Of a stretch of DNA of 64,000 nt, positions 1-64,000 are shown piece after piece. Within the stretch, counting starts at the first letter, position 1, and the number at the start of each line of letters is the position of its first letter. The notes below the pieces were generated by a model. The model was not told where the DNA came from. It made no database searches and saw nothing but the letters and a program-made list of their open reading frames with translations. This stretch comes from Syntrophomonadaceae bacterium (GTDB taxonomy: Bacteria; Bacteroidota; Ignavibacteria; Ignavibacteriales; SURF-24), in NCBI GenBank assembly GCA_050259615.1, contig JBLNAZ010000131.1, positions 2,646 to 66,645 of the forward strand, given 5' to 3'. Both the position numbers and the translations under genes were made by a program.

Positions 1-124
1 CATTTGATATATTTGCACGTTACCTGCCCGTTTCATTGACAGACCGTAACAAATATAAGTTTTAAGGACATATTAACGCTAATTAACAGAAGAACTTATA
101 CATAAATTATCAATAGGAGCCGCC

Positions 125-1393
125 TTGGGTATCTCTGAAAGCATAAAAAGAATAAAGTCAGGATTCCTTCCTTCATTCTGGGTCGCAAATATAATGGAAC
201 TCTTCGAAAGAATAGCCTATTATGGCCAGACAGCCATTCTGAGCATTTTCCTGAGGGATCATCTTAAATTCAGTGAAATTGATACGGGAAGGCTGGCTTC
301 AATATTTAACGGGCTGATTTACTTTCTGCCGATTTTTGCCGGAGCGCTGGCAGACAAGTTCGGCTTCAGGAAGGCTTTTTCTTTTGCATTCCTCATTCTG
401 GCGATGGGATATTTTATGATAGGGGCAACGGGAATGGCGGCTTTTTCATCCTTATTCCCTCACGATAATCTTTTTCTGATACTCTCAATAATACTGATAT
501 TTACGGCAATAGGTGGATCTTTTATTAAGCCGAGCGTGCTTGGGACTGTAGCCTTAACGTCCTCTCCAGAGACAAAATCCGTCGGTTATGCGCTTTATTA
601 CACGCTTGTTAATATCGGAGGTGCTGTTGGTCCTTTCATTGCATATTTAGTACATCGTCATATAGGAATCCAGTTTGTCTATGTGGTTTCCTCAGTAAGC
701 TGTGCTTTAATGCTTGTCAGCACGCTTATTTTCTACAAGGAGCCGCCATCTGCAAAAGAAGGCAATGTAAGTCTCGGTGTGGTTGTGAAAAACCTGTTCC
801 TGGTGCTGAAAAACTTCAGGTTTATCATATTTTTGCTCATTTTTTCGCTTTACTGGCTCATGTACTGGCAGGTTTACATCATTATTCCTTTTTATGTAAA
901 AGATTTTATCTCAAAGGATGCACCCTTTGAAATTATCACCTCAGTGGGCGCCTGGAGCATTATATTTCTTCAGCTTTTTGTAAACTGGTTTACAAAGAAA
1001 TTGCCCCCCATTACCGCTATTATTACAGGCTTTGCCGTAGCAGCTATCTGCTGGCTTATAATAATGCTGAGTCCCACGGTACCGGTAATGATTGCAGGTC
1101 TGGTTATATTCGCAATAGGCGAAATGACACAGGCCCCGAGGTATTATGAATACATTGCGGATCTGGCTCCAAAGGGGCAGGCTGCGCTTTTCCAGGGCTA
1201 TGCTTTTCTTCCCATTGCAATCGGCTGGGCTTTCGGAGGCACTCTGGGCGGATGGCTTTACACATCGTTTGCAAAAGGCATAAGCAAATCCCCGCAAACC
1301 ATATTTCTGATCCTTTTTGGGATCGGCGTTCTGGCTGCGGTACTCATGTTTATTTATAATTTAGTAATAAAATCAAGGCCGAAAGCAGCTTAA
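125..1393 (+). CDS. Proton-dependent oligopeptide transporter (POT/PTR2 family, MFS)
   Basis: 422-aa multi-pass membrane ORF. ELFERIAYYG and FLPIFAGALADKFGFRK are POT/PTR2 signature motifs. TTG start lies 5 nt after AGGAG. Confidence 0.85.
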   Translation: MGISESIKRIKSGFLPSFWVANIMELFERIAYYGQTAILSIFLRDHLKFSEIDTGRLASIFNGLIYFLPIFAGALADKFGFRKAFSFAFLILAMGYFMIGATGMAAFSSLFPHDNLFLILSIILIFTAIGGSFIKPSVLGTVALTSSPETKSVGYALYYTLVNIGGAVGPFIAYLVHRHIGIQFVYVVSSVSCALMLVSTLIFYKEPPSAKEGNVSLGVVVKNLFLVLKNFRFIIFLLIFSLYWLMYWQVYIIIPFYVKDFISKDAPFEIITSVGAWSIIFLQLFVNWFTKKLPPITAIITGFAVAAICWLIIMLSPTVPVMIAGLVIFAIGEMTQAPRYYEYIADLAPKGQAALFQGYAFLPIAIGWAFGGTLGGWLYTSFAKGISKSPQTIFLILFGIGVLAAVLMFIYNLVIKSRPKAA

Positions 1394-1479
1394 TTCGCAA
1401 TCAGCTTAAATTAAGTTGAAATGGCAGGTCCGGATTCGTTATATTGTTAAAAACTTAAGCTTTTCATATTTTTATTATA

Positions 1480-2238
1480 ATGAAAAATATTTTTGAAAAT
1501 AGACTCGTAAAATGGCTTCTTATTGGTCTTGGCAGCCTTGCTGTGCTGATCATTCTTTTTAATATGATTATTATGCCCTGGTACGTCTCGGGCCGGGAAG
1601 TTGTAATCCCCAAAGTTGTGGGAATGAATGAAAAACAGGCCGAAAGTTTACTCTCGGATTCAGATCTTGACCCCGTAATTGGCGGGGAAAGATACAATGA
1701 AAAATTCCCCAAAGGAACTGTTATCTTTCAAAAACCGGCTGCAGGGGCAACGGTTAAAGAAGGAAGAAGAGTGTTCCTTTTTATTTCAAGCGGAATTCCT
1801 CTTGTAAAGGTGCCTGCCCTGAAGGGTAAATACCTGAGGGATGCCAGGCTGACTCTTGAAAAAATGGAGCTTTCTCTGGGTGACACTACAGTAGTGCAGT
1901 CGCAGTCTCCAAGAGACGTTATTATCGATCAGCAGTACTATGAGGGTACGCAAGTGCAGAAAGGTACAAGAATCAATGTCACCTTAAGCGCCGGCCAGAA
2001 TCTGGGGGTGAAAGTCCCTGACCTGCTTGGAAAATCCCTTACTGAAGCTGAGACTATCTTAAAAGACAACAAGCTGACCCCTGGAAAAATAAATTATCAG
2101 CCATCTTTCTCACTCCTGCCGAATACGGTAATAGACCAGTATCCGAGCAAGGATGCAACTGTGCAGGAAGGGGCGGCGGTGGACCTGTTTGTCACTAAAA
2201 ACGTTTCAACTCCAGATGAAGTGGAAGGTGCAAAATGA
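1480..2238 (+). CDS. PASTA domain-containing membrane protein (no kinase or PBP domain)
   Basis: N-terminal TM helix followed by three ~65-aa repeats, each opening VP..(V/L).G (VPKVVGMNEKQAE, VPALKGKYLRDAR, VPDLLGKSLTEAE), as in PASTA repeats. Confidence 0.8.
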   Translation: MKNIFENRLVKWLLIGLGSLAVLIILFNMIIMPWYVSGREVVIPKVVGMNEKQAESLLSDSDLDPVIGGERYNEKFPKGTVIFQKPAAGATVKEGRRVFLFISSGIPLVKVPALKGKYLRDARLTLEKMELSLGDTTVVQSQSPRDVIIDQQYYEGTQVQKGTRINVTLSAGQNLGVKVPDLLGKSLTEAETILKDNKLTPGKINYQPSFSLLPNTVIDQYPSKDATVQEGAAVDLFVTKNVSTPDEVEGAK

Positions 2239-2900
2239 AACTGATCTCTCCATCAATACTTAATGCCGACTTTGCCCGGCTTTCAGACGAGATAGCACTG
2301 GCTGAAAAAGGCGGGGCCGACTGGCTGCACTGCGATATAATGGACGGGCATTTTGTGCCGAATATCTCCTTCGGACCTTTTATAGTAAAGACCGCAAAAA
2401 AAATTACAAAACTTCCGCTGGATGTGCACCTGATGATCGAAAATCCGGATCTTTATATTGAGGATTTCGTTAAAAGCGGTGCCGATATTATAACCGTGCA
2501 CCAGGAAGCTGTGGTGCACTTAAACCGTACGATAGGTCATATAAAGAGCCTGGGGGCAAAGGCCGGGGTTTCAATTAACCCTTCCACTCCTGTAAGTATG
2601 TTAAAGGAAATTGCAGAGTTTGCGGATCTGGTGCTCATAATGTCGGTTAACCCGGGTTTCGGGGGGCAGCATTTCATTGAATCTTCTTTGCGGAAGATCA
2701 GGGAGACTGTCAGGCTGCGCGAGGAGATGAATGCCGGATTTTTAATTGAAGTGGACGGTGGTATATCTTCAGAAAACATTAAAAAAATATCGGATGCCGG
2801 TGCGGATGTTTTTGTTATCGGCTCAGCTATATTTAAGAGCGGTGATATTACGGCTGCAGCAGCCGGACTCAAAGATATTGTAAATACAAGGTATGTTTAA
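2235..2900 (+). CDS. rpe: Ribulose-phosphate 3-epimerase
   Basis: SPSILNADFARL, HCDIMDGHFVPNISFGP and MSVNPGFGGQ motifs. ATGA overlap with the upstream gene. Confidence 0.93.
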   Translation: MKLISPSILNADFARLSDEIALAEKGGADWLHCDIMDGHFVPNISFGPFIVKTAKKITKLPLDVHLMIENPDLYIEDFVKSGADIITVHQEAVVHLNRTIGHIKSLGAKAGVSINPSTPVSMLKEIAEFADLVLIMSVNPGFGGQHFIESSLRKIRETVRLREEMNAGFLIEVDGGISSENIKKISDAGADVFVIGSAIFKSGDITAAAAGLKDIVNTRYV

Positions 2901-2919
2901 TTTATAATTATGGTTTAAC

Positions 2920-4098
2920 ATGAGCTTAGTACTGGTTGGTGGAAAAGTAATTACTCCTTTCAGGATAATTGAGAATGGCGCCGTTGTAATTGACGGCAGC
3001 AAAATATATGAGCTCGGCAAGATGAACGATGTTCATATTCCCGATGACAGTGAAGTAATAGATATAAGCGGCAAGATTGTTTGCCCGGGATTTGTAGACC
3101 TCCTGGTCCACGGCGGACAGGGGCACGGGTTTACGGACGGCTCATTTGAGGATTTCAGCGCAATAAGTGAATATTTCTTAAGGAACGGTTCGACAACAAT
3201 GCTGGCTTCACTGTACGCAAAGCCTGAAAAGGAATTACTGGATAATATACGGAATCTGGCGGACTATATTTTCAGCCATCCGGAATCAAATATAAAAGGT
3301 CTTCACATGGAAGGTCCTTACCTGAACAAGGAATTTAAGGGCGCCATGAATGAAACTTATCTCTGGACCCCCACGGTTGAATCCTGGAAGAAGATGTGGG
3401 GCGCTTCAAGAGGCTTAATAAAACTGATGACAATTGCACCGGAACTGCCCGGAGCCATCGATGTGATGAGAGCTGCGGCAAATGACGGTGTGGTGCTTTC
3501 AATAGGCCATTCAATGTCAAACTACGGCGAGATTGAGCTCGCAATAGATAACGGCGCAGCCCACGTAACTCACATGTTTAACGCAATGAAACCCATTCAC
3601 CACAGGCAGCCCGGCGTTGCACTGGCCGCGCTTTTGAGGGATGAGCTGAAGATTGAACTTATTGCAGATACTTATCACGTGCATCCGGCAGTTATGGAAT
3701 TCCTGCTGAAGGTTAAAAAACCCACAGGAATTATACTTATTACAGATTCCATTAAGCCGGGCGGTATGCATGAGGGCGAGGAATTTGAATTTGCCGACCA
3801 GAAAGTACGCATCAGGGGCGGCAAAGCCATGCTGGATAACGGCACTATTGCCGGAAGTTCCCTTACATTAAATAAAGCCGTTAAGAATATGATTCAGTAC
3901 GCAGGAGCCAAGATTACAGAAGCTCTCAGAATGGCTTCATTAAACGGCGCCAAGGTGCTTAATATTGAAAACCAGAAGGGAATTCTTGCCGCAGGAAAAG
4001 ATGCCGATCTGGTTGTGCTCGACGAGGATTTCGAGGTTGAAATGACTATTCTGCAGGGCAAAATAAGTTATCAGAAAACTTCTGAAGACGTAAAGTAG
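2920..4098 (+). CDS. nagA: N-acetylglucosamine-6-phosphate deacetylase
   Basis: Amidohydrolase fold with PGFVDLLVHGGQGHGF, HMEGPYL, IGHS and THMFNAM motifs. Length of 392 aa is typical. Confidence 0.88.
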   Translation: MSLVLVGGKVITPFRIIENGAVVIDGSKIYELGKMNDVHIPDDSEVIDISGKIVCPGFVDLLVHGGQGHGFTDGSFEDFSAISEYFLRNGSTTMLASLYAKPEKELLDNIRNLADYIFSHPESNIKGLHMEGPYLNKEFKGAMNETYLWTPTVESWKKMWGASRGLIKLMTIAPELPGAIDVMRAAANDGVVLSIGHSMSNYGEIELAIDNGAAHVTHMFNAMKPIHHRQPGVALAALLRDELKIELIADTYHVHPAVMEFLLKVKKPTGIILITDSIKPGGMHEGEEFEFADQKVRIRGGKAMLDNGTIAGSSLTLNKAVKNMIQYAGAKITEALRMASLNGAKVLNIENQKGILAAGKDADLVVLDEDFEVEMTILQGKISYQKTSEDVK

Positions 4099-4110
4099 AC
4101 TTACCCCAGA

Positions 4111-4139
4111 AGAAGTGACTTACCATCACTTCTTTTTTT
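4111..4139 (+). terminator. Rho-independent terminator after nagA
   Basis: Perfect 8-bp stem agaagtga/tcacttct with a 7-nt loop, followed by T6. Confidence 0.7.
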
Positions 4140-4167
4140 ATATTTTCTTTTTGGAGATGGTGATAGA

Positions 4168-5358
4168 GTGAATACTCAACTGATAAATATTTCCTTTCCC
4201 GATATATTTAAGAGATACAGCTCGAAGTATAATATCTACAGGGAGCTTTATGAGAAGGGACAGCTGGGGCTTGAAATCCGGGGAATAAATGCCGGACTGC
4301 TGGACAGGATCCAGAGAATGATCTTTGAAAGAAATGAAATATGCTATAAGATACTTCATGTGTCCGGAGCAGATGCAGGCGATCTGCTGGTTACCGGCTC
4401 AATAGGGGCATTCATGGAAATAGCAAGAGACACTATTTCTTTCGGAAATGAGGACCTTGGCCATAAGATCACCTCTTTAATCAGAAACTATCTGGCTTAT
4501 GATAATTCCAGCTATAAGGTATGCGGCAGAATAGTACCGGCTGAGGAGTGCCTGGTTATGGGAATATTAAACGTAACTCCCGATTCATTTTCAGACGGCG
4601 GGCGGTACTTTCAGCATGAAAATGCCATCATTCATGCCAGGGAAATGATTAATGACGGTGCCGATATAATAGACATCGGAGGAGAATCCACACGCCCGGG
4701 CGCTGAAAGCGTAAGTGAAGCAGGGGAAATAGAAAGGATTATTCCTGTAATTGAAAAGATACTTGAGTTTTCGCCTGATACAGTCATCTCCGTTGACACG
4801 ACGAAAAAGAATGTTGCCCGTGAAGCCCTTAAACGCGGGGCAAAAATTATAAATGATATCAGCGGACTTACATTTGAGCCTGAAATTGCTCACGTTGCAA
4901 AAGAATTCAACGCAGGACTGGTGATAATGCATATTAAAGGAACGCCGAGAGATATGCAGGCTCATCCTTTCTATGAAGACGTTACCAGTGAGGTTTACGA
5001 TTTCCTTGCTGAAAGGGTTTCTTTTGCAAAGAAAGCCGGGGTTAAAAATATTATTGTCGATCCCGGAATCGGATTCGGCAAAAGGGTGCAGGACAACTAC
5101 GAACTTATTAAAAGGCTGGATGAATTTAAGGGCCTTGGGTTTCCAATACTTATCGGTGTTTCAAGAAAGGCATTTTTAGGCAAAACCATGGGAGGCCTTG
5201 AGCCTTTTGAGCGCGATACGGCAACAGTAATTGCAGAAGCTTTGTCAATAAGAAACGGAGCCAGGATAATCAGAACTCACAACGTAAAGAATGCCGTTCA
5301 GGCTAAAAAAATCTTAAAGTGTTTATCAAATCCGGAAGATATAAAGTTAAATGTTTGA
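4168..5358 (+). CDS. folP: Dihydropteroate synthase with ~115-aa N-terminal extension
   Basis: The DHPS core starts near residue 130 (MGILNVTPDSFSDGG, DIIDIGGESTRPG, ISVDT, INDISG, DPGIGFGK). The ORF stays open back to GTG 4168. The extension shows no motif I recognise. Confidence 0.85.
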   Translation: MNTQLINISFPDIFKRYSSKYNIYRELYEKGQLGLEIRGINAGLLDRIQRMIFERNEICYKILHVSGADAGDLLVTGSIGAFMEIARDTISFGNEDLGHKITSLIRNYLAYDNSSYKVCGRIVPAEECLVMGILNVTPDSFSDGGRYFQHENAIIHAREMINDGADIIDIGGESTRPGAESVSEAGEIERIIPVIEKILEFSPDTVISVDTTKKNVAREALKRGAKIINDISGLTFEPEIAHVAKEFNAGLVIMHIKGTPRDMQAHPFYEDVTSEVYDFLAERVSFAKKAGVKNIIVDPGIGFGKRVQDNYELIKRLDEFKGLGFPILIGVSRKAFLGKTMGGLEPFERDTATVIAEALSIRNGARIIRTHNVKNAVQAKKILKCLSNPEDIKLNV

Positions 5359-6154
5359 TCTTTTTAAAATAGGGTTTGTTCCCGTAACGCTGCTGGACGT
5401 AGTGGATATACTTATTGTGTCCTTTATTGTCTATAAGGTTTATAACGTAATTAAAGGCACAATTGCAGCACAGATTTTCATCGGTCTTATAGTTGTGCTC
5501 CTTCTTTCCATTACAGCTCAGGCGGCAAACCTGAAGGCTTTGGGCTACCTCTTAAAACTCGTTTCAGATACATGGGTTATAGCTTTTATCATTCTGTTCC
5601 AGCCCGAGATCAGGCGTCTTTTGCTTTTAATAGGGCGGAACCCTTTTATAAAAGTGTTTATTAAGAGCGATGAAAAAACAATAGCCCATATACTGACCGA
5701 GGCCGTGTTTGAACTTTCGCAGCTTCAGCACGGGGCACTTATTGTGGTAATTAAATCCACCGGAATCAGGTCTTTTGTTGAGTCGGGCGAAGTGCTTAAC
5801 GCCAAAATTAATAAAAACCTCGTGAAATCGATTTTTTATCCGAGGTCGCCTCTGCACGACGGTGCAATTATTATTAAGAACGATATCATTGAAGCTGCCA
5901 GATGCACACTGCCTCTTTCAAGTGTAACGAGCATCGACGGGCAATCCCTCGGCATGAGGCACAGGGCAGGCTTGGGAATTACAGAGCAGGCTGACGTATT
6001 GAGCATTATTGTCTCTGAAGAAACCGGAAGCATCTCTCTTGCCGAAGATGGAAAATTAAAACGTGGACTTTCCAAAGAAGCTCTCAGGGAAAAGCTTTCC
6101 TTTGCATTAAAAGGGCATAAGGCAAAGGGCTTAAACAGTTCTATTCAACATTAA
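5351..6154 (+). CDS. cdaA: Diadenylate cyclase CdaA (c-di-AMP synthase)
   Basis: Three N-terminal TM helices plus a DAC domain (HDGAIIIKND, GMRHRAGLGITEQADVLSIIVSEETGSISLA). Overlaps the folP stop by 8 nt. Confidence 0.9.
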   Translation: MFDLFKIGFVPVTLLDVVDILIVSFIVYKVYNVIKGTIAAQIFIGLIVVLLLSITAQAANLKALGYLLKLVSDTWVIAFIILFQPEIRRLLLLIGRNPFIKVFIKSDEKTIAHILTEAVFELSQLQHGALIVVIKSTGIRSFVESGEVLNAKINKNLVKSIFYPRSPLHDGAIIIKNDIIEAARCTLPLSSVTSIDGQSLGMRHRAGLGITEQADVLSIIVSEETGSISLAEDGKLKRGLSKEALREKLSFALKGHKAKGLNSSIQH

Positions 6155-6171
6155 TATTACAGCAGCTTAGT

Positions 6172-6816
6172 ATGATCTGTGCCGTTATACCTTTTTATAA
6201 TGAAAGAAATTCCATCCGTGAAATTATACGGCAGACAATGCCATATGCAGAGAAGATAATTCTTGTAGATGACGGTTCCACTGATGCTTCGGCAGAAATG
6301 GTTGAGGAAAATGAGAATGTAATACTCCTTGCCAATAAAGTAAATTCAGGCAAGGGCTTCGCTGTGAATATGGGTTTCCTGAAAAGCATTGAACTTGGAA
6401 GCCGGGTTACGGTAACACTGGATGCCGACCTGCAGCATGATCCCAAATGCATACCTGACTTTATTTCTGCGATTGAAAATTACGATATTGTAATTGGCAA
6501 CCGCCTTGGCGACGTTTCAAATATGCCTAAGCAAAGGATTCTCAGCAACCTTTTAACTTCGTACTTCTTAAGCAAAAAAACAGGTGTTAAGATTTTAGAC
6601 AGTCAAAGCGGATTCAGGGCTTACAGAACCGCGATACTTCATAATATTCTTCCCGGCTATAAAGGCTTTGAGGCGGAAAGTGAAATTCTTGTAAATGCTT
6701 CAAGAGAAAAATGCACAATAGGCTTTGTAAACATTCCTACAATTTATGCCGGCGAAAAAAGCAAAATGAGGGCTTTCCAGGCTATTGCCGGCTTTATTAA
6801 AGTACTTTTTATGTAG
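6172..6816 (+). CDS. Glycosyltransferase family 2
   Basis: VIPFYNERNSI...ILVDDGSTD...DADLQHDP (DxD-type GT-A fold motifs). Confidence 0.8.
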   Translation: MICAVIPFYNERNSIREIIRQTMPYAEKIILVDDGSTDASAEMVEENENVILLANKVNSGKGFAVNMGFLKSIELGSRVTVTLDADLQHDPKCIPDFISAIENYDIVIGNRLGDVSNMPKQRILSNLLTSYFLSKKTGVKILDSQSGFRAYRTAILHNILPGYKGFEAESEILVNASREKCTIGFVNIPTIYAGEKSKMRAFQAIAGFIKVLFM

Positions 6817-6862
6817 CGTATTTCTTTTAATTTGATGAATAAGGGGATTTTGGGCGAATATT

Positions 6863-7321
6863 ATGTCTAAAACTGATCTTAAGCGTCTCAGGCACGATAT
6901 GCCATTTTCCGAATCGGCAGCCATAATCCTGAAGCAGAAGTACAAGGATGCCAGGAAAAAGGCAGCTATATTTCTCAATGAAAGCTCTGTTGAGAATCTT
7001 CATTCATTGCGCATAGCCATAAGAAGGCTAAGGTACTCTCTGGAAAACTTTAAGGTCTGTTTCAGCAAGAAAGAATTTAAGAAGAATATTAAATATCTGA
7101 AAAACCTGCAGGATTTAATAGGAATAGGGCGCGATCTGGATATGGTAAAGGAAAACCTGGATAACATAGCTCTGGATTGTAAAACCATAATACCTGAGCA
7201 GTTTTATGAATGCTTCAATGAAAGGAAGAACAGAAGCCTGCAGGAAATTAAACTTGAATTCCTGAAATTCCTTCACGATAAAGAGGTCAGAAACTTTTTT
7301 ACAGACAAAAAGGAGGATTGA
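6863..7321 (+). CDS. CHAD domain-containing protein (short form)
   Basis: All-helical 152-aa ORF with LHSLRIAIRRLRYSLE, resembling the CHAD H.lRv..RRlRy motif. Confidence 0.6.
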   Translation: MSKTDLKRLRHDMPFSESAAIILKQKYKDARKKAAIFLNESSVENLHSLRIAIRRLRYSLENFKVCFSKKEFKKNIKYLKNLQDLIGIGRDLDMVKENLDNIALDCKTIIPEQFYECFNERKNRSLQEIKLEFLKFLHDKEVRNFFTDKKED

Positions 7322-7323
7322 AA

Positions 7324-8001
7324 ATGAAGCTGAAGTATTTTTCACATTCCGCTTTCCAGATAACAACGGACAACGGCAAGGTAATTCTGATTGATCCTTT
7401 TCTGGATGATAATCCCACGTCTCCCGTAAAATCCAGGGATCTTAAACCCGATTATATAGTGCTCACGCATGCACACGGCGATCACATGGGCGACGCAATG
7501 AAAATTGCCAAGGAAAGTGAGGCGGTGTTTATCTGCGTTTTTGAACTTTCAAATTACCTCTCCGCAAAGGGGTTTAAGACTCACGGGATGAGTATCGGGG
7601 GAGGTCATAATTTCGACTTTGGAAGGCTGAAATTTACAATTGCACATCATGGCTCCAGCGCTCCTGACGGTACGTACTGCGGGGAGCCTGCCGGGGTACT
7701 TCTGTTTATCGGCGGGAAGACGATCTATCACACGGGGGATACTGCTTTATTCTACGATATGAAGCTCATAGGTGAAATGAACAAAATTGACGTTATGTGT
7801 CTGCCCATAGGGGATAATTTTACCATGGATGTAACAGATGCAGTAAAAGCCGTGGAGCTGGCCAACCCGCGCCTAGCAATTCCGATGCATTACAGCACTT
7901 TTCCTTTAATTGAGGCCGACCCGTATGAGTTTAAAAGGCGTTTAGAAGAGAAAGGCAAGGACTGCCGCGTGCTGAATTTCGGGCAGGAAATAGACGTTTA
8001 G
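7324..8001 (+). CDS. Metal-dependent hydrolase, UPF0173 / MBL-fold family
   Basis: KLKYFSHSAFQITTDNGKVILIDPF...LTHAHGDHMGD (HxHxDH). ATG 7324 is preferred over TTG 7318 because AGGAGG at 7311-7316 lies 7 nt upstream. Confidence 0.8.
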   Translation: MKLKYFSHSAFQITTDNGKVILIDPFLDDNPTSPVKSRDLKPDYIVLTHAHGDHMGDAMKIAKESEAVFICVFELSNYLSAKGFKTHGMSIGGGHNFDFGRLKFTIAHHGSSAPDGTYCGEPAGVLLFIGGKTIYHTGDTALFYDMKLIGEMNKIDVMCLPIGDNFTMDVTDAVKAVELANPRLAIPMHYSTFPLIEADPYEFKRRLEEKGKDCRVLNFGQEIDV

Positions 8002-8057
8002 GAACATTTAAGCGGTTTTTAAGTGTTAACTTTTATTAAGGCACCGGCGAAATATAA

Positions 8058-8123
8058 TTACACATAAAAGCATTTTCTTATTTTGATAAATATGTGTAAC
8101 TTAGGGACATTATTTATCAAAAT
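8058..8123. promoter_or_regulatory. Two interleaved perfect inverted repeats upstream of parA
   Basis: ttacacata (8058-8066) pairs with tatgtgtaa (8091-8099). attttgataaata (8080-8092) pairs with tatttatcaaaat (8111-8123). The repeats lie 51 nt upstream of the parA ATG. Confidence 0.35.
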
Positions 8124-8173
8124 GGGCTATATTCATTAAATTCTCAATAGAATTTGAATACAATTAAATATTA

Positions 8174-8971
8174 ATGGCAAAAGTAATATCAATAGCGAAT
8201 CAGAAGGGCGGAGTAGGTAAAACTACTACTGCAATTAATTTATCTGCCTCAATGGCTGCGGCGGAAAATAAAACCTTATTAATAGACATTGATCCGCAGG
8301 CAAATTCCACCTCAGGCCTTGGCTATGACGGGAATAATAAGTCGGTTTATGAGGTGCTCGTAGGCCAGGAGGACATAAGCAACTGTATTACTAATACTTA
8401 TATGCCTTTTCTGGACCTTCTGCCTTCAACAATTAACCTCGTTGGAGCAGAAGTTGAGCTGATAAATGTAGACGTAAGGGAATCAATACTGAAAAAAGCG
8501 ATAGCTTCGATAGGGGAGAGATACGATTATATTTTTATTGACTGCCCCCCGTCTTTAAGTATTTTGACTTTGAATTCGCTGACGGCTTCAAATTCAGTAT
8601 TAATTCCGGTTCAGTGTGAATATTTTGCCCTGGAGGGTTTAGGGCAGCTCTTAAATACAATCAACATCGTCAAAAAGCACTTTAATGCGAACTTAATGAT
8701 TGAAGGTGTTCTACTGACCATGTTCGATACACGCCTAAGGCTTTCTCATCAGGTTGCCGAAGAAGTAAAAAAATACTTTGGAAGTAAAGTATTTGATACT
8801 GTAATCCAAAGAAATGTCAGAATTTCTGAAGCTCCAAGTCATGCCAAACCTGTGATATTGTACGATGCTGTTTCAGCAGGCGCACAAAATTACATAGGAT
8901 TAGCTTCAGAACTGATGAAAAGAAACTTAGTAGAAAATTCACAACAAGATAAAGTAAATGAGCAGCAATAA
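8174..8971 (+). CDS. parA: Chromosome partitioning ATPase ParA/Soj
   Basis: Deviant Walker [12 protein letters not shown], plus DCPPSL and the ParA-type C-terminus. Confidence 0.93.
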
Positions 8972-9914
8972 GTTTAGACCAGGCCTCGGCAGAGGCTTAG
9001 ATGCTTTAATATCACCAAATTTACAAAACAATAACAACAATAATCTGACAGTCCCGGCCAGCGAAATAAAATCCGACGACGGCCAGGCTGTGGATGTATT
9101 GGCAAAGATACCTTTAGGTGCAATTTCGCCCAACCCTTATCAGCCCAGAACAGAATTTGACCCGGCTGCACTTGAAGAATTAAAGAAATCCATTCTTGCC
9201 AACGGACTTATTCAGCCTGTTACAGTCAGAAGAACCGGCCCCCAGAAATACGAACTTATTTCGGGTGAAAGAAGGTACAGGGCGTGCGGCGAAATAGGCT
9301 TTAAAGAAATCCCGGCATATATCATTAAGGTCGAGACCAAAGAAGCCATGCTCGCTCTGGCGCTCATTGAAAATATACAGAGAGAGAAGCTGAATGCAAT
9401 TGAAATTGCACAGGCTTATAAGCGCCTTATGGAGGAATGTAACCTTACGCAGGAAGAAATTTCAGAGCAGGTGGGTAAGGACAGGTCCACAATTACCAAT
9501 TCAATCAGGCTTCTTAAACTTCCAAAGGAAATTCAGGACAGCCTTGTAAAAGAGCAGATCAGCCCGGGGCACGCCCGTGCACTGATAAATCTGCCAAATG
9601 AAACGTTCCAGCTTGAACTCTTAAAGAAAATTATTAAGGAAAACCTTACTGTCCGTAAGGTTGAGGAGCTGGTTAAACAGCTTGCCCTGGGAGGCCAGGC
9701 GGCAAAGAAACAGAAAGCCGGCATCACTCCGGGCACAGTTCAGTCGGTTTCACAGAGGGATTTTGAAGACAGATTAAGAAAAATTTTCGGCACAAAAGTT
9801 ACATGCAGGCAAAGACAGGATGGGACTGGCGAGGTTATCCTCGAGTTCTATTCCAAAGACGAACTTGACCGTTTATATGAGATGTTTGAAATTATTGGCA
9901 AAATGTATAATTAA
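8958..9914 (+). CDS. parB: Chromosome partitioning protein ParB/Spo0J
   Basis: ParB box GERRYRA, HTH region [27 protein letters not shown], and a 14-nt overlap with parA. Confidence 0.93.
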
Positions 9915-10410
9915 AATATTCCTGTTCCTCCTGCTGATGTATTCGACCTCCTTTTGCCAGACGGATACAACAGGTACCCTGAACACTGCTACAGCGCAGA
10001 AAGATACTTTGCCTTACAGAATGCATAAGTCGCCTCTTGGCGCCGTATTAAGGAGCGCTGTACTGCCCGGACTTGGGCAGATCTATAACGAATCTTACTG
10101 GAAGGTGCCGGTTGTATGGGGATTTTTAGGCTATTACGGCTATGAGTGGATCAGGCAGAACAACAACTATCATGATTATATAGGATGGTATAAAGAAGCC
10201 CTCAGCGGCCAGAGGCCGGGCAATCCTGCAAACTATAAAAGGAACAGGGACTTTTACCGCGATCAGAGGGACCTTTTTGCCATCTATATGGGAATAACTT
10301 ACGCTCTGAACCTTTTGGATGCATATGTGGATGCCCAGCTTTTTGACTTCAGCGTGGATGAAGACCCCGTGTCTAAAGTTTCAAGGCTGAATTTACGAAT
10401 TAATTTTTAA
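9877..10410 (+). CDS. DUF5683-like protein with signal peptide
   Basis: SAVLPGLGQIYNESYWKVP motif. ATG 9877 is preferred because it gives signal peptide [20 protein letters not shown] and a smaller overlap with parB than the 9820 ORF start. Confidence 0.65.
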   Translation: MRCLKLLAKCIIKIFLFLLLMYSTSFCQTDTTGTLNTATAQKDTLPYRMHKSPLGAVLRSAVLPGLGQIYNESYWKVPVVWGFLGYYGYEWIRQNNNYHDYIGWYKEALSGQRPGNPANYKRNRDFYRDQRDLFAIYMGITYALNLLDAYVDAQLFDFSVDEDPVSKVSRLNLRINF

Positions 10411-10512
10411 CCCCGGAAAATTAAGACTGCTAAAACTAAACCTTCCCTGCTTCAGAAGCGTCTAAATCATTAACGGATAAATGATACTTAGGCTCAAAAT
10501 TAGAGGACGACC

Positions 10513-11220
10513 ATGAAAAACGTTATAATCTGCAAAAACTGCAGCGGTGAAAATCCCTATTTTAGTTTTATATGCGGGAACTGCAAGGCATACCTGAGAG
10601 AAAGGATTGTTAATATAGATTTATGGAAGACTCTCGGCGAGCTGATTGAATCTCCTGTAAAAGCATTCTCGCATATAATTCATGCCGAACATAAAAATTT
10701 CATTTTCTTTCTGTCTTTTCTTATCGGCATCAAATATTTTCTGAATGCTCTTATCCTCTCGGAGCCTGTTTTCAGGGGGACCAAAATCTTTTCTAATATC
10801 ATTCCATTATTCTTTACTTCAGTTGCCGCTGTGCTCCTGGTGGCAGCTTTATTCTCTTTACTTTTTACTTCGTTTACAAAAGTCTTTAAGGTCAGCACGA
10901 GATATAAAGATAATTTTTCATTTTTTATTTACAGCCAGGTTCCACATATTTTTGCGCTGGTATTTTTTTTCCCCGTGGAACTGGTCCTGTTCGGGGGTTT
11001 TCTTTTCTCAAATAACCCGTCGCCATTTTTGTTAAAACCCACCCCCGCATACACAATTGCCGTAATGGAAGGTTTAATGTTTTTATGGTCATTGGTTTTA
11101 GGCTACTGGGCCGTTTATGCGGCTACAAGGGCGAAGCTATATTCTCTCCTTTTTACATTGCTCTATAACATTATTACCGTTATTGTCATTTTAGCTATTT
11201 CGGGTATATTCAGCTATTAG
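10513..11220 (+). CDS. Membrane protein with N-terminal zinc ribbon and Yip1-like multi-TM domain
   Basis: CKNCSGEN...CGNCKAY (CxxC-x11-CxxC) followed by about 5 predicted TM helices. Confidence 0.5.
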   Translation: MKNVIICKNCSGENPYFSFICGNCKAYLRERIVNIDLWKTLGELIESPVKAFSHIIHAEHKNFIFFLSFLIGIKYFLNALILSEPVFRGTKIFSNIIPLFFTSVAAVLLVAALFSLLFTSFTKVFKVSTRYKDNFSFFIYSQVPHIFALVFFFPVELVLFGGFLFSNNPSPFLLKPTPAYTIAVMEGLMFLWSLVLGYWAVYAATRAKLYSLLFTLLYNIITVIVILAISGIFSY

Positions 11221-11382
11221 CATTGTCGTTCAACTTTGAACCTTGAACCAGACAAAGCCGGCTGAATTCCGCTGCGGCGGGTTGACGTTTCCTTTCAATA
11301 TAAGTATTTTAATGGGCATTACAATTAATTTCTTTAATTATCCGATTGTAAACAATACTCATTCATAAATTGCAGAAATATT

Positions 11383-12555
11383 ATGAAAACATTACTGGAA
11401 AAAGAAAAAGAGTTATTCCTTCCTACATACAGCCGTATTCCAATTGAAATATCCCGTGGTGAAGGCGTATATCTCATTGATACAAAAGGTGATAAGTACC
11501 TGGATTTCTTCTCGGGACTAGCAGTTAATGCCTTAGGCTATGCTCATCCGAAAATTGTTGAAGCAGTATGCAGCCAGATCGGAAGGTTCGGCCACCTGTC
11601 AAATAATTTCATTACCGATGTTCAGGTGGAGTTTACAGAAAAACTATTGAAGTATTCAAAAATGACGCGTGCTTTTCTTTCCAACAGCGGCACCGAAGCT
11701 GTTGAAGGAACAATAAAGCTTGTCAGGCTTAAAATGGGTCCCGATAAGAAAATATTTTCTCTTACAAATTCCTTCCACGGAAGAACATATGGCGCTATGA
11801 CGCTTACGGCAAGAGAAAAATACCAGAAGGGTTTTGAACCGCTTGTACCCAATGTGGGCCACATAGAATTCAACAACGTTAAGGATCTTGAAAAGAAGGC
11901 GGGCAAGGACACGGCCGCAATTATTTTCGAATTCATACAGGGCGAAGGCGGAATTAATGAAGTTTCTGAAGAGTTCATACGCAAGGTAGCTGAACTCAGG
12001 GATAAGTACGGTTTTATCTTTGTCGAAGACGCAATTCAGGACGGCGTAGGAAGAAGCGGAAAGGCATTCGTGCACGAATATTACGGCGTGGAGCCGGATG
12101 TAATTGTAACTGCCAAGGCAATTGGAGGAGGACTTCCGTTGGGAGCATTCCTTACAACTGAAAGGCTTAAGGATGTCTTTACCGCAGGCAAGCACGGCAC
12201 CACATTCGGCGGAAACCCCGTAAGCTGTGCTGCGGGCAAGGTTGTGCTTGAGGAGGTCTTTGAAAACGGTCTTATGGAAAAGGTTTACGAAAATGGAAAT
12301 TACTTTAAGCACGAGCTGCTTAAGCTAAAAGAGGAATTTCCCGGCGACGTTAAAGATGTAAGAGGTAAAGGCTATATGCTAGGCGTTGAGCTTAATTACG
12401 AGGCTTCCAGTGTAGTTAAAGCCATGAGGGACAGAAAAGTACTATCCAACGCAACAAACGTTAATGTAATCAGAATACTGCCTCCTCTTATTGCCACAAA
12501 AGAGGATATCGATTTATATTTAAGCGTTCTGAAGGACGCATTGAAAAACAAGTAA
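11383..12555 (+). CDS. argD: Acetylornithine / class-III aminotransferase
   Basis: SNSGTEAVEGTIKL, DAIQDGVGRSGK and TAKAIGGGLPLGA (PLP lysine region). 390 aa. Confidence 0.82.
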   Translation: MKTLLEKEKELFLPTYSRIPIEISRGEGVYLIDTKGDKYLDFFSGLAVNALGYAHPKIVEAVCSQIGRFGHLSNNFITDVQVEFTEKLLKYSKMTRAFLSNSGTEAVEGTIKLVRLKMGPDKKIFSLTNSFHGRTYGAMTLTAREKYQKGFEPLVPNVGHIEFNNVKDLEKKAGKDTAAIIFEFIQGEGGINEVSEEFIRKVAELRDKYGFIFVEDAIQDGVGRSGKAFVHEYYGVEPDVIVTAKAIGGGLPLGAFLTTERLKDVFTAGKHGTTFGGNPVSCAAGKVVLEEVFENGLMEKVYENGNYFKHELLKLKEEFPGDVKDVRGKGYMLGVELNYEASSVVKAMRDRKVLSNATNVNVIRILPPLIATKEDIDLYLSVLKDALKNK

Positions 12556-12571
12556 AGAAGAACTCTGAAAA

Positions 12572-14191
12572 ATGGAAATAAACACCGACGTACTGATTAT
12601 AGGAAGCGGAATTGCGGGGCTTTATGCGGCGCTTAAAGTTGACGAAAGTTTCCGTGTTGTTATTGTTACCAAAAAGAGCAAGGCTGAATCCAATACGAAC
12701 CTTGCTCAGGGCGGAATTGCTTCAGTTATAGATTCAAGGGATTCATACGATAAGCATATAGAAGATACATTAGTTGCCGGAGCGGGGCTTTGTAAAAAAG
12801 AAGCAGTGGAAATTCTGGTTACTGAAGGCCCGCAGAGAATTCGCGACCTTATGGATATAGGCACCAATTTTACTTTTAAGGATGGCAAGCTCGATCTTGC
12901 AAAAGAAGGAGGCCACTCGGCCCACAGAATTGTGCACGCGGCTGACCTGACGGGGCGTGAAGTTGAAAGGGCACTCATTGAAGCCATTAACTCAAGGAAA
13001 AATATTGTGATGCTGGAAAACCACATTGCAATTGACCTTATAACCGAGCATAACGTTTACCAGCTAAAGGACCAGGAAATTAAAAACCGTCACTGCTGGG
13101 GCGCATACGTCCTCGATGTAAAAAGCAATGAAGTAAAAACAATTACCGCGCAAAAGACGCTTCTTGCTACAGGAGGTCTGGGGCAGGTTTACCTGCATAC
13201 AACGAATCCTTTAATTGCAACGGGTGACGGCTTTGCAATTGCATACCGTGCCGGCGCCAAAATAGGCAACATGGAATTTATACAGTTTCACCCGACTTCA
13301 TTTTACTCGTCGTCTGACTATTCGAATGTTTCCAAGCCTGCTTTCCTGATCTCTGAGGCTGTAAGAGGTTTCGGCGGAATCTTAAAGACAAAGGACGGCC
13401 AGGAGTTCATGCATAAATATGACTCGAGGAAAGAGCTGGCCCCGCGTGACATTGTAGCCCGAGCTATAGACAATGAACTGAAGAAGCGTGGTGACGAGTT
13501 TGTGTTTCTTGATATTACACACAAGAATAAGGACCAGATAAAGGAACACTTTCCGCACATATATAAAAATTGCCTTGAAGCAGGAGTAGATATTGCAAAG
13601 GACTATATACCTGTTGTTCCGGCTGCGCACTATGCCTGCGGAGGCATTGTGGTAGATACGTGCGGGCGCGCATCACTGATGAACCTTTATGCTTGCGGCG
13701 AAGTTTCGATGACGGGCGTGCATGGTGCAAACCGCCTAGCGAGCAACTCATTGCTTGAGGCCCTGGTATTTTCATTCAGGGCAGCTATGGATATGAATTC
13801 GCGGGTGGGTAAAGAGGCTCCGCAGATGCCTCAGATTCCTTCCTGGGACGATTCAGGAACTCTCTCTGCCGATGAAAAGGTAATGATTACGCACAGCGTT
13901 AAGGAGGTTAAACAGGTAATGTGGGATTACGTTGGAATTGTCAGGTCTAACCTCAGGCTCGACAGGGCTTTCCACCGCATTCATAATCTTTACGTTGAAA
14001 TTGAGGATATGTATAAGAAGACAAAAGTATTCGAGCCGATGATTGAATTAAGAGACCTTATTACATGCTCGCATATGATCATTAAGTCGGCAAAGCTGAG
14101 AAAAGAAAGCCGCGGACTTCATTATACTCTGGATTATCTGAATCCTTCAGAAGAACTTCATGATACAATTATTCAGAACAGGATCCCTTAA
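12572..14191 (+). CDS. nadB: L-aspartate oxidase
   Basis: FAD motif DVLIIGSGIAGL, plus HPT, AAHYACGGI and GANRLASNSLLE. Confidence 0.92.
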   Translation: MEINTDVLIIGSGIAGLYAALKVDESFRVVIVTKKSKAESNTNLAQGGIASVIDSRDSYDKHIEDTLVAGAGLCKKEAVEILVTEGPQRIRDLMDIGTNFTFKDGKLDLAKEGGHSAHRIVHAADLTGREVERALIEAINSRKNIVMLENHIAIDLITEHNVYQLKDQEIKNRHCWGAYVLDVKSNEVKTITAQKTLLATGGLGQVYLHTTNPLIATGDGFAIAYRAGAKIGNMEFIQFHPTSFYSSSDYSNVSKPAFLISEAVRGFGGILKTKDGQEFMHKYDSRKELAPRDIVARAIDNELKKRGDEFVFLDITHKNKDQIKEHFPHIYKNCLEAGVDIAKDYIPVVPAAHYACGGIVVDTCGRASLMNLYACGEVSMTGVHGANRLASNSLLEALVFSFRAAMDMNSRVGKEAPQMPQIPSWDDSGTLSADEKVMITHSVKEVKQVMWDYVGIVRSNLRLDRAFHRIHNLYVEIEDMYKKTKVFEPMIELRDLITCSHMIIKSAKLRKESRGLHYTLDYLNPSEELHDTIIQNRIP

Positions 14192-14205
14192 CAGATCCTG
14201 TTCTG
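14174..14205. terminator. Bidirectional hairpin between convergent nadB and ppx
   Basis: Perfect 12-bp arms cagaacaggatc/gatcctgttctg with an 8-nt loop. The hairpin overlaps the nadB stop codon. Confidence 0.55.
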
Positions 14206-14213
14206 AAATTATT

Positions 14214-15152
14214 CTAAAGCTTTTTGATAAAGTCTATTACTGCTCCATACCTTATGCCGCGTCCTGAGACGATAAGGCTGCCGGCAGGGAGCAGTTTCAG
14301 TATATTCTTCAGTATAAGAGTCCCCGCGAAAATGACGTCCTCGCGTCCTTTCATTATTTCAGGATAGAGCCTTAGTATCTCTGAAGAAGAGATCTTTGAA
14401 AAATCTTCCGAAAGATCTTTAAGGTCCCCAGTAGTGAGTACTGAATTTTCCACCTTATCCTCGTCATAATGCTGCAGATGCTGTTTTACGCAGGAAAGGG
14501 AAGTAGGAGTCCCGGCAACAGCCACAACTGAAAATCCGGGAGGGAATTTATCCTTCAGTTCAGAAAACTTGTCTTCAATTGCCTTATCCAGCTCTTCAAT
14601 TTCCTGTTTCAGAGGGGGATCGTGCAGAACATGGTTTTCTGTAAAGCTGACCACTCCTCCTAAGAAACTTTTGCTGAAAAGGATATTTCCTCTTTCGCCA
14701 TAAATAATTTCAGTGCTTCCGCCGCCGACGTCTATTACAACGTACTTTTCAGCCTCAACGCCCGAGGTGGCGCCGAGGAAAGAAAGTCTGGCTTCCTCCT
14801 GACCGCTAATGACGGAAATATCAATTCCGTATTTATCTTTCACCAGTGAGATAATATGGCTGCTGTTTGAGGCAAGGCGCATTGCACTTGTGGCCTTTGC
14901 AGCAACATGACTGCAGTTAAGGGCTTTTATAATTGAAGAATATTCGTCCATTACTTCAAGCATGGCATTTATTCTGTCGTCTGAAATTGGGCCTCCGGGC
15001 TTGAGTCCCTTGCCTATTCTGGGCATTCTGTATTCGTTTACGAGGGGTTTAATTTTACCATCCATTGTGTTTATATTTGCAATCAGCAATAAAATGGTGT
15101 TTGTACCTATATCAATAGAAGCAATATTCATATATTTTTCATATTTTTGCAA
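14214..15152 (-). CDS. ppx: Ppx/GppA family phosphatase (exopolyphosphatase, catalytic N-terminal domains only)
   Basis: ASIDIGTNTILLLIA, DVGGGSTE and an ASKHA-fold pattern. 312 aa. Confidence 0.85.
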   Translation of the reverse strand: MQKYEKYMNIASIDIGTNTILLLIANINTMDGKIKPLVNEYRMPRIGKGLKPGGPISDDRINAMLEVMDEYSSIIKALNCSHVAAKATSAMRLASNSSHIISLVKDKYGIDISVISGQEEARLSFLGATSGVEAEKYVVIDVGGGSTEIIYGERGNILFSKSFLGGVVSFTENHVLHDPPLKQEIEELDKAIEDKFSELKDKFPPGFSVVAVAGTPTSLSCVKQHLQHYDEDKVENSVLTTGDLKDLSEDFSKISSSEILRLYPEIMKGREDVIFAGTLILKNILKLLPAGSLIVSGRGIRYGAVIDFIKKL

Positions 15153-15168
15153 AAAGGAAATTCAATTT

Positions 15169-15690
15169 ATGCAAAACCTAAACAAATTTTCTAAAATATT
15201 TTTATATGTTTGTACTTTAAGCGGTGTTCTATGGCTTGGCGGCTATCTATCGCGAATTCTGCTTACCTACCAGCTTTTTGAGCCCAGGGATTTTATACTT
15301 AAAAGTTACGTAAACGACCAGAACTTAAGTGGAATCTTTTATACATTAAACAGTTCGGTTACATTTACACTCATTTTATTCCTGGTATTCTTAGTTTCAT
15401 TTATTCTATTTATTTCCACATCCGGAATCAAGCTCAAAGAAGAAGGATGGCTTTTTGTAATACTTCTGATTATAATAGTTACCGCGCCGTTTGAGCTCTA
15501 TCTAATGTCGTTTGATTACCAGATTGCCACAAAAGTATTTTACTCGGCTTTTGTACCCAGGGATGTACTGGCAATATACATTAAAAGGATGAAGTTACTC
15601 AGCAGTTTTCCATTGATCGAAATTTTTTCCTATTGTGCGATTGTTTTTCTTGTGATATTTAAACCGCTCAGAATGAAAAAAAATCAATGA
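15169..15690 (+). CDS. Hypothetical multi-pass membrane protein
   Basis: 4-5 hydrophobic helices. ATG 15169 is chosen because the 14962 ORF start would run antisense through ppx. Confidence 0.45.
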   Translation: MQNLNKFSKIFLYVCTLSGVLWLGGYLSRILLTYQLFEPRDFILKSYVNDQNLSGIFYTLNSSVTFTLILFLVFLVSFILFISTSGIKLKEEGWLFVILLIIIVTAPFELYLMSFDYQIATKVFYSAFVPRDVLAIYIKRMKLLSSFPLIEIFSYCAIVFLVIFKPLRMKKNQ

Positions 15691-15959
15691 AACTAAAAGA
15701 AAAAGAATTTGAAGAGGTCCTGAAGGACTTAAAGGCGTTAGCGGCAGAATTGGGCGCTACGGTTCGTTTTGAAAAGGGGGATTTTAAGGGGGGGTACTGC
15801 CTCCTGAAAGACTCTAAAGTTATTGTTATCAACAGAATGGCAAACATGCAGCGCAAGGCTATGATACTTTCAGCAGCGCTGAAAGAGCTGGGAATCGATG
15901 AGATTTACCTGACACCCAAACTGCGTGAGATCATTGATGAAATGAACGAGGAGAAATGA
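15687..15959 (+). CDS. Hypothetical 90-aa protein
   Basis: ATGA overlaps at both ends couple it to the membrane-protein gene upstream and aroQ downstream. No recognisable motif. Confidence 0.45.
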   Translation: MKLKEKEFEEVLKDLKALAAELGATVRFEKGDFKGGYCLLKDSKVIVINRMANMQRKAMILSAALKELGIDEIYLTPKLREIIDEMNEEK

Positions 15960-16387
15960 AAGTACTTGTACTCAACGGACCCAATCTGAACCTGCTCGGA
16001 ATGAGGGATAAGGACCACTATGGTACCTTAACTCTTGAAGATATTGAGAAGATTGTGAGGGAAAAATACTCATCCGAGTATTTTGAGTTTTTTCAGTCCA
16101 ACCACGAAGGGGAGCTGATAGACAAGATACAGAAAGCCCCTTCGTATTTTGACGCCATAATAATAAACCCCGGGGGGTATGCGCATACTTCTGTTGCCAT
16201 AAAGGATGCCTTGACTGAATGCAAAATACCAAAGATTGAAGTCCATCTTTCAAATTTATCGGGCAGGGAAGGCTTCCGACAGGTATTGCTGACTGCTTCC
16301 TCATGCACCGGATATGTTTCGGGATTTAAGGAGAAGGGTTACCTGGCAGCAGTTTACCTCATCAAAGAAATTTTAAGTAATAAATGA
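15956..16387 (+). CDS. aroQ: Type II 3-dehydroquinate dehydratase
   Basis: VLNGPNLNLLG, SNHEGELID, NPGGYAHTSVA and EVHLSN motifs. Confidence 0.93.
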   Translation: MKVLVLNGPNLNLLGMRDKDHYGTLTLEDIEKIVREKYSSEYFEFFQSNHEGELIDKIQKAPSYFDAIIINPGGYAHTSVAIKDALTECKIPKIEVHLSNLSGREGFRQVLLTASSCTGYVSGFKEKGYLAAVYLIKEILSNK

Positions 16388-16411
16388 AAAGAAAAACAGG
16401 ATAAGATAAAA

Positions 16412-17101
16412 ATGATAAAATCAGTAATTTTTGATTTGGATAATACACTCGTAGATTTCATGAAGATGAAAAGAAGGTCTATTGAGGCAGCTATTCCCGC
16501 AATGATAGATGCAGGTCTTGATATGACAATTGACGAAGCGACGAAAAAGATAAATGAAATTTATCTGGAGCAGGGAATTGAATACCAGCATGTTTTTGAC
16601 CTTTTTCTGCAGAAAGCAATTAACAGGGTTGACAATAAAATACTGGCTTCAGGCATTGTGGCCTACAGAAGAGCCAGGGAAGCTGAACTGACGGCATATC
16701 CGCACGTTTATTCTACTTTAATTCAGCTTTCAAAGATGGGCTTAAAGCTGGGAATTGTTTCAGATGCGCCTGTAAAAGAGGCATGGCTGAGGCTGGCTTC
16801 GCTGAACTTCCACAATTTCTTTGATGCAGTAGTAACTTTTGACGAAACCGGCGAAAGAAAACCGAGTCCTGTGCCTTTTAAGGCTATTCTTGCCAAGCTG
16901 GACACGAATCCCGAAGAATCCATCATGGTTGGCGACTGGGTTGAGCGCGATATTGTAGGTGCATCCAAGATAGGAATGAAGACTGCATTTGCAAAATACG
17001 GCGATACTTTTAATAATCAGGCTAACATTGCTGACTTTGAATTGGGCGACATAAGCGACCTGATTCCGATAATAAAAGAGCTGAACAGCGTTCAGGTATA
17101 A
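16412..17101 (+). CDS. HAD-superfamily hydrolase
   Basis: Motif I FDLDNTL, motif II VSDA, and motif III/IV K...GDW..D. Confidence 0.8.
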   Translation: MIKSVIFDLDNTLVDFMKMKRRSIEAAIPAMIDAGLDMTIDEATKKINEIYLEQGIEYQHVFDLFLQKAINRVDNKILASGIVAYRRAREAELTAYPHVYSTLIQLSKMGLKLGIVSDAPVKEAWLRLASLNFHNFFDAVVTFDETGERKPSPVPFKAILAKLDTNPEESIMVGDWVERDIVGASKIGMKTAFAKYGDTFNNQANIADFELGDISDLIPIIKELNSVQV

Positions 17102-17183
17102 AAAATAGCCTTAGGACTTCATAAATAAGTTTATTGTACTGCGTTTATCTTGATACTTTATAATGAATTAGTTATTTTGGATT

Positions 17184-17606
17184 TTGTTTTTTGCAGGGTC
17201 AAAATTGAAAGAACTAGGAATTAAGAAGTTATATTATTCGATAAGCGAAGTCAGTAAAATTACAGGCTTGGAGCAGTACGTCTTAAGGTATTGGGAAAAT
17301 GAATTTGAGGATTTAAAACCCTCGAAGAACAGGGCTGGCAACAGGATATACACGAATAAAGATATTCAGGTAATCCTAAAGATCAAAAAGCTCCTGAAAG
17401 AAGAAAAGTACACAATTGAGGGTGCCAAGAAGAATCTGAAGGAAATTGAACCGGAGCCAGAGCCTGTGCAGGCCGAGCCGGTGAAGAAGCCTCTGGAAAA
17501 TGCCCCAGCAATAAAAGATAAAAAAAGTGAAGAAGATATCCCTGCATTAAAAAGAGACCTTGAACATATAAGGAATTTTTTGATATATTTACAAAGTAAG
17601 TTATAA
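17184..17606 (+). CDS. MerR family transcriptional regulator
   Basis: YSISEVSKITGLEQYVLRYWENEF...NRAGNRIYTNKDIQ winged-HTH. Start is uncertain (TTG 17184 or TTG 17205). Confidence 0.75.
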   Translation: MFFAGSKLKELGIKKLYYSISEVSKITGLEQYVLRYWENEFEDLKPSKNRAGNRIYTNKDIQVILKIKKLLKEEKYTIEGAKKNLKEIEPEPEPVQAEPVKKPLENAPAIKDKKSEEDIPALKRDLEHIRNFLIYLQSKL

Positions 17607-17636
17607 TTATTAAATGTTAAAATAATTTTAGCAAAT

Positions 17637-17710
17637 CGGAACGTGGCGCAGCCCGGTAGCGTACTTGAATGGGGTTCAAGGGGTCGCGGGTTCAAATCCC
17701 GCCGTTCCGA
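17637..17710 (+). tRNA. tRNA-Pro (anticodon GGG)
   Basis: Hand-folded cloverleaf. Acceptor CGGAACG/CGTTCCG, D arm GCGC-AGCCCGGTA-GCGT, anticodon stem CTTGA/TCAAG with loop A-U-GGG-G-U, T arm GCGGG-TTCAAAT-CCCGC, discriminator A. No encoded CCA. Confidence 0.9.
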
Positions 17711-17716
17711 CATTAA

Positions 17717-17749
17717 AGCCCGGAAGCATAAGTTTCCGGGCTTTTTTTT
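17717..17749 (+). terminator. Rho-independent terminator after tRNA-Pro
   Basis: 9-bp stem agcccggaa/ttccgggct with an 8-nt loop, followed by T8. Confidence 0.8.
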
Positions 17750-17894
17750 GTTTATGGCCGGATTAAATGGTTCGAGGTCCGGTGCAAAAGCAACTCCACC
17801 CGGAAATTTCCGGCAAAAATGGCGCTGGACTATCTGATTTATAATTGATTGTTTTTTGGATGAATTATTTGCGGGAAAATGTTGTTATTATAAT

Positions 17895-18341
17895 ATGGAA
17901 ACAACAAAATCTATATCTATTCTTCTCGTTGAGGATAACCCCGGCGATATTTACCTGACCCGGGAGGCTTTGAAGGTAAGTAAAATCAGTAATACGCTCC
18001 AGGTAGTTAGAAATGGGATCGAATGCATGGAATTCTTAAGGCAGCAGGGCAGATTTGCCGGTGCTGAAATGCCTGATATGATAATACTGGACCTCAATCT
18101 TCCGCTGAAAAACGGCAGGGAAGTCCTTGAAGAAGTAAAGCACGATAATACTTTGAAAACCATCCCTGTAATTGTTCTCTCCAGTTCACAGAATGAAGCT
18201 GATATTAAAACAAGTTACCTGCTTAATGCTAATTGCTATATTACAAAACCTGTTGACTATGACGAATTTATTCGCATTATTAGATCAATCGAGAACTTCT
18301 GGTTCTCAATTGTCAGACTCCCGCAAGGCCGCCTGAATTAG
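17895..18341 (+). CDS. Single-domain response regulator (receiver only)
   Basis: ILLVEDNPGD, phospho-acceptor region IILDLNLP, and LSSS...KP. ATG 17895 is preferred over TTG 17856. Confidence 0.85.
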   Translation: METTKSISILLVEDNPGDIYLTREALKVSKISNTLQVVRNGIECMEFLRQQGRFAGAEMPDMIILDLNLPLKNGREVLEEVKHDNTLKTIPVIVLSSSQNEADIKTSYLLNANCYITKPVDYDEFIRIIRSIENFWFSIVRLPQGRLN

Positions 18342-18466
18342 CGGCGGGAACATTTCCTCATTATACCGGTTTATTTATTATTTACTAACATTTAAATATT
18401 TATTTTAGTAAATTTTATCGCAAAATTTATGATTTTAGAATAAATAAAAGCAAAATTATTTTCGCT

Positions 18467-18874
18467 ATGAAAGAATCTCAGATAACAATTCTGCTCATTG
18501 AAGATAACCTTGGGGATGTGCATTTAATTAATGAACTTATCCATGATACCGATGCATTAGATATTAAGGTGGAACAGGCCTTCAGGCTGTCTACAGGCAT
18601 ACAGCGCCTGAATAAGGGCGGAATTGACCTGGTACTTCTGGATCTGGGTCTTCCGGACAGCATGGGGCTTGATACATTAAAGAAAATTCTGCCGGAAACA
18701 AAAGGCGTTCCCGTTGTTGTGCTTACCGGGCTTGAAGATGAGGAGATAGGCATCAGGGCCGTTCAGGCTGGTGCGCAGGATTATCTGGTAAAATACCAGG
18801 TGGATCCAGTTCTCTTTATGCGTTCTATACGCTTTGCAATTGAACGAAAGCGCGTAAATGAAATAAAATTGTAA
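18467..18874 (+). CDS. Single-domain response regulator (receiver only)
   Basis: ILLIEDNLGD, LVLLDLGLPD and VVVLTG...YLVK. No output domain. Confidence 0.85.
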   Translation: MKESQITILLIEDNLGDVHLINELIHDTDALDIKVEQAFRLSTGIQRLNKGGIDLVLLDLGLPDSMGLDTLKKILPETKGVPVVVLTGLEDEEIGIRAVQAGAQDYLVKYQVDPVLFMRSIRFAIERKRVNEIKL

Positions 18875-18899
18875 AAAAGGGCGGTTATCCGCCTTTTTT
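18875..18899 (+). terminator. Rho-independent terminator
   Basis: ggcgg-ttat-ccgcc stem-loop flanked by an A-run and a T6 run, immediately after the stop codon. Confidence 0.65.
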
Positions 18900-19097
18900 A
18901 TTATGCATCCGCCTATCTAGTTGATATCAAATCTCCCCGGAATGTACGCTGACAGATTTTGCGTTTTCCTGGTTATTTTCTAAATTCAGTTATTCCGGAA
19001 CTGATACGAAATTTATATGAACTTTGTTGTCAGCATACCTGTTAAGTTGATAGAAATATTAAATTAAAAATCGTATATTTTAAGCTAATTTTTAGGA

Positions 19098-20582
19098 TTG
19101 GATTTAATTTTGAATACAGATAAACCAAAATCATTTTGCGGCATTTTCGGCGTTTTTGGGACAAATGAGGCAGCTTTCCTGACATATTACGGCCTACATT
19201 CACTCCAGCACCGCGGACAGGAAGCTTCAGGCATTGTAACGGCAGAGGAATCGAAGGGTAAAATATTATTCAATATTCATAAAAATCTGGGACTTGTTTC
19301 CGAAGTTTTTCATGATCCCGATATTCTGAAGCATAACTTAAAGGGCCATGCTGCCATAGGCCATAACCGGTATTCAACTACCGGAGCATCGGAATCCTTA
19401 AAGAATATTCAGCCTTTTGTTGTAAATTACCGTATGGGGCACCTTGCAGTTGCTCATAACGGAAACCTGACCAATGCACATATACTTAGAGAAGATCTGG
19501 TTAATGATGGAGCAATATTCCAGACTACGAGCGATACGGAGGTAATTCTTCATCTTATAGCCCGCAGCAGGCTGAATGATCAGGTTCAGCAGATTCTTGA
19601 GGCCCTGAGGGTAATTGAAGGCGCTTACTGCCTGGTAATTCTTACTGAAGATAAGCTTATTGCGGCAAGAGATCCCTATGGATTCAGACCTCTTGCCCTT
19701 GGCAAGGTAAACGGTACATTTGTGGTGGCATCTGAAACATGTGCTCTGGATATAAACAGCGCCAAATATATCCGTGATATTGAGCCAGGCGAACTCATTG
19801 TAATAGACCGCCATGCAACTGAAACCAATCAGGTTCAGTCCTATAAAATATTTGACGGGAAGTCTGTCAAAAAGCAGTGTATTTTTGAATATATTTATTT
19901 CTCGCGTCCCGACAGTAAAATATTCGGCCACAGTGTAGATAAGATCAGAAGAAAGCTCGGGAAAGTTCTGGCAAAGAAGCATCCTGTAGTGGATAAAGAC
20001 GGCGATAAGGTTATTGTAATCAGCGTGCCCGACAGTTCAAACACAGCTGCATTAGGATACGAAAACCAGCTGGAAAAAGACGGCATCAGGGCCAAGTTTG
20101 AAATCGGCCTTATAAGAAGCCATTACGTCGGCAGGACGTTCATACAGCCCGGGCAGTCGAACAGGGAAATGGGCGTGAGATTTAAGTTTAATATTGTGAA
20201 GGGGGTTCTGGAGAACCGTACTGTAGTTCTTATTGATGATTCAATTGTCAGAGGGACAACTTCCAGACAGCTTATAAGTCTGATCAAGGAAGCAAACCCG
20301 AAGGCAATTCATGTAAGGATCTCTTCGCCTCCGATTATGCATCCGTGTTATTATGGAATGGACTTTCCTTCAAAGGAAGAATTGATTGCTAATAAGTTTG
20401 ATGGTGATGTGGAAAAGATAAGAGAATATCTGGATGTAGACAGTCTTGAATATCTGACGAATGAGGAGCTTCTGGAGGCTATGGTGGATCAGGATCAGTC
20501 CCATTTCTGTACAGCATGTTTTTCAGGTATTTACCCCACAAGGGTTAATGAGTCCTTTAATAAAAACGTTTACGAAGACTAA
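19098..20582 (+). CDS. purF: Amidophosphoribosyltransferase
   Basis: Ntn Cys in a propeptide context (KSFCGIFGVFG), PRPP loop DDSIVRGTTS, and Fe-S ligand regions HPCYYGMD / CTACFSG. Start is TTG 19098 or TTG 19110. Confidence 0.93.
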   Translation: MDLILNTDKPKSFCGIFGVFGTNEAAFLTYYGLHSLQHRGQEASGIVTAEESKGKILFNIHKNLGLVSEVFHDPDILKHNLKGHAAIGHNRYSTTGASESLKNIQPFVVNYRMGHLAVAHNGNLTNAHILREDLVNDGAIFQTTSDTEVILHLIARSRLNDQVQQILEALRVIEGAYCLVILTEDKLIAARDPYGFRPLALGKVNGTFVVASETCALDINSAKYIRDIEPGELIVIDRHATETNQVQSYKIFDGKSVKKQCIFEYIYFSRPDSKIFGHSVDKIRRKLGKVLAKKHPVVDKDGDKVIVISVPDSSNTAALGYENQLEKDGIRAKFEIGLIRSHYVGRTFIQPGQSNREMGVRFKFNIVKGVLENRTVVLIDDSIVRGTTSRQLISLIKEANPKAIHVRISSPPIMHPCYYGMDFPSKEELIANKFDGDVEKIREYLDVDSLEYLTNEELLEAMVDQDQSHFCTACFSGIYPTRVNESFNKNVYED

Positions 20583-20607
20583 CACCATTTCTTAATACCG
20601 GAATATT

Positions 20608-21192
20608 ATGATTAGATTTAGGGATGTGTATACACGCTCAAACCTTTTAAGCCTAACCCGGCTTCTTTTGAGCTTCCCGGTATACTTTCTGCTCGCCAGG
20701 ATGGAAAACTCCGTCAACTACAGGATTGAAATAATAGCCATTCTTGTATTTGCCGCGTTAACAGACTTCCTGGACGGTTATTTGGCCCGGAAATACAACG
20801 AAATTTCAGAAGTAGGAAAGATCATAGACCCTCTGGCCGATAAGGCGCTCATTGGGGTGGTAACCATTCAGCTTTTTCTGCTTGGACACATTCCTCCTGT
20901 TTACTTCTTTTCAGTAATCGGGCGGGATTTAATCATATTCCTCGGGGGAATATACGTTACAAAGAAAATCGGCAAAGTCCTGCCTTCAAATCTCTTAGGA
21001 AAAATAACCGTTACTTTTATTGCGGCTTATCTTCTGGCCATTATATTCGGATTTAAAGACAGTATTATATATGACTACCTTTATTATATCAGCCTGATTT
21101 TAGTATATGGATCACTTTTAGCTTATATCATCAGGGCAAAAGAATCTTTAACGTGGAATAAAAATGAATCTGTTCAAGAACATCAACTTTGA
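20608..21192 (+). CDS. CDP-alcohol phosphatidyltransferase (PgsA-like)
   Basis: DFLDGYLARKYNEISEVGKIIDPLADK (the D-G-x2-A-R...G-x3-D-x3-D motif). Multi-TM. Confidence 0.8.
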   Translation: MIRFRDVYTRSNLLSLTRLLLSFPVYFLLARMENSVNYRIEIIAILVFAALTDFLDGYLARKYNEISEVGKIIDPLADKALIGVVTIQLFLLGHIPPVYFFSVIGRDLIIFLGGIYVTKKIGKVLPSNLLGKITVTFIAAYLLAIIFGFKDSIIYDYLYYISLILVYGSLLAYIIRAKESLTWNKNESVQEHQL

Positions 21193-22117
21193 TAAACTTA
21201 AAGACGGTCTGTCCAAAACAAGGGACAAGATTGTTACAAAAATAAATGAAACCATTACCGGAAAAGCCAAACTGGATGAAGAGTTACTCGAAGAAATTGA
21301 AGAAATTTTAATTACAAGTGATATAGGATATGATGTAGCCGTAAAGGTTATTGAAAATACCAGGGTAAGGCTTAAAGCGGAAAAAGACAGAAGCAAGCTG
21401 AACGTCATCGACGCAATTAAAGAAGAGCTTGCCGGGCTTTTGAACTCATACGATACAAATTCAGAGTTCAACCGCATGGATAAGTATAAACCGTATGTTA
21501 TTCTGGTTATTGGAGTTAACGGAGCCGGCAAAACCACCACAATTGGCAAACTGGCGCATAATTACAGGCAGGCAGGGCTTAATGTAATAATCGGATCGGC
21601 CGATACATTCAGGGCTGCAGCCAACGAACAGCTTGAAATATGGGCTAATCGTGCCGGAGTTGAGATTATTCAGAGCACTTCGGGAAGCGACCCCTCGGCG
21701 GTGGCTTTTGATACCATGAACATCGCTAAAAAGAAGAATGCCGACGTTGTTCTGATTGATACGGCAGGACGACTGCATACGAAAACGAACCTCATGGAAG
21801 AACTCAAGAAGATCAAGAAAGTAATGAGCAAGGTGGTGGATTATGCTCCAAATGAGACGTTTCTCGTCCTGGACGGCAATACCGGGCAGAATGCCCTCAT
21901 ACAGGCTGAGAAGTTCCGTGAAGTAACTGATATTACCGGTCTTATTATAACCAAGCTCGACGGCACGGCAAAAGGCGGTGTGGTATTCCAGATCTGCAGC
22001 CAGCAGAAGGTTCCTGTAAAATATATCGGAGTTGGAGAGGGGATTGACGATCTTCAGACCTTCGATGCCCAGAGCTTTGTTTCAGCACTCTTTTCAACTG
22101 ATCAGGTAACGGGCTAA
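21164..22117 (+). CDS. ftsY: Signal recognition particle receptor FtsY
   Basis: SRP GTPase motifs GVNGAGKTTTIGKLA, DTAGRLH and TKLDGTAKGG. Confidence 0.93.
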   Translation: MNLFKNINFDKLKDGLSKTRDKIVTKINETITGKAKLDEELLEEIEEILITSDIGYDVAVKVIENTRVRLKAEKDRSKLNVIDAIKEELAGLLNSYDTNSEFNRMDKYKPYVILVIGVNGAGKTTTIGKLAHNYRQAGLNVIIGSADTFRAAANEQLEIWANRAGVEIIQSTSGSDPSAVAFDTMNIAKKKNADVVLIDTAGRLHTKTNLMEELKKIKKVMSKVVDYAPNETFLVLDGNTGQNALIQAEKFREVTDITGLIITKLDGTAKGGVVFQICSQQKVPVKYIGVGEGIDDLQTFDAQSFVSALFSTDQVTG

Positions 22118-22157
22118 ATAACTCTATTTAATACCTGACAGGTAAATGAGATAATCT

Positions 22158-23078
22158 TTGAAAGATAAAACACTTTTCATTATAAACCCCGAAGCGGGAA
22201 AAGGCAGAGGCAGGAAGATCCTGCCTCAGATTTCACGCATTCTCTCAGTCCATTCAAACCACACTGAAATAGTACAGACCGAAAGGGCTAATCACGCCAC
22301 AGAGATTGTTAAGCTTTATAAGCAGGATTTTAAGAGGATCTGTATTGCCGGAGGTGACGGAAGCCTTAACGAGATCGTGAACGGACTTGACGGCACATGT
22401 GAAAACATTATAGGCGTTATTCCCATAGGTTCCGGAAATGATTTTGCCAGAACTGCCGGAATGAATAAAGATTTATCACAGTCTTTGAGAACCATCCTGG
22501 AAGATCACGTTGTGCGGGAAGTGGATACCGGGTATCTGAAGTATAAAGAAAAAGAGACGGATGGTCTTATTATCAGAAAGTTCCTGAACAGTGCCGGAAT
22601 CGGCTTTGATGCCATAGTTTCAGATCAGATCAAAAAGAATAAATATTTTAAGGGGTTACCTCTTTACATTTCAGCCGTAATACAGTCCTTGTTTAAGTAT
22701 CAGACTATGGACATAAATGAGGCCATGTTTGATGATTATTCAGTCAGCGGCAGGAAGCTTTTAGTTGCCATAAGCAACGGAAAGACCTATGGCGGGGGTT
22801 TCAAGGTTAATCCCGGAGCCGATGTGCACGACGGGCTGCTGGACGCCTGTATAGTGACAAATCTGCCCATATGGCAGATAGTACGGGATTTCCAGAAGTT
22901 TGTACGTGGAAAGCACGGGACAATACCGGGTATAGAAATCAGGAAGTTCAGGAAGGCAAGTCTAAAGACATCTCAGCCGGTTTACATTCACGCCGACGGT
23001 GAAGTAGTTTCGCAGTCAGTTACTGAAGTTGAAGCCGGTCTTAATCCCACCAGGCTGCAATTCATATTTGCAAAGTAA
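22158..23078 (+). CDS. Diacylglycerol kinase-family lipid kinase (YegS/BmrU-like)
   Basis: FIINPEAGKGRG, GGDGSLNEIVNG and PIGSGNDFAR. TTG start. Confidence 0.85.
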   Translation: MKDKTLFIINPEAGKGRGRKILPQISRILSVHSNHTEIVQTERANHATEIVKLYKQDFKRICIAGGDGSLNEIVNGLDGTCENIIGVIPIGSGNDFARTAGMNKDLSQSLRTILEDHVVREVDTGYLKYKEKETDGLIIRKFLNSAGIGFDAIVSDQIKKNKYFKGLPLYISAVIQSLFKYQTMDINEAMFDDYSVSGRKLLVAISNGKTYGGGFKVNPGADVHDGLLDACIVTNLPIWQIVRDFQKFVRGKHGTIPGIEIRKFRKASLKTSQPVYIHADGEVVSQSVTEVEAGLNPTRLQFIFAK

Positions 23079-23385
23079 TTCCAGAAAAACAGTTTCTAGT
23101 GAAAGCAGGAAGGGGAACCCGGGTTAAAAGTCTTTAATGCGGGGGTTTAAGAAAGAGCCATATTTTGTCAAATAATTATATTTATCTTAGTTTACATAAT
23201 ATACATTATCGGACATTTGGATATCTGACTTGAGGGAAGCGGCTAATTGTAATACTTGTTAATTCCTGAAATTTAGCATGAATTCCCCATTTTATTGCGT
23301 TAATTTACCGCCCGCCTACAGCAAGCGATTGGTGCCAGGAACTATTTCCTGACACCAATATATTTCTACGTGATATCTCTAAAAA

Positions 23386-24234
23386 TTAATATTTAAAGAA
23401 GCCTTCGCCTGTCTTGCGGCCAAGCTTGTTTGCTGCAACCATCTTCTTAAGCAATGGGCACGGACGGTATTTGCTGTCGTTAAATCCGTTAAATAAAACT
23501 TCCATTATCGCCAGGCATACGTCAAGTCCTATAAAGTCAGCCAGCGTCAAGGGTCCCATCGGATGGTTCATGCCCAGCTTCATAACTGTATCAATATCCT
23601 CCTTTGAAGCCACTCCTTCCATCAAGGCAAAGATTGCCTCGTTGATCATAGGCATCAGTATCCTATTGCTGATAAAGCCCGGATAATCGAACACTTCCAC
23701 CGGCACCTTGTCCAGCTTTAATGTAAGATCCTTAATGCACTGGAATGTCTCGTCACTTGTTGAATATCCGCGTATGATTTCCACCAGTTTCATCACCGGT
23801 ACGGGATTCATAAAGTGCATTCCGATGAATTTATCGGGACGGTGCTGTGCTGAAAGCTCTGTTATGGATATAGATGAAGTGTTTGAGGCAAAGATACATT
23901 CAGGCTTTACTATTCCGCTTAACTTGCTAAAAACAGACAACTTAGCATCCCTGTTCTCATAAATAGCTTCAATTACAAGGTCTGAGTCAGCCGGTGTATT
24001 TTCTACTTCAACTACGGGTTTAATGCGGTCTAAAGCAGTCTCTTTTTCTTCTTTTGTAATTACTTCTTTGGATACCTGGCGTTCCAGGTTGCGTGAAATG
24101 GTGTCGATTCCTCTTTTTACAAGCTCGTCTTTAACATCGATTAAAGAGACATAAAATCCTTTTAATGCGAAGACATGAGCAATTCCGTTGCCCATTGTTC
24201 CGGATCCCACTACAGAAACTTTCTCAATTGCCAT
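23386..24234 (-). CDS. hbd: 3-hydroxybutyryl-CoA / 3-hydroxyacyl-CoA dehydrogenase
   Basis: [14 protein letters not shown] Rossmann motif, [14 protein letters not shown], and the PGFISNR substrate loop. Confidence 0.9.
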
Positions 24235-24347
24235 AAATTAACCCTCTAAAATGTTAACAGAACAATAATTTATTTGTTATTAAGTTAAAATGCAGGAAAA
24301 AAGCCGAATGGAAATGCAATAAAATACTGAACTGAAAAATTAGGATT

Positions 24348-25235
24348 CTATGCCTGTTCAGGATTTTTTTGAGTATTATTGTCGTGCTGTTCACTTTCAA
24401 ATGAAAGGCAGCATTTCAGTTTGCCGCAGGGACCGCTCAGTTTGGAGAAGTTGGAAGCCAGGTTCTGCTCTGTAGCCAGCTGTGTGGTGATTTTCTTAAA
24501 ATTGCACAGGAATGAAGAACAGCAGAATTCCCTGCCGCAGGTTCCTATTCCGCCTACTCTTTTAGCCTCATCTCTTACGCCGATCTGCCTGAGCTCTATT
24601 CGGGTCTTAAAATTGGAGGCTAAATCTTTGGCCAGCTCGCGGAAATCGACCCTGCCGTCGGCAGTATAAAAGAAAAAAAGCTTATTCCTGTCGAACTGGT
24701 AATGAACATCAATCAGTTTCATGCTCAGGTTATATTTTTGAACCTTGAGCTTAAAGACTTCCATTGCTTTAATTTCTTCGGCGCTGTTCTTTTCAATTGC
24801 TGCAAGGTCATTGGCCTCCACTTTTCGGATTATATGCGGAAGCAGTTCGCCATAAAGTCCGGACTTCTGTCTTTTTATCCTTACAAACTCTCCGGTTTCT
24901 CTTATTGTAGCAATTTCAGTCGTATCCTCACAGGAAACTATAATGCGGTCATCGGGCAGGAGTTCTTCGGTCATTGAATCGGGAACCAGGCAGTAGAAAG
25001 TGCCAAGCAGGCCGTTGCAGTGGGCCTCAACTATTTTACGGTCATCCATGGGGACAAAAGCGGACACTTCAGCACCGCAGGCCATGCAGCCGCTCATACT
25101 GACGTGGTGTTCAAGCTGTTGGACTAAAATGTTATTGTACAGCGTATGATTGCCGCAGCCGGAATCACAATGTAATGGCAGCTTATTGTCGTTCCCGTTT
25201 TCACCTGAGCTCATATTATGCACTTTTAATTCCAA
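24348..25235 (-). CDS. PSP1 domain protein (YaaT/RicT-like) with Cys/His-rich N-terminus
   Basis: PSP1 C-terminal region YTADGRVDFRELAKDL...GGIGTCGREFCCSSF...GPCGKLKCCLSFE. Lies directly downstream of holB, as in many bacteria. ATG 25214 is an alternative start. Confidence 0.8.
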   Translation of the reverse strand: MELKVHNMSSGENGNDNKLPLHCDSGCGNHTLYNNILVQQLEHHVSMSGCMACGAEVSAFVPMDDRKIVEAHCNGLLGTFYCLVPDSMTEELLPDDRIIVSCEDTTEIATIRETGEFVRIKRQKSGLYGELLPHIIRKVEANDLAAIEKNSAEEIKAMEVFKLKVQKYNLSMKLIDVHYQFDRNKLFFFYTADGRVDFRELAKDLASNFKTRIELRQIGVRDEAKRVGGIGTCGREFCCSSFLCNFKKITTQLATEQNLASNFSKLSGPCGKLKCCLSFESEQHDNNTQKNPEQA

Positions 25236-26346
25236 AATATCTTATTGAAGCCAGTTCAAATATAATATTAAGTGCTATAACATTCAAGTTCAGATTGTTG
25301 TCTATTGAGTGAGCCAGGTCATTGAGTTTAAAGACTACTTCATCAATAGCTGCCCTGGAGAATTTCAAATTGAATTTCTCCAGCGTGCCGCTGTGGCTGC
25401 TGAAGAGATATTCCTGCAGGCCGAGTTTATTTTTCGAGGCATCATTGAGCCATGTAATGATCATCTCTATAAGCAAAGTCAGCTCTCCGGCTGAACTGGA
25501 AGCAGTAAAAGATGAAATGTCTTTTAATGCCGACTGGTATTTTAGTGCAAGTGCATTTCTCAGGATGTTAATCGTTTTTTCGATCAGGAAATCAAAGTCC
25601 TGATCGAGCAAAGTATTAGCGTGAGTCAAGGAGCCGTTTGAGAAAACGGATATCTTGTCTGCAACCTGTTTTTCAACTCCGAATGAGTCCGTCAGAATTT
25701 CCGACAGGTCTTCCCTTTTCAAGGGGTCGAAATTCACGGTCCAGCACCTGGACAATATAGTCGGCAGCAGTTCATTCTTAAATGGTGTGATCAGGAAAAA
25801 GATCATTCCTTCCGGAGGTTCCTCCAGGCTTTTTAAGAGAGCATTCTGGGCCTCATCGTTCATCAGGTGGGCATCGGAAATTATAACGGCTCTGTACTTT
25901 GCCTCTTCGTATGTCAGCGACTGGAACTTCTTTATTTCACGAATACTGCTGATCTTTATATTATTTGCCCCCTGCAAATTAATTTTATAGTAAGGGTTTC
26001 TGACCTTTTTCTCCAGCTCTTCCTTAAGCTCTTCCAGTGTTTCCGAACTCAGCTTTTCAGTTGGGGAATTATCCCCTGTTTCATTTTTCCCCCTTGGAAG
26101 GGCCATTACAAATTTGACAAAAGGTTCGGATAGATTTCTGACCTTAAGGGCTACGGATGAGGATGTATTACCTTCCGACGGGCTGTTGAGAAGCTCCAGG
26201 AATTTAACGGCCATGAAATGCTTACCGACGCCATCGGGGCCTGAAAACAAAAAAGCGTGGGGGATTTTTTGTGATGAATATATTTTATACAGGAGATCGC
26301 CTGCGGCATTCTGCCCTTTTACGCTATGTAAGATATTGTTCCTCAT
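25216..26346 (-). CDS. holB: DNA polymerase III subunit delta-prime
   Basis: HAFLFSGPDGVGK P-loop-like motif, SRC-type TILSRC, and clamp-loader domain order. Confidence 0.8.
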   Translation of the reverse strand: MRNNILHSVKGQNAAGDLLYKIYSSQKIPHAFLFSGPDGVGKHFMAVKFLELLNSPSEGNTSSSVALKVRNLSEPFVKFVMALPRGKNETGDNSPTEKLSSETLEELKEELEKKVRNPYYKINLQGANNIKISSIREIKKFQSLTYEEAKYRAVIISDAHLMNDEAQNALLKSLEEPPEGMIFFLITPFKNELLPTILSRCWTVNFDPLKREDLSEILTDSFGVEKQVADKISVFSNGSLTHANTLLDQDFDFLIEKTINILRNALALKYQSALKDISSFTASSSAGELTLLIEMIITWLNDASKNKLGLQEYLFSSHSGTLEKFNLKFSRAAIDEVVFKLNDLAHSIDNNLNLNVIALNIIFELASIRYFGIKSA

Positions 26347-26364
26347 AATTTACTTCTTGAAATA

Positions 26365-26390
26365 GAAAAAGGCGCCTCAAAAGGCGCCTG
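26365..26390 (-). terminator. Hairpin terminator after the DUF2795 gene
   Basis: On the minus strand, aggcgcc-ttttga-ggcgcct is followed by T5. The run ends only 18 nt before the holB ATG. Confidence 0.6.
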
Positions 26391-26395
26391 TAATC

Positions 26396-26623
26396 TTACA
26401 TTAAATCGTCATCGTCATTGTAGAAGAAATCCTCCTCACTTGGATAATCAGGCCAGATATCCTCAATAGATTCATAAGGCTCTTCTGAATCCTCCAGTTC
26501 CTGAAGATTCTCTACAACTTCCAGTGGAGCGCCGATTCGCTCGGCATAATCTATTAATTCTTCTTTAGTAGCTGGCCACGGGGCATCATCTAAATAAGAA
26601 GCTAATTCTACTGTCCAAATCAT
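26396..26623 (-). CDS. DUF2795-like small acidic protein
   Basis: ASYLDDAPWPATKEELIDYAERIGAP pattern. 75 aa with an acidic tail. Confidence 0.65.
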   Translation of the reverse strand: MIWTVELASYLDDAPWPATKEELIDYAERIGAPLEVVENLQELEDSEEPYESIEDIWPDYPSEEDFFYNDDDDLM

Positions 26624-26656
26624 ATTTCTACTCCGGAAAAATATTGTTTTTTTAAT

Positions 26657-27565
26657 TTAATTAAATAAGTTCAAATCATCAAAGAAAAAGTCCTCTGGGT
26701 TAAGAGCCAGGCCGTTATGGTGCACTTCATAATGAAGATGCGGGCCGGTTGATAATCCAGTATTCCCACTCCTGGCTACAAAAGAGCCTCTGTTTACCTT
26801 CTGTCCTACTTTAACTGCTGCCTCAGACAGGTGACCCATAATTGTTCTATAGCCAAATCCGTGATCTATTTCAATGCATAATCCGAAGCCGCCTCTAGTT
26901 CCTACAAAAGCTACTGTTCCGCTGCCGGGGGCATAAACTGGAGTGCCGACATCTGCAACAATATCAATACCCTCATGCATTCTTACCACCCCGAGTATAG
27001 GGTGCTTACGCATTCCGAAGCCATGGGCTGTAACAATCCCGCTGGCGGGTTTTACTGCCGGGAGGGCTTCAAAAAGTTTCTCATTACTTTTAAGTTTATT
27101 TGAAATTTCCAGGTAGTTCGACCTTTCGAAAGCAATTTTCGTCTGTACCTTGTCCACAAATCCGGATAGTTCATCCAGATCCACGCCGGAATGTTTTTTC
27201 GAAAAAAGTTTTTCAAAAATGCCGCCGCCGGTTCCCAGAGATCTTTCCTCTACGGAAGTGGCTGGCAGGTCAGCAGCAGTTCTAAGTTCGTCATTTGCCT
27301 GAGCAAGACTGTCTACAGAGGAGTTAAGCTGCTTAAATAAAGACGACACTTCAGAGAGTTTGGCAGAAAGTTCTTTATTTTCAGCCTTAAGGCCCGACAG
27401 TTCCGAATCGGAATTAACGAAAGAATGGATTAAAAGATATCCCCCAAATAGCATGGTAGAAATGAGCAGCACAAGAAAAATGAATAAAGATAAAAATTTC
27501 CTGTGGAAATTTCTTATTTCAATTAACTTCAGCTTCGTCTTTGAGAAATAGTAAAACTTGTTCAT
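26657..27565 (-). CDS. M23 family metallopeptidase with N-terminal TM and coiled coil
   Basis: HEGIDI..., GTPVYAPGSGTV and GNTGLSTGPHLHYEVH. ATG 27565 is preferred because MNKFYYF... then leads into the TM helix. Confidence 0.85.
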   Translation of the reverse strand: MNKFYYFSKTKLKLIEIRNFHRKFLSLFIFLVLLISTMLFGGYLLIHSFVNSDSELSGLKAENKELSAKLSEVSSLFKQLNSSVDSLAQANDELRTAADLPATSVEERSLGTGGGIFEKLFSKKHSGVDLDELSGFVDKVQTKIAFERSNYLEISNKLKSNEKLFEALPAVKPASGIVTAHGFGMRKHPILGVVRMHEGIDIVADVGTPVYAPGSGTVAFVGTRGGFGLCIEIDHGFGYRTIMGHLSEAAVKVGQKVNRGSFVARSGNTGLSTGPHLHYEVHHNGLALNPEDFFFDDLNLFN

Positions 27566-27687
27566 AGATGGTGCGAAGTTATTAAAATAACTTATATATG
27601 TCAAGCAAAAACTACGCTGCAGACAAGTCATTCCTCCGGGATTCCGGGGGCAGCCCAGGGCTTTTCGAACTCTGGCTGCAGTAAATA

Positions 27688-28698
27688 TTATTCGAAGTCG
27701 TGCTCAAAGTAGTCGACAAAGCGCTTGTCGTCTACATTAAGTTTGTTCAGGCGGTCCTCAAGCCTTCTCTGCAGGACTTTTGCCGAATCGTAGCCGTAGT
27801 GTTTGAGCAGATAGTTTAAGCTGATCACTTCTGAAATTACAGTGATATTTTTTCCCGGCAGAATGGGAAGTTTTATGTAGGGTATTTCTATATCCAGGAG
27901 GCTGAAGACCTCTTCATCCAGACCTGTACGCGTATAATGGGATTTTTCATCCCAGACCTCGAGTTCTACAATTATTTCGAGTCTTTTCTGGAAGCGGATT
28001 GCACGGACGCCGAACATGCTTTTAACGTCAATTATTCCTATTCCGCGCACTTCCATAAAGTGTTTTACCAGTTCGGTGCCTGAACCCATGAGTATATTTT
28101 CGCCTTTTTTTGTGACGATGATCACGTCGTCGGCTACAAGGCGGTGTCCTCTTTCAACAAGGTCCAAAGCCACTTCACTTTTCCCGATGCCCGATTTTCC
28201 GACGAAGAGCATTCCAACGCCGTAGACATCTACAAAAGATCCGTGTATGGAGATGCGGGGAGCGAACTGATCGTCCAGAAAGTCGCCCACCAGATAAACG
28301 AGTTTTGTAGTGGTAAATTTTGAGCCGAACATACCGATGTGGTACTCGTCTGCAAGTTCAATCATTTCGGGAAACGGCTGGTTGCCGTCGGTTAAAATTA
28401 TACAGGGAATTTCAAACTGGAATATTTTTCTTAAAGTATCAGTTCTTTCCTGTTTGCTGAGCTGATTCAGATATTTCATTTCAGTGTTTCCGAATATCTG
28501 AATGCGAGTAAATGAAAAAAGCTCCACAAACCCGGCCAGAGCCAGGCCGGGTCTGTGAAGATTCTGATCGTATATATTTCTGTTGAAGCCGGTTTCATCG
28601 GTAAACAAAGTGAGTTTAAACCGGTCTTTTACATTCTTATAGAAGAAATCAACCGTGATACTTTCTTTTTTGATTATTTTTTTATCGTCCAGTTTCAT
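27688..28698 (-). CDS. hprK: HPr kinase/phosphorylase
   Basis: Walker A GKSGIGKSEVALDLVERGHRLVADD and signature MEVRGIGIIDV. Confidence 0.9.
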   Translation of the reverse strand: MKLDDKKIIKKESITVDFFYKNVKDRFKLTLFTDETGFNRNIYDQNLHRPGLALAGFVELFSFTRIQIFGNTEMKYLNQLSKQERTDTLRKIFQFEIPCIILTDGNQPFPEMIELADEYHIGMFGSKFTTTKLVYLVGDFLDDQFAPRISIHGSFVDVYGVGMLFVGKSGIGKSEVALDLVERGHRLVADDVIIVTKKGENILMGSGTELVKHFMEVRGIGIIDVKSMFGVRAIRFQKRLEIIVELEVWDEKSHYTRTGLDEEVFSLLDIEIPYIKLPILPGKNITVISEVISLNYLLKHYGYDSAKVLQRRLEDRLNKLNVDDKRFVDYFEHDFE

Positions 28699-28701
28699 TC
28701 T

Positions 28702-29079
28702 TTACTCTTCTTCTTCCTCTTCTTCAGGATTGGGAATCGGGGGTTCTTCGGAAATTGCGGCTCTTTCTACTCTTTCGCTCCTTTTTCCGTCAACAACCCT
28801 GGTTTTTATTTTGCTAAGCTGTTTTTCCATTTTGGTAACCGCAGCGGAAACCGACTTCTTAAAGTCATCGGAGTTTTCCTTTGCAGTTAAGACTTTGCCT
28901 GGAATTGGTAAGATGATTTCGGCAATCTTTGTGCTATCCTTTAAGTTCTCATAGCTCAAAATTACTTCAACGTCGTTAATGTCGTCATTAAGTTTTGCCA
29001 AATCGCCGACCTCTGAATAGATGTAATCTTTCAGAGAGTCTTTAGCCTTAAACTTCCTTGAAGTGATTTGAATGTTCAT
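28702..29079 (-). CDS. hpf: Ribosome hibernation/modulation factor (S30AE family) with poly-Glu tail
   Basis: MNIQITSRKFKAKDSLKDYI... S30AE fold pattern. C-terminus is PNPEEEEEEE. Confidence 0.82.
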   Translation of the reverse strand: MNIQITSRKFKAKDSLKDYIYSEVGDLAKLNDDINDVEVILSYENLKDSTKIAEIILPIPGKVLTAKENSDDFKKSVSAAVTKMEKQLSKIKTRVVDGKRSERVERAAISEEPPIPNPEEEEEEE

Positions 29080-29092
29080 ATGATGCTCCTTT

Positions 29093-29971
29093 TTAAGATT
29101 TAGGATGAGCTTGTTTATATATGTTCTTCAACCGTTCAATGGAGACGTGTGTGTAGATTTGAGTGGTTGACAGACTTTCATGACCCAGTATTTCCTTGAC
29201 GGCAAGCAGATCTGCTCCGTTATCAAGCATATGGGTTGCCGCCGTATGCCTGAGCACATGGGGGCTTTTCTTGTTCAGCTCCGTTTCCTCGCTTAGATAC
29301 TTATTAATTAGCCTATAAACGTAACGCGGGTAAATCCTTTTGTTTCTTGAAGTTACGAATATTGGTTTATTATACTGTAAAGATGTCCTTGAATCAAGAT
29401 ACTTCTTTACGACTTGAAGCGACTCCTTTCCAATTGGAACAATCCTGGTTTTGGAACCCTTGCCGGTAACTCTGACCGATCCTTTTTCAAAATCTATATC
29501 ACCTGAATTAAGGCTGCAAAGTTCAGAGACTCTGAGAGCACAGCTGTATAAAACCTCAATAACGGCATTGTGAAGAAGCTTATCTTCATTGCTGAGCTTC
29601 CTGGATATTTCATCCATAATATTCTCAGGGACTACTTCCGGAAGCTTTCTTTTTACCTGGGGATTGGATATTCTTTTCAGCGGGTTTGCGGGAACAATAT
29701 TATTTCTGGAAGCGTAATTGAACAGGCTTCTAATGGCCGAGAGTTTTCTTGAGATTGTACTTTTTTCGTACTCTGAATTTACATTAATGCTTATAATATA
29801 CTTTCTTATCAGCTTTTCATTTACCTGTAAAACGCCGGTAATCTGAAGAGAGTCGCAGAATTCACTAAACTGGAGCAAATCCCGCCGGTAGGACTTAACC
29901 GTATTTCCGGAAAACCTGCGCAGTTTCTGCAGGTTTTCCAGAAAATCTTCTATAACCCTTTTAATTTCCAT
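29093..29971 (-). CDS. Tyrosine recombinase, XerC/XerD family
   Basis: N-terminal SAM-like domain (NTVKSYRRDLLQF) and catalytic R...HVLRHTAATHML...LGHESLSTTQIYTHV. Confidence 0.85.
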   Translation of the reverse strand: MEIKRVIEDFLENLQKLRRFSGNTVKSYRRDLLQFSEFCDSLQITGVLQVNEKLIRKYIISINVNSEYEKSTISRKLSAIRSLFNYASRNNIVPANPLKRISNPQVKRKLPEVVPENIMDEISRKLSNEDKLLHNAVIEVLYSCALRVSELCSLNSGDIDFEKGSVRVTGKGSKTRIVPIGKESLQVVKKYLDSRTSLQYNKPIFVTSRNKRIYPRYVYRLINKYLSEETELNKKSPHVLRHTAATHMLDNGADLLAVKEILGHESLSTTQIYTHVSIERLKNIYKQAHPKS

Positions 29972-30012
29972 ATATCAAGAATTTTAGTGGAAATATTAAT
30001 TTGAAGTCTTGT

Positions 30013-32328
30013 TTAATTCGAGCTTTCTTTAAACTCTTCCACTATTTCCTCACTGCAGACCGGGCACCTCAGGTACTCGCCTTTTTTCTGACTGTATCTT
30101 TTTTCCATATACAAAGAGTCTCCGTTCGGGCAGCTGACGGGAATGGGTTTATACCAGCCTACAAAGTCGCAGTCGGGATACCGGCTGCATCCGTAAAAGA
30201 CCTTTCCTTTTCTGGACTGTCTTTCAATGATGTCGCCATCCTTGCATTTAGGGCATTTTACGCCTGTAACCAGGGGTTTAATATAATCACACTCGGGATA
30301 CTTTTCGCAGCCGATGAAGCGTCCGAATTTTCCGTTTCTATAAACAGTGTTGGCGCCGCATTTTTCGCATTTATCGCCCGTATATTCGGGTTCCTTTGGT
30401 TCACCCGGGTGCAGGTCCTTTAACGACTTAATATTTTTACATTCAGGATAATTGCTGCATGCCAGAAATTTCCCAAAACGGCCCATTTTTATAATCATTT
30501 CACTGCCGCAAAGGTCGCAGTTGATTTTCTCCACGTTTTCTTCAACTTTTTTCAGGGCATCTGAAAAAGGAAGATAAAAATCGTTTAATACGTTAAGATA
30601 GCCTATTTCGCCCTGCGCTATAAGGTCGAGTTCATCTTCCATCCTGGCCGTAAAATTTACGTTCAGGACTTCAGGGAAGCTTTGAACCAGTATATCGTTA
30701 ACCTTCTTTCCCAGTTCAGTAGGTCTCAGCCTCTTTTCCTCCATAAAGACATACTTTCTGTCCTGAATAGTGCCAACAATCATGGCGTAAGTTGAAGGTC
30801 TTCCTATTCCCCTGCTTTCCAGTTCTTTAATAAGGCTGCTTTCACTATAGCGTGCAGGCGGTTTAGTAAAGTGCTGTGTCTTGTGAAGGTACTCCAGACC
30901 TACCTTCTGCCCTGCTTCAAGGCCAAGGGGAATGAGGTCGTTATCACCTTCATCCTTTCCGTTTGTGTCTTCAGACTGCTCCTCGTAAACCTGGAGGAAT
31001 CCATCGAAGCGGATTGCCGTGCCAGAGGCCTTAAAGAGGAATTCATCGGCCCGGACCTCAATTACTGTAGTCTCAGTGATAGCAGGATTCATCTGTGATG
31101 CAACGAACCTTTTCCAGACTAGCTCATAGAGTTTGAACTGTTTTCCTTCCAGGAAAGGCTTAACAAATTCAGGAGTATATCTTAAAGACGTAGGCCTTAT
31201 GGCTTCATGGGCGTCCTGAACGTTGGCTCCGTTTTTCTTTTCGTATACACGTGGTGACTCGGGAAGGTATTTATCCCCGTAGGCTTCCTTAATATATTCT
31301 CTAAGGTCGCCCACAATTTCGGGACTGAGTCTAGTTGAATCGGTTCTCATATAGGTAATTAAACCAACGGTACCTTCTTTTCCAAGGTCAATTCCTTCGT
31401 ACAGGTTCTGTGCAATTGCCATCGTATGGCTTGGTTTCAGGCGAAGCATCTTTGAAGCTTCGGCCTGCATAGAGCTTGTGATGAAAGGAGGAGGAGGATT
31501 TCTTCTTCCCTCTTTTTTTATAATGTCGGAGATGGCAAAATTTTCTTTCTTTGTAAGCCTGTCCAGGACTTCCTGGGCTGAGGTTTCATTATTCAGGGCA
31601 AAGTTGCCGACGAGAAAATCTTCCCAGTCTTTTTCAGTCATAACGGGTTTAGGCTGAATTCTCAGGGTCTTACCGTCAACTTCAACCAGTTTAGCACGAA
31701 AGACATCCCCTTTTTCAGTCTTAAAGTCGGCCCATATAGCCCAGTATTCTGTGACAATGAAGTTTTCAATTTCCTTTTCACGTTCGCAGATGAGTCTCAA
31801 TGCAACGGATTGAACGCGTCCTGCAGACAAGTTAAAGCTGGAAGGATCCAAAACTGCCCTCCAGAGGAAGGGGCTTATTTTATAGCCGATAATTCTGTCC
31901 ATTACCCTTCTGGCTCTTTGTGAGGAAACCAGGTTGGTATCTATTTCAAGAGGCGAATTAATAGCCTTCTGTACGGCATTTTTTGTGATTTCGTTAAAAA
32001 GAACTCTGTAGATCTTCCCGTCAGTTACATTTTCAATAACATCAGCAATATCCTGTGCAATAGCTTCACCTTCACGGTCAGGATCAGTTGCTATAAAAAC
32101 AGATTTACTCTTAGAGGCCAGGCTTTTAATCTTCTTAATTACATCTCCTTTTCCCCGGATGTTGACGAACTGAGGCTTAAAATTGTCGTCGATGTCAACG
32201 CCGAGTTTAGTTTTCGGAAGATTTTTTATATGTCCAACAGTAGCTTCAACAAGATAATTCTTACCAAGGTACTTATTGATGGTTTTAGCCTTTGCGGGCG
32301 ATTCCACCAGAACGAGATTTTTTTCCAT
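30013..32328 (-). CDS. topA: DNA topoisomerase I
   Basis: Toprim LVLVESPAKAKTI / DPDREGEAI, catalytic Tyr region ITYMRTDS, and four C-terminal Cys4-type zinc ribbons. Confidence 0.95.
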   Translation of the reverse strand: MEKNLVLVESPAKAKTINKYLGKNYLVEATVGHIKNLPKTKLGVDIDDNFKPQFVNIRGKGDVIKKIKSLASKSKSVFIATDPDREGEAIAQDIADVIENVTDGKIYRVLFNEITKNAVQKAINSPLEIDTNLVSSQRARRVMDRIIGYKISPFLWRAVLDPSSFNLSAGRVQSVALRLICEREKEIENFIVTEYWAIWADFKTEKGDVFRAKLVEVDGKTLRIQPKPVMTEKDWEDFLVGNFALNNETSAQEVLDRLTKKENFAISDIIKKEGRRNPPPPFITSSMQAEASKMLRLKPSHTMAIAQNLYEGIDLGKEGTVGLITYMRTDSTRLSPEIVGDLREYIKEAYGDKYLPESPRVYEKKNGANVQDAHEAIRPTSLRYTPEFVKPFLEGKQFKLYELVWKRFVASQMNPAITETTVIEVRADEFLFKASGTAIRFDGFLQVYEEQSEDTNGKDEGDNDLIPLGLEAGQKVGLEYLHKTQHFTKPPARYSESSLIKELESRGIGRPSTYAMIVGTIQDRKYVFMEEKRLRPTELGKKVNDILVQSFPEVLNVNFTARMEDELDLIAQGEIGYLNVLNDFYLPFSDALKKVEENVEKINCDLCGSEMIIKMGRFGKFLACSNYPECKNIKSLKDLHPGEPKEPEYTGDKCEKCGANTVYRNGKFGRFIGCEKYPECDYIKPLVTGVKCPKCKDGDIIERQSRKGKVFYGCSRYPDCDFVGWYKPIPVSCPNGDSLYMEKRYSQKKGEYLRCPVCSEEIVEEFKESSN

Positions 32329-32342
32329 TTACAAAATTTCCT

Positions 32343-32801
32343 TTAGTTAATTGTATCCGAAGAATATAAAAGAACTCTGCTTCCAGGGGGGATACTTTCG
32401 TTTAAATCAACTAAAGAAAACAAGATCAACCAATTGATTTCTTCCTTAGAAATTTTATCACCCGGAAATAAAGTAACCTGTTCGAGGATGTTATCCAGAT
32501 CAGTGAGTTTCAGCAAACCGACATTTATTAAATGCGTGATGTAGTCGTAATTATCTACTCCTAAGATTTCTTTTTCTTCTTCGGTCAAGAATCTAAAACT
32601 TTTAATTTCTTTATTCTTAATTGAATTATTAAAATAATTATTCGTAAGCTTTTTGTCATATATCCAGCTGAAAGCCGTGCTTACGGTCTGTTTATCAAAA
32701 TTCTTATTATGGCTTAATTTTTTGTTCACTTCCTCTAAAGAAGAGTTCTTGTTGAGCGCATCAAGAATTTGAGCTATTACTTCAACTATTTTGGCTGTCA
32801 T
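32343..32801 (-). CDS. DUF494 (Smg-like) protein
   Basis: Position directly upstream of topA (minus strand), size, and a helical pattern typical of Smg. ATG 32801 is preferred over 32834. Confidence 0.55.
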   Translation of the reverse strand: MTAKIVEVIAQILDALNKNSSLEEVNKKLSHNKNFDKQTVSTAFSWIYDKKLTNNYFNNSIKNKEIKSFRFLTEEEKEILGVDNYDYITHLINVGLLKLTDLDNILEQVTLFPGDKISKEEINWLILFSLVDLNESIPPGSRVLLYSSDTIN

Positions 32802-33246
32802 AAAGTAGTCTGTCGTTATGGACGAGATATTCAAATTTATTAGTTAAGAAGTTTTCCAGCTTCTTCATTATTTTCCTGTCGGCAATCTCTTTATCATCGT
32901 AACCCATCAGGTGCAAAACACCGTGAATGACCAGTCTCAACAACTCATTATCCAGTGAACATTCATATCTTTTAGCGTTTTCTGCCGCATCAGCCGCAGA
33001 AATAAGGATTTCTCCGTCTAAGTTTTTATTATCCCCCGAATAATTAAATGTAATAATATCGGTTGAATAATCGTGCCCGAGATACTGCTTATTGATGCTC
33101 CAGATTGTCGCGGGGCTTAAAAAATTAATCGGAAGGGAAACTATGGATAAGTCCATGTCTTCGGATAAAAGGCCTACGAGCTTATGAACGAGCTTCTTAT
33201 TGACCCTTATTTTCCCTTCACCAACTACTGTTAGATTTTTAATCAA
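32782..33246 (-). CDS. ybeY: rRNA maturation endoribonuclease YbeY
   Basis: HGVLHLMGYDD zinc-binding motif. 154 aa, TTG start. Confidence 0.88.
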   Translation of the reverse strand: MIKNLTVVGEGKIRVNKKLVHKLVGLLSEDMDLSIVSLPINFLSPATIWSINKQYLGHDYSTDIITFNYSGDNKNLDGEILISAADAAENAKRYECSLDNELLRLVIHGVLHLMGYDDKEIADRKIMKKLENFLTNKFEYLVHNDRLLYDSQNS

Positions 33247-33447
33247 TATATCTTATTTTAAAATGTTAAGCAAATACAAACTGCATAATTATTTGCTGAG
33301 CAAGAGCCTCTAAAAATCAGAATCTGCGTGTCCGGCTATAACAGGATTCATGCGGCAGTTTGTTCCAGCAAAAGTAAATAATTATGGATAAAAAGAAACC
33401 AATTTAAGCAAAATTTCAACATTTTATTCAAAAAACCGGCAAAAATA

Positions 33448-33969
33448 TTACTCTTTTTTCTGCATGCTCTGCTGAGCATATTCAGAGTACCTGACTGCCG
33501 AAAGGGCTATTTCATCAATTTCGCCGGGAGTAAGGTTGCGTACAACTTTGGCCGGAATGCCGGCAACGAGTTTACCGCCCGGAACAACGAAGCCGGGCGT
33601 AACAACTGCTCCCGCAGCAACAATAGAATTCTTACTTACCAGGGCGCCATCCAGAACAATGCTCCCGATTCCGATAAGGCATAAATCCTCAACCGTACAG
33701 CCGTGAAGCTTTACGGCATGGCCTATGGTTACGCCGCTGCCGATTATAAGCGGATATTTACCTGTCACGTGCAGAACCGACAGATCCTGAACATTCGTGC
33801 TGCTGCCGATTTTAATAAAATTGACGTCGCCTCTAATGACAGAGTTATACCAGATGCTAGAATCACGGCCTATTTCAACTCTTCCAATAATCTTAACACC
33901 CGGAAATACTGAGGCCTCAGGATGAATCTGAGGTGTGAATTCCTTAAAGCTATATATCTGGTCATCCAT
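33448..33969 (-). CDS. Gamma-carbonic-anhydrase-like hexapeptide-repeat protein
   Basis: Left-handed beta-helix repeats with IWYNSVIRGD and the H..H pattern (HAVKLHGC). Confidence 0.85.
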   Translation of the reverse strand: MDDQIYSFKEFTPQIHPEASVFPGVKIIGRVEIGRDSSIWYNSVIRGDVNFIKIGSSTNVQDLSVLHVTGKYPLIIGSGVTIGHAVKLHGCTVEDLCLIGIGSIVLDGALVSKNSIVAAGAVVTPGFVVPGGKLVAGIPAKVVRNLTPGEIDEIALSAVRYSEYAQQSMQKKE

Positions 33970-34042
33970 TACAAGGTCCTTGTTTGAAGCTGATAAAGTA
34001 TAAAATCAAAAATTATGGAACTATGAACTAAAATCTTAAAAC

Positions 34043-34861
34043 TCAAATTCTCGGCGGATTCCACCCGCTGATTTTCCAATTTTTTAATTCCAGTGTAACA
34101 TTCCCGATTATCACCTTCATCTTAGCTATTGTGGGTACGGCATATTTATCGTTAGTGAACCAGCCCTCGAAATTTCCTGTCAACCCGAAAATGCTGACGA
34201 AATCAGTATGTCCATCTAATCTTACGCTTGCGATATCGTAATCTGCCGCATCAATTGAAGTCTTTTCAACTTTATCGTAAAAGTTGATTTTTGTGTAGAC
34301 AAAATCCTCTGTAACAAAACATGGCACATTAACACTTTTCTTCTGACCCGTATTCATTCTTGCATAATAGAACAGGGAAAGTCCATCCTGGTAATTAGCT
34401 TTAACGCCTGTAGTGGAGTCTGCCCATATTTCGTAGGGTTTATACTTCCCTTTTTTTACATGAACTGTTTTACTGTAATAATCGAAGAAATACTCAGTGA
34501 ATTTAATATAGTCCTTTTCCTTTTCAGTGGCCCTGAAGAAATCCGAGTACAGATTCTTATCGAAATTACTTTCATATATCTGATGCAGACTTACAAAAGG
34601 AATTCCGTTATAAGAATCGATGTATGCTTTTGTCCTGTAATAAATAACGCCGTTTCTTTCTTTCTGATCCAGAATTAAAAGCCTGACTTCGCCAAACTTA
34701 AGGAATCCGTAACTAACCACGTATGTAATATCTTCGCCCGGATTCATCTCTTTGGGAATATACTGCCCCAGGTTGTTAGAACTCCAGAGGGAATTATCGC
34801 TGCTGAAGCCGCAGAAATAGAAAAAAACAATAAGAAGCGCACCATTTTTTAGATATTTCAT
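34043..34861 (-). CDS. DUF3108-like secreted protein
   Basis: Signal peptide plus GEDITYVVSYGFLKFGEVRL, characteristic of DUF3108. Confidence 0.55.
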   Translation of the reverse strand: MKYLKNGALLIVFFYFCGFSSDNSLWSSNNLGQYIPKEMNPGEDITYVVSYGFLKFGEVRLLILDQKERNGVIYYRTKAYIDSYNGIPFVSLHQIYESNFDKNLYSDFFRATEKEKDYIKFTEYFFDYYSKTVHVKKGKYKPYEIWADSTTGVKANYQDGLSLFYYARMNTGQKKSVNVPCFVTEDFVYTKINFYDKVEKTSIDAADYDIASVRLDGHTDFVSIFGLTGNFEGWFTNDKYAVPTIAKMKVIIGNVTLELKNWKISGWNPPRI

Positions 34862-36468
34862 TATAATAATTTTGATAGTTTTTCAGCTTCAGTAAATTCC
34901 TGTATCGCCTTGTTAAACTGATTGTCGGCTTCAAGGAGTGTCTGATACCAACCGTCATTTCTCCAGATATCCCTGGCAATATATGCCTTAAGCTGGATTC
35001 TGATGTATTCTTTATCCTTTTCAAAATCATCCTTAATAAAGGGGACCTTTTTATCGGAAGCAAATTTAACAAAATTATTCAGATCTTTGTCGGAAAAACG
35101 GAAGTTTTTCTTAAATGCCCCAAAATCCTTTGAGTACTTCTTCATCAACTGAGAGCCCTGCTGATCCATATACCTGAGCACATAAAGGTAGAAGATGTTG
35201 CCTCTTCTGAGTGCAACGGAATAAGGCTGCAGCCTCTCCGAGGCGACTACATAGTCGGGCGTAATGCCTCCTCCGCCATAGACAATTCTGCCGGCATTTG
35301 TTTTATACGTAGGTCTCAAAGAATCCTTTTCGGCTTTATGCTCAATGTTCAGTCCGTCGTTAATTGTCTTTGAATGCGCGTTCATGAAGTAGTCTTTCTT
35401 GTCCTTGTAGCTTCTTTGAATAAGGCGGCCTGAAGGTGTGTAGTAACGTGAAATTGTAAGCCTGAGGGCGGAATTATCCGGCAGCATAAACTGCCTCTGG
35501 ACCAGTCCTTTGCCGAATGTGGTTTCGCCTACAATTAAACCCCTGTCCCAATCCTGAATTGAGCCCGAGACAATTTCGCTTGCCGAGGCACTTCCTGAAT
35601 TAACCAGGACAATCAAAGGGAGCTTTTCATAAGGATAAGCCTTTGAGGCATGGTACTCCTCGTTAAATTCGCTTCTTCTGCCCTTTGTATAAACAATCAT
35701 CTTATTGCCGTCAATAAAAAGGTCCGCAATCTGGAATGCCTGGTTGAGGTATCCTCCGGGATCGTTCCTGAGGTCGAATATAAGTCGTTTCATCCCTTTT
35801 TTCTGAAGTTCATCGAGTGCTTGTAGCATTTCCTGTGTGGAAGTTTCAGAAAACCTGGATAGGCTGATATATCCTGTCTGGTTATCATACATAAAGTGGG
35901 CATCCACGGAATAGATCGGGATCTTATCACGCGTAATAATATAGTCATTTACCCCTTTGACTCCCGGGCGAAAAATTGAAACGGTGACTTTTGAGCCGGC
36001 TGTTCCCCTTAATTTTGCCCTCACCTGTTCGGTAGAAATTCCAATGCAGGGCTGGTTGTCTATTTTAACAATTCTGTCCCCTGCCATGATGCCCAGAGCT
36101 TCACTGGGACCGCCTGTAATAGAGCTCACAACGGTTAAGGTATCATTTACAACCTGAAATTCAATTCCGATCCCTTCAAAGTTACCCCTGAACTGCTCCT
36201 CTACATTCTCCATCTGTTTAGCCGGAATATACACAGAATGCGGATCGAGACTGTCGAGCATTCCGGAAATAGCATTTTCTATCAGCTTCTGGGAATCTAC
36301 TTCTTCAACGTAATATTTATCTGTATATGACAAAACCTCATTGAATTTTCTCAGGTTTTCTCTCAGACTGTCGCTCGAGACAACTTTTTGAATTTCAATT
36401 CCAAGTATGATTCCTATTGTCAGTACAATAACTGCAACCAAAGGAGTTTTGAATCTATTAAAGTCCAT
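34861..36468 (-). CDS. S41 C-terminal processing peptidase
   Basis: PDZ segment (GIMAGDRIVKID), catalytic Ser region NSGSASASEI, and Lys region TFGKGLVQ. Confidence 0.9.
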   Translation of the reverse strand: MDFNRFKTPLVAVIVLTIGIILGIEIQKVVSSDSLRENLRKFNEVLSYTDKYYVEEVDSQKLIENAISGMLDSLDPHSVYIPAKQMENVEEQFRGNFEGIGIEFQVVNDTLTVVSSITGGPSEALGIMAGDRIVKIDNQPCIGISTEQVRAKLRGTAGSKVTVSIFRPGVKGVNDYIITRDKIPIYSVDAHFMYDNQTGYISLSRFSETSTQEMLQALDELQKKGMKRLIFDLRNDPGGYLNQAFQIADLFIDGNKMIVYTKGRRSEFNEEYHASKAYPYEKLPLIVLVNSGSASASEIVSGSIQDWDRGLIVGETTFGKGLVQRQFMLPDNSALRLTISRYYTPSGRLIQRSYKDKKDYFMNAHSKTINDGLNIEHKAEKDSLRPTYKTNAGRIVYGGGGITPDYVVASERLQPYSVALRRGNIFYLYVLRYMDQQGSQLMKKYSKDFGAFKKNFRFSDKDLNNFVKFASDKKVPFIKDDFEKDKEYIRIQLKAYIARDIWRNDGWYQTLLEADNQFNKAIQEFTEAEKLSKLL

Positions 36469-36486
36469 TCGGATTATGCTCCAATA

Positions 36487-38172
36487 TTAAATACCAATAT
36501 TTATAAGAAAGTAAGCCGCCAAAAACTTCTGGCTGGGGATGTTTTGCAGGGAATTATTCTGAAAAAGTATCCTTCCAGAAATATAATAATTTTTTACTGG
36601 TTCAAAAACACTGGAAAAAGAAATCATTCTGTAGAATTCCCTTTCCCCATCCAGAAACTTTACTTGTGTAGGATCTTCATTTCTGTGTCCGTAGTTGACA
36701 TCTCCGCCATAGTTTCTTAAAAGCGTGCCGTCAGCTCCCACAAGATTGGCTCCGTGCCTTGAAAAGCTGAACCCGCCTGTAAATGTCAGTCTGTTGACCG
36801 GGCGGTAATTAACTGAAATGAGGAACATGTCGCTGTTTGGCTGAACGGGACTCACCAGGCTGTAGGACATATTGGTAAAATTGTTATCAGTAATTCTGTG
36901 GGTATAGACAAAAGGTTCTATTCTTAAATACTCGAAGCCAAAGTCCACTGGAAGTATTCCATAGAGGTTAAAAGACCTTAGATACAAATCGTAAGAAAGC
37001 TGGTTGCCGTACCAGCCCGAACCGATTTTCCCAAAATCTATGTCGTCAATAAGAACTGAAGCCGTAATTTTCAGCCCCTTAAAAGAGTAATTTGCCATAT
37101 CCACAAAAAGCATTGAGTTATCCCGGTCCTGATTGGAGTGCTCGGTACTCTTGTAAAAGTTAAACGGGTTCAGGTACGACAGGTCTATTGAGCGTCTTGA
37201 ATAGATGATCAGTTCTCCAATTCCGACCGAGAAGTCTTTTGAGAGGTTAAGGCCCAGGCGATGGTAACCCATGTACTTTTCATCCACCTGGGTTATATCT
37301 CCCTGAAAAGGGTCAAACATATGGTTTATGTTTCCCAGGAGTTTTGCGTGAAGGTAGGAAAATGAAATAAACTTATAGTTAAATGCCATCGACAGGTAAT
37401 CGTACTGCGGGGCATTATCCCCCAGTATATTTCGGACAGGTCCATAGCCTATAACATTCTGGTCCCTTCCAATCTTAAATTTAACCAGGTCGAAATCGGC
37501 TGAAAAATAGCCTTCGGAGTTATCAAAGTAATCAGTAGCCGAAACAAAATTAGGATCGGCATTAAGCTTGTAATTGAATTTAAGCTCATTTACGCTTCTG
37601 GCTGCTTTTTTACTGCCCCAGAGTTTCGCGTTTGTTCCTTTTATATAAAAGCCGAATTTATCCAGAAAGGTTCCTCTAATTGCCCCGCCCCAGCGAACGA
37701 ATGCTGCCCCGATATTTTCAACAGGCTTGTAGCTGTTTTCGGAAATAGTTTCATAGTCGGCAGTCAGATCAATAAAGACAGCAGCCTTCGAAGAATCTGC
37801 AAAGCTGTAAATATGTTTTGGGCCCTGCCAAAGAAAGCTGAAGCTGCTGTCGGAAATAACATTTCTGGTTTCTTTTAGTGTGCCCGAAATTTCATATTCA
37901 AATTCATATTGAAAGTCTTTAAGCAGGTTTTTGTCTGTGTTATCGAGCCTGTCCTTATAAGGCAAAACTTCCTTCAGAAACCTGGCGGCAGTTCTTCTGG
38001 TTACAGGTCTTTCAAAATCATTAAATCCAGAAATGTACTTCAGGGAGTTCATTCTCTCCAGGAAATCATAAACAGGATGATTATAAGGCACATATTCAGC
38101 CTGTGCAAAAGCTTTTGCTGAAAAGGCGATAAAAAGAAATATGAAAATGGCGGTTATCTTATTTGTTCCCAT
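36487..38172 (-). CDS. Outer-membrane beta-barrel protein, Wzi-like (capsule assembly family)
   Basis: Signal peptide, N-terminal helical HPVYDFLERMNSLKYI motif, then alternating beta-strand pattern ending ...FLINIGI. Confidence 0.45.
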   Translation of the reverse strand: MGTNKITAIFIFLFIAFSAKAFAQAEYVPYNHPVYDFLERMNSLKYISGFNDFERPVTRRTAARFLKEVLPYKDRLDNTDKNLLKDFQYEFEYEISGTLKETRNVISDSSFSFLWQGPKHIYSFADSSKAAVFIDLTADYETISENSYKPVENIGAAFVRWGGAIRGTFLDKFGFYIKGTNAKLWGSKKAARSVNELKFNYKLNADPNFVSATDYFDNSEGYFSADFDLVKFKIGRDQNVIGYGPVRNILGDNAPQYDYLSMAFNYKFISFSYLHAKLLGNINHMFDPFQGDITQVDEKYMGYHRLGLNLSKDFSVGIGELIIYSRRSIDLSYLNPFNFYKSTEHSNQDRDNSMLFVDMANYSFKGLKITASVLIDDIDFGKIGSGWYGNQLSYDLYLRSFNLYGILPVDFGFEYLRIEPFVYTHRITDNNFTNMSYSLVSPVQPNSDMFLISVNYRPVNRLTFTGGFSFSRHGANLVGADGTLLRNYGGDVNYGHRNEDPTQVKFLDGEREFYRMISFSSVFEPVKNYYISGRILFQNNSLQNIPSQKFLAAYFLINIGI

Positions 38173-38882
38173 TCCTGAGCCATTGATTTATTCTTAAAAA
38201 TTACAAAGAAGGCGTTTATAAACCACAGTTTGCACACGTTCAGGTATCCAAGCTTCCTGTAACGTCTTGGTGATTCATAGACGCAAAGATTTCTTGCGTA
38301 CAGTATTTTTCCTTTTTTTCTCACGCGCTTAAAAAGGTCGAAGTCTTCGCCGGCAGCCAGGGTTTCATTGTAGCCGTTGAAATTAAAGAATACCTGGCGC
38401 CTTATTATCTGGCATTCCCCCCGGCCCATTCCGACTGCAAAAACATTCAGAAGGTAAAAATATGTATTCAGTATGGAGTGGAAGAACCTGTCGCTCATCA
38501 TTTCTTCCTGGGGAAAGACCTTGACGTTGCATGTCATTGCCAGATAGCGGCTTTTGGCAAATCTGGTTTCGACAAATTCAAAAAAGTAATTAATATCCTG
38601 AAAAATTATGTCGGCTCCGAGGAATATGAGAATATCTCCCTTTGCGCATTTGGCACCGGCGTTGCGCCCTTCTGAAATATTCTGTCTTTCGGGCCTTGTA
38701 TGGAGCACCAGCTTGTCGGTGAAATTCCTGGCAATAGAAAGCGTTTGGTCGGTGCTTGCTCCGTCGGAAATTATGAGTTCCGCGTCAAAACGCTCCAGTA
38801 TTCCGCCCTGCCTGATCTGGTTCAGGATATTCGGCAGCAGTTTTTCTTCGTTTAATGTTGGTATTATAATACTGTATTTCAA
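38154..38882 (-). CDS. Glycosyltransferase family 2
   Basis: IIIPTLNEEKLL...ISDGASTDQT...GADI. Confidence 0.8.
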   Translation of the reverse strand: MKYSIIIPTLNEEKLLPNILNQIRQGGILERFDAELIISDGASTDQTLSIARNFTDKLVLHTRPERQNISEGRNAGAKCAKGDILIFLGADIIFQDINYFFEFVETRFAKSRYLAMTCNVKVFPQEEMMSDRFFHSILNTYFYLLNVFAVGMGRGECQIIRRQVFFNFNGYNETLAAGEDFDLFKRVRKKGKILYARNLCVYESPRRYRKLGYLNVCKLWFINAFFVIFKNKSMAQEWEQIR

Positions 38883-38908
38883 ATTTTACCTTTTTTCGAA
38901 ATAAACTT

Positions 38909-39922
38909 TCAGAAACAAAACATTAAGAAAGCGCTTTGAGGTGTTACTCTTACACCCGGCATCGGAAAGTGAATATAGTTAAGAGTATTTTTTGCAAACT
39001 GCCAGAATGGTCCGTATAAAGGGAGTTTTTCAGCATCCAGGTCCAGTGCAAAATAAAATTCCATCGGGCCGCCAAGGTTTCGCGAATTTCCGTCATACTT
39101 TAAGCCGGCACCGGCTGCAATCATGATAAATGAAGGCCAGAAAGCCGACACCTTTTCAGGGAGAAATTCTTTAATACGTAAAGACATCCAGTACTTTTGC
39201 CCCGCGTAGTCATCGAAAATTATGCTGCCGACATTATTCTGTCTCTTAACCGGTTTAAAGCTAACTTTGGGCATTAAGCTCTTCATCTCTGGTATATAAT
39301 ACTGTCCTATGTAAAACGCTGTTCCCAGAATATCAGCCGAAAAATTGGAAAGGCTAAAGCCGTTATTTTTATGAAAGCCGTTTTCCAATTCGATATAGGA
39401 CATATATGCCAGGGCAGAAAGTGAACTGTACCAGGTTGAACCCAGTGCCTGCATGCCTGAGGCCTCATAGGCTCCTGAAAATAAATGTCCGAGCAAATTT
39501 ACCGAATAGAAGTGACTAAATTTATTAAAATTTGACAACTTACTCCAATAATCATTTGAAAAATAAAACTTTTCCTTTTGCTTCCACCACGCGTCTTCCA
39601 TATAGTTATGCATTACAAAGCCGGATCCCGTAAGGGCTGCACCAAGACTTCCGAGCATAGGATAGTTTAGCCCAGTATTAAAAGGTTCATTTGGTTTTAT
39701 ATCTGCATTTATAATTGAAGAAAAAGAAATAGAATTGTGTGTTATAGTTTTCTCAGATTCTCTGTCAGCAGGCCTGCCGGAAATGTGGTTTAATTCGTAT
39801 AACGATACTGGGATCGAACTGCCTTGCCCGGGCTTCGAACTTGAAGTGGAATCAGCTGCAAAAGCATAACTGAAGATCCAGGGGCTGAAAGTCATAAAGA
39901 GAAAAAGAAATAAATGTTTCAT
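38909..39922 (-). CDS. DUF2279-like secreted or membrane-associated protein
   Basis: ATG 39922 gives signal peptide MKHLFLFLFMTFSPWIFSYAFA. AWW...FYFSNDYW...NKFSHFYS resembles DUF2279. Confidence 0.4.
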   Translation of the reverse strand: MKHLFLFLFMTFSPWIFSYAFAADSTSSSKPGQGSSIPVSLYELNHISGRPADRESEKTITHNSISFSSIINADIKPNEPFNTGLNYPMLGSLGAALTGSGFVMHNYMEDAWWKQKEKFYFSNDYWSKLSNFNKFSHFYSVNLLGHLFSGAYEASGMQALGSTWYSSLSALAYMSYIELENGFHKNNGFSLSNFSADILGTAFYIGQYYIPEMKSLMPKVSFKPVKRQNNVGSIIFDDYAGQKYWMSLRIKEFLPEKVSAFWPSFIMIAAGAGLKYDGNSRNLGGPMEFYFALDLDAEKLPLYGPFWQFAKNTLNYIHFPMPGVRVTPQSAFLMFCF

Positions 39923-40012
39923 TAAGATCCGGTTTATAACTAAAGCAGGATTAAAATAAAAAGGGATAAGACACCAGATGTATCTTATCCCTGAAATGAA
40001 AAACATTAAAGA

Positions 40013-41518
40013 TTATTTCTCAGGTTTCATCTGCGGGAACAGAATTACGTCGCGTATTGAGGACTGATTGGTTAAAAGCATTACCAGGCGGTCAACGCCT
40101 ATTCCAAGTCCTGCCGTAGGAGGCAATCCGTATTCAAGTGCACGCACAAAGTCCTCATCGATCTGATGGGCTTCCTCGTCCCCTGCCTCTCTCATTTTAC
40201 CCTGATCCTCGAACCTCATCTTCTGGTCTATAGGATCGTTAAGTTCGCTGAATGCGTTACAGATCTCTCTGCCAAGAACGAAGCCCTCAAATCTTTCAAC
40301 CAGTCCTTCTTTAGTCCTGTGTTTCTTGGCCAGGGGCGACATTTCGACAGGATAGTCCATAAGGAATGTCGGCTGAATAAGTTTATCCTGAACAGTTACT
40401 TCGAAGAGGTTATCAATAAGTTTGCCCTTGCTTTCTCCTCCTCCTATCGGAGCCCCGTACTTTCTGCAAGCCTGTTTAACCTCATCATAAGAAGCGCTTA
40501 ATACGTCGATGCCCGTAGCATCTTTAATAGCATCAACCATTGAGACCCTGTCCCATGGCGGCTGAAAGTTTATTTTCTTTCCTTCTATTTCAAATTCAGT
40601 TTTGCCGAAGACGGTATTGCACACATGGGCCACCATTTCCTCAACAAAGGCCATCATCCAGTTATAGTCCTTGTAAGCAACGTAGAGTTCCATCATAGTA
40701 AATTCAGGGTTATGGGTTCTGTCCATGCCCTCATTGCGGAAGTCCTTTGAAATTTCATATACACCGTCGAATCCGCCAACGATAAGGCGTTTCAGATAAA
40801 GCTCGTCGGCTATTCTGAGGAATAAAGGAATATCGAGAGCGTTATGGTGTGTCATAAAAGGCTTTGCAGCCGCACCGCCGTACATCGGCTGAAGCACAGG
40901 AGTTTCAACTTCAAGGTAGCCCTTTTGATCCAGGAAACTTCTTAAGGCTGAGATTATGCGGCTTCTTTTAATAAAGACGTCTTTAACCTCAGGGTTAACG
41001 ATGAGGTCCACATAGCGCTGGCGGTATCTGAGTTCTTTATCGGCAAACTGGTCGAAGATAACCTTATTGCCCGCTTCATCAACAACTTCCTTAGCAATAG
41101 GAATAGGCCTGATGGATTTGGAAAGGAGCTTAAGGCTTCTTGCGTGGACTGATGTTTCACCGGTTTTTGTCTTAAAGACATAGCCTTCAACACCAACAAT
41201 ATCGCCGATATCCATCAGTTTGAATGTATCATATTCAGCGCCGATGTCATCTTTTTTCAGGTATATCTGAATTTTTCCCTGTTTATCCTGAACGTGAGCG
41301 AATGAGGCCTTGCCCATGCGTCTTACGGCCATAATACGTCCTGCTATTTTGACGTTATTTTCCGTACCATCCTGGAACTCAGTTTTTATATCATTGGAAT
41401 AAGCGTTTACGTCAAACTCATAAGCATATGCTTCGAGGTTTCTTTTCTGAAGCTCTTCTAATTCTTCGAGTCGTCTTTTTACCAGTGTATTAATATCTTC
41501 ATTAAAATTGGTTTCCAA
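40013..41518 (-). CDS. lysS: Lysine--tRNA ligase (class II)
   Basis: Motif 2 [20 protein letters not shown] and motif 3 [16 protein letters not shown] 41518 is preferred because GGAGG at 41527-41523 lies 4 nt upstream and it avoids overlapping dacB. Confidence 0.93.
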
Positions 41519-41529
41519 AAATCCTCCTT

Positions 41530-43032
41530 TTATTTTCTTGAAAAGTTCGCCAGCCTTAAACAAACCAGATCCTGGAGGTTATCGGCCAGAGTAGCAGGAA
41601 CAATATAGTTATTTACAATAATTGAAAAGACAACGGGTTCGTTGTCTGCAGTATGAACAAAGCCGCAGAGCGATCTAACACCGCCTAAATAGCCGGTCTT
41701 TGCCCGAACGTTATTTTCTGCTTTGGATCTCAGCATTCTCCGGGCTAAAGAGCCGTCAATTCCTGCTACAGGAAAAGTCTGGTAGAATGCTGAGAAAGCT
41801 TCACTTTTATACATATAATTCAAGAGGTCCACAATCTGTCTGGGTGTCACCAGGTCCAGGCGCGAAAGTCCGGAACCGTCAGCCATAATCATATCTTCAG
41901 AATTAATGCCCATCTCCCTCAGAAGGCTCTTAACGGCCTTTACGCCGTTTTCAATTGAACCGAACCCGTATTTTACCAGGCCGATTGTCTTAAGGAGCTG
42001 TTCAGCATAAAAATTCTGACTATTCTTATTTATCACCTTTACAATTTCAGAAAGCGGAACAGAATAATGGGTAAAAATCTTTTTCATTTTGGAATAGTCC
42101 AGGCTGACATTTTCCTCGTCAATATCTGTAGCGTAGCCTTTTATTACTATTCCCTTTTTCTTTAATATATCCTTAAGTACAATCAAAGAAAACTGCGTAG
42201 GGTTGTTAACCGTAGAAAAAGTCCTGAACTCTTCCGAGTTTTCGCTAATTTTGCCAAAAACGGTAATGATATTTGTGCCGCGTTCCCTATAGACGTCAAT
42301 ATCGGTTGGTGTATCCTTAGTTACGGTCACAACTTTATTAATAATAGTAACGTATTTTGTTTCAGGGACAATGCCAAGTGTTGCCTGCTTGCCGGCTTCA
42401 GTTGGTTTAACAATAATATCTATACAGTTGTCATTAAAGCTGATGGCGCTTGTAGAAGCAGAATACCAGTAGGTTTCATAATCCCACGACCATCCTTCCC
42501 CCAGGCCGTTTTCATCGAAGAGCTTATCATCGCCGATGAGGTTACCCGTAACTTCCTCAATACCTCTGGAAAGGAGCGTATCGGCCCAATCGTTAAAAAC
42601 CTTATATGCGTCATCCTGGTGAAACCTTCCTGAGATGGTGGGGTCTCCCGAGCCCTGTAAAATGAGGTCGCCTTTTAAGACCGAGCCTTCAATATTACCG
42701 TTGGCATAAAGGTTTGTTTTATACCTGTAGTTTTTCCCGAGCAATAGAAGTCCGGCCGAAGTAGTAAAAAGCTTCAGGTTACTTGCCGGCACCATAAGCT
42801 TATCTTCATTTCTTTTGTACAGGTATTCCCCGGTTTCCAGTGATTTAATTACAACACCCCAGTTTGCGCTGTTAAAATTCGGGTCGTTGAAAATATCATC
42901 AATCTGCTGCCAGAATTCCGTAATTCTGGAGGAATTGTATTTATTGAATACGGGTGTCTGGTAATTCTGTGCAGACAGAGTGGCCTGCAGAAGAACAAAA
43001 CTTAAAAGAAATAAATTCTTATAATTTCTCAT
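41530..43032 (-). CDS. dacB: D-alanyl-D-alanine carboxypeptidase/endopeptidase (PBP4, S13 family)
   Basis: SxxK (PASNLK), SGLS and KTG (AKTGYLGG) motifs. Signal peptide. Confidence 0.88.
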
Positions 43033-43723
43033 ATTTTTTTGTAATACTATTTATTTCCGCTGCTGTCAGATCTCTCCAGCCCCCGGGAGGCAAGTCCCCG
43101 AGAGTTATTCCGCCATAATTTATTCTGGAAAGTTCCACTACATTATAACCCAGAGCCTGGAACATCTTCTTTACGAAATGATTTCTGCCTTCGATAGCAG
43201 TTACGTTAACAATAGTACTCTTCCTGGTTACAACAATCTCTTCAAACCTGCCTTTTTTCCCTTCCAGGTACAACCCCTTCTGCATTTTCTCTTTATCCTT
43301 CAGTTCAAGAGGCTTATCGAGGACAACCCTGTAAACTCTTCTTATCTTATTGTTAGGATGAAGGAGGAAATTGGTAAAATCGCCGTCATTTGTCAGCAGC
43401 AGGACCCCGGTTGTATTATAATCGAGTCTTCCGACAGGAACAACCTTTACATGGCTTTTAATAAGGTCCATGACGGTTCTTCTGTTCTTCTCATCATCTG
43501 TTGTAGTGACAAAACCCTTGGGTTTATTAAGAAGGTAATAGGCCTTAGCCTGGGGTTTTACCTTTTCACCGTCAAATGTAAGCGAATCCTTCTGAGGGTC
43601 TACATTATAAGCAAGCTGAATGACAGTCTTGCCGTTAACTTCAATTCTTCCCTGAAGAATAAATTCTTCCACCTTGCGTCTGGAGCCCAGTCCGCATTCT
43701 GATAAATATCTATTCAGTCTCAT
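43019..43723 (-). CDS. rluB: Pseudouridine synthase, RsuA/RluB family
   Basis: S4 domain MRLNRYLSECGLGSRR and catalytic VGRLDYNTTGVLLLTNDG. Other in-frame ATGs occur at 43726, 43732 and 43768. Confidence 0.85.
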   Translation of the reverse strand: MRLNRYLSECGLGSRRKVEEFILQGRIEVNGKTVIQLAYNVDPQKDSLTFDGEKVKPQAKAYYLLNKPKGFVTTTDDEKNRRTVMDLIKSHVKVVPVGRLDYNTTGVLLLTNDGDFTNFLLHPNNKIRRVYRVVLDKPLELKDKEKMQKGLYLEGKKGRFEEIVVTRKSTIVNVTAIEGRNHFVKKMFQALGYNVVELSRINYGGITLGDLPPGGWRDLTAAEINSITKKYEKL

Positions 43724-44360
43724 CATCACCATCCGGTTCCCTAACGCTATTTTCAAGATTTTCTTCAATAGCGTTCATCATAATTTTCTGTTTCTGCTCT
43801 ATAAAATCCTGATCTTTCATAATTTCCTCAATTTCGCGCGGTTTAGGAAGGTCGCTAATATTATAAAGCCCGAAATACTTCAGGAATTCTTCCGTTGTTC
43901 CGTATAAAAGAGGTCTGCCGATAGATTCGGATCGCCCTGTAATTGTAATCAGATTTTTTTCAAGCAGCATATTTAATATATAATCTGAATTTACGCCTCT
44001 AATGGCCTCAAGTTCCGGCTTTGTAATCGGCTGCTTGTAGGCAATAATGGCAAGTGTTTCCAGGGCTGCCTGGCTAAGTCTTCTTTTGCTTTTTTCAGTT
44101 GAAAGAAAACCGACGTATTTGCCGAATTCCGGTTTTGTTGCAAAAAGAAAACCGTTGGCAACTTTTGTGATATTGAAAGAAAGCTCCTGAGAATTGTACT
44201 TTTCGTTTAATTCATCAACGCAGTTTTCAACATCACCGGCTGAAAGAGAGACATCCTCCCCGTCAATTTCCTTAATGGCTTTTATTATTTCTGCAGCCGA
44301 TATGGACTCATCAGAGGCAAAAATCAGCGCTTCAATTATTGAATTATATATTTTCTCCAT
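43710..44360 (-). CDS. scpB: Segregation and condensation protein B
   Basis: EALIFASDESIS...LETLAIIAYKQPITKPELEAIRGV winged-helix pair. Confidence 0.9.
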   Translation of the reverse strand: MEKIYNSIIEALIFASDESISAAEIIKAIKEIDGEDVSLSAGDVENCVDELNEKYNSQELSFNITKVANGFLFATKPEFGKYVGFLSTEKSKRRLSQAALETLAIIAYKQPITKPELEAIRGVNSDYILNMLLEKNLITITGRSESIGRPLLYGTTEEFLKYFGLYNISDLPKPREIEEIMKDQDFIEQKQKIMMNAIEENLENSVREPDGDDETE

Positions 44361-45072
44361 CAGCCAGACTATAAATTACAAAATCGTTAAAATTTTCAGA
44401 TTCCCTGAGCCCTAATTTACCCATTTTAATCATTTCCAGCAAAGCAATAAATGTAATGACTATCTTAATCTTTTCTTCCATTTCCCTAACCAGGGCAATA
44501 AAACTAAGACTTTTATCTTTTTCAATTCTGGATTCTATATAATGTATCTGGTCGTCAATTGTCACATGAATCTTTTTAATTTCATGGACGGGCTCTTTCG
44601 GCTTATCCATCAATACATTCTTAAAAGCCTTCAGGAGGTCGTAGAGTGTAATATTTTTCAGCAAAGTACCGAATTCGGGAGGGGCTACTTTATAGTCAGC
44701 CTCGAAATTCCCCCTATAGCTGAGTTTGCGCTGGTTAGACTCAAGGAATGACAATTCCTCTGTCATTTCCTTATAGCGTTTGTATTCGAGTAAAGCTTTT
44801 ATAAGATCGGCCCGTGGGTCTATTTCCTCTCCTTTTTCATCAACTTCCCTGGGGAGGAGCATTCTTACCTTGATCTGCATCAAAGTAGTAGCCATCAGTA
44901 TAAAGTCGCCTGCCACTTCAAGGTCAAGAGCCTTTATTAAGTTCATGTACTCAAAGAAGTCCCCGGTAATCCTGGAAATAGGAATATCGTAAATATCCAG
45001 CTCATCTCTTTTAATAAAAAAGAGGAGCAGATCAAGCGGACCCTCAAACTGTTCTAATTTTATCTTATACAA
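44344..45072 (-). CDS. scpA: Segregation and condensation protein A
   Basis: LEQFEGPLDLLLFFIKRDELDIYDIPI kleisin N-terminus. TTG start. Confidence 0.88.
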   Translation of the reverse strand: MYKIKLEQFEGPLDLLLFFIKRDELDIYDIPISRITGDFFEYMNLIKALDLEVAGDFILMATTLMQIKVRMLLPREVDEKGEEIDPRADLIKALLEYKRYKEMTEELSFLESNQRKLSYRGNFEADYKVAPPEFGTLLKNITLYDLLKAFKNVLMDKPKEPVHEIKKIHVTIDDQIHYIESRIEKDKSLSFIALVREMEEKIKIVITFIALLEMIKMGKLGLRESENFNDFVIYSLADGENI

Positions 45073-45089
45073 ACTATACCCGGAATACC

Positions 45090-46085
45090 TTAACCTAATT
45101 TCATTTTATTGTGTACTTCCTGCATAGTACTTTCGGCAACAGCTCTGGCACGTTTCTCACCGTCAAGGAGAATATCCTGAACTTCGGAGGGGTTAGCCTC
45201 GTAGTGCTTTCTTTTTTCAAGTATAGGAGCCAGGACCTCATTTATCCTGTGAGCGGCCCTCATCTTGCAGTCGACACATCCTAAAGCGCCCGAACGGCAG
45301 CCGGTTTCAACTTCCGCCGCAGCTTCCGGAGTATTGAATTTCTGGTGGTACATATAAACCACGCATATATCAGGGCGTCCGGGATCGCCTTTTCTTACCT
45401 TCAGCGGGTCGGTTACGGCTTTTTTCATTTTTGCCGTTACTACTTCAGGACCGTCAGAGAGGAAAATGGCATTATTCAATGACTTGCTCATTTTTGAAAC
45501 GCCGTCCAGACCGGGAAGCCTGGAAAAGCTGGTCAGAAGCGCCTCGGGTTCAGGGAATACCTGACCGTACTGCAGGTTAAACTTTCTAGCAATTTCCCTG
45601 GTAATTTCCACGTGAGGAATCTGATCCTCGCCGACCGGGACAGCTTCGCCTTTATAGAGCAGAATATCAGCAGCCTGAAGCACAGGATAACCTAAATGAC
45701 CATAGACAAGGCTTTCTATATTTAAGTCTCTTACCTGGTCTTTAAGTGTAGGGTTTCTTTCCAGGCGGGCAGACGTAACAAGCATGGAAAACAGCAGAAA
45801 AAGTTCTGTATGTTCTTTTATTTTAGACTGCCTGAAAAACGGGCTTTTAACAGGATCCAGGCCAGAGGCCAGCCAGTCGATGACCATATCCTGCGTATTC
45901 TGTGCCAGATTCTCGGTATTCAGATCAGTAGTGAGCATATGATAATCTGCCACCAGGAAGAAATTTTCATAATCATTCTGGAGCTTTACCCAGTTTTCCA
46001 GGGCTCCGACGTAATTTCCAAGATGAAGTTTACCTGTGGCGCGCATTCCGCTTAAAATTCTCTTTTTCGGCATCGATTCCTTCAT
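45090..46085 (-). CDS. trpS: Tryptophan--tRNA ligase
   Basis: Class I motifs: a HIGH-like motif (TGKLHLGNY) and KMSKS. Confidence 0.93.
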   Translation of the reverse strand: MKESMPKKRILSGMRATGKLHLGNYVGALENWVKLQNDYENFFLVADYHMLTTDLNTENLAQNTQDMVIDWLASGLDPVKSPFFRQSKIKEHTELFLLFSMLVTSARLERNPTLKDQVRDLNIESLVYGHLGYPVLQAADILLYKGEAVPVGEDQIPHVEITREIARKFNLQYGQVFPEPEALLTSFSRLPGLDGVSKMSKSLNNAIFLSDGPEVVTAKMKKAVTDPLKVRKGDPGRPDICVVYMYHQKFNTPEAAAEVETGCRSGALGCVDCKMRAAHRINEVLAPILEKRKHYEANPSEVQDILLDGEKRARAVAESTMQEVHNKMKLG

Positions 46086-46206
46086 TTTAACTTTTTAAAG
46101 AAGTAAATAAATAAAAAATTAAGCACTTAATCTATCAAGAAATTTTATCAGTTTAAAGTAATTAACTCATGGGTCTGCAAAGACATTAACTGAAAGGGTT
46201 CAAAAA

Positions 46207-46706
46207 TCAGGACTGGAACAGATAAGGTTTCCAGGATTCTTCCATTTTACTGACCGAAACAGTCATAAACATGATGTGGTTAGGTTTATAAGGTTTCAAA
46301 TGCAGAACAAGATGAGCTTCCTCGGGTGTTCTGTTGCCTTTACGGTTATTACAGACTATGCACGCAGTAATCAGGTTTTCCCAGTTGTCTTCCCCGCCCC
46401 TGGCTCTCGGGATTATATGGTCCACCGTTAGCGGGAGGTCGCTTCTGCCGCAGTAGGCACATTTATACATGTCCCTTTTCAGTATGTTTTTTCTGGAAAG
46501 GATAACTTTCTTATAAGGCATCTGGACATACCTGTTCAGACGTATAACGCTGGGCCAAGGGAAAGAGTTATAGGCGCTATTTATCATTTTATGGTCTTTA
46601 TTAGCAACCATTTGTGCCTTATTAAGCAGCATTAGTATAATCGCCTTTCTGACGTTACATATGGAAAGCGGCTCATAGCTTTGATTTAGAACCAGGACTT
46701 TTGCAT
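46207..46706 (-). CDS. HNH endonuclease, reading frame split by one nucleotide near the 5' end
   Basis: HNH core CAYCGR...DHIIPRARGG...WENLITACIVCNNRKGNRTPEEA. The ORF track starts it at ATG 46632. The same frame stays open upstream and encodes KVLVLNQSYEPLSICNVRKAIIL, which has no start codon of its own. ATG 46706 lies in the +1 frame, across an A4 run at 46702-46699. Confidence 0.7.
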
Positions 46707-46750
46707 TGAGCTTACCATTTGTACTTTTATACGGTTCGAAGACACGCCTC

Positions 46751-46942
46751 CTACTTGATCCTTTTTTCCTGTAAATAGAAAAATAATCTGAATCCTACAC
46801 GTAAAATTAACAAAAATATGGCAAAATACAGTATATATCTCATTTTATCCGGAGATACTGCCCTCAAACCTATAATTAAAAGCAAAACAGCGATAATTGT
46901 AAGAGTGGCATAATTTGAAATTTCTAAAATCCGTCTGTTCAA
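46751..46942 (-). CDS. Hypothetical 63-aa two-TM protein
   Basis: Two hydrophobic helices. TTG start 4 nt after the mnmA stop, with no SD. May not be a real gene. Confidence 0.35.
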   Translation of the reverse strand: MNRRILEISNYATLTIIAVLLLIIGLRAVSPDKMRYILYFAIFLLILRVGFRLFFYLQEKRIK

Positions 46943-46946
46943 GATG

Positions 46947-48047
46947 TTAAAATCCTTTTTTAATTATTCCGCCGGCAAGCACATAGCCCTGCTCGTCGTA
47001 AACAACAGCAGACTGCCCCGGCGTAATGGCACTTTTTGCCTCGTTAAATTTAAGTTCAAAATTGTTTTCATGAGCAGAAATTACTTCTGCCGGGGAGCCC
47101 TTGTCGGAATACCTGATTTTGCAGATAACTGTACTTCCGGGCTTTAGTATATCTGAGGAAACATAATTTACCTCTTCGGCAGAAAGGTTTTCCTGCATGA
47201 GGCCTGATTTGTCCCCGATCTCGATCGTATTATTATTATAATCTATTTTAGTTACATAAACCGGTCTGCCGAGAGCAATGCCGAGTCCTTTTCTCTGGCC
47301 GACAGTATAAAAAGGAATTCCCCTGTGTTCGCCTATTTTCCTGCCGTCAAGTAAAATATCCCCTTTTCCAATATTGTTCACAACTTCAGGGGCTTTCTCT
47401 CTTAAAAATCTCTCGTAATTATTATCGGCCACGAAGCAGATTTCCTGGCTGTCGGGTTTGGATGCCGTTTTGAGCCGGAATTTTTCAGCTAACTGACGCA
47501 CTTCGCTTTTATTATACATTCCAAGCGGAAAAATTGTTCTCTTAAGGCTTTCCTGCGTAAGGCCCCAGAGAGCATAAGTCTGGTCTTTCCCGTTATCTTT
47601 TGAATTTTTCAGGCAGTAACGGTTTGTCTGAGCATTAAATTCAACATTGGCATAATGGCCTGTTGCAACAAACTCTGCATCGAGTGCATCGGCTTTTTTA
47701 AGAAGCTCTTCCCATTTTATTTTTCTGTTGCAGACAACGCACGGGTTAGGCGTTCTGCCGTGGAGATACTCATCCACAAAATTATCTATAACTGCATCTT
47801 CGAATGCTTTTGTAAAATCTACAGTATAATGAGGAAACCCCATCATAGAAGCCACGTTTTTAGCATCATATACCGCATCAAGCGAACAGCAGCCCGATTC
47901 ATGCTTGGGAGCCCCGCCAACTTCCATGAAGCCCCATGTTTTCATCGTTATTCCAATTACCTCATAACCATCATTATGCAATAAAGCTGCTGCCACGGAA
48001 GAATCCACACCGCCCGACATTGCTACAATTACTCTGCCTTTGGACAC
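46947..48047 (-). CDS. mnmA: tRNA 2-thiouridine(34) synthase
   Basis: PP-loop VAMSGGVDSSVAA, and catalytic Cys regions NPCVVCN and EICFV. Confidence 0.93.
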   Translation of the reverse strand: MSKGRVIVAMSGGVDSSVAAALLHNDGYEVIGITMKTWGFMEVGGAPKHESGCCSLDAVYDAKNVASMMGFPHYTVDFTKAFEDAVIDNFVDEYLHGRTPNPCVVCNRKIKWEELLKKADALDAEFVATGHYANVEFNAQTNRYCLKNSKDNGKDQTYALWGLTQESLKRTIFPLGMYNKSEVRQLAEKFRLKTASKPDSQEICFVADNNYERFLREKAPEVVNNIGKGDILLDGRKIGEHRGIPFYTVGQRKGLGIALGRPVYVTKIDYNNNTIEIGDKSGLMQENLSAEEVNYVSSDILKPGSTVICKIRYSDKGSPAEVISAHENNFELKFNEAKSAITPGQSAVVYDEQGYVLAGGIIKKGF

Positions 48048-48322
48048 ATCGATACCCTTTCAGTTCTGTTATATTTAAATATTCAACGTTTAATATAGAT
48101 AAATAGTTTTGGAAATTCTATGGAAAATGGGCGCCTGAAAATGCACTAATAAAATCAAAATAAAATCCGAAGATCTTTATGGATCATTTAGGTTCATAAA
48201 AGCCTGAATTTCAGATTTGCCGGGAAGAAGGGTCAAATGCCGGAATGTAAGTCAGGTCAGTATACAAAACAGAAATTTAATTATCAATGTTTTTTTTAGA
48301 AAATCTTTGACCTCTGCTTTGC

Positions 48323-48351
48323 TTGACTGTGCTGAAAATATTATCTAAAAT
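48323..48351 (+). promoter_or_regulatory. Sigma70-like promoter candidate for the 48.4-54.8 kb operon
   Basis: TTGACT (48323-48328), a 17-nt spacer, then TAAAAT (48346-51), about 48 nt upstream of ATG 48399. Confidence 0.4.
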
Positions 48352-48398
48352 GCCTATGAAAAAAATCAATGCCTTTACTGCACTAAGACAGGTAATCT

Positions 48399-51300
48399 AT
48401 GAAAAACAATTCTACTATGAAATTCTTTAAGATGAAACTTCTTATTGTTACAGGACTTATTCTTGTATCTATGAGCAGCTTTGTCTTTGCCGCCAACGGC
48501 AAGATCACCGGGCGTGTTACAGACAGGGAAACCGGTGAACCACTGCCATCGGCAACCGTAGTCATCACGCACGTTGCAGCTGCCGATGGAAAGGAAGTTC
48601 CACTTCCGAAAACAATCGGTGCTGCTACAGATGCAGACGGATATTACTTTATATTAAATGTTCAGCCCGGGGTTTACACTCTTAGCGCGAGCATAATTGG
48701 TTACACACCTACGGTCCAGAAATCTGTCAGAGTGGACCTGGACCGCACAATTACGGCAAATTTCCAGCTTGGTTCCACATCCATTCAAACCGAACAGGTT
48801 ACGGTTGTAGCCCCGAGGGAAATCATTAAGCAGGACGTTTCAGGCACGCAGGAAGTTGTTGCATCGGCAAGAATTGAGCAGATGCCTGTCTTAAGGCTTG
48901 ACGAGTTCATGGGAAGAATAAAGGGTGTAGAACTTATAAGCAACTCTGAAGGAAACGGCTTAAGCGTCAGAGGCGGCAATATCAGGGAAACTGATATACG
49001 TCTTGACGGAATGTCGCTTCAGGACCCGCGTTCCGGAAACTCCTACCTTGCACTTAACTCGACAACAATTCAGCAGGTACAGGTTTTAACGGGCGGATTT
49101 GAAGCTAAATACGGCGGTATACAGTCGGGTCTGTTGAACGTTGTAACAAAGGACGGGCAGCGTGACCGCTACACTGTATCCTTAAAGATGGACGTGGCGC
49201 CGGCCGGACAAAGAAGATATTTCGGCACCGATCCATACAGCGACTCCTCGTGGGTATATAAGGTCTATGCCGGGCAGTATGCTATGAATGGAATCAGAAC
49301 CAAGGAAGATTCAGCTGCCGTGCCGAGCGACTTCTGGGGTTTCCCGGGCTGGGTAAAAGCCAGAACCATACAGGCATTAAAAAAAGATATCGGAATGTTT
49401 ACGGCAGACCAGCTCAGGGATCTGTGGTTGGCCCAGCATCCGCATTATACTTATCAGGATAAACCTGATTATTATCTGGAAGGCAGCATTACAGGTCCGG
49501 TACCTGGTGAATGGATTCCGGGTTATGGTGAATTTGCAAAGAGAAGCACCTTCCTTATGGGTTTTAAATATGAGAATTCACAGTTTGCATTTCCTGTTGG
49601 CGGAAGGGACCATTATCTGGACTGGAACGGCCAGATCAAAATTACCACAGCACTGAAAGATAACATGCGTCTGGCAGTCAACGGTATGTATGCAAAAGTA
49701 TCCACATTAAGCGGCGGCAGCCGTACAAGTTTCGGCGGCGCTTTAAGTGACCAGGCATCGAGTTTCGGCTTCCTTAACAACACAGAAAGTTCAGTCAAAA
49801 GTCAGGCAGCGCTTCTTGGAGGTGCAAGCTACGATCAGATGTTCAACCGCAGCAGGCTCCAGTTCTTTGATCAGAAGTATATGGTAGGCGGAGCACGCCT
49901 AACACATACTCTTTCCGACAAGGCATTCTATACACTTGATTTTCAGATGGGTTATACTGATCAGAACCTCCAGCCTTTCAGGGCTGACACGAGCAACCCG
50001 AACTTCTGGTACACAATGTACAGTGCTGCTACGAAGAAATACTACCGGTTCCCGCTTCCTATTTACGGAAGCCCGAATGCATCAACAAACTACGGCGCCG
50101 ATCCGCTGGGTAATTATAAATTATATGGCGGTACACAGAGAGTGGATTCATCATACACAACCACTTTCCAGTTAAAGGGTGATTTTACAGCACAGCTGGG
50201 GCGTCATAACCAGCTGGATGCAGGTTTTTCTGCAAAAATGGAAGATTTCTTTGTTTATACCGGCACCTGGTTCCAGAGCCAGCTTTCCTACACGCCAGAT
50301 ACCTGGCAGTACCTGAAATCACATCCGCTGCAGATAGGCCTTTATGCACAGGACAAGCTTGAGTTTGAAGGCATGATTCTGAATGCTGGTTTTAGAGTTG
50401 ACTATTTTAACCCGTTCAAAAAAGGCTTCCAGGTCGGTTTCCCTGAAAGCGAGGAATATGCCCGCCTGATGAATGACATTTACCCGAATCTGCCAGGCGA
50501 TGCAATGAGCTACGAGCGCTGGCTTGCCTTCAGGGATTTAATTGCAAATCCTCCGGGATGGCCGCGCACAGAAAATGCATCACAAATTTATCTGTCGCCA
50601 AGACTCGGTGTTTCATTCCCTATTACAGAAGACAGCAAGATGTACTTCAATTACGGTACTTTTTACCAGAGACAGCCAATGGCTTTCCTGTATGATACCT
50701 ATACGGTTCTTGGCGGTGTGACTGTTCCTACGCCGGGACTTGCAATGGAAAAGACAGTTTCATATGAGTTCGGCTATGAGCAGATGTTTTTATCTGACCT
50801 GATTGCAAATGTTACGGCATATTACAAAGATATCAGCAACCGTGCCCTTGCACGCACGTACGTAAACTGGTATGAGGATAACAACGTTACGGAATATGTT
50901 CCTGACGGGTACAAGGATGTCAGAGGTGTTGAATTACGCTTCGAGAAACCAGTAGGAAAGTTTGTAACATTTAACGCAATGTATGATTATATGGTAGCCA
51001 GTTCAGGACAGTCGGGTCTTTCCACAATATATGAAAACATGGTTAAGTACAGAGACAATGCATTGCGTAGTGCAGCAGTCTACCGTTCGGATCCCCTTCC
51101 AAGGGCAAACGCCAACCTTAACCTGCATACACCTTCTGATCTTGGAGATGGGTTCTACGGGTTAAATTACTTAATTGGCGACCTGTATGCCGATTTCTTC
51201 TTTGAATGGCGTTCAGGCGGAAGATTTCTCCTAAACCCGGGAGAAACCGATGTGAATCTCTGGAAGTATGCCGAAATTATTGATTACTGGAATATTGACT

Positions 51301-51575
51301 TCCGTGCATCCAAGGCAATCAATACCTCATTCGGAAGCCTGGAACTGGTCTTTACAGTAAAGAACCTGACAAATAACAAATGGCTTAGCACAGGCAACAT
51401 GACACAGAAGCAGTATAATGATTACAAGAATTCACTTCAGACTCCTGACAAAGGAGGCAACGACAAGTGGGGACAGTGGAAGTCAGATGATAATCATATC
51501 AAAACCGGCTGGCTTGATGCCCCGATATTCCTTAATCCAAGAAGAATTTTATTTGGTCTCCGTATCAATATATAA
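48399..51575 (+). CDS. TonB-dependent outer-membrane transporter with SusC/RagA-like architecture
   Basis: Signal peptide, then a carboxypeptidase-regulatory-like domain (GKITGRVTDRETGEPLPSATV...DGYY...GVYTLSASIIGY). A TonB-box-like EQVTVVAP follows, then a plug (GLSVRGGN...LDGMSLQDP...VLTGGFEAKYG) and an ~800-aa barrel. Confidence 0.85.
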   Translation: MKNNSTMKFFKMKLLIVTGLILVSMSSFVFAANGKITGRVTDRETGEPLPSATVVITHVAAADGKEVPLPKTIGAATDADGYYFILNVQPGVYTLSASIIGYTPTVQKSVRVDLDRTITANFQLGSTSIQTEQVTVVAPREIIKQDVSGTQEVVASARIEQMPVLRLDEFMGRIKGVELISNSEGNGLSVRGGNIRETDIRLDGMSLQDPRSGNSYLALNSTTIQQVQVLTGGFEAKYGGIQSGLLNVVTKDGQRDRYTVSLKMDVAPAGQRRYFGTDPYSDSSWVYKVYAGQYAMNGIRTKEDSAAVPSDFWGFPGWVKARTIQALKKDIGMFTADQLRDLWLAQHPHYTYQDKPDYYLEGSITGPVPGEWIPGYGEFAKRSTFLMGFKYENSQFAFPVGGRDHYLDWNGQIKITTALKDNMRLAVNGMYAKVSTLSGGSRTSFGGALSDQASSFGFLNNTESSVKSQAALLGGASYDQMFNRSRLQFFDQKYMVGGARLTHTLSDKAFYTLDFQMGYTDQNLQPFRADTSNPNFWYTMYSAATKKYYRFPLPIYGSPNASTNYGADPLGNYKLYGGTQRVDSSYTTTFQLKGDFTAQLGRHNQLDAGFSAKMEDFFVYTGTWFQSQLSYTPDTWQYLKSHPLQIGLYAQDKLEFEGMILNAGFRVDYFNPFKKGFQVGFPESEEYARLMNDIYPNLPGDAMSYERWLAFRDLIANPPGWPRTENASQIYLSPRLGVSFPITEDSKMYFNYGTFYQRQPMAFLYDTYTVLGGVTVPTPGLAMEKTVSYEFGYEQMFLSDLIANVTAYYKDISNRALARTYVNWYEDNNVTEYVPDGYKDVRGVELRFEKPVGKFVTFNAMYDYMVASSGQSGLSTIYENMVKYRDNALRSAAVYRSDPLPRANANLNLHTPSDLGDGFYGLNYLIGDLYADFFFEWRSGGRFLLNPGETDVNLWKYAEIIDYWNIDFRASKAINTSFGSLELVFTVKNLTNNKWLSTGNMTQKQYNDYKNSLQTPDKGGNDKWGQWKSDDNHIKTGWLDAPIFLNPRRILFGLRINI

Positions 51576-51584
51576 GGATTTAAC

Positions 51585-53693
51585 ATGAAAAGAAGCTATT
51601 TATCAAGTTTATTATTTGTAATACTGTTCATACCGGCTTTAACGGCATTTGGGCAGAGGAGGTACAATCCTCCCATTATGAACATGGATGTGGGTCATAT
51701 TAATCTTACCTTCAACAAGCTTACCGGTGACGGCGGTCTGCAGAGCATGTACAGCTGGAACCTTACGGGTGCTAGTCCGCAAAATACGGAAATATTTTAC
51801 TGGCCTGCGGACCAGTGGAAGTCCAATATGCTTTACCAGATTTTCAACCCGATTTCTCTGGATGAGAACGGTATAATAAATGAAAAGGGTGTAAAACAAG
51901 GAGCATTCGTCAGCGGCGGTGCACTGACAAATAACGGTACAACCGACTGGGCCCAGGAAACCAGGCGCTACCGTCCCCCGCACATTGTTATTGACGGGCT
52001 TACACAGGATCCTCCGTACCTCTGGAGTGTGGACCCGAATCTTAAGAGTGATATAAAAATTGAGTTTGAAGACGTTCTGGCTCAGTTCGGTATCAGAAGT
52101 CACGTTGAGGTTTACGGTTTCAGCAATCCTGATCATGCCGACTATTTTATCTGGAAGGCAACGCATAAATTTACAGGCGAACTTAAGATACCGCGCCAGA
52201 CGGCTTCCTCACTGGACAGTATTCCTGATCAGACGATACGCTTCTGGTGGCCTCTATCTTTCAGCTTCGGTCCTACCAAGGCTGGCGAATTCAGGGCCCT
52301 GGGAGGCTACGGCTTCGAAGGTCAGGATGACTACGACAGCTGGTTTAAGGTTCCATCACAGAATGGCGGAGCCCGCGACAGCCTATATATTGCTTACTAC
52401 AGGGACGGAAAAGCTAATGGAACAGTATCCTATTCCAACGGTTCTACTGATGATACGGGAGATCCGGACAGAACAACAGGACACCTGTATTCAACGCAGA
52501 TTCCGGGCTTCACACTCCTGCATGCCGATAAAAGTTATCAGGACAACACTGATGACAAAAGTCAGCCTTATTCAATGGCTCATGCAAGCATAGAGACTAA
52601 TCTCTGGGGTGACCACTCAAACGGAGTAAGGCTTGTCTACCGCGGTGATGCTTCCAACGGGCACTTCCCTGTTGAACCCCCTGTTACTGAAAAAGGTTAT
52701 GAAAAAGGGCCAATGAGGTTTATAACTGTAGGTCCGTATGAATTAACAAAAGACAAAAAAATCGGAAGAGCAGATTCAATTACATTCGTTTATGCTGTTG
52801 GTGCCGGAGACATCGGCTGGACGAAGGCCGACTCGATCGGAAGACTCTGGCTGAACAAGCAGATCACCGATCAGCAGAGACTTGATTATATGATGAAGGG
52901 GCGCGACAGTCTTGCAAAGGCACTTGACCATGCAAACTGGGCATGGGGCCGTTTAAGCCAGGGAAAATCTGTTCCTGCAACACCGCCGCCGCCGGATATG
53001 ACAGTAACATCCGGCAACGACAAAATTAATGTAAGCTGGTCTTATCCGGATCCTTCATACTTCAATGATGCGGTTACAAAGGTTGACGACTGGTATGCCT
53101 GGAGAGTATACAGGAAAAGGGGTGCTCTTTTAGTGGACGATCCTCTGGACCAGAAGAGCGGTGCGCGCTGGGAGCTTGTCTATGAAACAAAAGACCGCAG
53201 CCAGACCACTTTTGTTGATAAGGATGTTCAAAGAGGTATTGATTACTATTATGCAGTTACTGCAATGGACAACGGCACACAGAACCCGGATGATATTGTT
53301 CCGAATCAGAAACTTGAAAGTTCACGCTTGCAAACGCGTTCGATGGTTCCTGCCGTTCCTTATAAGCCCGGTTTGGATAATGGCGACTACGTCCGTGTGG
53401 TTCCAAACCCTGCTTCCAGGTACGGACAGGGCGCAGCTCTTGGCAGCGGTACACCAGACAAGATCAGCTTTTTCAACCTGCCATTTAAGTGCACGCTGAA
53501 GATCTTTACCGAGACCGGTGACCTGGTTAAAACTATTGAGCACCTGGGTACAGCCGATGATAGCTGGGATCAGCGGACCGATGAAAATCAGTATGTCAGC
53601 ACCGGCATATATATTCTTGCCGTAACTAATGTTCAGGCTGTGAGCGGCAAGGGTTCTGAGAATCAGTTTGTGAAATTTATTATCGTCCGCTAA
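51585..53693 (+). CDS. Secreted protein: novel ~450-aa N-domain, FN3-like module, T9SS-type C-terminal domain
   Basis: Signal peptide ...IPALTAFG/Q with no lipobox Cys. FN3-like PPPPDMTVTSGNDKINVSWSYP...YYYAVTAMDN. C-terminal ~90 aa VRVVPNPAS...CTLKIFTETGDLVKTIEH...GIYILAVTN...KFIIVR resembles T9SS / FlgD-Ig-like sorting domains. Confidence 0.6.
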   Translation: MKRSYLSSLLFVILFIPALTAFGQRRYNPPIMNMDVGHINLTFNKLTGDGGLQSMYSWNLTGASPQNTEIFYWPADQWKSNMLYQIFNPISLDENGIINEKGVKQGAFVSGGALTNNGTTDWAQETRRYRPPHIVIDGLTQDPPYLWSVDPNLKSDIKIEFEDVLAQFGIRSHVEVYGFSNPDHADYFIWKATHKFTGELKIPRQTASSLDSIPDQTIRFWWPLSFSFGPTKAGEFRALGGYGFEGQDDYDSWFKVPSQNGGARDSLYIAYYRDGKANGTVSYSNGSTDDTGDPDRTTGHLYSTQIPGFTLLHADKSYQDNTDDKSQPYSMAHASIETNLWGDHSNGVRLVYRGDASNGHFPVEPPVTEKGYEKGPMRFITVGPYELTKDKKIGRADSITFVYAVGAGDIGWTKADSIGRLWLNKQITDQQRLDYMMKGRDSLAKALDHANWAWGRLSQGKSVPATPPPPDMTVTSGNDKINVSWSYPDPSYFNDAVTKVDDWYAWRVYRKRGALLVDDPLDQKSGARWELVYETKDRSQTTFVDKDVQRGIDYYYAVTAMDNGTQNPDDIVPNQKLESSRLQTRSMVPAVPYKPGLDNGDYVRVVPNPASRYGQGAALGSGTPDKISFFNLPFKCTLKIFTETGDLVKTIEHLGTADDSWDQRTDENQYVSTGIYILAVTNVQAVSGKGSENQFVKFIIVR

Positions 53694-53707
53694 GCATAGG
53701 AGAACAA

Positions 53708-54736
53708 ATGAAATTAATATATAAAATAACTCTGAGTACGCTCGTTATCCTGCTGTGGGCAGGATATTCCAACGCCCAGATTGTAAAGAAAGCACAGGTT
53801 GGCTTCAGGTTCCTCGAGAATCCTGTTTCGGCTGAAGCTGTTGGGCGCGGAACCACGGGAATTATTAGCACTTTGAATTCAAACAGCATTTTCTGGAACC
53901 CGGCTTTGCTTGGGCTGATAGAAAGCAATGTGGATGTAAATCTGAACTATACAAAGGGCATTGCCGATATCAACTACAATGCAGCCGCTGCCTCGTTAAA
54001 GCTGGGAGATTTCGGGGTGCTTGGTTTCAGCCTTCTTTATATGGACTATGGTACTTTCTACGGAACCGTAAGAGCCCCTGAAGGCTACAGGGAGACCGGC
54101 ACTTTTTCACCTCAGGCTTATTCTGTAGGTATGGCATTTTCACAGAAGCTGACGGACAGGTTTTCCTATGGTGTTCACCTGAAATATTTCTACCAGAAGC
54201 TTGGTGATGCTGTTGTTGCTTTGAAAGGGACTTCGCTTTCCGACTCGAACCTTGTTCTGGGTAAAAAAAGCTACAGCAGTGATGGTTTTAACCTTCCGCT
54301 GGCTTTTGATGTTGGCGCTTACTACGATTTTCAATATAACGGAATCCGCTTTGGCGCCAGTCTGCAGAACATATCGAAGGAATACCATTATGAAGCTGAA
54401 GACTTTCCGCTTCCTTTTGCAATAAACTTCGGTGCCACGGTTGAACCGTTCGGGTTCTTCAACTTCAATAATCCCGATCATAAGATGGTTCTAAGCCTTG
54501 AATCGCGCCATCCGAGGGATTTCGGTGAAAAACTGAAAGTGGGGGCCGAATACACTTATATCAACAGCTTTATTGTAAGAGCAGGTTATATGACAAATTA
54601 CGACGGCCGTTCATTCACTTTCGGTGCCGGCGTAAGGCAGGAAATCTCAGGAGTTCCATTCCGCGTGGATTATGCATATGAACCGTGGGAAATTTTCGGA
54701 GGTGTCCACTTTATAACAATTGGTGTTTCGTACTAA
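53708..54736 (+). CDS. PorV/PorQ-family outer-membrane beta-barrel protein
   Basis: Signal peptide, then FRFLENPVSAEAVGRGTTGI...NSIFWNPALLG. This matches the PorV/LptO N-terminal pattern F-L-x2-P-x-ARx2-GMG-x-AG...W-NPA. Amphipathic strands end in ...GVSY. Confidence 0.7.
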   Translation: MKLIYKITLSTLVILLWAGYSNAQIVKKAQVGFRFLENPVSAEAVGRGTTGIISTLNSNSIFWNPALLGLIESNVDVNLNYTKGIADINYNAAAASLKLGDFGVLGFSLLYMDYGTFYGTVRAPEGYRETGTFSPQAYSVGMAFSQKLTDRFSYGVHLKYFYQKLGDAVVALKGTSLSDSNLVLGKKSYSSDGFNLPLAFDVGAYYDFQYNGIRFGASLQNISKEYHYEAEDFPLPFAINFGATVEPFGFFNFNNPDHKMVLSLESRHPRDFGEKLKVGAEYTYINSFIVRAGYMTNYDGRSFTFGAGVRQEISGVPFRVDYAYEPWEIFGGVHFITIGVSY

Positions 54737-54767
54737 GGTAAACTTTCAACAAACCAATCCTATAAGC

Positions 54768-54799
54768 CCCGGATGATTCAACTTATCCGGGGTTTTTTA
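54768..54799 (+). terminator. Rho-independent terminator closing the three-gene operon
   Basis: 8-bp stem ccccggat/atccgggg with a 10-nt loop, followed by T6. Confidence 0.75.
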
Positions 54800-54864
54800 T
54801 TTATTAGCAAATAGTTAAATTGCCCCGTAAATCCTACTAACTCTTTTAAGGAGAGAAACAAGGT

Positions 54865-55920
54865 ATGAAATGTCTTTATCTTTTATTTTTATCAGTAATA
54901 GTTCCAGGTTTTATTATGGCACAGGATGTAAGACCGGTTAGAGACGACGTAGGTTTCTGCTGGACATCGGAGGAGATGGATGAGCTCATAAACTATCTTT
55001 CAAGCCAGGAAGATAACAAACAGCAGCCCTTTTCTGAAGGCCTGATAGGCGGTATTTCTCCCCACGATGACTTCCTTTTTGCAGGAAACATTTACTACCC
55101 TCTTTTTAAGTCCCTCAGGGCGAAGGAAGTAATTATTTTCGGCGTTACACACGGAACGGTAAGAAAAGAAATCGGGGATCCGAAGAATGTTCTTTTATTG
55201 GATGACTACAAATTCTGGAAAGGTCCTTACAGCAATGTTGAAATATCAGATTTAAGAGAGGCAATTAAAAGTAATCTTAAGCCTGAATATTTCAGTGTCA
55301 ACGACAAAGCCCACAATCTCGAGCATTCAATTGAGGCATTAGTCCCCTTTCTGCAGCATTTTAATCCCGGTATAAAAATCACCCCTGTCATGGTGACACA
55401 GATGCCTTTTGAAACTATGGACAAAATAAGCAGTGAGCTTTCAGGGATCATAGCAGATTACATTAAGAAAAACAATCTCACACCGGGCAAAGACATTGCA
55501 TTTCTTATTTCATCCGACGCCACGCATTACGGAGAGGATTTCAAGTTTACTCCTTACGGAGAAGACGAGAAAGCGCATGAGACCGGCACTGAAAGGGATA
55601 TGTACGTTGCAGATGCAAATCTGAATAAAAGCCTGGATGTTCAGGCCGTAAACGCATTAAACAATGAACTAACGACGCAGCAGGATCCAAAATATGCAGC
55701 GCCCACATGGTGCGGAAGGTTTTCTGTTCCTTTCGGTCTGCTTACAACGGTTAAGACACTTGAAAAGCTGAATCTCCAGGTTTCGGGAAAGGTGTTGAGG
55801 TATTCTGACACGTGGACGGAAGGTGTTATGCCCATAAAGCGGACAAACCTAGGAATAACGGCACCTTTTTCGCTTAAGCACTGGTGCGGTCATCTTTCGG
55901 CGGGAATATATCTGAAATAG
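54865..55920 (+). CDS. MEMO1 / AmmeMemoRadiSam-B family protein with signal peptide
   Basis: ISPHDDFLFAG, EHSIEALVPFLQHF and ISSDATHYG parallel the Memo motifs PHAGY.YSG, EHS.E..LPFLQ and SD.SHY. The N-terminus MKCLYLLFLSVIVPGFIMAQD looks like a signal peptide. Confidence 0.6.
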   Translation: MKCLYLLFLSVIVPGFIMAQDVRPVRDDVGFCWTSEEMDELINYLSSQEDNKQQPFSEGLIGGISPHDDFLFAGNIYYPLFKSLRAKEVIIFGVTHGTVRKEIGDPKNVLLLDDYKFWKGPYSNVEISDLREAIKSNLKPEYFSVNDKAHNLEHSIEALVPFLQHFNPGIKITPVMVTQMPFETMDKISSELSGIIADYIKKNNLTPGKDIAFLISSDATHYGEDFKFTPYGEDEKAHETGTERDMYVADANLNKSLDVQAVNALNNELTTQQDPKYAAPTWCGRFSVPFGLLTTVKTLEKLNLQVSGKVLRYSDTWTEGVMPIKRTNLGITAPFSLKHWCGHLSAGIYLK

Positions 55921-55974
55921 TTCGAAGTTCAATATTAAAGTATTTCGCCTGCGGCCAGAAGCAATTAGTAGAAA

Positions 55975-56013
55975 TAAAAAAGGCACATGCAATTTATTGC
56001 ATATGCCTTTTTA
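55975..56013. terminator. Bidirectional terminator between convergent genes
   Basis: A7, then ggcacatgcaa-ttta-ttgcatatgcc (one mismatch), then T5. Confidence 0.7.
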
Positions 56014-56031
56014 TTTGATAATTGCAGAAAG

Positions 56032-58677
56032 TTATAAGCTTTGGTTTTTTACGTTCCAGCCCTCAACGGTCAGGACCGGTTTTGCTCCTGCGAGATCCTT
56101 TTCCTCAAAGTATCCTTTAATTACTCTTTTTTCTCCCGGCAGAAGTGAGATGTAGTTGTCTTCCCAGAATACAGGAAGAAGTGCTTCACCTCCCTGTCCT
56201 TTTTTAAGGTTCAGATCCACCTGGAAAGCAAGTTTGTCTGAAGGGTTATGCAGTTCAACTGAAACATAACGGCCTTTGGCCTCACTTCCGAACTTATGTT
56301 TTACTTTAAGCTGTACATTTGCAAGAGAGTTAAGTAAAGTAAAATCAGCATATCCTTTTAATGGTGTTATATACCAGTTAGTTTTTGCCGAATCCAAGTC
56401 GTCTGGCTGTGTGGACAGAGTATAGAAGTTGGAGCTAATAACTTTTCCCTTAGCATCAAGCAGCCTCAGATCCACAAAGTAGGCTTTGGAAAGACCGCTT
56501 ATTTCAGGAAGAATAAGTGTCTTCTGAGTTGAATCGGGGTAAAGATCCAGTAACAATTTTTTGCTGAACTTTTCGGACATATCCGGGTTAAATACCCTTA
56601 CTTCTGCATTCAGCTTTTTGAAGCTTCTTTCGGTCTGGTTTACAACTTCAACTCCCCCAGTGCCGTAATTATACTGTATATGAACGGGTTCGCAGGCTTT
56701 CTTAGCGCCGTAGAAGGCCGCGTTCGGCATTAAATAGTAGTCATATAACTGCCACCATAGTTTTGGCCATGCTGCATTGTACATCCACTGAATTACGCCT
56801 GTAGCGTTAGGCTTATTAGATGCAAAGGCTTCGAACATAGCCCTCATGCCTTCATAGTTCATGAACTGCGCCTTTGTGCAGTACTCTTCCAGTGTTGCAG
56901 GCGTTCCGAGGCGGTTATTTAATATATCGTTATATCTGTCGACTGTGCTGAATGCATTGCCGCCGCAGTGGAAATCCCATACTTCATTTTTACTAGCGGG
57001 CCACCGGCTTTCAGCGGGGAACATCTTTTTCATGCTTTCGAGGGCCGGGATCTGAGGACCCGGTCCCGTTTCAGTATTAAATCCGTAAGCGCCACCGAAT
57101 TTCTTATCCACATACCAGTACTGAGGCGGCACATAGTCGTAAGGGCCAAGCATTTTAACTGCAGTTTTACCCGTTACAGCGCTAGTCCATCCCTTTGCTG
57201 AAGCAAGGAAAGGCCTTGTGGGATCATCCTGTTTTAAGATTTCCTGGTAATTCTTTTCAAGCTCCGGGCGCGGAAGTTTGTCGCTTCCATAGACCCATAC
57301 AAAAATTGAAGGATGATTTCTGAGCCATTTAATCTGATCCTGCCAGGATTTTGAAATGAGCTGTATATCTTCAGGAGTCTTGATTCCTCCGAATTCATCG
57401 ACTTCTTTTCCAAGTGAAGCCGGCCATTCCCACTGGCAGCTCCAGCCTGTCATGATAAGTATGCCGTTTTCATCGCAGAGGTTGTAGAGGTCTTCATTGT
57501 TACCCCAAAAGCCTTCCAGCCTGATGGTATTAAGGTTCATGTGCCTGGCGTATTCAACCTGGGTTTTATAATTCTCATATGTATTATCCAGGAAAAGGTT
57601 ATCAACCCAGCCGCCGCCGCGGATAAGGATTTTGCGGCCGTTAAGTTTATAGCCCCTGTAGCCGTTTTCATTTATATAATCTGAAACTTCCCTTATTCCA
57701 AAGCGGGTTTCGCGTGTGTCTGAAACCTGCCCTTTGTGGTGGAATGACACTTTAAGGTCGTATAATTCCGGGGTACCGAAGTCATTTGTCCACCAGAGGC
57801 GCGGATTTTTTATATTAAGCTCTTTATATTCAGCCGGGGAAAATGTTACAAGTTTATTTTCGCCTGGTTCCAGGGAGACATTTTGTGTAAACCGGATAGT
57901 GCCAGCCTCTGCAACCAGGGTTCCGTTTACCTTTTCAGAAGTATTATTCTTTACTTCAGCTGAAACGGTAAGCTTAGCGCTCTTAAGAGTCTTAAGGTCA
58001 ACGGTGCTTTTTACAAATGGAAAATTAACCGAGACATCCCCTGTGAGTCTTACTTTTACCTCTCTGAATAAGCCCATATTCCTGTCGGGGGATTTTGGAT
58101 TCCAGTCAACAAATCCCATTGTGGGGTCACCCGGAACCGGCGGGAAGACCTCAACGGCCAGAATGTTCTTCTCTCCGGGCCTTGCAGTTCCAGTCACATT
58201 CAGTTCAAACTGGCGGAATGCGCCCAGAAGTGTATCGCTTTTTGCCACAAGCTTTCCGTTCAGCCAGACGTTTGCACGGTAGTTAATTCCGTCAAATTGC
58301 AGCTTTACATACTTGACCGAATTTTTAGAAGGGATTGAAAACTCTGTTCTGTACCACCAGGAATTCTTAAACTGGTCTTCAGGTATTGAAGCGAAGTTCT
58401 TGCCCACGAAAACATCCTTATAGACCTTGTCGTTTACAAGATTACCCATTACAGTTGAAGGCACCACGGCAGGCAGCCATCCCGCAGGCTTGAACTCAGC
58501 GCTGGAGATAAGGCCGCCCTGTTCTTTTACATTTTCAGATGACTGAATGTACCATCCCTTTTTAAGAACCAAAGTATTATCCTCTTTTCTTTTTGCCATT
58601 AAGGGTAAGGACAGCAGGCACACCAGGACAAAGGCGGTAAGAAGCCTGCTGCCTGATAACTTAATTCTTGTATTCAT
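56032..58677 (-). CDS. Glycoside hydrolase family 2 (beta-mannosidase / exo-beta-D-glucosaminidase-like)
   Basis: Signal peptide. GH2 sugar-binding domain (NSWWYRTEF, LQFDGINYRANVWLNGK) and TIM barrel (NTIRLEGFWG...). 881 aa. Confidence 0.82.
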   Translation of the reverse strand: MNTRIKLSGSRLLTAFVLVCLLSLPLMAKRKEDNTLVLKKGWYIQSSENVKEQGGLISSAEFKPAGWLPAVVPSTVMGNLVNDKVYKDVFVGKNFASIPEDQFKNSWWYRTEFSIPSKNSVKYVKLQFDGINYRANVWLNGKLVAKSDTLLGAFRQFELNVTGTARPGEKNILAVEVFPPVPGDPTMGFVDWNPKSPDRNMGLFREVKVRLTGDVSVNFPFVKSTVDLKTLKSAKLTVSAEVKNNTSEKVNGTLVAEAGTIRFTQNVSLEPGENKLVTFSPAEYKELNIKNPRLWWTNDFGTPELYDLKVSFHHKGQVSDTRETRFGIREVSDYINENGYRGYKLNGRKILIRGGGWVDNLFLDNTYENYKTQVEYARHMNLNTIRLEGFWGNNEDLYNLCDENGILIMTGWSCQWEWPASLGKEVDEFGGIKTPEDIQLISKSWQDQIKWLRNHPSIFVWVYGSDKLPRPELEKNYQEILKQDDPTRPFLASAKGWTSAVTGKTAVKMLGPYDYVPPQYWYVDKKFGGAYGFNTETGPGPQIPALESMKKMFPAESRWPASKNEVWDFHCGGNAFSTVDRYNDILNNRLGTPATLEEYCTKAQFMNYEGMRAMFEAFASNKPNATGVIQWMYNAAWPKLWWQLYDYYLMPNAAFYGAKKACEPVHIQYNYGTGGVEVVNQTERSFKKLNAEVRVFNPDMSEKFSKKLLLDLYPDSTQKTLILPEISGLSKAYFVDLRLLDAKGKVISSNFYTLSTQPDDLDSAKTNWYITPLKGYADFTLLNSLANVQLKVKHKFGSEAKGRYVSVELHNPSDKLAFQVDLNLKKGQGGEALLPVFWEDNYISLLPGEKRVIKGYFEEKDLAGAKPVLTVEGWNVKNQSL

Positions 58678-58731
58678 TCCAAAAACTCCATTAAAACAAT
58701 AAGTGAATAGATATGAAAAGGATCCTTAAAA

Positions 58732-59124
58732 TTACTCTATTTTAACTATTCCGTTGCTGTATGCAATTGCGAAGCAGGTGACGTAGTGTTGAGAATGGCT
58801 CATTGTAATTTTCAGGGATTTGTCGCTTCCAAGGAACTCATTTAATTCACCAAAGAGCCTGACAGAAGGTTTGCCGCTCATTTCGTTAAATATCTCAATG
58901 TCTTTCCATCTCCAGCTTTTGTCCCAGGCATCTGTAAGAGCCTTGGCAACAGCTTCCTTGGCGGCAAAGCGCGCAGCAAGGTGCTGGTACTTGTTAGCCT
59001 TTGAAAGACAGTACTCCAGTTCAATCTCTGTAAATACCTTATTGAGAAACTTATCACCAAAACGGTCCACGCTTTCCTTTATTCTCTCAATTTCAATTAT
59101 ATCTATACCGATTCCTATTACCAT
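58732..59124 (-). CDS. acpS: Holo-[acyl-carrier-protein] synthase
   Basis: GIGIDIIEIERI and FAAKEAVAKAL motifs. Confidence 0.9.
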   Translation of the reverse strand: MVIGIGIDIIEIERIKESVDRFGDKFLNKVFTEIELEYCLSKANKYQHLAARFAAKEAVAKALTDAWDKSWRWKDIEIFNEMSGKPSVRLFGELNEFLGSDKSLKITMSHSQHYVTCFAIAYSNGIVKIE

Positions 59125-60830
59125 TAAAAACCTGCCGCTTTTCCGTATCCTCGGGGATCGGTTGCTCCGTAAATTATGTTATCCGCCGGGTCAATTAAAA
59201 TACCCTCGGCTCTGCCGAGTATGCGTTCACCGCCGAAAATATAGCCCATATTTTTCAGATTATCAAATGTATCCTTAGAGATGCCGAACTCCTCATAATA
59301 AAGCTCATCCGGAAGCCACTGGTGATGAATTCTTGGGGCATTTATTGCCTGCTGAATATTCATGTGGAAGTCGATCACGTTCATAATTGTCTGCAGTACA
59401 ACGGTAATAATTGTTGAACCTCCGGGAGAGCCGATAACCATAAAAGGTTTATTATTTTTAAGGACGATTGTTGGTGTCATTGAGCTCAGCATTCTTTTGC
59501 CCGGCTCAATGGAGTTTGCCTCGCTTCCGATGAGGCCAAACTGGTTCGGCTCACCGGGTTTTGAACTGAAGTCGTCCATTTCATTATTTAAGAGAAATCC
59601 CGCCCCGTCTACCACAATTTTGCTTCCGAAGGAGGAATTCAGCGTTGTTGTTGTGCTGACGGCATTGCCGTAGGAGTCGACTACACTATAGTGTGTAGTC
59701 TGCATGCTCTCGTGCTTAGGTGCCGTGCCGGGCAGAACGTCTTTTGAACTTATAGATTTATCAGTAATTTTTGAAAAAATGCTTTTTGCATAATCTTTAG
59801 AAGTAAGCCATTCTTTTGGAACAGGATAAAATGCTTCATCGCCCAGGTGTTTGGACCGGTCGGCATAAACATACCTTAAGGCTTCAACAAGCCTGTGAAT
59901 ATATGAACTGCTGTTCCAGTCCTCTTTAGTAAATGAATAGTTTTCAAGTATGTTAAGCGCCTCAATAAGGGCAATTCCGCCAGAGGAAGATGGCGGCATG
60001 GACACAATACCGTAACCCCTGTAGGAGCCTTTAACAGGTTCTTTTTCCACCACGCTGTAGTTTACAAGATCCTCTTTTGTAATTATGCCGCCCATTAAGC
60101 GCGATTGACGTTCAATAAGCTCTGCAATTTCCCCCTTATAAAACCCGTCTTTCCCCTTTTCTTTTATAAGCATCAGTGTCTTTGCCAGTTCGGGCTGCTT
60201 AAAGATAAAACCTTCCTTTAATGGTGCACCGTCGTGTATAAAAATCTTTGAAGATGAAGGGTTTTTCTTAAACTGCGGGAATTCAGATGCTATTGCTTCG
60301 GCAAGCCTGAAGCTAAGCGGAAAGCCGTCAGCAGCAAGGTCTATTGCAGGCTGAATTACATCTTCAAGCTTCATGGTGCCGTAATGTTCGAGGGCGTAAA
60401 TGAGCCCTGCAACGCTGCCCGGGACTCCTGCAGATAAAAATCCTTCGGTACTTCTTGAAGGGTCAAAGTTTCCAAGGCTGTCGAGATACATATTTTTAGC
60501 GGCCTTCGCGGGGGCTTTTTCCCTGTAATCCAGGGCAATGTCTTTTCCGTTTTTAAGGTGGATCACCATAAAGCCGCCGCCGCCGATATTTCCAGCCGGA
60601 GGATAAGTTACGGCCAGGGCAAAACCCGCTGCAACAGCTGCATCAACGGCATTGCCGCCGCGTTTTAATATTAAAACCCCCACCTGTGAGGCCAGGTCGC
60701 TTGCCGAAACCACCATGCCCCTTGTACCCCGTTCTGGGTCAGGAGATGCAGCGCTAACTGCATTTACAAAAACAAAAAGAAGCAGCAGTAATATTGCTGC
60801 TTTAGAAGATTTTAATGTGCGCATCAACAT
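59124..60830 (-). CDS. ggt: Gamma-glutamyltransferase
   Basis: Signal peptide, autoprocessing/nucleophile site MQTTHYSVVD, and GSPGGSTII. Confidence 0.92.
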   Translation of the reverse strand: MLMRTLKSSKAAILLLLLFVFVNAVSAASPDPERGTRGMVVSASDLASQVGVLILKRGGNAVDAAVAAGFALAVTYPPAGNIGGGGFMVIHLKNGKDIALDYREKAPAKAAKNMYLDSLGNFDPSRSTEGFLSAGVPGSVAGLIYALEHYGTMKLEDVIQPAIDLAADGFPLSFRLAEAIASEFPQFKKNPSSSKIFIHDGAPLKEGFIFKQPELAKTLMLIKEKGKDGFYKGEIAELIERQSRLMGGIITKEDLVNYSVVEKEPVKGSYRGYGIVSMPPSSSGGIALIEALNILENYSFTKEDWNSSSYIHRLVEALRYVYADRSKHLGDEAFYPVPKEWLTSKDYAKSIFSKITDKSISSKDVLPGTAPKHESMQTTHYSVVDSYGNAVSTTTTLNSSFGSKIVVDGAGFLLNNEMDDFSSKPGEPNQFGLIGSEANSIEPGKRMLSSMTPTIVLKNNKPFMVIGSPGGSTIITVVLQTIMNVIDFHMNIQQAINAPRIHHQWLPDELYYEEFGISKDTFDNLKNMGYIFGGERILGRAEGILIDPADNIIYGATDPRGYGKAAGF

Positions 60831-61716
60831 TTAATCCCTTTTCATTCAGTTGTTTAAGTAAAGTTTTGGTGAGCTCATTAACCTGCTGCATTGAAGCTTT
60901 CACGTCCTTGAGCAGTCCTTCGTCATAAAGAAGCTTTCCGACGTTATTATTACGTGAAGTAGTTTCATCGGTAAGTTTATTAAGTTTACCCAGCAGATCG
61001 TTTGTACTTTTCATAACAGACTGCATTTCATTAAGAGAAGAAGAGATTTTTTCTTTATTATCCTTAATGAATGTTGTTGTTTCCTTTGTCAGCTCGGCAC
61101 CGTTTGAAGAAAGCTGTTTAATGTTTGAGCGATTTTCATCAATCATTACGTTAAGCTTGGAACTGATGGAGGCTAAATTGGCCAGTGAGGCCTTCATCTG
61201 CGAATTGAAATCCTTGTCGGACAAAACGCCGTTTATGGAAGTAAGTGTAACCTCCACATCCTTAATAATCTTCACCAGGTCGTTCTGGACAGAGCCGAGC
61301 ATAGCCATAACAGCGGGGATATCTGCATAAAACACTCCGTGCTGAAGGCTCCTGTAGTCGAGCTCTTTATCCGAAATGCCCGGTTTAATTTCCACTTTTT
61401 TTCCGCCCATCAGGTCGAGCATCGATATTCCGAAGGTTGCATCCTGTTTCAGTTTTACGTCGGGCTCAAGTTCGGCGCTGACGATAGCGGAGTTTCCGGA
61501 TATATCGATATCCTGAACTGTTCCCTTTCTTACGCCATTAATAGTTACGATGTCACCTTTTTCAAGTCCGTTAGCCGATTCAAACTGAATTTTGACAGTT
61601 TTAATATCTGCGTTAAACCTGTAGTTTTTTGCCCATCCGAAAATCCATATCAGGAGCAGAAGAGCAATAAGTGCAGTAGCACCAACCTTAATTTCCGTTT
61701 TTCTCTGATCTCTCAT
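60802..61716 (-). CDS. MlaD/MCE domain protein with long coiled-coil tail
   Basis: N-terminal TM (EIKVGATALIALLLLIWIFGW), MCE beta-barrel segment (GLEKGDIVTINGVRKGTV), then a helical repeat region. Confidence 0.8.
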   Translation of the reverse strand: MRDQRKTEIKVGATALIALLLLIWIFGWAKNYRFNADIKTVKIQFESANGLEKGDIVTINGVRKGTVQDIDISGNSAIVSAELEPDVKLKQDATFGISMLDLMGGKKVEIKPGISDKELDYRSLQHGVFYADIPAVMAMLGSVQNDLVKIIKDVEVTLTSINGVLSDKDFNSQMKASLANLASISSKLNVMIDENRSNIKQLSSNGAELTKETTTFIKDNKEKISSSLNEMQSVMKSTNDLLGKLNKLTDETTSRNNNVGKLLYDEGLLKDVKASMQQVNELTKTLLKQLNEKGLNVDAHIKIF

Positions 61717-62074
61717 AATCTAATTTTTCTTTATTCAGAAATTCCGTTAATTGTCTGATATCAGTTGAATCGATCTTTTTGCGGTGAAGAATAAACTGAA
61801 GTTCATCCATGAAGTCCTGCCCTTTATCGAGGTTAAAATGATCGTTGTTCTTAACCACGTTTACGTACTCATTGACAATCGACCTCAATGTATCCTTATA
61901 CTGGGAATTCTTAATCTTAGCGATCTCTTTTTCAGTTTCTTTATGGATATTACTAACGATAAGGGGTTTAACCCAAAGGATGACCATGTCTTTATGGTAT
62001 TTGAACAGATAAATTCCGGCGCCGGTTAAGACGGTCAGAATGACAATTGCAGTTACGAAGCATCCTTTTTTCAT
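61688..62074 (-). CDS. Hypothetical membrane-anchored protein
   Basis: A single N-terminal TM helix. No recognisable motif. Overlaps both neighbours, suggesting translational coupling. Confidence 0.4.
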   Translation of the reverse strand: MKKGCFVTAIVILTVLTGAGIYLFKYHKDMVILWVKPLIVSNIHKETEKEIAKIKNSQYKDTLRSIVNEYVNVVKNNDHFNLDKGQDFMDELQFILHRKKIDSTDIRQLTEFLNKEKLDYERSEKNGN

Positions 62075-63375
62075 TAGTCTTTATTCGGGATATTAATTGG
62101 GGTCAAAACTTCTATCTGGATCTTTTTAACGCGTCTGTTGACGATTTCCCTGACAGTAAATTTATGATTTTTATAGGTAAAATTATACCCCTCCACAGGA
62201 ATTGTTCCGGCATAATTCAATATAAATCCGCCAATCGTGTCGTAATCGTCGTTATCAGAATAAAGATCTATGTGGAGAAGTTCATTTATCTGATCTATAG
62301 AAGTTTTACCGAGAACGAGGTAGGAGTTCGTGCTGATATTTGTAATCTCATTTTCCTCCTTATCGTACTCATCTCTGATATCGCCCACGATCTCTTCTAA
62401 AATATCCTCAAGAGAGATGAGGCCCGCGGTGCCGCCGTACTCATCGACAACGATACCAATATGCATTTTCTTTTCAAGGAATTCGTGCATAAGATCGCTG
62501 ATCAGTTTGGTTTCAGGGAAAAAGAGAGCCTTGCGTGCAAGTTTATTTAAGATGAGGGTTTTCTTCATTTCTTCGTTTTTTAAAAAAGGAAGGAGATCCT
62601 TGGCGTAAATAATACCAGTCACCTCGTCCAGGTTTGAGTGGTACAGAGGGATCCTGCTGTGGCCTGATTCCGAAACGACCTTCATAAGCTCATCAAAATC
62701 GGTGTCGTCCGAAATTGCCGTAATATCAACTCTCGGGGTCATAACTTCGCGTGCCGTTACGGTTCTGAAAGAGACCAGTCCGTGTATGAGCTCCTGCTCC
62801 TCCTCCACTATTGTTCCTTTTTCAATTCCAAGGTCGGCCAGGTCCGTAAAATCCGTAGAAAGTATGGCAGTTTTTGATTTATCGATTTTAATTCTTGAAA
62901 CAAGCACCCGTATAATATCTGTAAGTGTTTTTGAGACCGGGTATACGATGACGCCGATCCAGTAGAGAGGGATACTTACCATTTTAGAGAAAGCAACCGG
63001 GTACTTTGATGCCCAGATCTTGGGAGTAATCTCCCCGATAAAGAGGATAAGAATAGTAACAGAAATGATCTGAATTGTAAGAATCAGTTCTTCATTAAGC
63101 CTGTAGGTTCTGGCAATGTCAATAGCCAATGTGACAGAGATAATGGTAACAGCAACATTGACTATTGTATTGCATAGAAGTATTGTTACAAGGAGTCTTC
63201 TCGGGAATTCGAGAAGGTTAAAAATGTACCCGCCCATGAGCGGGTTTCCATTCTTAATTTCATTAATCTTATTTTTGTCCAGTGAAAACAGTGCAATTTC
63301 GCTTCCCGAGAAGAAAGCTGATAAAATAAGTAATCCGGTTAAAATCGCTATTTTAATATACCAATCAATTTCCAA
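62074..63375 (-). CDS. Hemolysin-family protein (DUF21-CBS pair-CorC_HlyC), GldE-like
   Basis: DUF21 TM region (FFSGSEIALFSL), a CBS pair, and a C-terminal transporter-associated domain. Adjacent to ssb, as gldE is in Bacteroidota. Confidence 0.85.
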   Translation of the reverse strand: MEIDWYIKIAILTGLLILSAFFSGSEIALFSLDKNKINEIKNGNPLMGGYIFNLLEFPRRLLVTILLCNTIVNVAVTIISVTLAIDIARTYRLNEELILTIQIISVTILILFIGEITPKIWASKYPVAFSKMVSIPLYWIGVIVYPVSKTLTDIIRVLVSRIKIDKSKTAILSTDFTDLADLGIEKGTIVEEEQELIHGLVSFRTVTAREVMTPRVDITAISDDTDFDELMKVVSESGHSRIPLYHSNLDEVTGIIYAKDLLPFLKNEEMKKTLILNKLARKALFFPETKLISDLMHEFLEKKMHIGIVVDEYGGTAGLISLEDILEEIVGDIRDEYDKEENEITNISTNSYLVLGKTSIDQINELLHIDLYSDNDDYDTIGGFILNYAGTIPVEGYNFTYKNHKFTVREIVNRRVKKIQIEVLTPINIPNKD

Positions 63376-63416
63376 AAAGCTGGTGATTCCTATAATGTTC
63401 TACATAAAGAATTAGT

Positions 63417-63872
63417 TTAGAATGGTAAATCATCATTCTCATCTACCGGAAGGTCAGGTTCGTTTACACCCGTTGGCTGCGGGGCACTGGTTTCCCTGAC
63501 ATTTGATGAATACTCGTGAGCAGATTCGCCAGCGGCCTCTCGCGATGCGTCAATCGGGATAATCCTTTCGCAGACAACATCCGTAGAATAGCGTTTTACG
63601 CCTTCCTTGTCAGTGTAGTCTCTTTTTGTAAGTCTTCCTTCCACAAAGACTCTTTTACCCTTCTTGAGGTTATCCTTGTAATAGTCCGATATTCCGAATG
63701 CCACAATGTTATGCCATGTGGTTTCATTCTGCCAGTTGCCGTCTTTTCCCTTGAATCCATAATCGGTTGCAATAGTAAATGAAGTAACAGCCAGGTTATT
63801 GGCTGTAAACCTTGTTTCGGCGTCTTTTCCAAGTCTGCCAAGCAGCATAATTCTGTTTAATGAGAAAGCCAT
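63417..63872 (-). CDS. ssb: Single-stranded DNA-binding protein
   Basis: OB-fold N-terminus LNRIMLLGRLGKDAETRFT, and acidic tail ending DDLPF. Confidence 0.93.
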   Translation of the reverse strand: MAFSLNRIMLLGRLGKDAETRFTANNLAVTSFTIATDYGFKGKDGNWQNETTWHNIVAFGISDYYKDNLKKGKRVFVEGRLTKRDYTDKEGVKRYSTDVVCERIIPIDASREAAGESAHEYSSNVRETSAPQPTGVNEPDLPVDENDDLPF

Positions 63873-64000
63873 ATTCCCTCCAGTAAAAATTAGTATTATT
63901 TCAAATATAATTTACAATTAAATAAACCAGATGCAATAGATCTACCCTGAAAACATCAATATTCGTGAGAAAAATGCATATTATCATCACTTAGTGGCAA

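Follow-up and report, generated by a model that had tools for sequence, protein, structure and literature searches.

SusC/SusD (RagA/RagB) pairs and utilisomes combine a large TonB-dependent transporter, which carries a carboxypeptidase-regulatory-like extension before the TonB box, with a surface protein encoded by the co-directional gene directly downstream, in loci lying amid glycoside hydrolases, sugar kinases and inner-membrane sugar transporters. In the PorQ-PorZ and PorV-PorU pairs, a barrel of the PorV/PorQ family is joined by a T9SS-exported protein that is tethered by an unremoved C-terminal domain (CTD). The CTD of PorZ stays on PorQ and that of PorU on PorV, and cognate PorV-like barrels have been proposed to shield CTDs from cleavage (PMC10202324). 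In Flavobacterium SprB-SprF, which represents type B CTD cargo with PorP/SprF-like barrels, the cargo gene also lies beside the gene for a dedicated PorV-like barrel (PMC10202324).

We analyzed a 64,000-nucleotide stretch of DNA, hereafter called the window, which holds a cassette of three genes (G1, G2, and G3) that resembles each of these systems in part. The cassette is probably a PUL-like glycan-uptake module without SusD, in which a T9SS-exported G2 is held by G3 and serves the transporter G1. We found no paper describing such a cassette.

Layout, conservation, and neighborhood of the cassette

The cassette and its immediate surroundings comprise the following features:

48323-48351, + strand: candidate sigma-70-type promoter, TTGACT-N17-TAAAAT, consensus match 10/12
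48399-51575, + strand: G1, TonB-dependent transporter, 1058 aa
51585-53693, + strand: G2, secreted protein of an unannotated family, 702 aa
53708-54736, + strand: G3, PorV/PorQ-family outer-membrane beta-barrel, 342 aa
54764-54795, + strand: intrinsic terminator hairpin closing the G1-G2-G3 unit, 13-bp stem containing 6 GC pairs, then a T run
56032..58677, - strand: GH2 glycosidase with an exo-beta-D-glucosaminidase-type Ig domain (Pfam Ig_GlcNase, 2e-33, plus GH2 domains)

All three are real genes, because hundreds of full-length homologs were found for each. An earlier note on this DNA had described three co-directional genes separated by 9 nt (G1-G2) and 14 nt (G2-G3), with which the ORF coordinates agree exactly, and the strong downstream terminator that it reported was also found. 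Judged by gene spacing only, G1, G2, and G3 are probably co-transcribed. The proposed promoter fared less evenly. The site is the joint best within 47900-56100, where it ties with three minus-strand sites at 10/12, and its -10 element and 5' UTR are near-identical in the closest relative (L001), in which the -35 element reads TCGACT; however, the 15 promoter-like sites of the region did not exceed the number in shuffled sequences (12.3 ± 3.5). Taken alone, the TTGACT-N17-TAAAAT motif is weak evidence for a promoter.

The cassette was compared across labeled loci from Ignavibacteriota, Neomarinimicrobiota, and KSB1 and across distant metagenome contigs without a taxon label. G1 adjoined G2 in 25 of 25 assessable loci and G3 adjoined G2 in 25 of 26, the sole exception being the KSB1 locus L025, while the gene order differed once, in L026. 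Identity of the distant loci to the window proteins was 23-32% for G1, 25-35% for G2, and 29-36% for G3, and the flanks of the cassette were conserved in the nearest relative only. G1, G2, and G3 are co-conserved across phyla and diverge together as one cassette; the synteny in relatives by which the earlier note meant its idea to be judged thus extends over several phyla.

The loci of the cassette are rich in genes for carbohydrate-active enzymes and sugar catabolism, a setting that a SusCD-like role would predict. The neighbors of distant cassettes include GH16, GH5, GH26, and GH2 enzymes, CBM9-CTD proteins, TIG proteins, and SSF symporters. Nine ortholog loci, spread over two phyla, share a flanking set of ROK kinases and an MFS sugar transporter; a SIS isomerase is usual there, and a NagX-like protein is often present. 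GH9 occurs in nine loci and nagA in four, and the one nagA copy scanned, that of L021, scored 317 bits on TIGR00221 (cutoff 226). The likely cargo in the ortholog group of the window is an amino-sugar oligosaccharide, derived from a polymer such as chitosan or chitin. In the window itself, amino-sugar genes are not next to the cassette, which is adjoined by the GH2 gene alone. This gene is convergent with the cassette and syntenic in L001 only; the corresponding position in other ortholog loci is taken by GH9 and/or nagA, and relatives of the GH2 protein occur in L024, a putative mannan locus. The GH2 glycosidase is a possible downstream enzyme of the cassette's pathway, a link weaker than the other parts of the reading.

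The same gene arrangement could be read differently, with G2 and G3 forming a T9SS cargo-anchor pair that is co-regulated with G1 in the same pathway and neither forms a complex with G1 nor provides a lid. On this view, G2 might bind glycans at the surface, mediate adhesion, or be an enzyme not recognized as such. This reading draws on the same CTD and PorV/PorQ evidence as the glycan-uptake module, and many distant cassettes are followed by further genes for surface proteins, a TIG protein and then a Por_Secre_tail protein, an arrangement that loosely associated binding proteins would show. We nevertheless regard it as unlikely, if the most serious of the alternatives, given the G1-G2 adjacency in every assessable locus, the order that varies only in L026, and the in-step divergence of the proteins to about 25% identity, a closer coupling than accessory binding proteins usually show.

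The transporter G1 and the route of export

G1 contains the following features:

48504-48770, + strand: CarboxypepD_reg N-terminal extension (Pfam, aa 36-124, 6.6e-18)
48792-48815, + strand: TonB-box-like EQVTVVAP (aa 132-139), between the N-terminal domain and the plug
48828-49118, + strand: plug (Pfam Plug, aa 144-240, 4e-10)
about 49125-51572, + strand: barrel (Pfam TonB_dep_Rec_b-barrel, aa 479-990, 2.5e-17)

A signal peptide precedes the CarboxypepD_reg domain. The earlier note had attributed a SusC/RagA layout to G1. Pfam confirmed this order of domains but membership of the family did not follow, as G1 gave no match to the SusC/RagA model TIGR04056 at E ≤ 1. Foldseek searches with the AF2 model (pLDDT 74) matched classical TBDTs and SusC proteins alike (E 1e-24 to 1e-19), and the model resembles siderophore receptors as closely as it does SusC. 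G1 is SusC-like in layout only and lies outside the SusC/RagA family.

An N-terminal CarboxypepD_reg domain, a plug, and a barrel, together about 1060 aa, also make up Oar of Myxococcus, a protein required for the secretion of PopC and implicated in protein export. By this likeness, G1 might be no importer but a TonB-dependent exporter or assembly factor of the Oar kind, which brings G2 to the surface without T9SS and passes it to G3. The window would accommodate such a route, and would count against T9SS export of G2, in that, as the earlier note had stated, it contains no T9SS core gene; a Pfam scan of 44 window ORFs detected none. Oar, however, is not known to have G2 or G3 partners, and we consider this route very improbable, since the CTD of G2 shares homology with T9SS sorting domains, the canonical Por_Secre_tail proteins present in cassette loci imply a T9SS, and the nearby catabolic genes and inner-membrane sugar transporters point to import. 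T9SS has been reported to be probably present in Ignavibacteriota (PMC11285876, PMC5837995).

The secreted protein G2 and its putative anchor G3

G2 is divided as follows:

51585-51653, + strand: SPI signal peptide without a lipobox
51654-52970, + strand: beta-rich head domain of about 430 aa (AF2 model)
52980-53378, + strand: FN3 domain (PDB 3mpc, E 3e-8 with the family profile)
53385-53690, + strand: variant T9SS CTD (see below)

No family of Pfam or NCBIfam reached its cutoff with G2, and the protein gave no match to Pfam SusD; the family of G2 comprises 3579 representative clusters at E ≤ 1e-3. Two traits ascribed to it earlier, the lack of a lipobox cysteine and an FN3-like module, were borne out by its single cysteine, C636, which lies outside the signal peptide, and by the match to 3mpc. 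With the AF2 model of G2 (pLDDT 83, pTM 0.84), Foldseek searches of PDB returned FN3 matches only, plus a weak match to a GH116 N-terminal sandwich, and detected no recognizable glycan-binding fold in the head.

The C-terminal beta-sandwich carries the motifs PNP, SGIYI, and KFIIVR. It aligned by hhalign with five Pfam-annotated Por_Secre_tail CTDs (96% probability, E 3.7e-9), and 42 of 48 G2 orthologs matched the PorZ model within its CTD portion, results which both uphold the T9SS-like CTD previously suggested. Direct scans, in contrast, fell short of TIGR04183 and PF18962. Among NCBIfam models the domain came closest to PorZ and PorU, whose CTDs are retained, and the G2 family profile matched PorZ in PDB (5m11, E 0.003). 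Within loci, a G2-type CTD model matched G2 proteins only, while the canonical CTD model matched other proteins. On sequence grounds, the CTD of G2 is a homolog of type A T9SS CTDs, yet forms a subclass of its own that is missed by standard CTD models.

Because PorZ tops the NCBIfam matches of the G2 C terminus and the PorQ score of G3 slightly exceeds its PorV score, the two proteins might be divergent copies of the PorZ/PorQ attachment complex that serve all cargo, with the transporter being incidental. This is less probable again: on NCBIfam PorZ, the window G2 reached 17.9 bits (cutoff 260) over model positions 672-748 of 757 only, which confines the match to the CTD, it has no propeller-like region, and thousands of divergent clusters, with their own transporter and a differing enzyme context, are unlike a single-copy housekeeping component.

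G3 has an SPI signal peptide and scored 171 bits (E 4e-50, cutoff 90) on NF033709, the NCBIfam model of the PorV/PorQ family, which was also passed by all eight of the G3-position proteins tested from other loci (seven distant and one orthologous). Its best PDB sequence match was F. johnsoniae PorV (6h3i_F, 1.6e-8). G3 remained below the equivalog cutoffs of both PorQ (89 bits, cutoff 220) and PorV (82 bits, cutoff 250), which none of the nine proteins, including the window G3, reached. The PorV/LptO-like identity given to G3 in the earlier note therefore holds for the family but not for the PorV equivalog, and, between a PorV shuttle and a PorQ-type anchor that keeps an uncleaved CTD, G3 seems closer to the latter. 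Least probable of all is that G3 forms a channel of the FadL type, for hydrophobic or amphipathic substrates, with G2 as an unrelated secreted protein, as the weak Pfam matches of G3 to Toluene_X (FadL; 1.5e-4) and TraF_2 (7.7e-6) are far outweighed by NF033709, and the G2-type CTD is exclusive to the proteins that this barrel adjoins in all but one assessable locus.

Over 38 distant relatives, identity in G2 was 24% for the head, 35% for FN3, and 41% for the CTD, which holds 8 of the 12 invariant columns, and in most distant loci G3 showed the highest conservation of the three. This gradient, together with the conservation of G3, would fit a constant anchor and a variable binding head. By analogy, we propose that G3 may be the cognate anchor of the G2 CTD. 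The CTD, G3, and the synteny also lend support to the earlier suggestion that the surface partner of the transporter is exported and tethered through T9SS with its own PorV paralogue.

In the glycan-uptake module that we favor, G1, G2, and G3 would pass the inner membrane via Sec, and the outer-membrane insertion of G1 and G3 would fall to BAM. We infer that the host T9SS carries G2 to the surface, and that its CTD, neither cleaved nor LPS-attached, remains on G3 as the PorZ CTD does on PorQ, with G3 acting as a PorQ-like, 14-strand-type barrel that tethers G2. The variable, beta-rich head would probably capture the substrate and FN3 would serve as a spacer. Held beside or over G1 and presumably contacting it, the head would feed the oligosaccharide, the presumed substrate, to G1 as a TonB-energized import channel.

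Comparison with described systems

Compared to SusC/SusD, the cassette differs in all of its proteins: G1 falls outside the SusC/RagA family, G2 is a beta-rich non-lipoprotein with FN3 and a CTD whereas the SusD fold is helical, and a PorV/PorQ barrel is an obligatory third gene. The surface exposure of G2 would also need T9SS rather than lipoprotein export. The claim that the cassette replaces SusD holds at the level of the locus but not necessarily genome-wide, as Melioribacter roseus has a SusCDE operon (PMC3534657).

With PorQ-PorZ and PorV-PorU, the cassette shares the barrel family and a CTD that is nearest to those of PorZ and PorU. However, the CTD is all that G2 has in common with PorZ, G3 stays under the PorQ and PorV equivalog cutoffs, and the G2-G3 pair occurs in many divergent copies, each linked to transporter and carbohydrate genes, without a role in LPS attachment. 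SprB-SprF differs in its barrel family (only one distant G3-position protein matches PorP, and weakly, at 25 bits against a cutoff of 90.55), in its CTD class, in having no transporter partner, and in its known function in gliding adhesins. A structural precedent for how G3 might dock on G1 and present G2 is offered by BamG-BamH of the Bacteroides BAM complex, where a 14-strand FadL-like barrel packs on a larger barrel and its extracellular loops hold a surface-exposed protein (PMC12578637). The analogy is one of architecture; BamH is a lipoprotein of another machine and the complex contains no CTD. Set against these systems, the cassette seems to be an alternative, so far undescribed, to glycan uptake by the SusC/SusD pair in gut Bacteroides.

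Gene layout of the cassette and its two barrels

The earlier note had described three co-directional genes separated by 9 and 14 nt and followed by a strong terminator; our ORF calls recovered both spacings exactly, and the terminator was found as a 13-bp stem with a T run.

Features of the cassette region (window positions)
48323-48351, +, candidate promoter TTGACT-N17-TAAAAT, 10/12 consensus match
48399-51575, +, G1 ORF, TonB-dependent transporter (TBDT), 1058 aa
51585-53693, +, G2 ORF, secreted protein, 702 aa
53708-54736, +, G3 ORF, PorV/PorQ-family barrel, 342 aa
54764-54795, +, terminator hairpin, 13-bp stem, then T run
54865-55920, +, Memo-like protein gene, next gene beyond the terminator

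The proposed promoter fared less clearly. The motif is present and is the joint-best consensus match of the region, with three minus-strand sites scoring equally, but promoter-like sites are no more numerous than in shuffled sequence (15 versus 12.3 +/- 3.5). In L001, the locus of the closest relative, the -10 element and the leader are near-identical to those of the window, while the mid-intergenic part has diverged. An Rfam scan of the window returned a tRNA as its sole match and no riboswitch upstream of G1.

Elsewhere the window holds mainly housekeeping genes (mnmA, trpS, scpAB, topA, lysS, ftsY, parAB, and others), and no type IX secretion system (T9SS) core gene was found among the 44 ORFs scanned, as had been noted before. 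The Memo/AmmeMemoRadiSam-system-B-like protein encoded downstream (Pfam Memo, 2.6e-24) is syntenic with L001 only and unexpectedly begins with a hydrophobic, signal-peptide-like segment, MKCLYLLFLSVIVPGFIMAQ; members of the Memo family are expected to be cytoplasmic. A small HNH endonuclease ORF (46207-46632, -), flanked by trpS and mnmA at sizeable intergenic distances, stands by itself and may be the remnant of a mobile or homing element. Two further ORFs, of 561 aa (36487-38172, -) and 242 aa (14962-15690, +), had no Pfam match at E<=1e-5.

Pfam analysis of G1 identified an N-terminal CarboxypepD_reg extension ahead of the TonB box (aa 36-124, 65 bits), a Plug domain (aa 144-240, 40.6 bits against a cutoff of 23.9), and a TonB_dep_Rec_b-barrel domain (aa 479-990, 64.3 bits against 27). 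The N-terminal domain is separated from the plug by a stretch with the TonB-box-like sequence EQVTVVAP (aa 132-139), so that G1 displays the order that defines TBDTs, namely a TonB box N-terminal to a plug and then a barrel. The SusC/RagA layout ascribed to G1 is therefore present, but membership in that family is not: the SusC/RagA model TIGR04056 gave no match even at E<=1. Structural comparison led to the same rejection. The AlphaFold model of G1 (pLDDT 74) matched solved TBDTs in Foldseek with E values down to 5e-24, and PhuR, FusA, and PfeA were level with the SusC/RagA structures 8aa4, 5fq6, and 6slj (E 1e-24 to 1e-19), the scores being equal for SusC structures and for siderophore, heme, and ferredoxin receptors. 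Because TIGR04056 was unmatched and the structure was no nearer to SusC/RagA than to the classical receptors, G1 is a TBDT of its own branch, SusC-like in architecture only. The model also contains a confidently predicted helical insertion between early barrel strands (aa 285-346, 49251-49436; pLDDT about 85-91). To our knowledge, insertions of this type are not associated with classical TBDTs, and this one could offer a docking surface for G2 or G3.

G3 had been described as a PorV/LptO-like barrel. It belongs to the PorV/PorQ family (NF033709, 171.2 bits against a cutoff of 90) but is not PorV proper, as it scored well below the equivalog cutoffs for PorV (LptO; NF033710, 81.5 against 250 bits) and PorQ (NF033711, 88.9 against 220 bits). 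All eight other G3-position proteins, seven from distant cassettes and one from the orthologous locus L020, behaved in the same way, passing NF033709 with 159-215 bits and staying below both equivalog cutoffs. The only PDB sequence match of G3 was Flavobacterium PorV (6h3i_F, 1.6e-8). Matches to FadL-type proteins were marginal, and since the PorV/PorQ model scored far higher, assignment of G3 to FadL was rejected.

G2 and its C-terminal domain

G2 was confirmed to be a secreted protein without a lipobox: its signal peptide is free of cysteine, and the sole cysteine of the protein is C636. In addition, the SusD Pfam model did not match at E<=1, and the predicted structure is mainly beta, while the SusD fold is helical and TPR-like; G2 was therefore not taken as a SusD/RagB protein. 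Scans against Pfam and NCBIfam found no family reaching its cutoff. The AlphaFold model is nevertheless confident (pLDDT 83, pTM 0.84) and divides G2 into a beta-rich head (~aa 30-460), an FN3 domain (~aa 466-598), and a C-terminal beta-sandwich (aa 601-702). The FN3-like module, which the earlier note had proposed, was confirmed from sequence by a match of the family profile to PDB 3mpc (E 3e-8). The Foldseek matches of full-length G2 in the PDB were limited to tandem FN3 domains and, weakly, the GH116 N-terminal sandwich, and the head had no informative structural neighbor; profile searches of PDB sequences returned FN3 and the C-terminal domain (CTD) of PorZ only. No Pfam family matched the window protein or 10 distant relatives, and no invariant acidic residue pair was found across the family; on these grounds, G2 was rejected as a known carbohydrate-active enzyme.

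The C-terminal domain carries the motifs VVPNPA, NLPxxCTLKIFTETGDLVKTI, SGIYIL, and KFIIVR, and with them the terminal motifs PNP, SG[IV]Y[IV], and K-x-x-x-x-R. In direct scans, however, neither TIGR04183 nor PF18962 (Por_Secre_tail) matched the window G2, TIGR04183 matched none of 48 orthologs, and PF18962 matched none of 10 distant relatives. The claim of a T9SS-type CTD thus does not hold at the level of these models, but it does at the level of homology to genuine CTDs: in hhalign, the domain aligned with five PF18962-annotated Por_Secre_tail CTDs from related loci with 96% probability (E 3.7e-9, 66 columns). Moreover, 42 of the 48 orthologs matched the CTD part of the NCBIfam PorZ model (best 1.4e-7), eight matched the CTD of PorU, and PorZ itself (PDB 5m11) was found by a G2 search at E 0.003. 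This resemblance to PorZ is confined to the CTD. The PorZ model NF052228 gave 17.9 bits against a cutoff of 260 and was matched only at positions 672-748 of 757, to the exclusion of the propeller domains, and G2 was accordingly rejected as a PorZ protein.

Across 38 distant relatives, mean identity to the window G2 rises from 24% in the head to 35% in FN3 and 41% in the CTD, and 8 of the 12 invariant alignment columns fall in the CTD. This pattern can be read as a constant anchor joined to a variable head. Across all the loci retrieved, the matches of a G2-type CTD HMM were G2 proteins exclusively, while an HMM of the canonical CTD matched other proteins, never G2 and nothing in the window. 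Because the two HMMs separate G2 from canonical-CTD proteins, the G2 domain is a specialized CTD subclass; it is accompanied by a PorV/PorQ barrel in 25 of 26 assessable loci.

Signal-peptidase cleavage is predicted at AFG|Q in G2 and SNA|Q in G3 (aa 24 each) and would leave a glutamine at the N terminus, reminiscent of the Bacteroidetes "Q-rule" (PMC5837995), a rule reported not to hold across the FCB group as a whole.

Conservation and genomic context of the cassette

More than 270 close homologs of G2 were found, mainly in Ignavibacteria MAGs, and all the named ones are "hypothetical." A genome scan yielded 13 loci in Ignavibacteriota and Candidatus Neomarinimicrobiota, with G1 directly upstream and G3 directly downstream of G2 wherever the contig was long enough; across these 13, the outer neighbors of the window cassette are shared with L001 only. 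When 1.8 billion representative proteins, clustered at 50% identity, were searched with a profile, the family grew to 3579 clusters at E<=1e-3 (237 at E<=1e-30). Most full-length members span 650-760 aa, Pfam annotates none of the 10 that were sampled, and taxon labels include Ignavibacteriales, Melioribacter/Rosettibacter, Balneolaceae, Marinimicrobia, and KSB1.

We found the series transporter, G2-like protein, third protein in 9 of 10 distant loci, whose G2 members are 23-34% identical to the window protein. The nine include L014, where the contig ends inside the third gene. The transporters (1016-1288 aa) carry CarboxypepD_reg and Plug, and the third proteins are 325-362 aa. All three parts are also present in L026 (4983-11733), in the order transporter-G3-G2 and with an extra domain of ~200 aa before the CTD of G2. 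In the KSB1 contig L025 (129-5645), a transporter and a G2 with a G2-type CTD lack an adjacent PorV/PorQ gene. Overall, G2 adjoins G1 in 25 of 25 and G3 in 25 of 26 assessable loci, L022 being left out where its contig ends too early to judge; the trio is syntenic across phyla. The distant G1, G2, and G3 proteins share 23-32%, 25-35%, and 29-36% identity, respectively, with their window counterparts. The three diverge together, which suggests that the cassette was duplicated and then diverged as a unit.

Some cassettes have additional members. In the orthologous loci L004 (6983-7957) and L006 (6371-7864), an extra canonical Por_Secre_tail gene lies between the transporter and G2. Many distant cassettes have a TIG-domain protein next in line, as in L015 (10217-13200), L018 (9897-12531), L023 (12360-14964), and L024 (12123-12530), and in three of these four it is followed by a canonical-CTD protein, which has CBM9 in the case of L015. 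Such loci suggest that the cassette also exists in a five-gene form, with additional surface binding proteins, which the window lacks.

A protein 100% identical to G1 (P0413) comes from a MAG labeled Syntrophomonadaceae, and the related cassettes L002 and L006 are labeled Bacillota and Acidobacteriota. Mis-binning is the probable explanation, given that these contigs have outer-membrane and T9SS-type content and resemble Ignavibacteriales.

The neighbors of the window cassette were discarded as a functional guide, since they are housekeeping genes conserved only in L001, and context was therefore taken from orthologous loci. In nine of these, from Ignavibacteriota and Neomarinimicrobiota, the cassette is bordered by genes for ROK-family kinases and a sugar transporter of the MFS type, usually with a SIS-domain sugar isomerase and in five cases with a DUF5009/NagX-like membrane protein. 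GH9 occurs in nine ortholog-group loci and nagA in four (the single scanned copy, in L021, scored 317 bits on TIGR00221, cutoff 226). The window and L001 have lost this ROK/MFS/nagA-type neighborhood; both have a convergent GH2 gene with an exo-beta-D-glucosaminidase Ig domain (2e-33). In CAZy, exo-beta-D-glucosaminidases include GH2 enzymes of the CsxA type and GH9 enzymes of Vibrio and Photobacterium chitin operons. Thus, oligosaccharides containing GlcN or GlcNAc are the most likely cargo of the ortholog group, a call of moderate confidence because similar GH2 genes also occur in L024, apparently a mannan locus. Within the window, 45 kb from the cassette, lie an Amidohydro_1 protein ~30% identical to the L021 nagA (2920-4098, +) and an MFS transporter (125-1393, +), which may be dispersed members of an amino-sugar pathway that is clustered in other genomes.

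Distant cassettes neighbor GH16, a GH5 cellulase, GH26 with two GH2 genes, TIG-domain proteins, a CBM9 protein with a canonical CTD, sodium:solute symporters, and in one case a divergent TonB gene. The cassette yielded no SusD-family gene, and neither did the genes called in loci L014-L026. The cassette lacks the adjacent susC-susD pair by which PULDB recognizes a polysaccharide utilization locus (PUL) and is PUL-like in context only.

Proposed mechanism and relation to known systems

The analysis establishes the identity of the domains, the homology of the CTD, the family assignments, the synteny and joint divergence of the three genes, and their context. In the mechanism that we favor, the host T9SS would export G2, whose CTD would be retained on G3; the FN3 spacer and the G3 tether would place the head beside or above G1, where it could capture an oligosaccharide for TonB-driven import. 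T9SS has been stated to be probably present in Ignavibacteriota, and CTD proteins to occur only in T9SS species (PMC11285876, PMC5837995, PMC3534657). Canonical CTD proteins lie in related cassette loci, and the presence of T9SS in cassette-bearing lineages is thus indicated indirectly.

We tentatively propose, as a quite possible reading, that in FCB lineages outside Bacteroidia (Ignavibacteriota, Balneolales, Marinimicrobia, and KSB1) a PorQ-like barrel docked on the transporter holds, by an uncleaved and specialized T9SS CTD, a substrate-binding cap from the new G2 family. This would be a second, lipoprotein-independent design and a true functional replacement of SusD in TonB-dependent glycan capture, with T9SS-dependent uptake and thousands of substrate-specific cassettes. 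Alternatively, G2 and G3 may be a cargo and its anchor that are co-regulated but never touch G1, an arrangement we consider unlikely but worth keeping in view. Each of the remaining rivals conflicts with the CTD homology, with the large number of paralogous cassettes, or with the catabolic context: an Oar-like exporter role for G1 is very improbable, a divergent PorZ-PorQ pair formed by G2 and G3 slightly more so, and a FadL-type channel for G3 the least credible.

PULs are defined by SusC/SusD pairs, and the tools that predict them depend on these pairs; therefore, glycan uptake by FCB lineages without SusC/SusD at most loci is largely invisible to annotation. Ignavibacteria and Marinimicrobia, with their relatives, abound in sediments, soils, bioreactors, and the deep ocean. 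For their carbohydrate-uptake loci, the cassette would be a searchable marker, made up of a transporter, an unannotated ~700-aa protein, and a barrel labeled only "PorV/PorQ family protein"; the G2 family, with ~3600 clusters at 50% identity, lacks a Pfam or NCBIfam model. If the proposed docking and capture are correct, T9SS would be a prerequisite for nutrient import, joining two separately studied fields. Likewise, what is known to date from PorZ-PorQ and has been suggested for type B cargo, namely a CTD kept in place by its cognate PorV-like barrel, would emerge as a widely reused principle of anchoring.

Our literature search, whose coverage is incomplete so that an earlier description is possible, found no account of the G1-G2-G3 cassette; Ignavibacteria and T9SS are both absent from a 2026 glycoside transporter review. 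Taken singly, a TBDT, a T9SS CTD, and a PorV/PorQ barrel are components of familiar types, while the G2 family, and the use of all three as an obligatory PUL-like core, appear to be undescribed. Single elements of the proposed arrangement have precedents. PorZ is bound to PorQ by an uncleaved CTD, the CTD of PorU stays on PorV, and cognate PorV-like barrels have been proposed to shield CTDs from cleavage, as has PorP/SprF for type B cargo (PMC10202324). A precedent for a barrel packed on a larger barrel together with a surface protein is BamG-BamH of the Bacteroides BAM, in which a FadL-like barrel packs against the larger one and holds a surface protein (PMC12578637).
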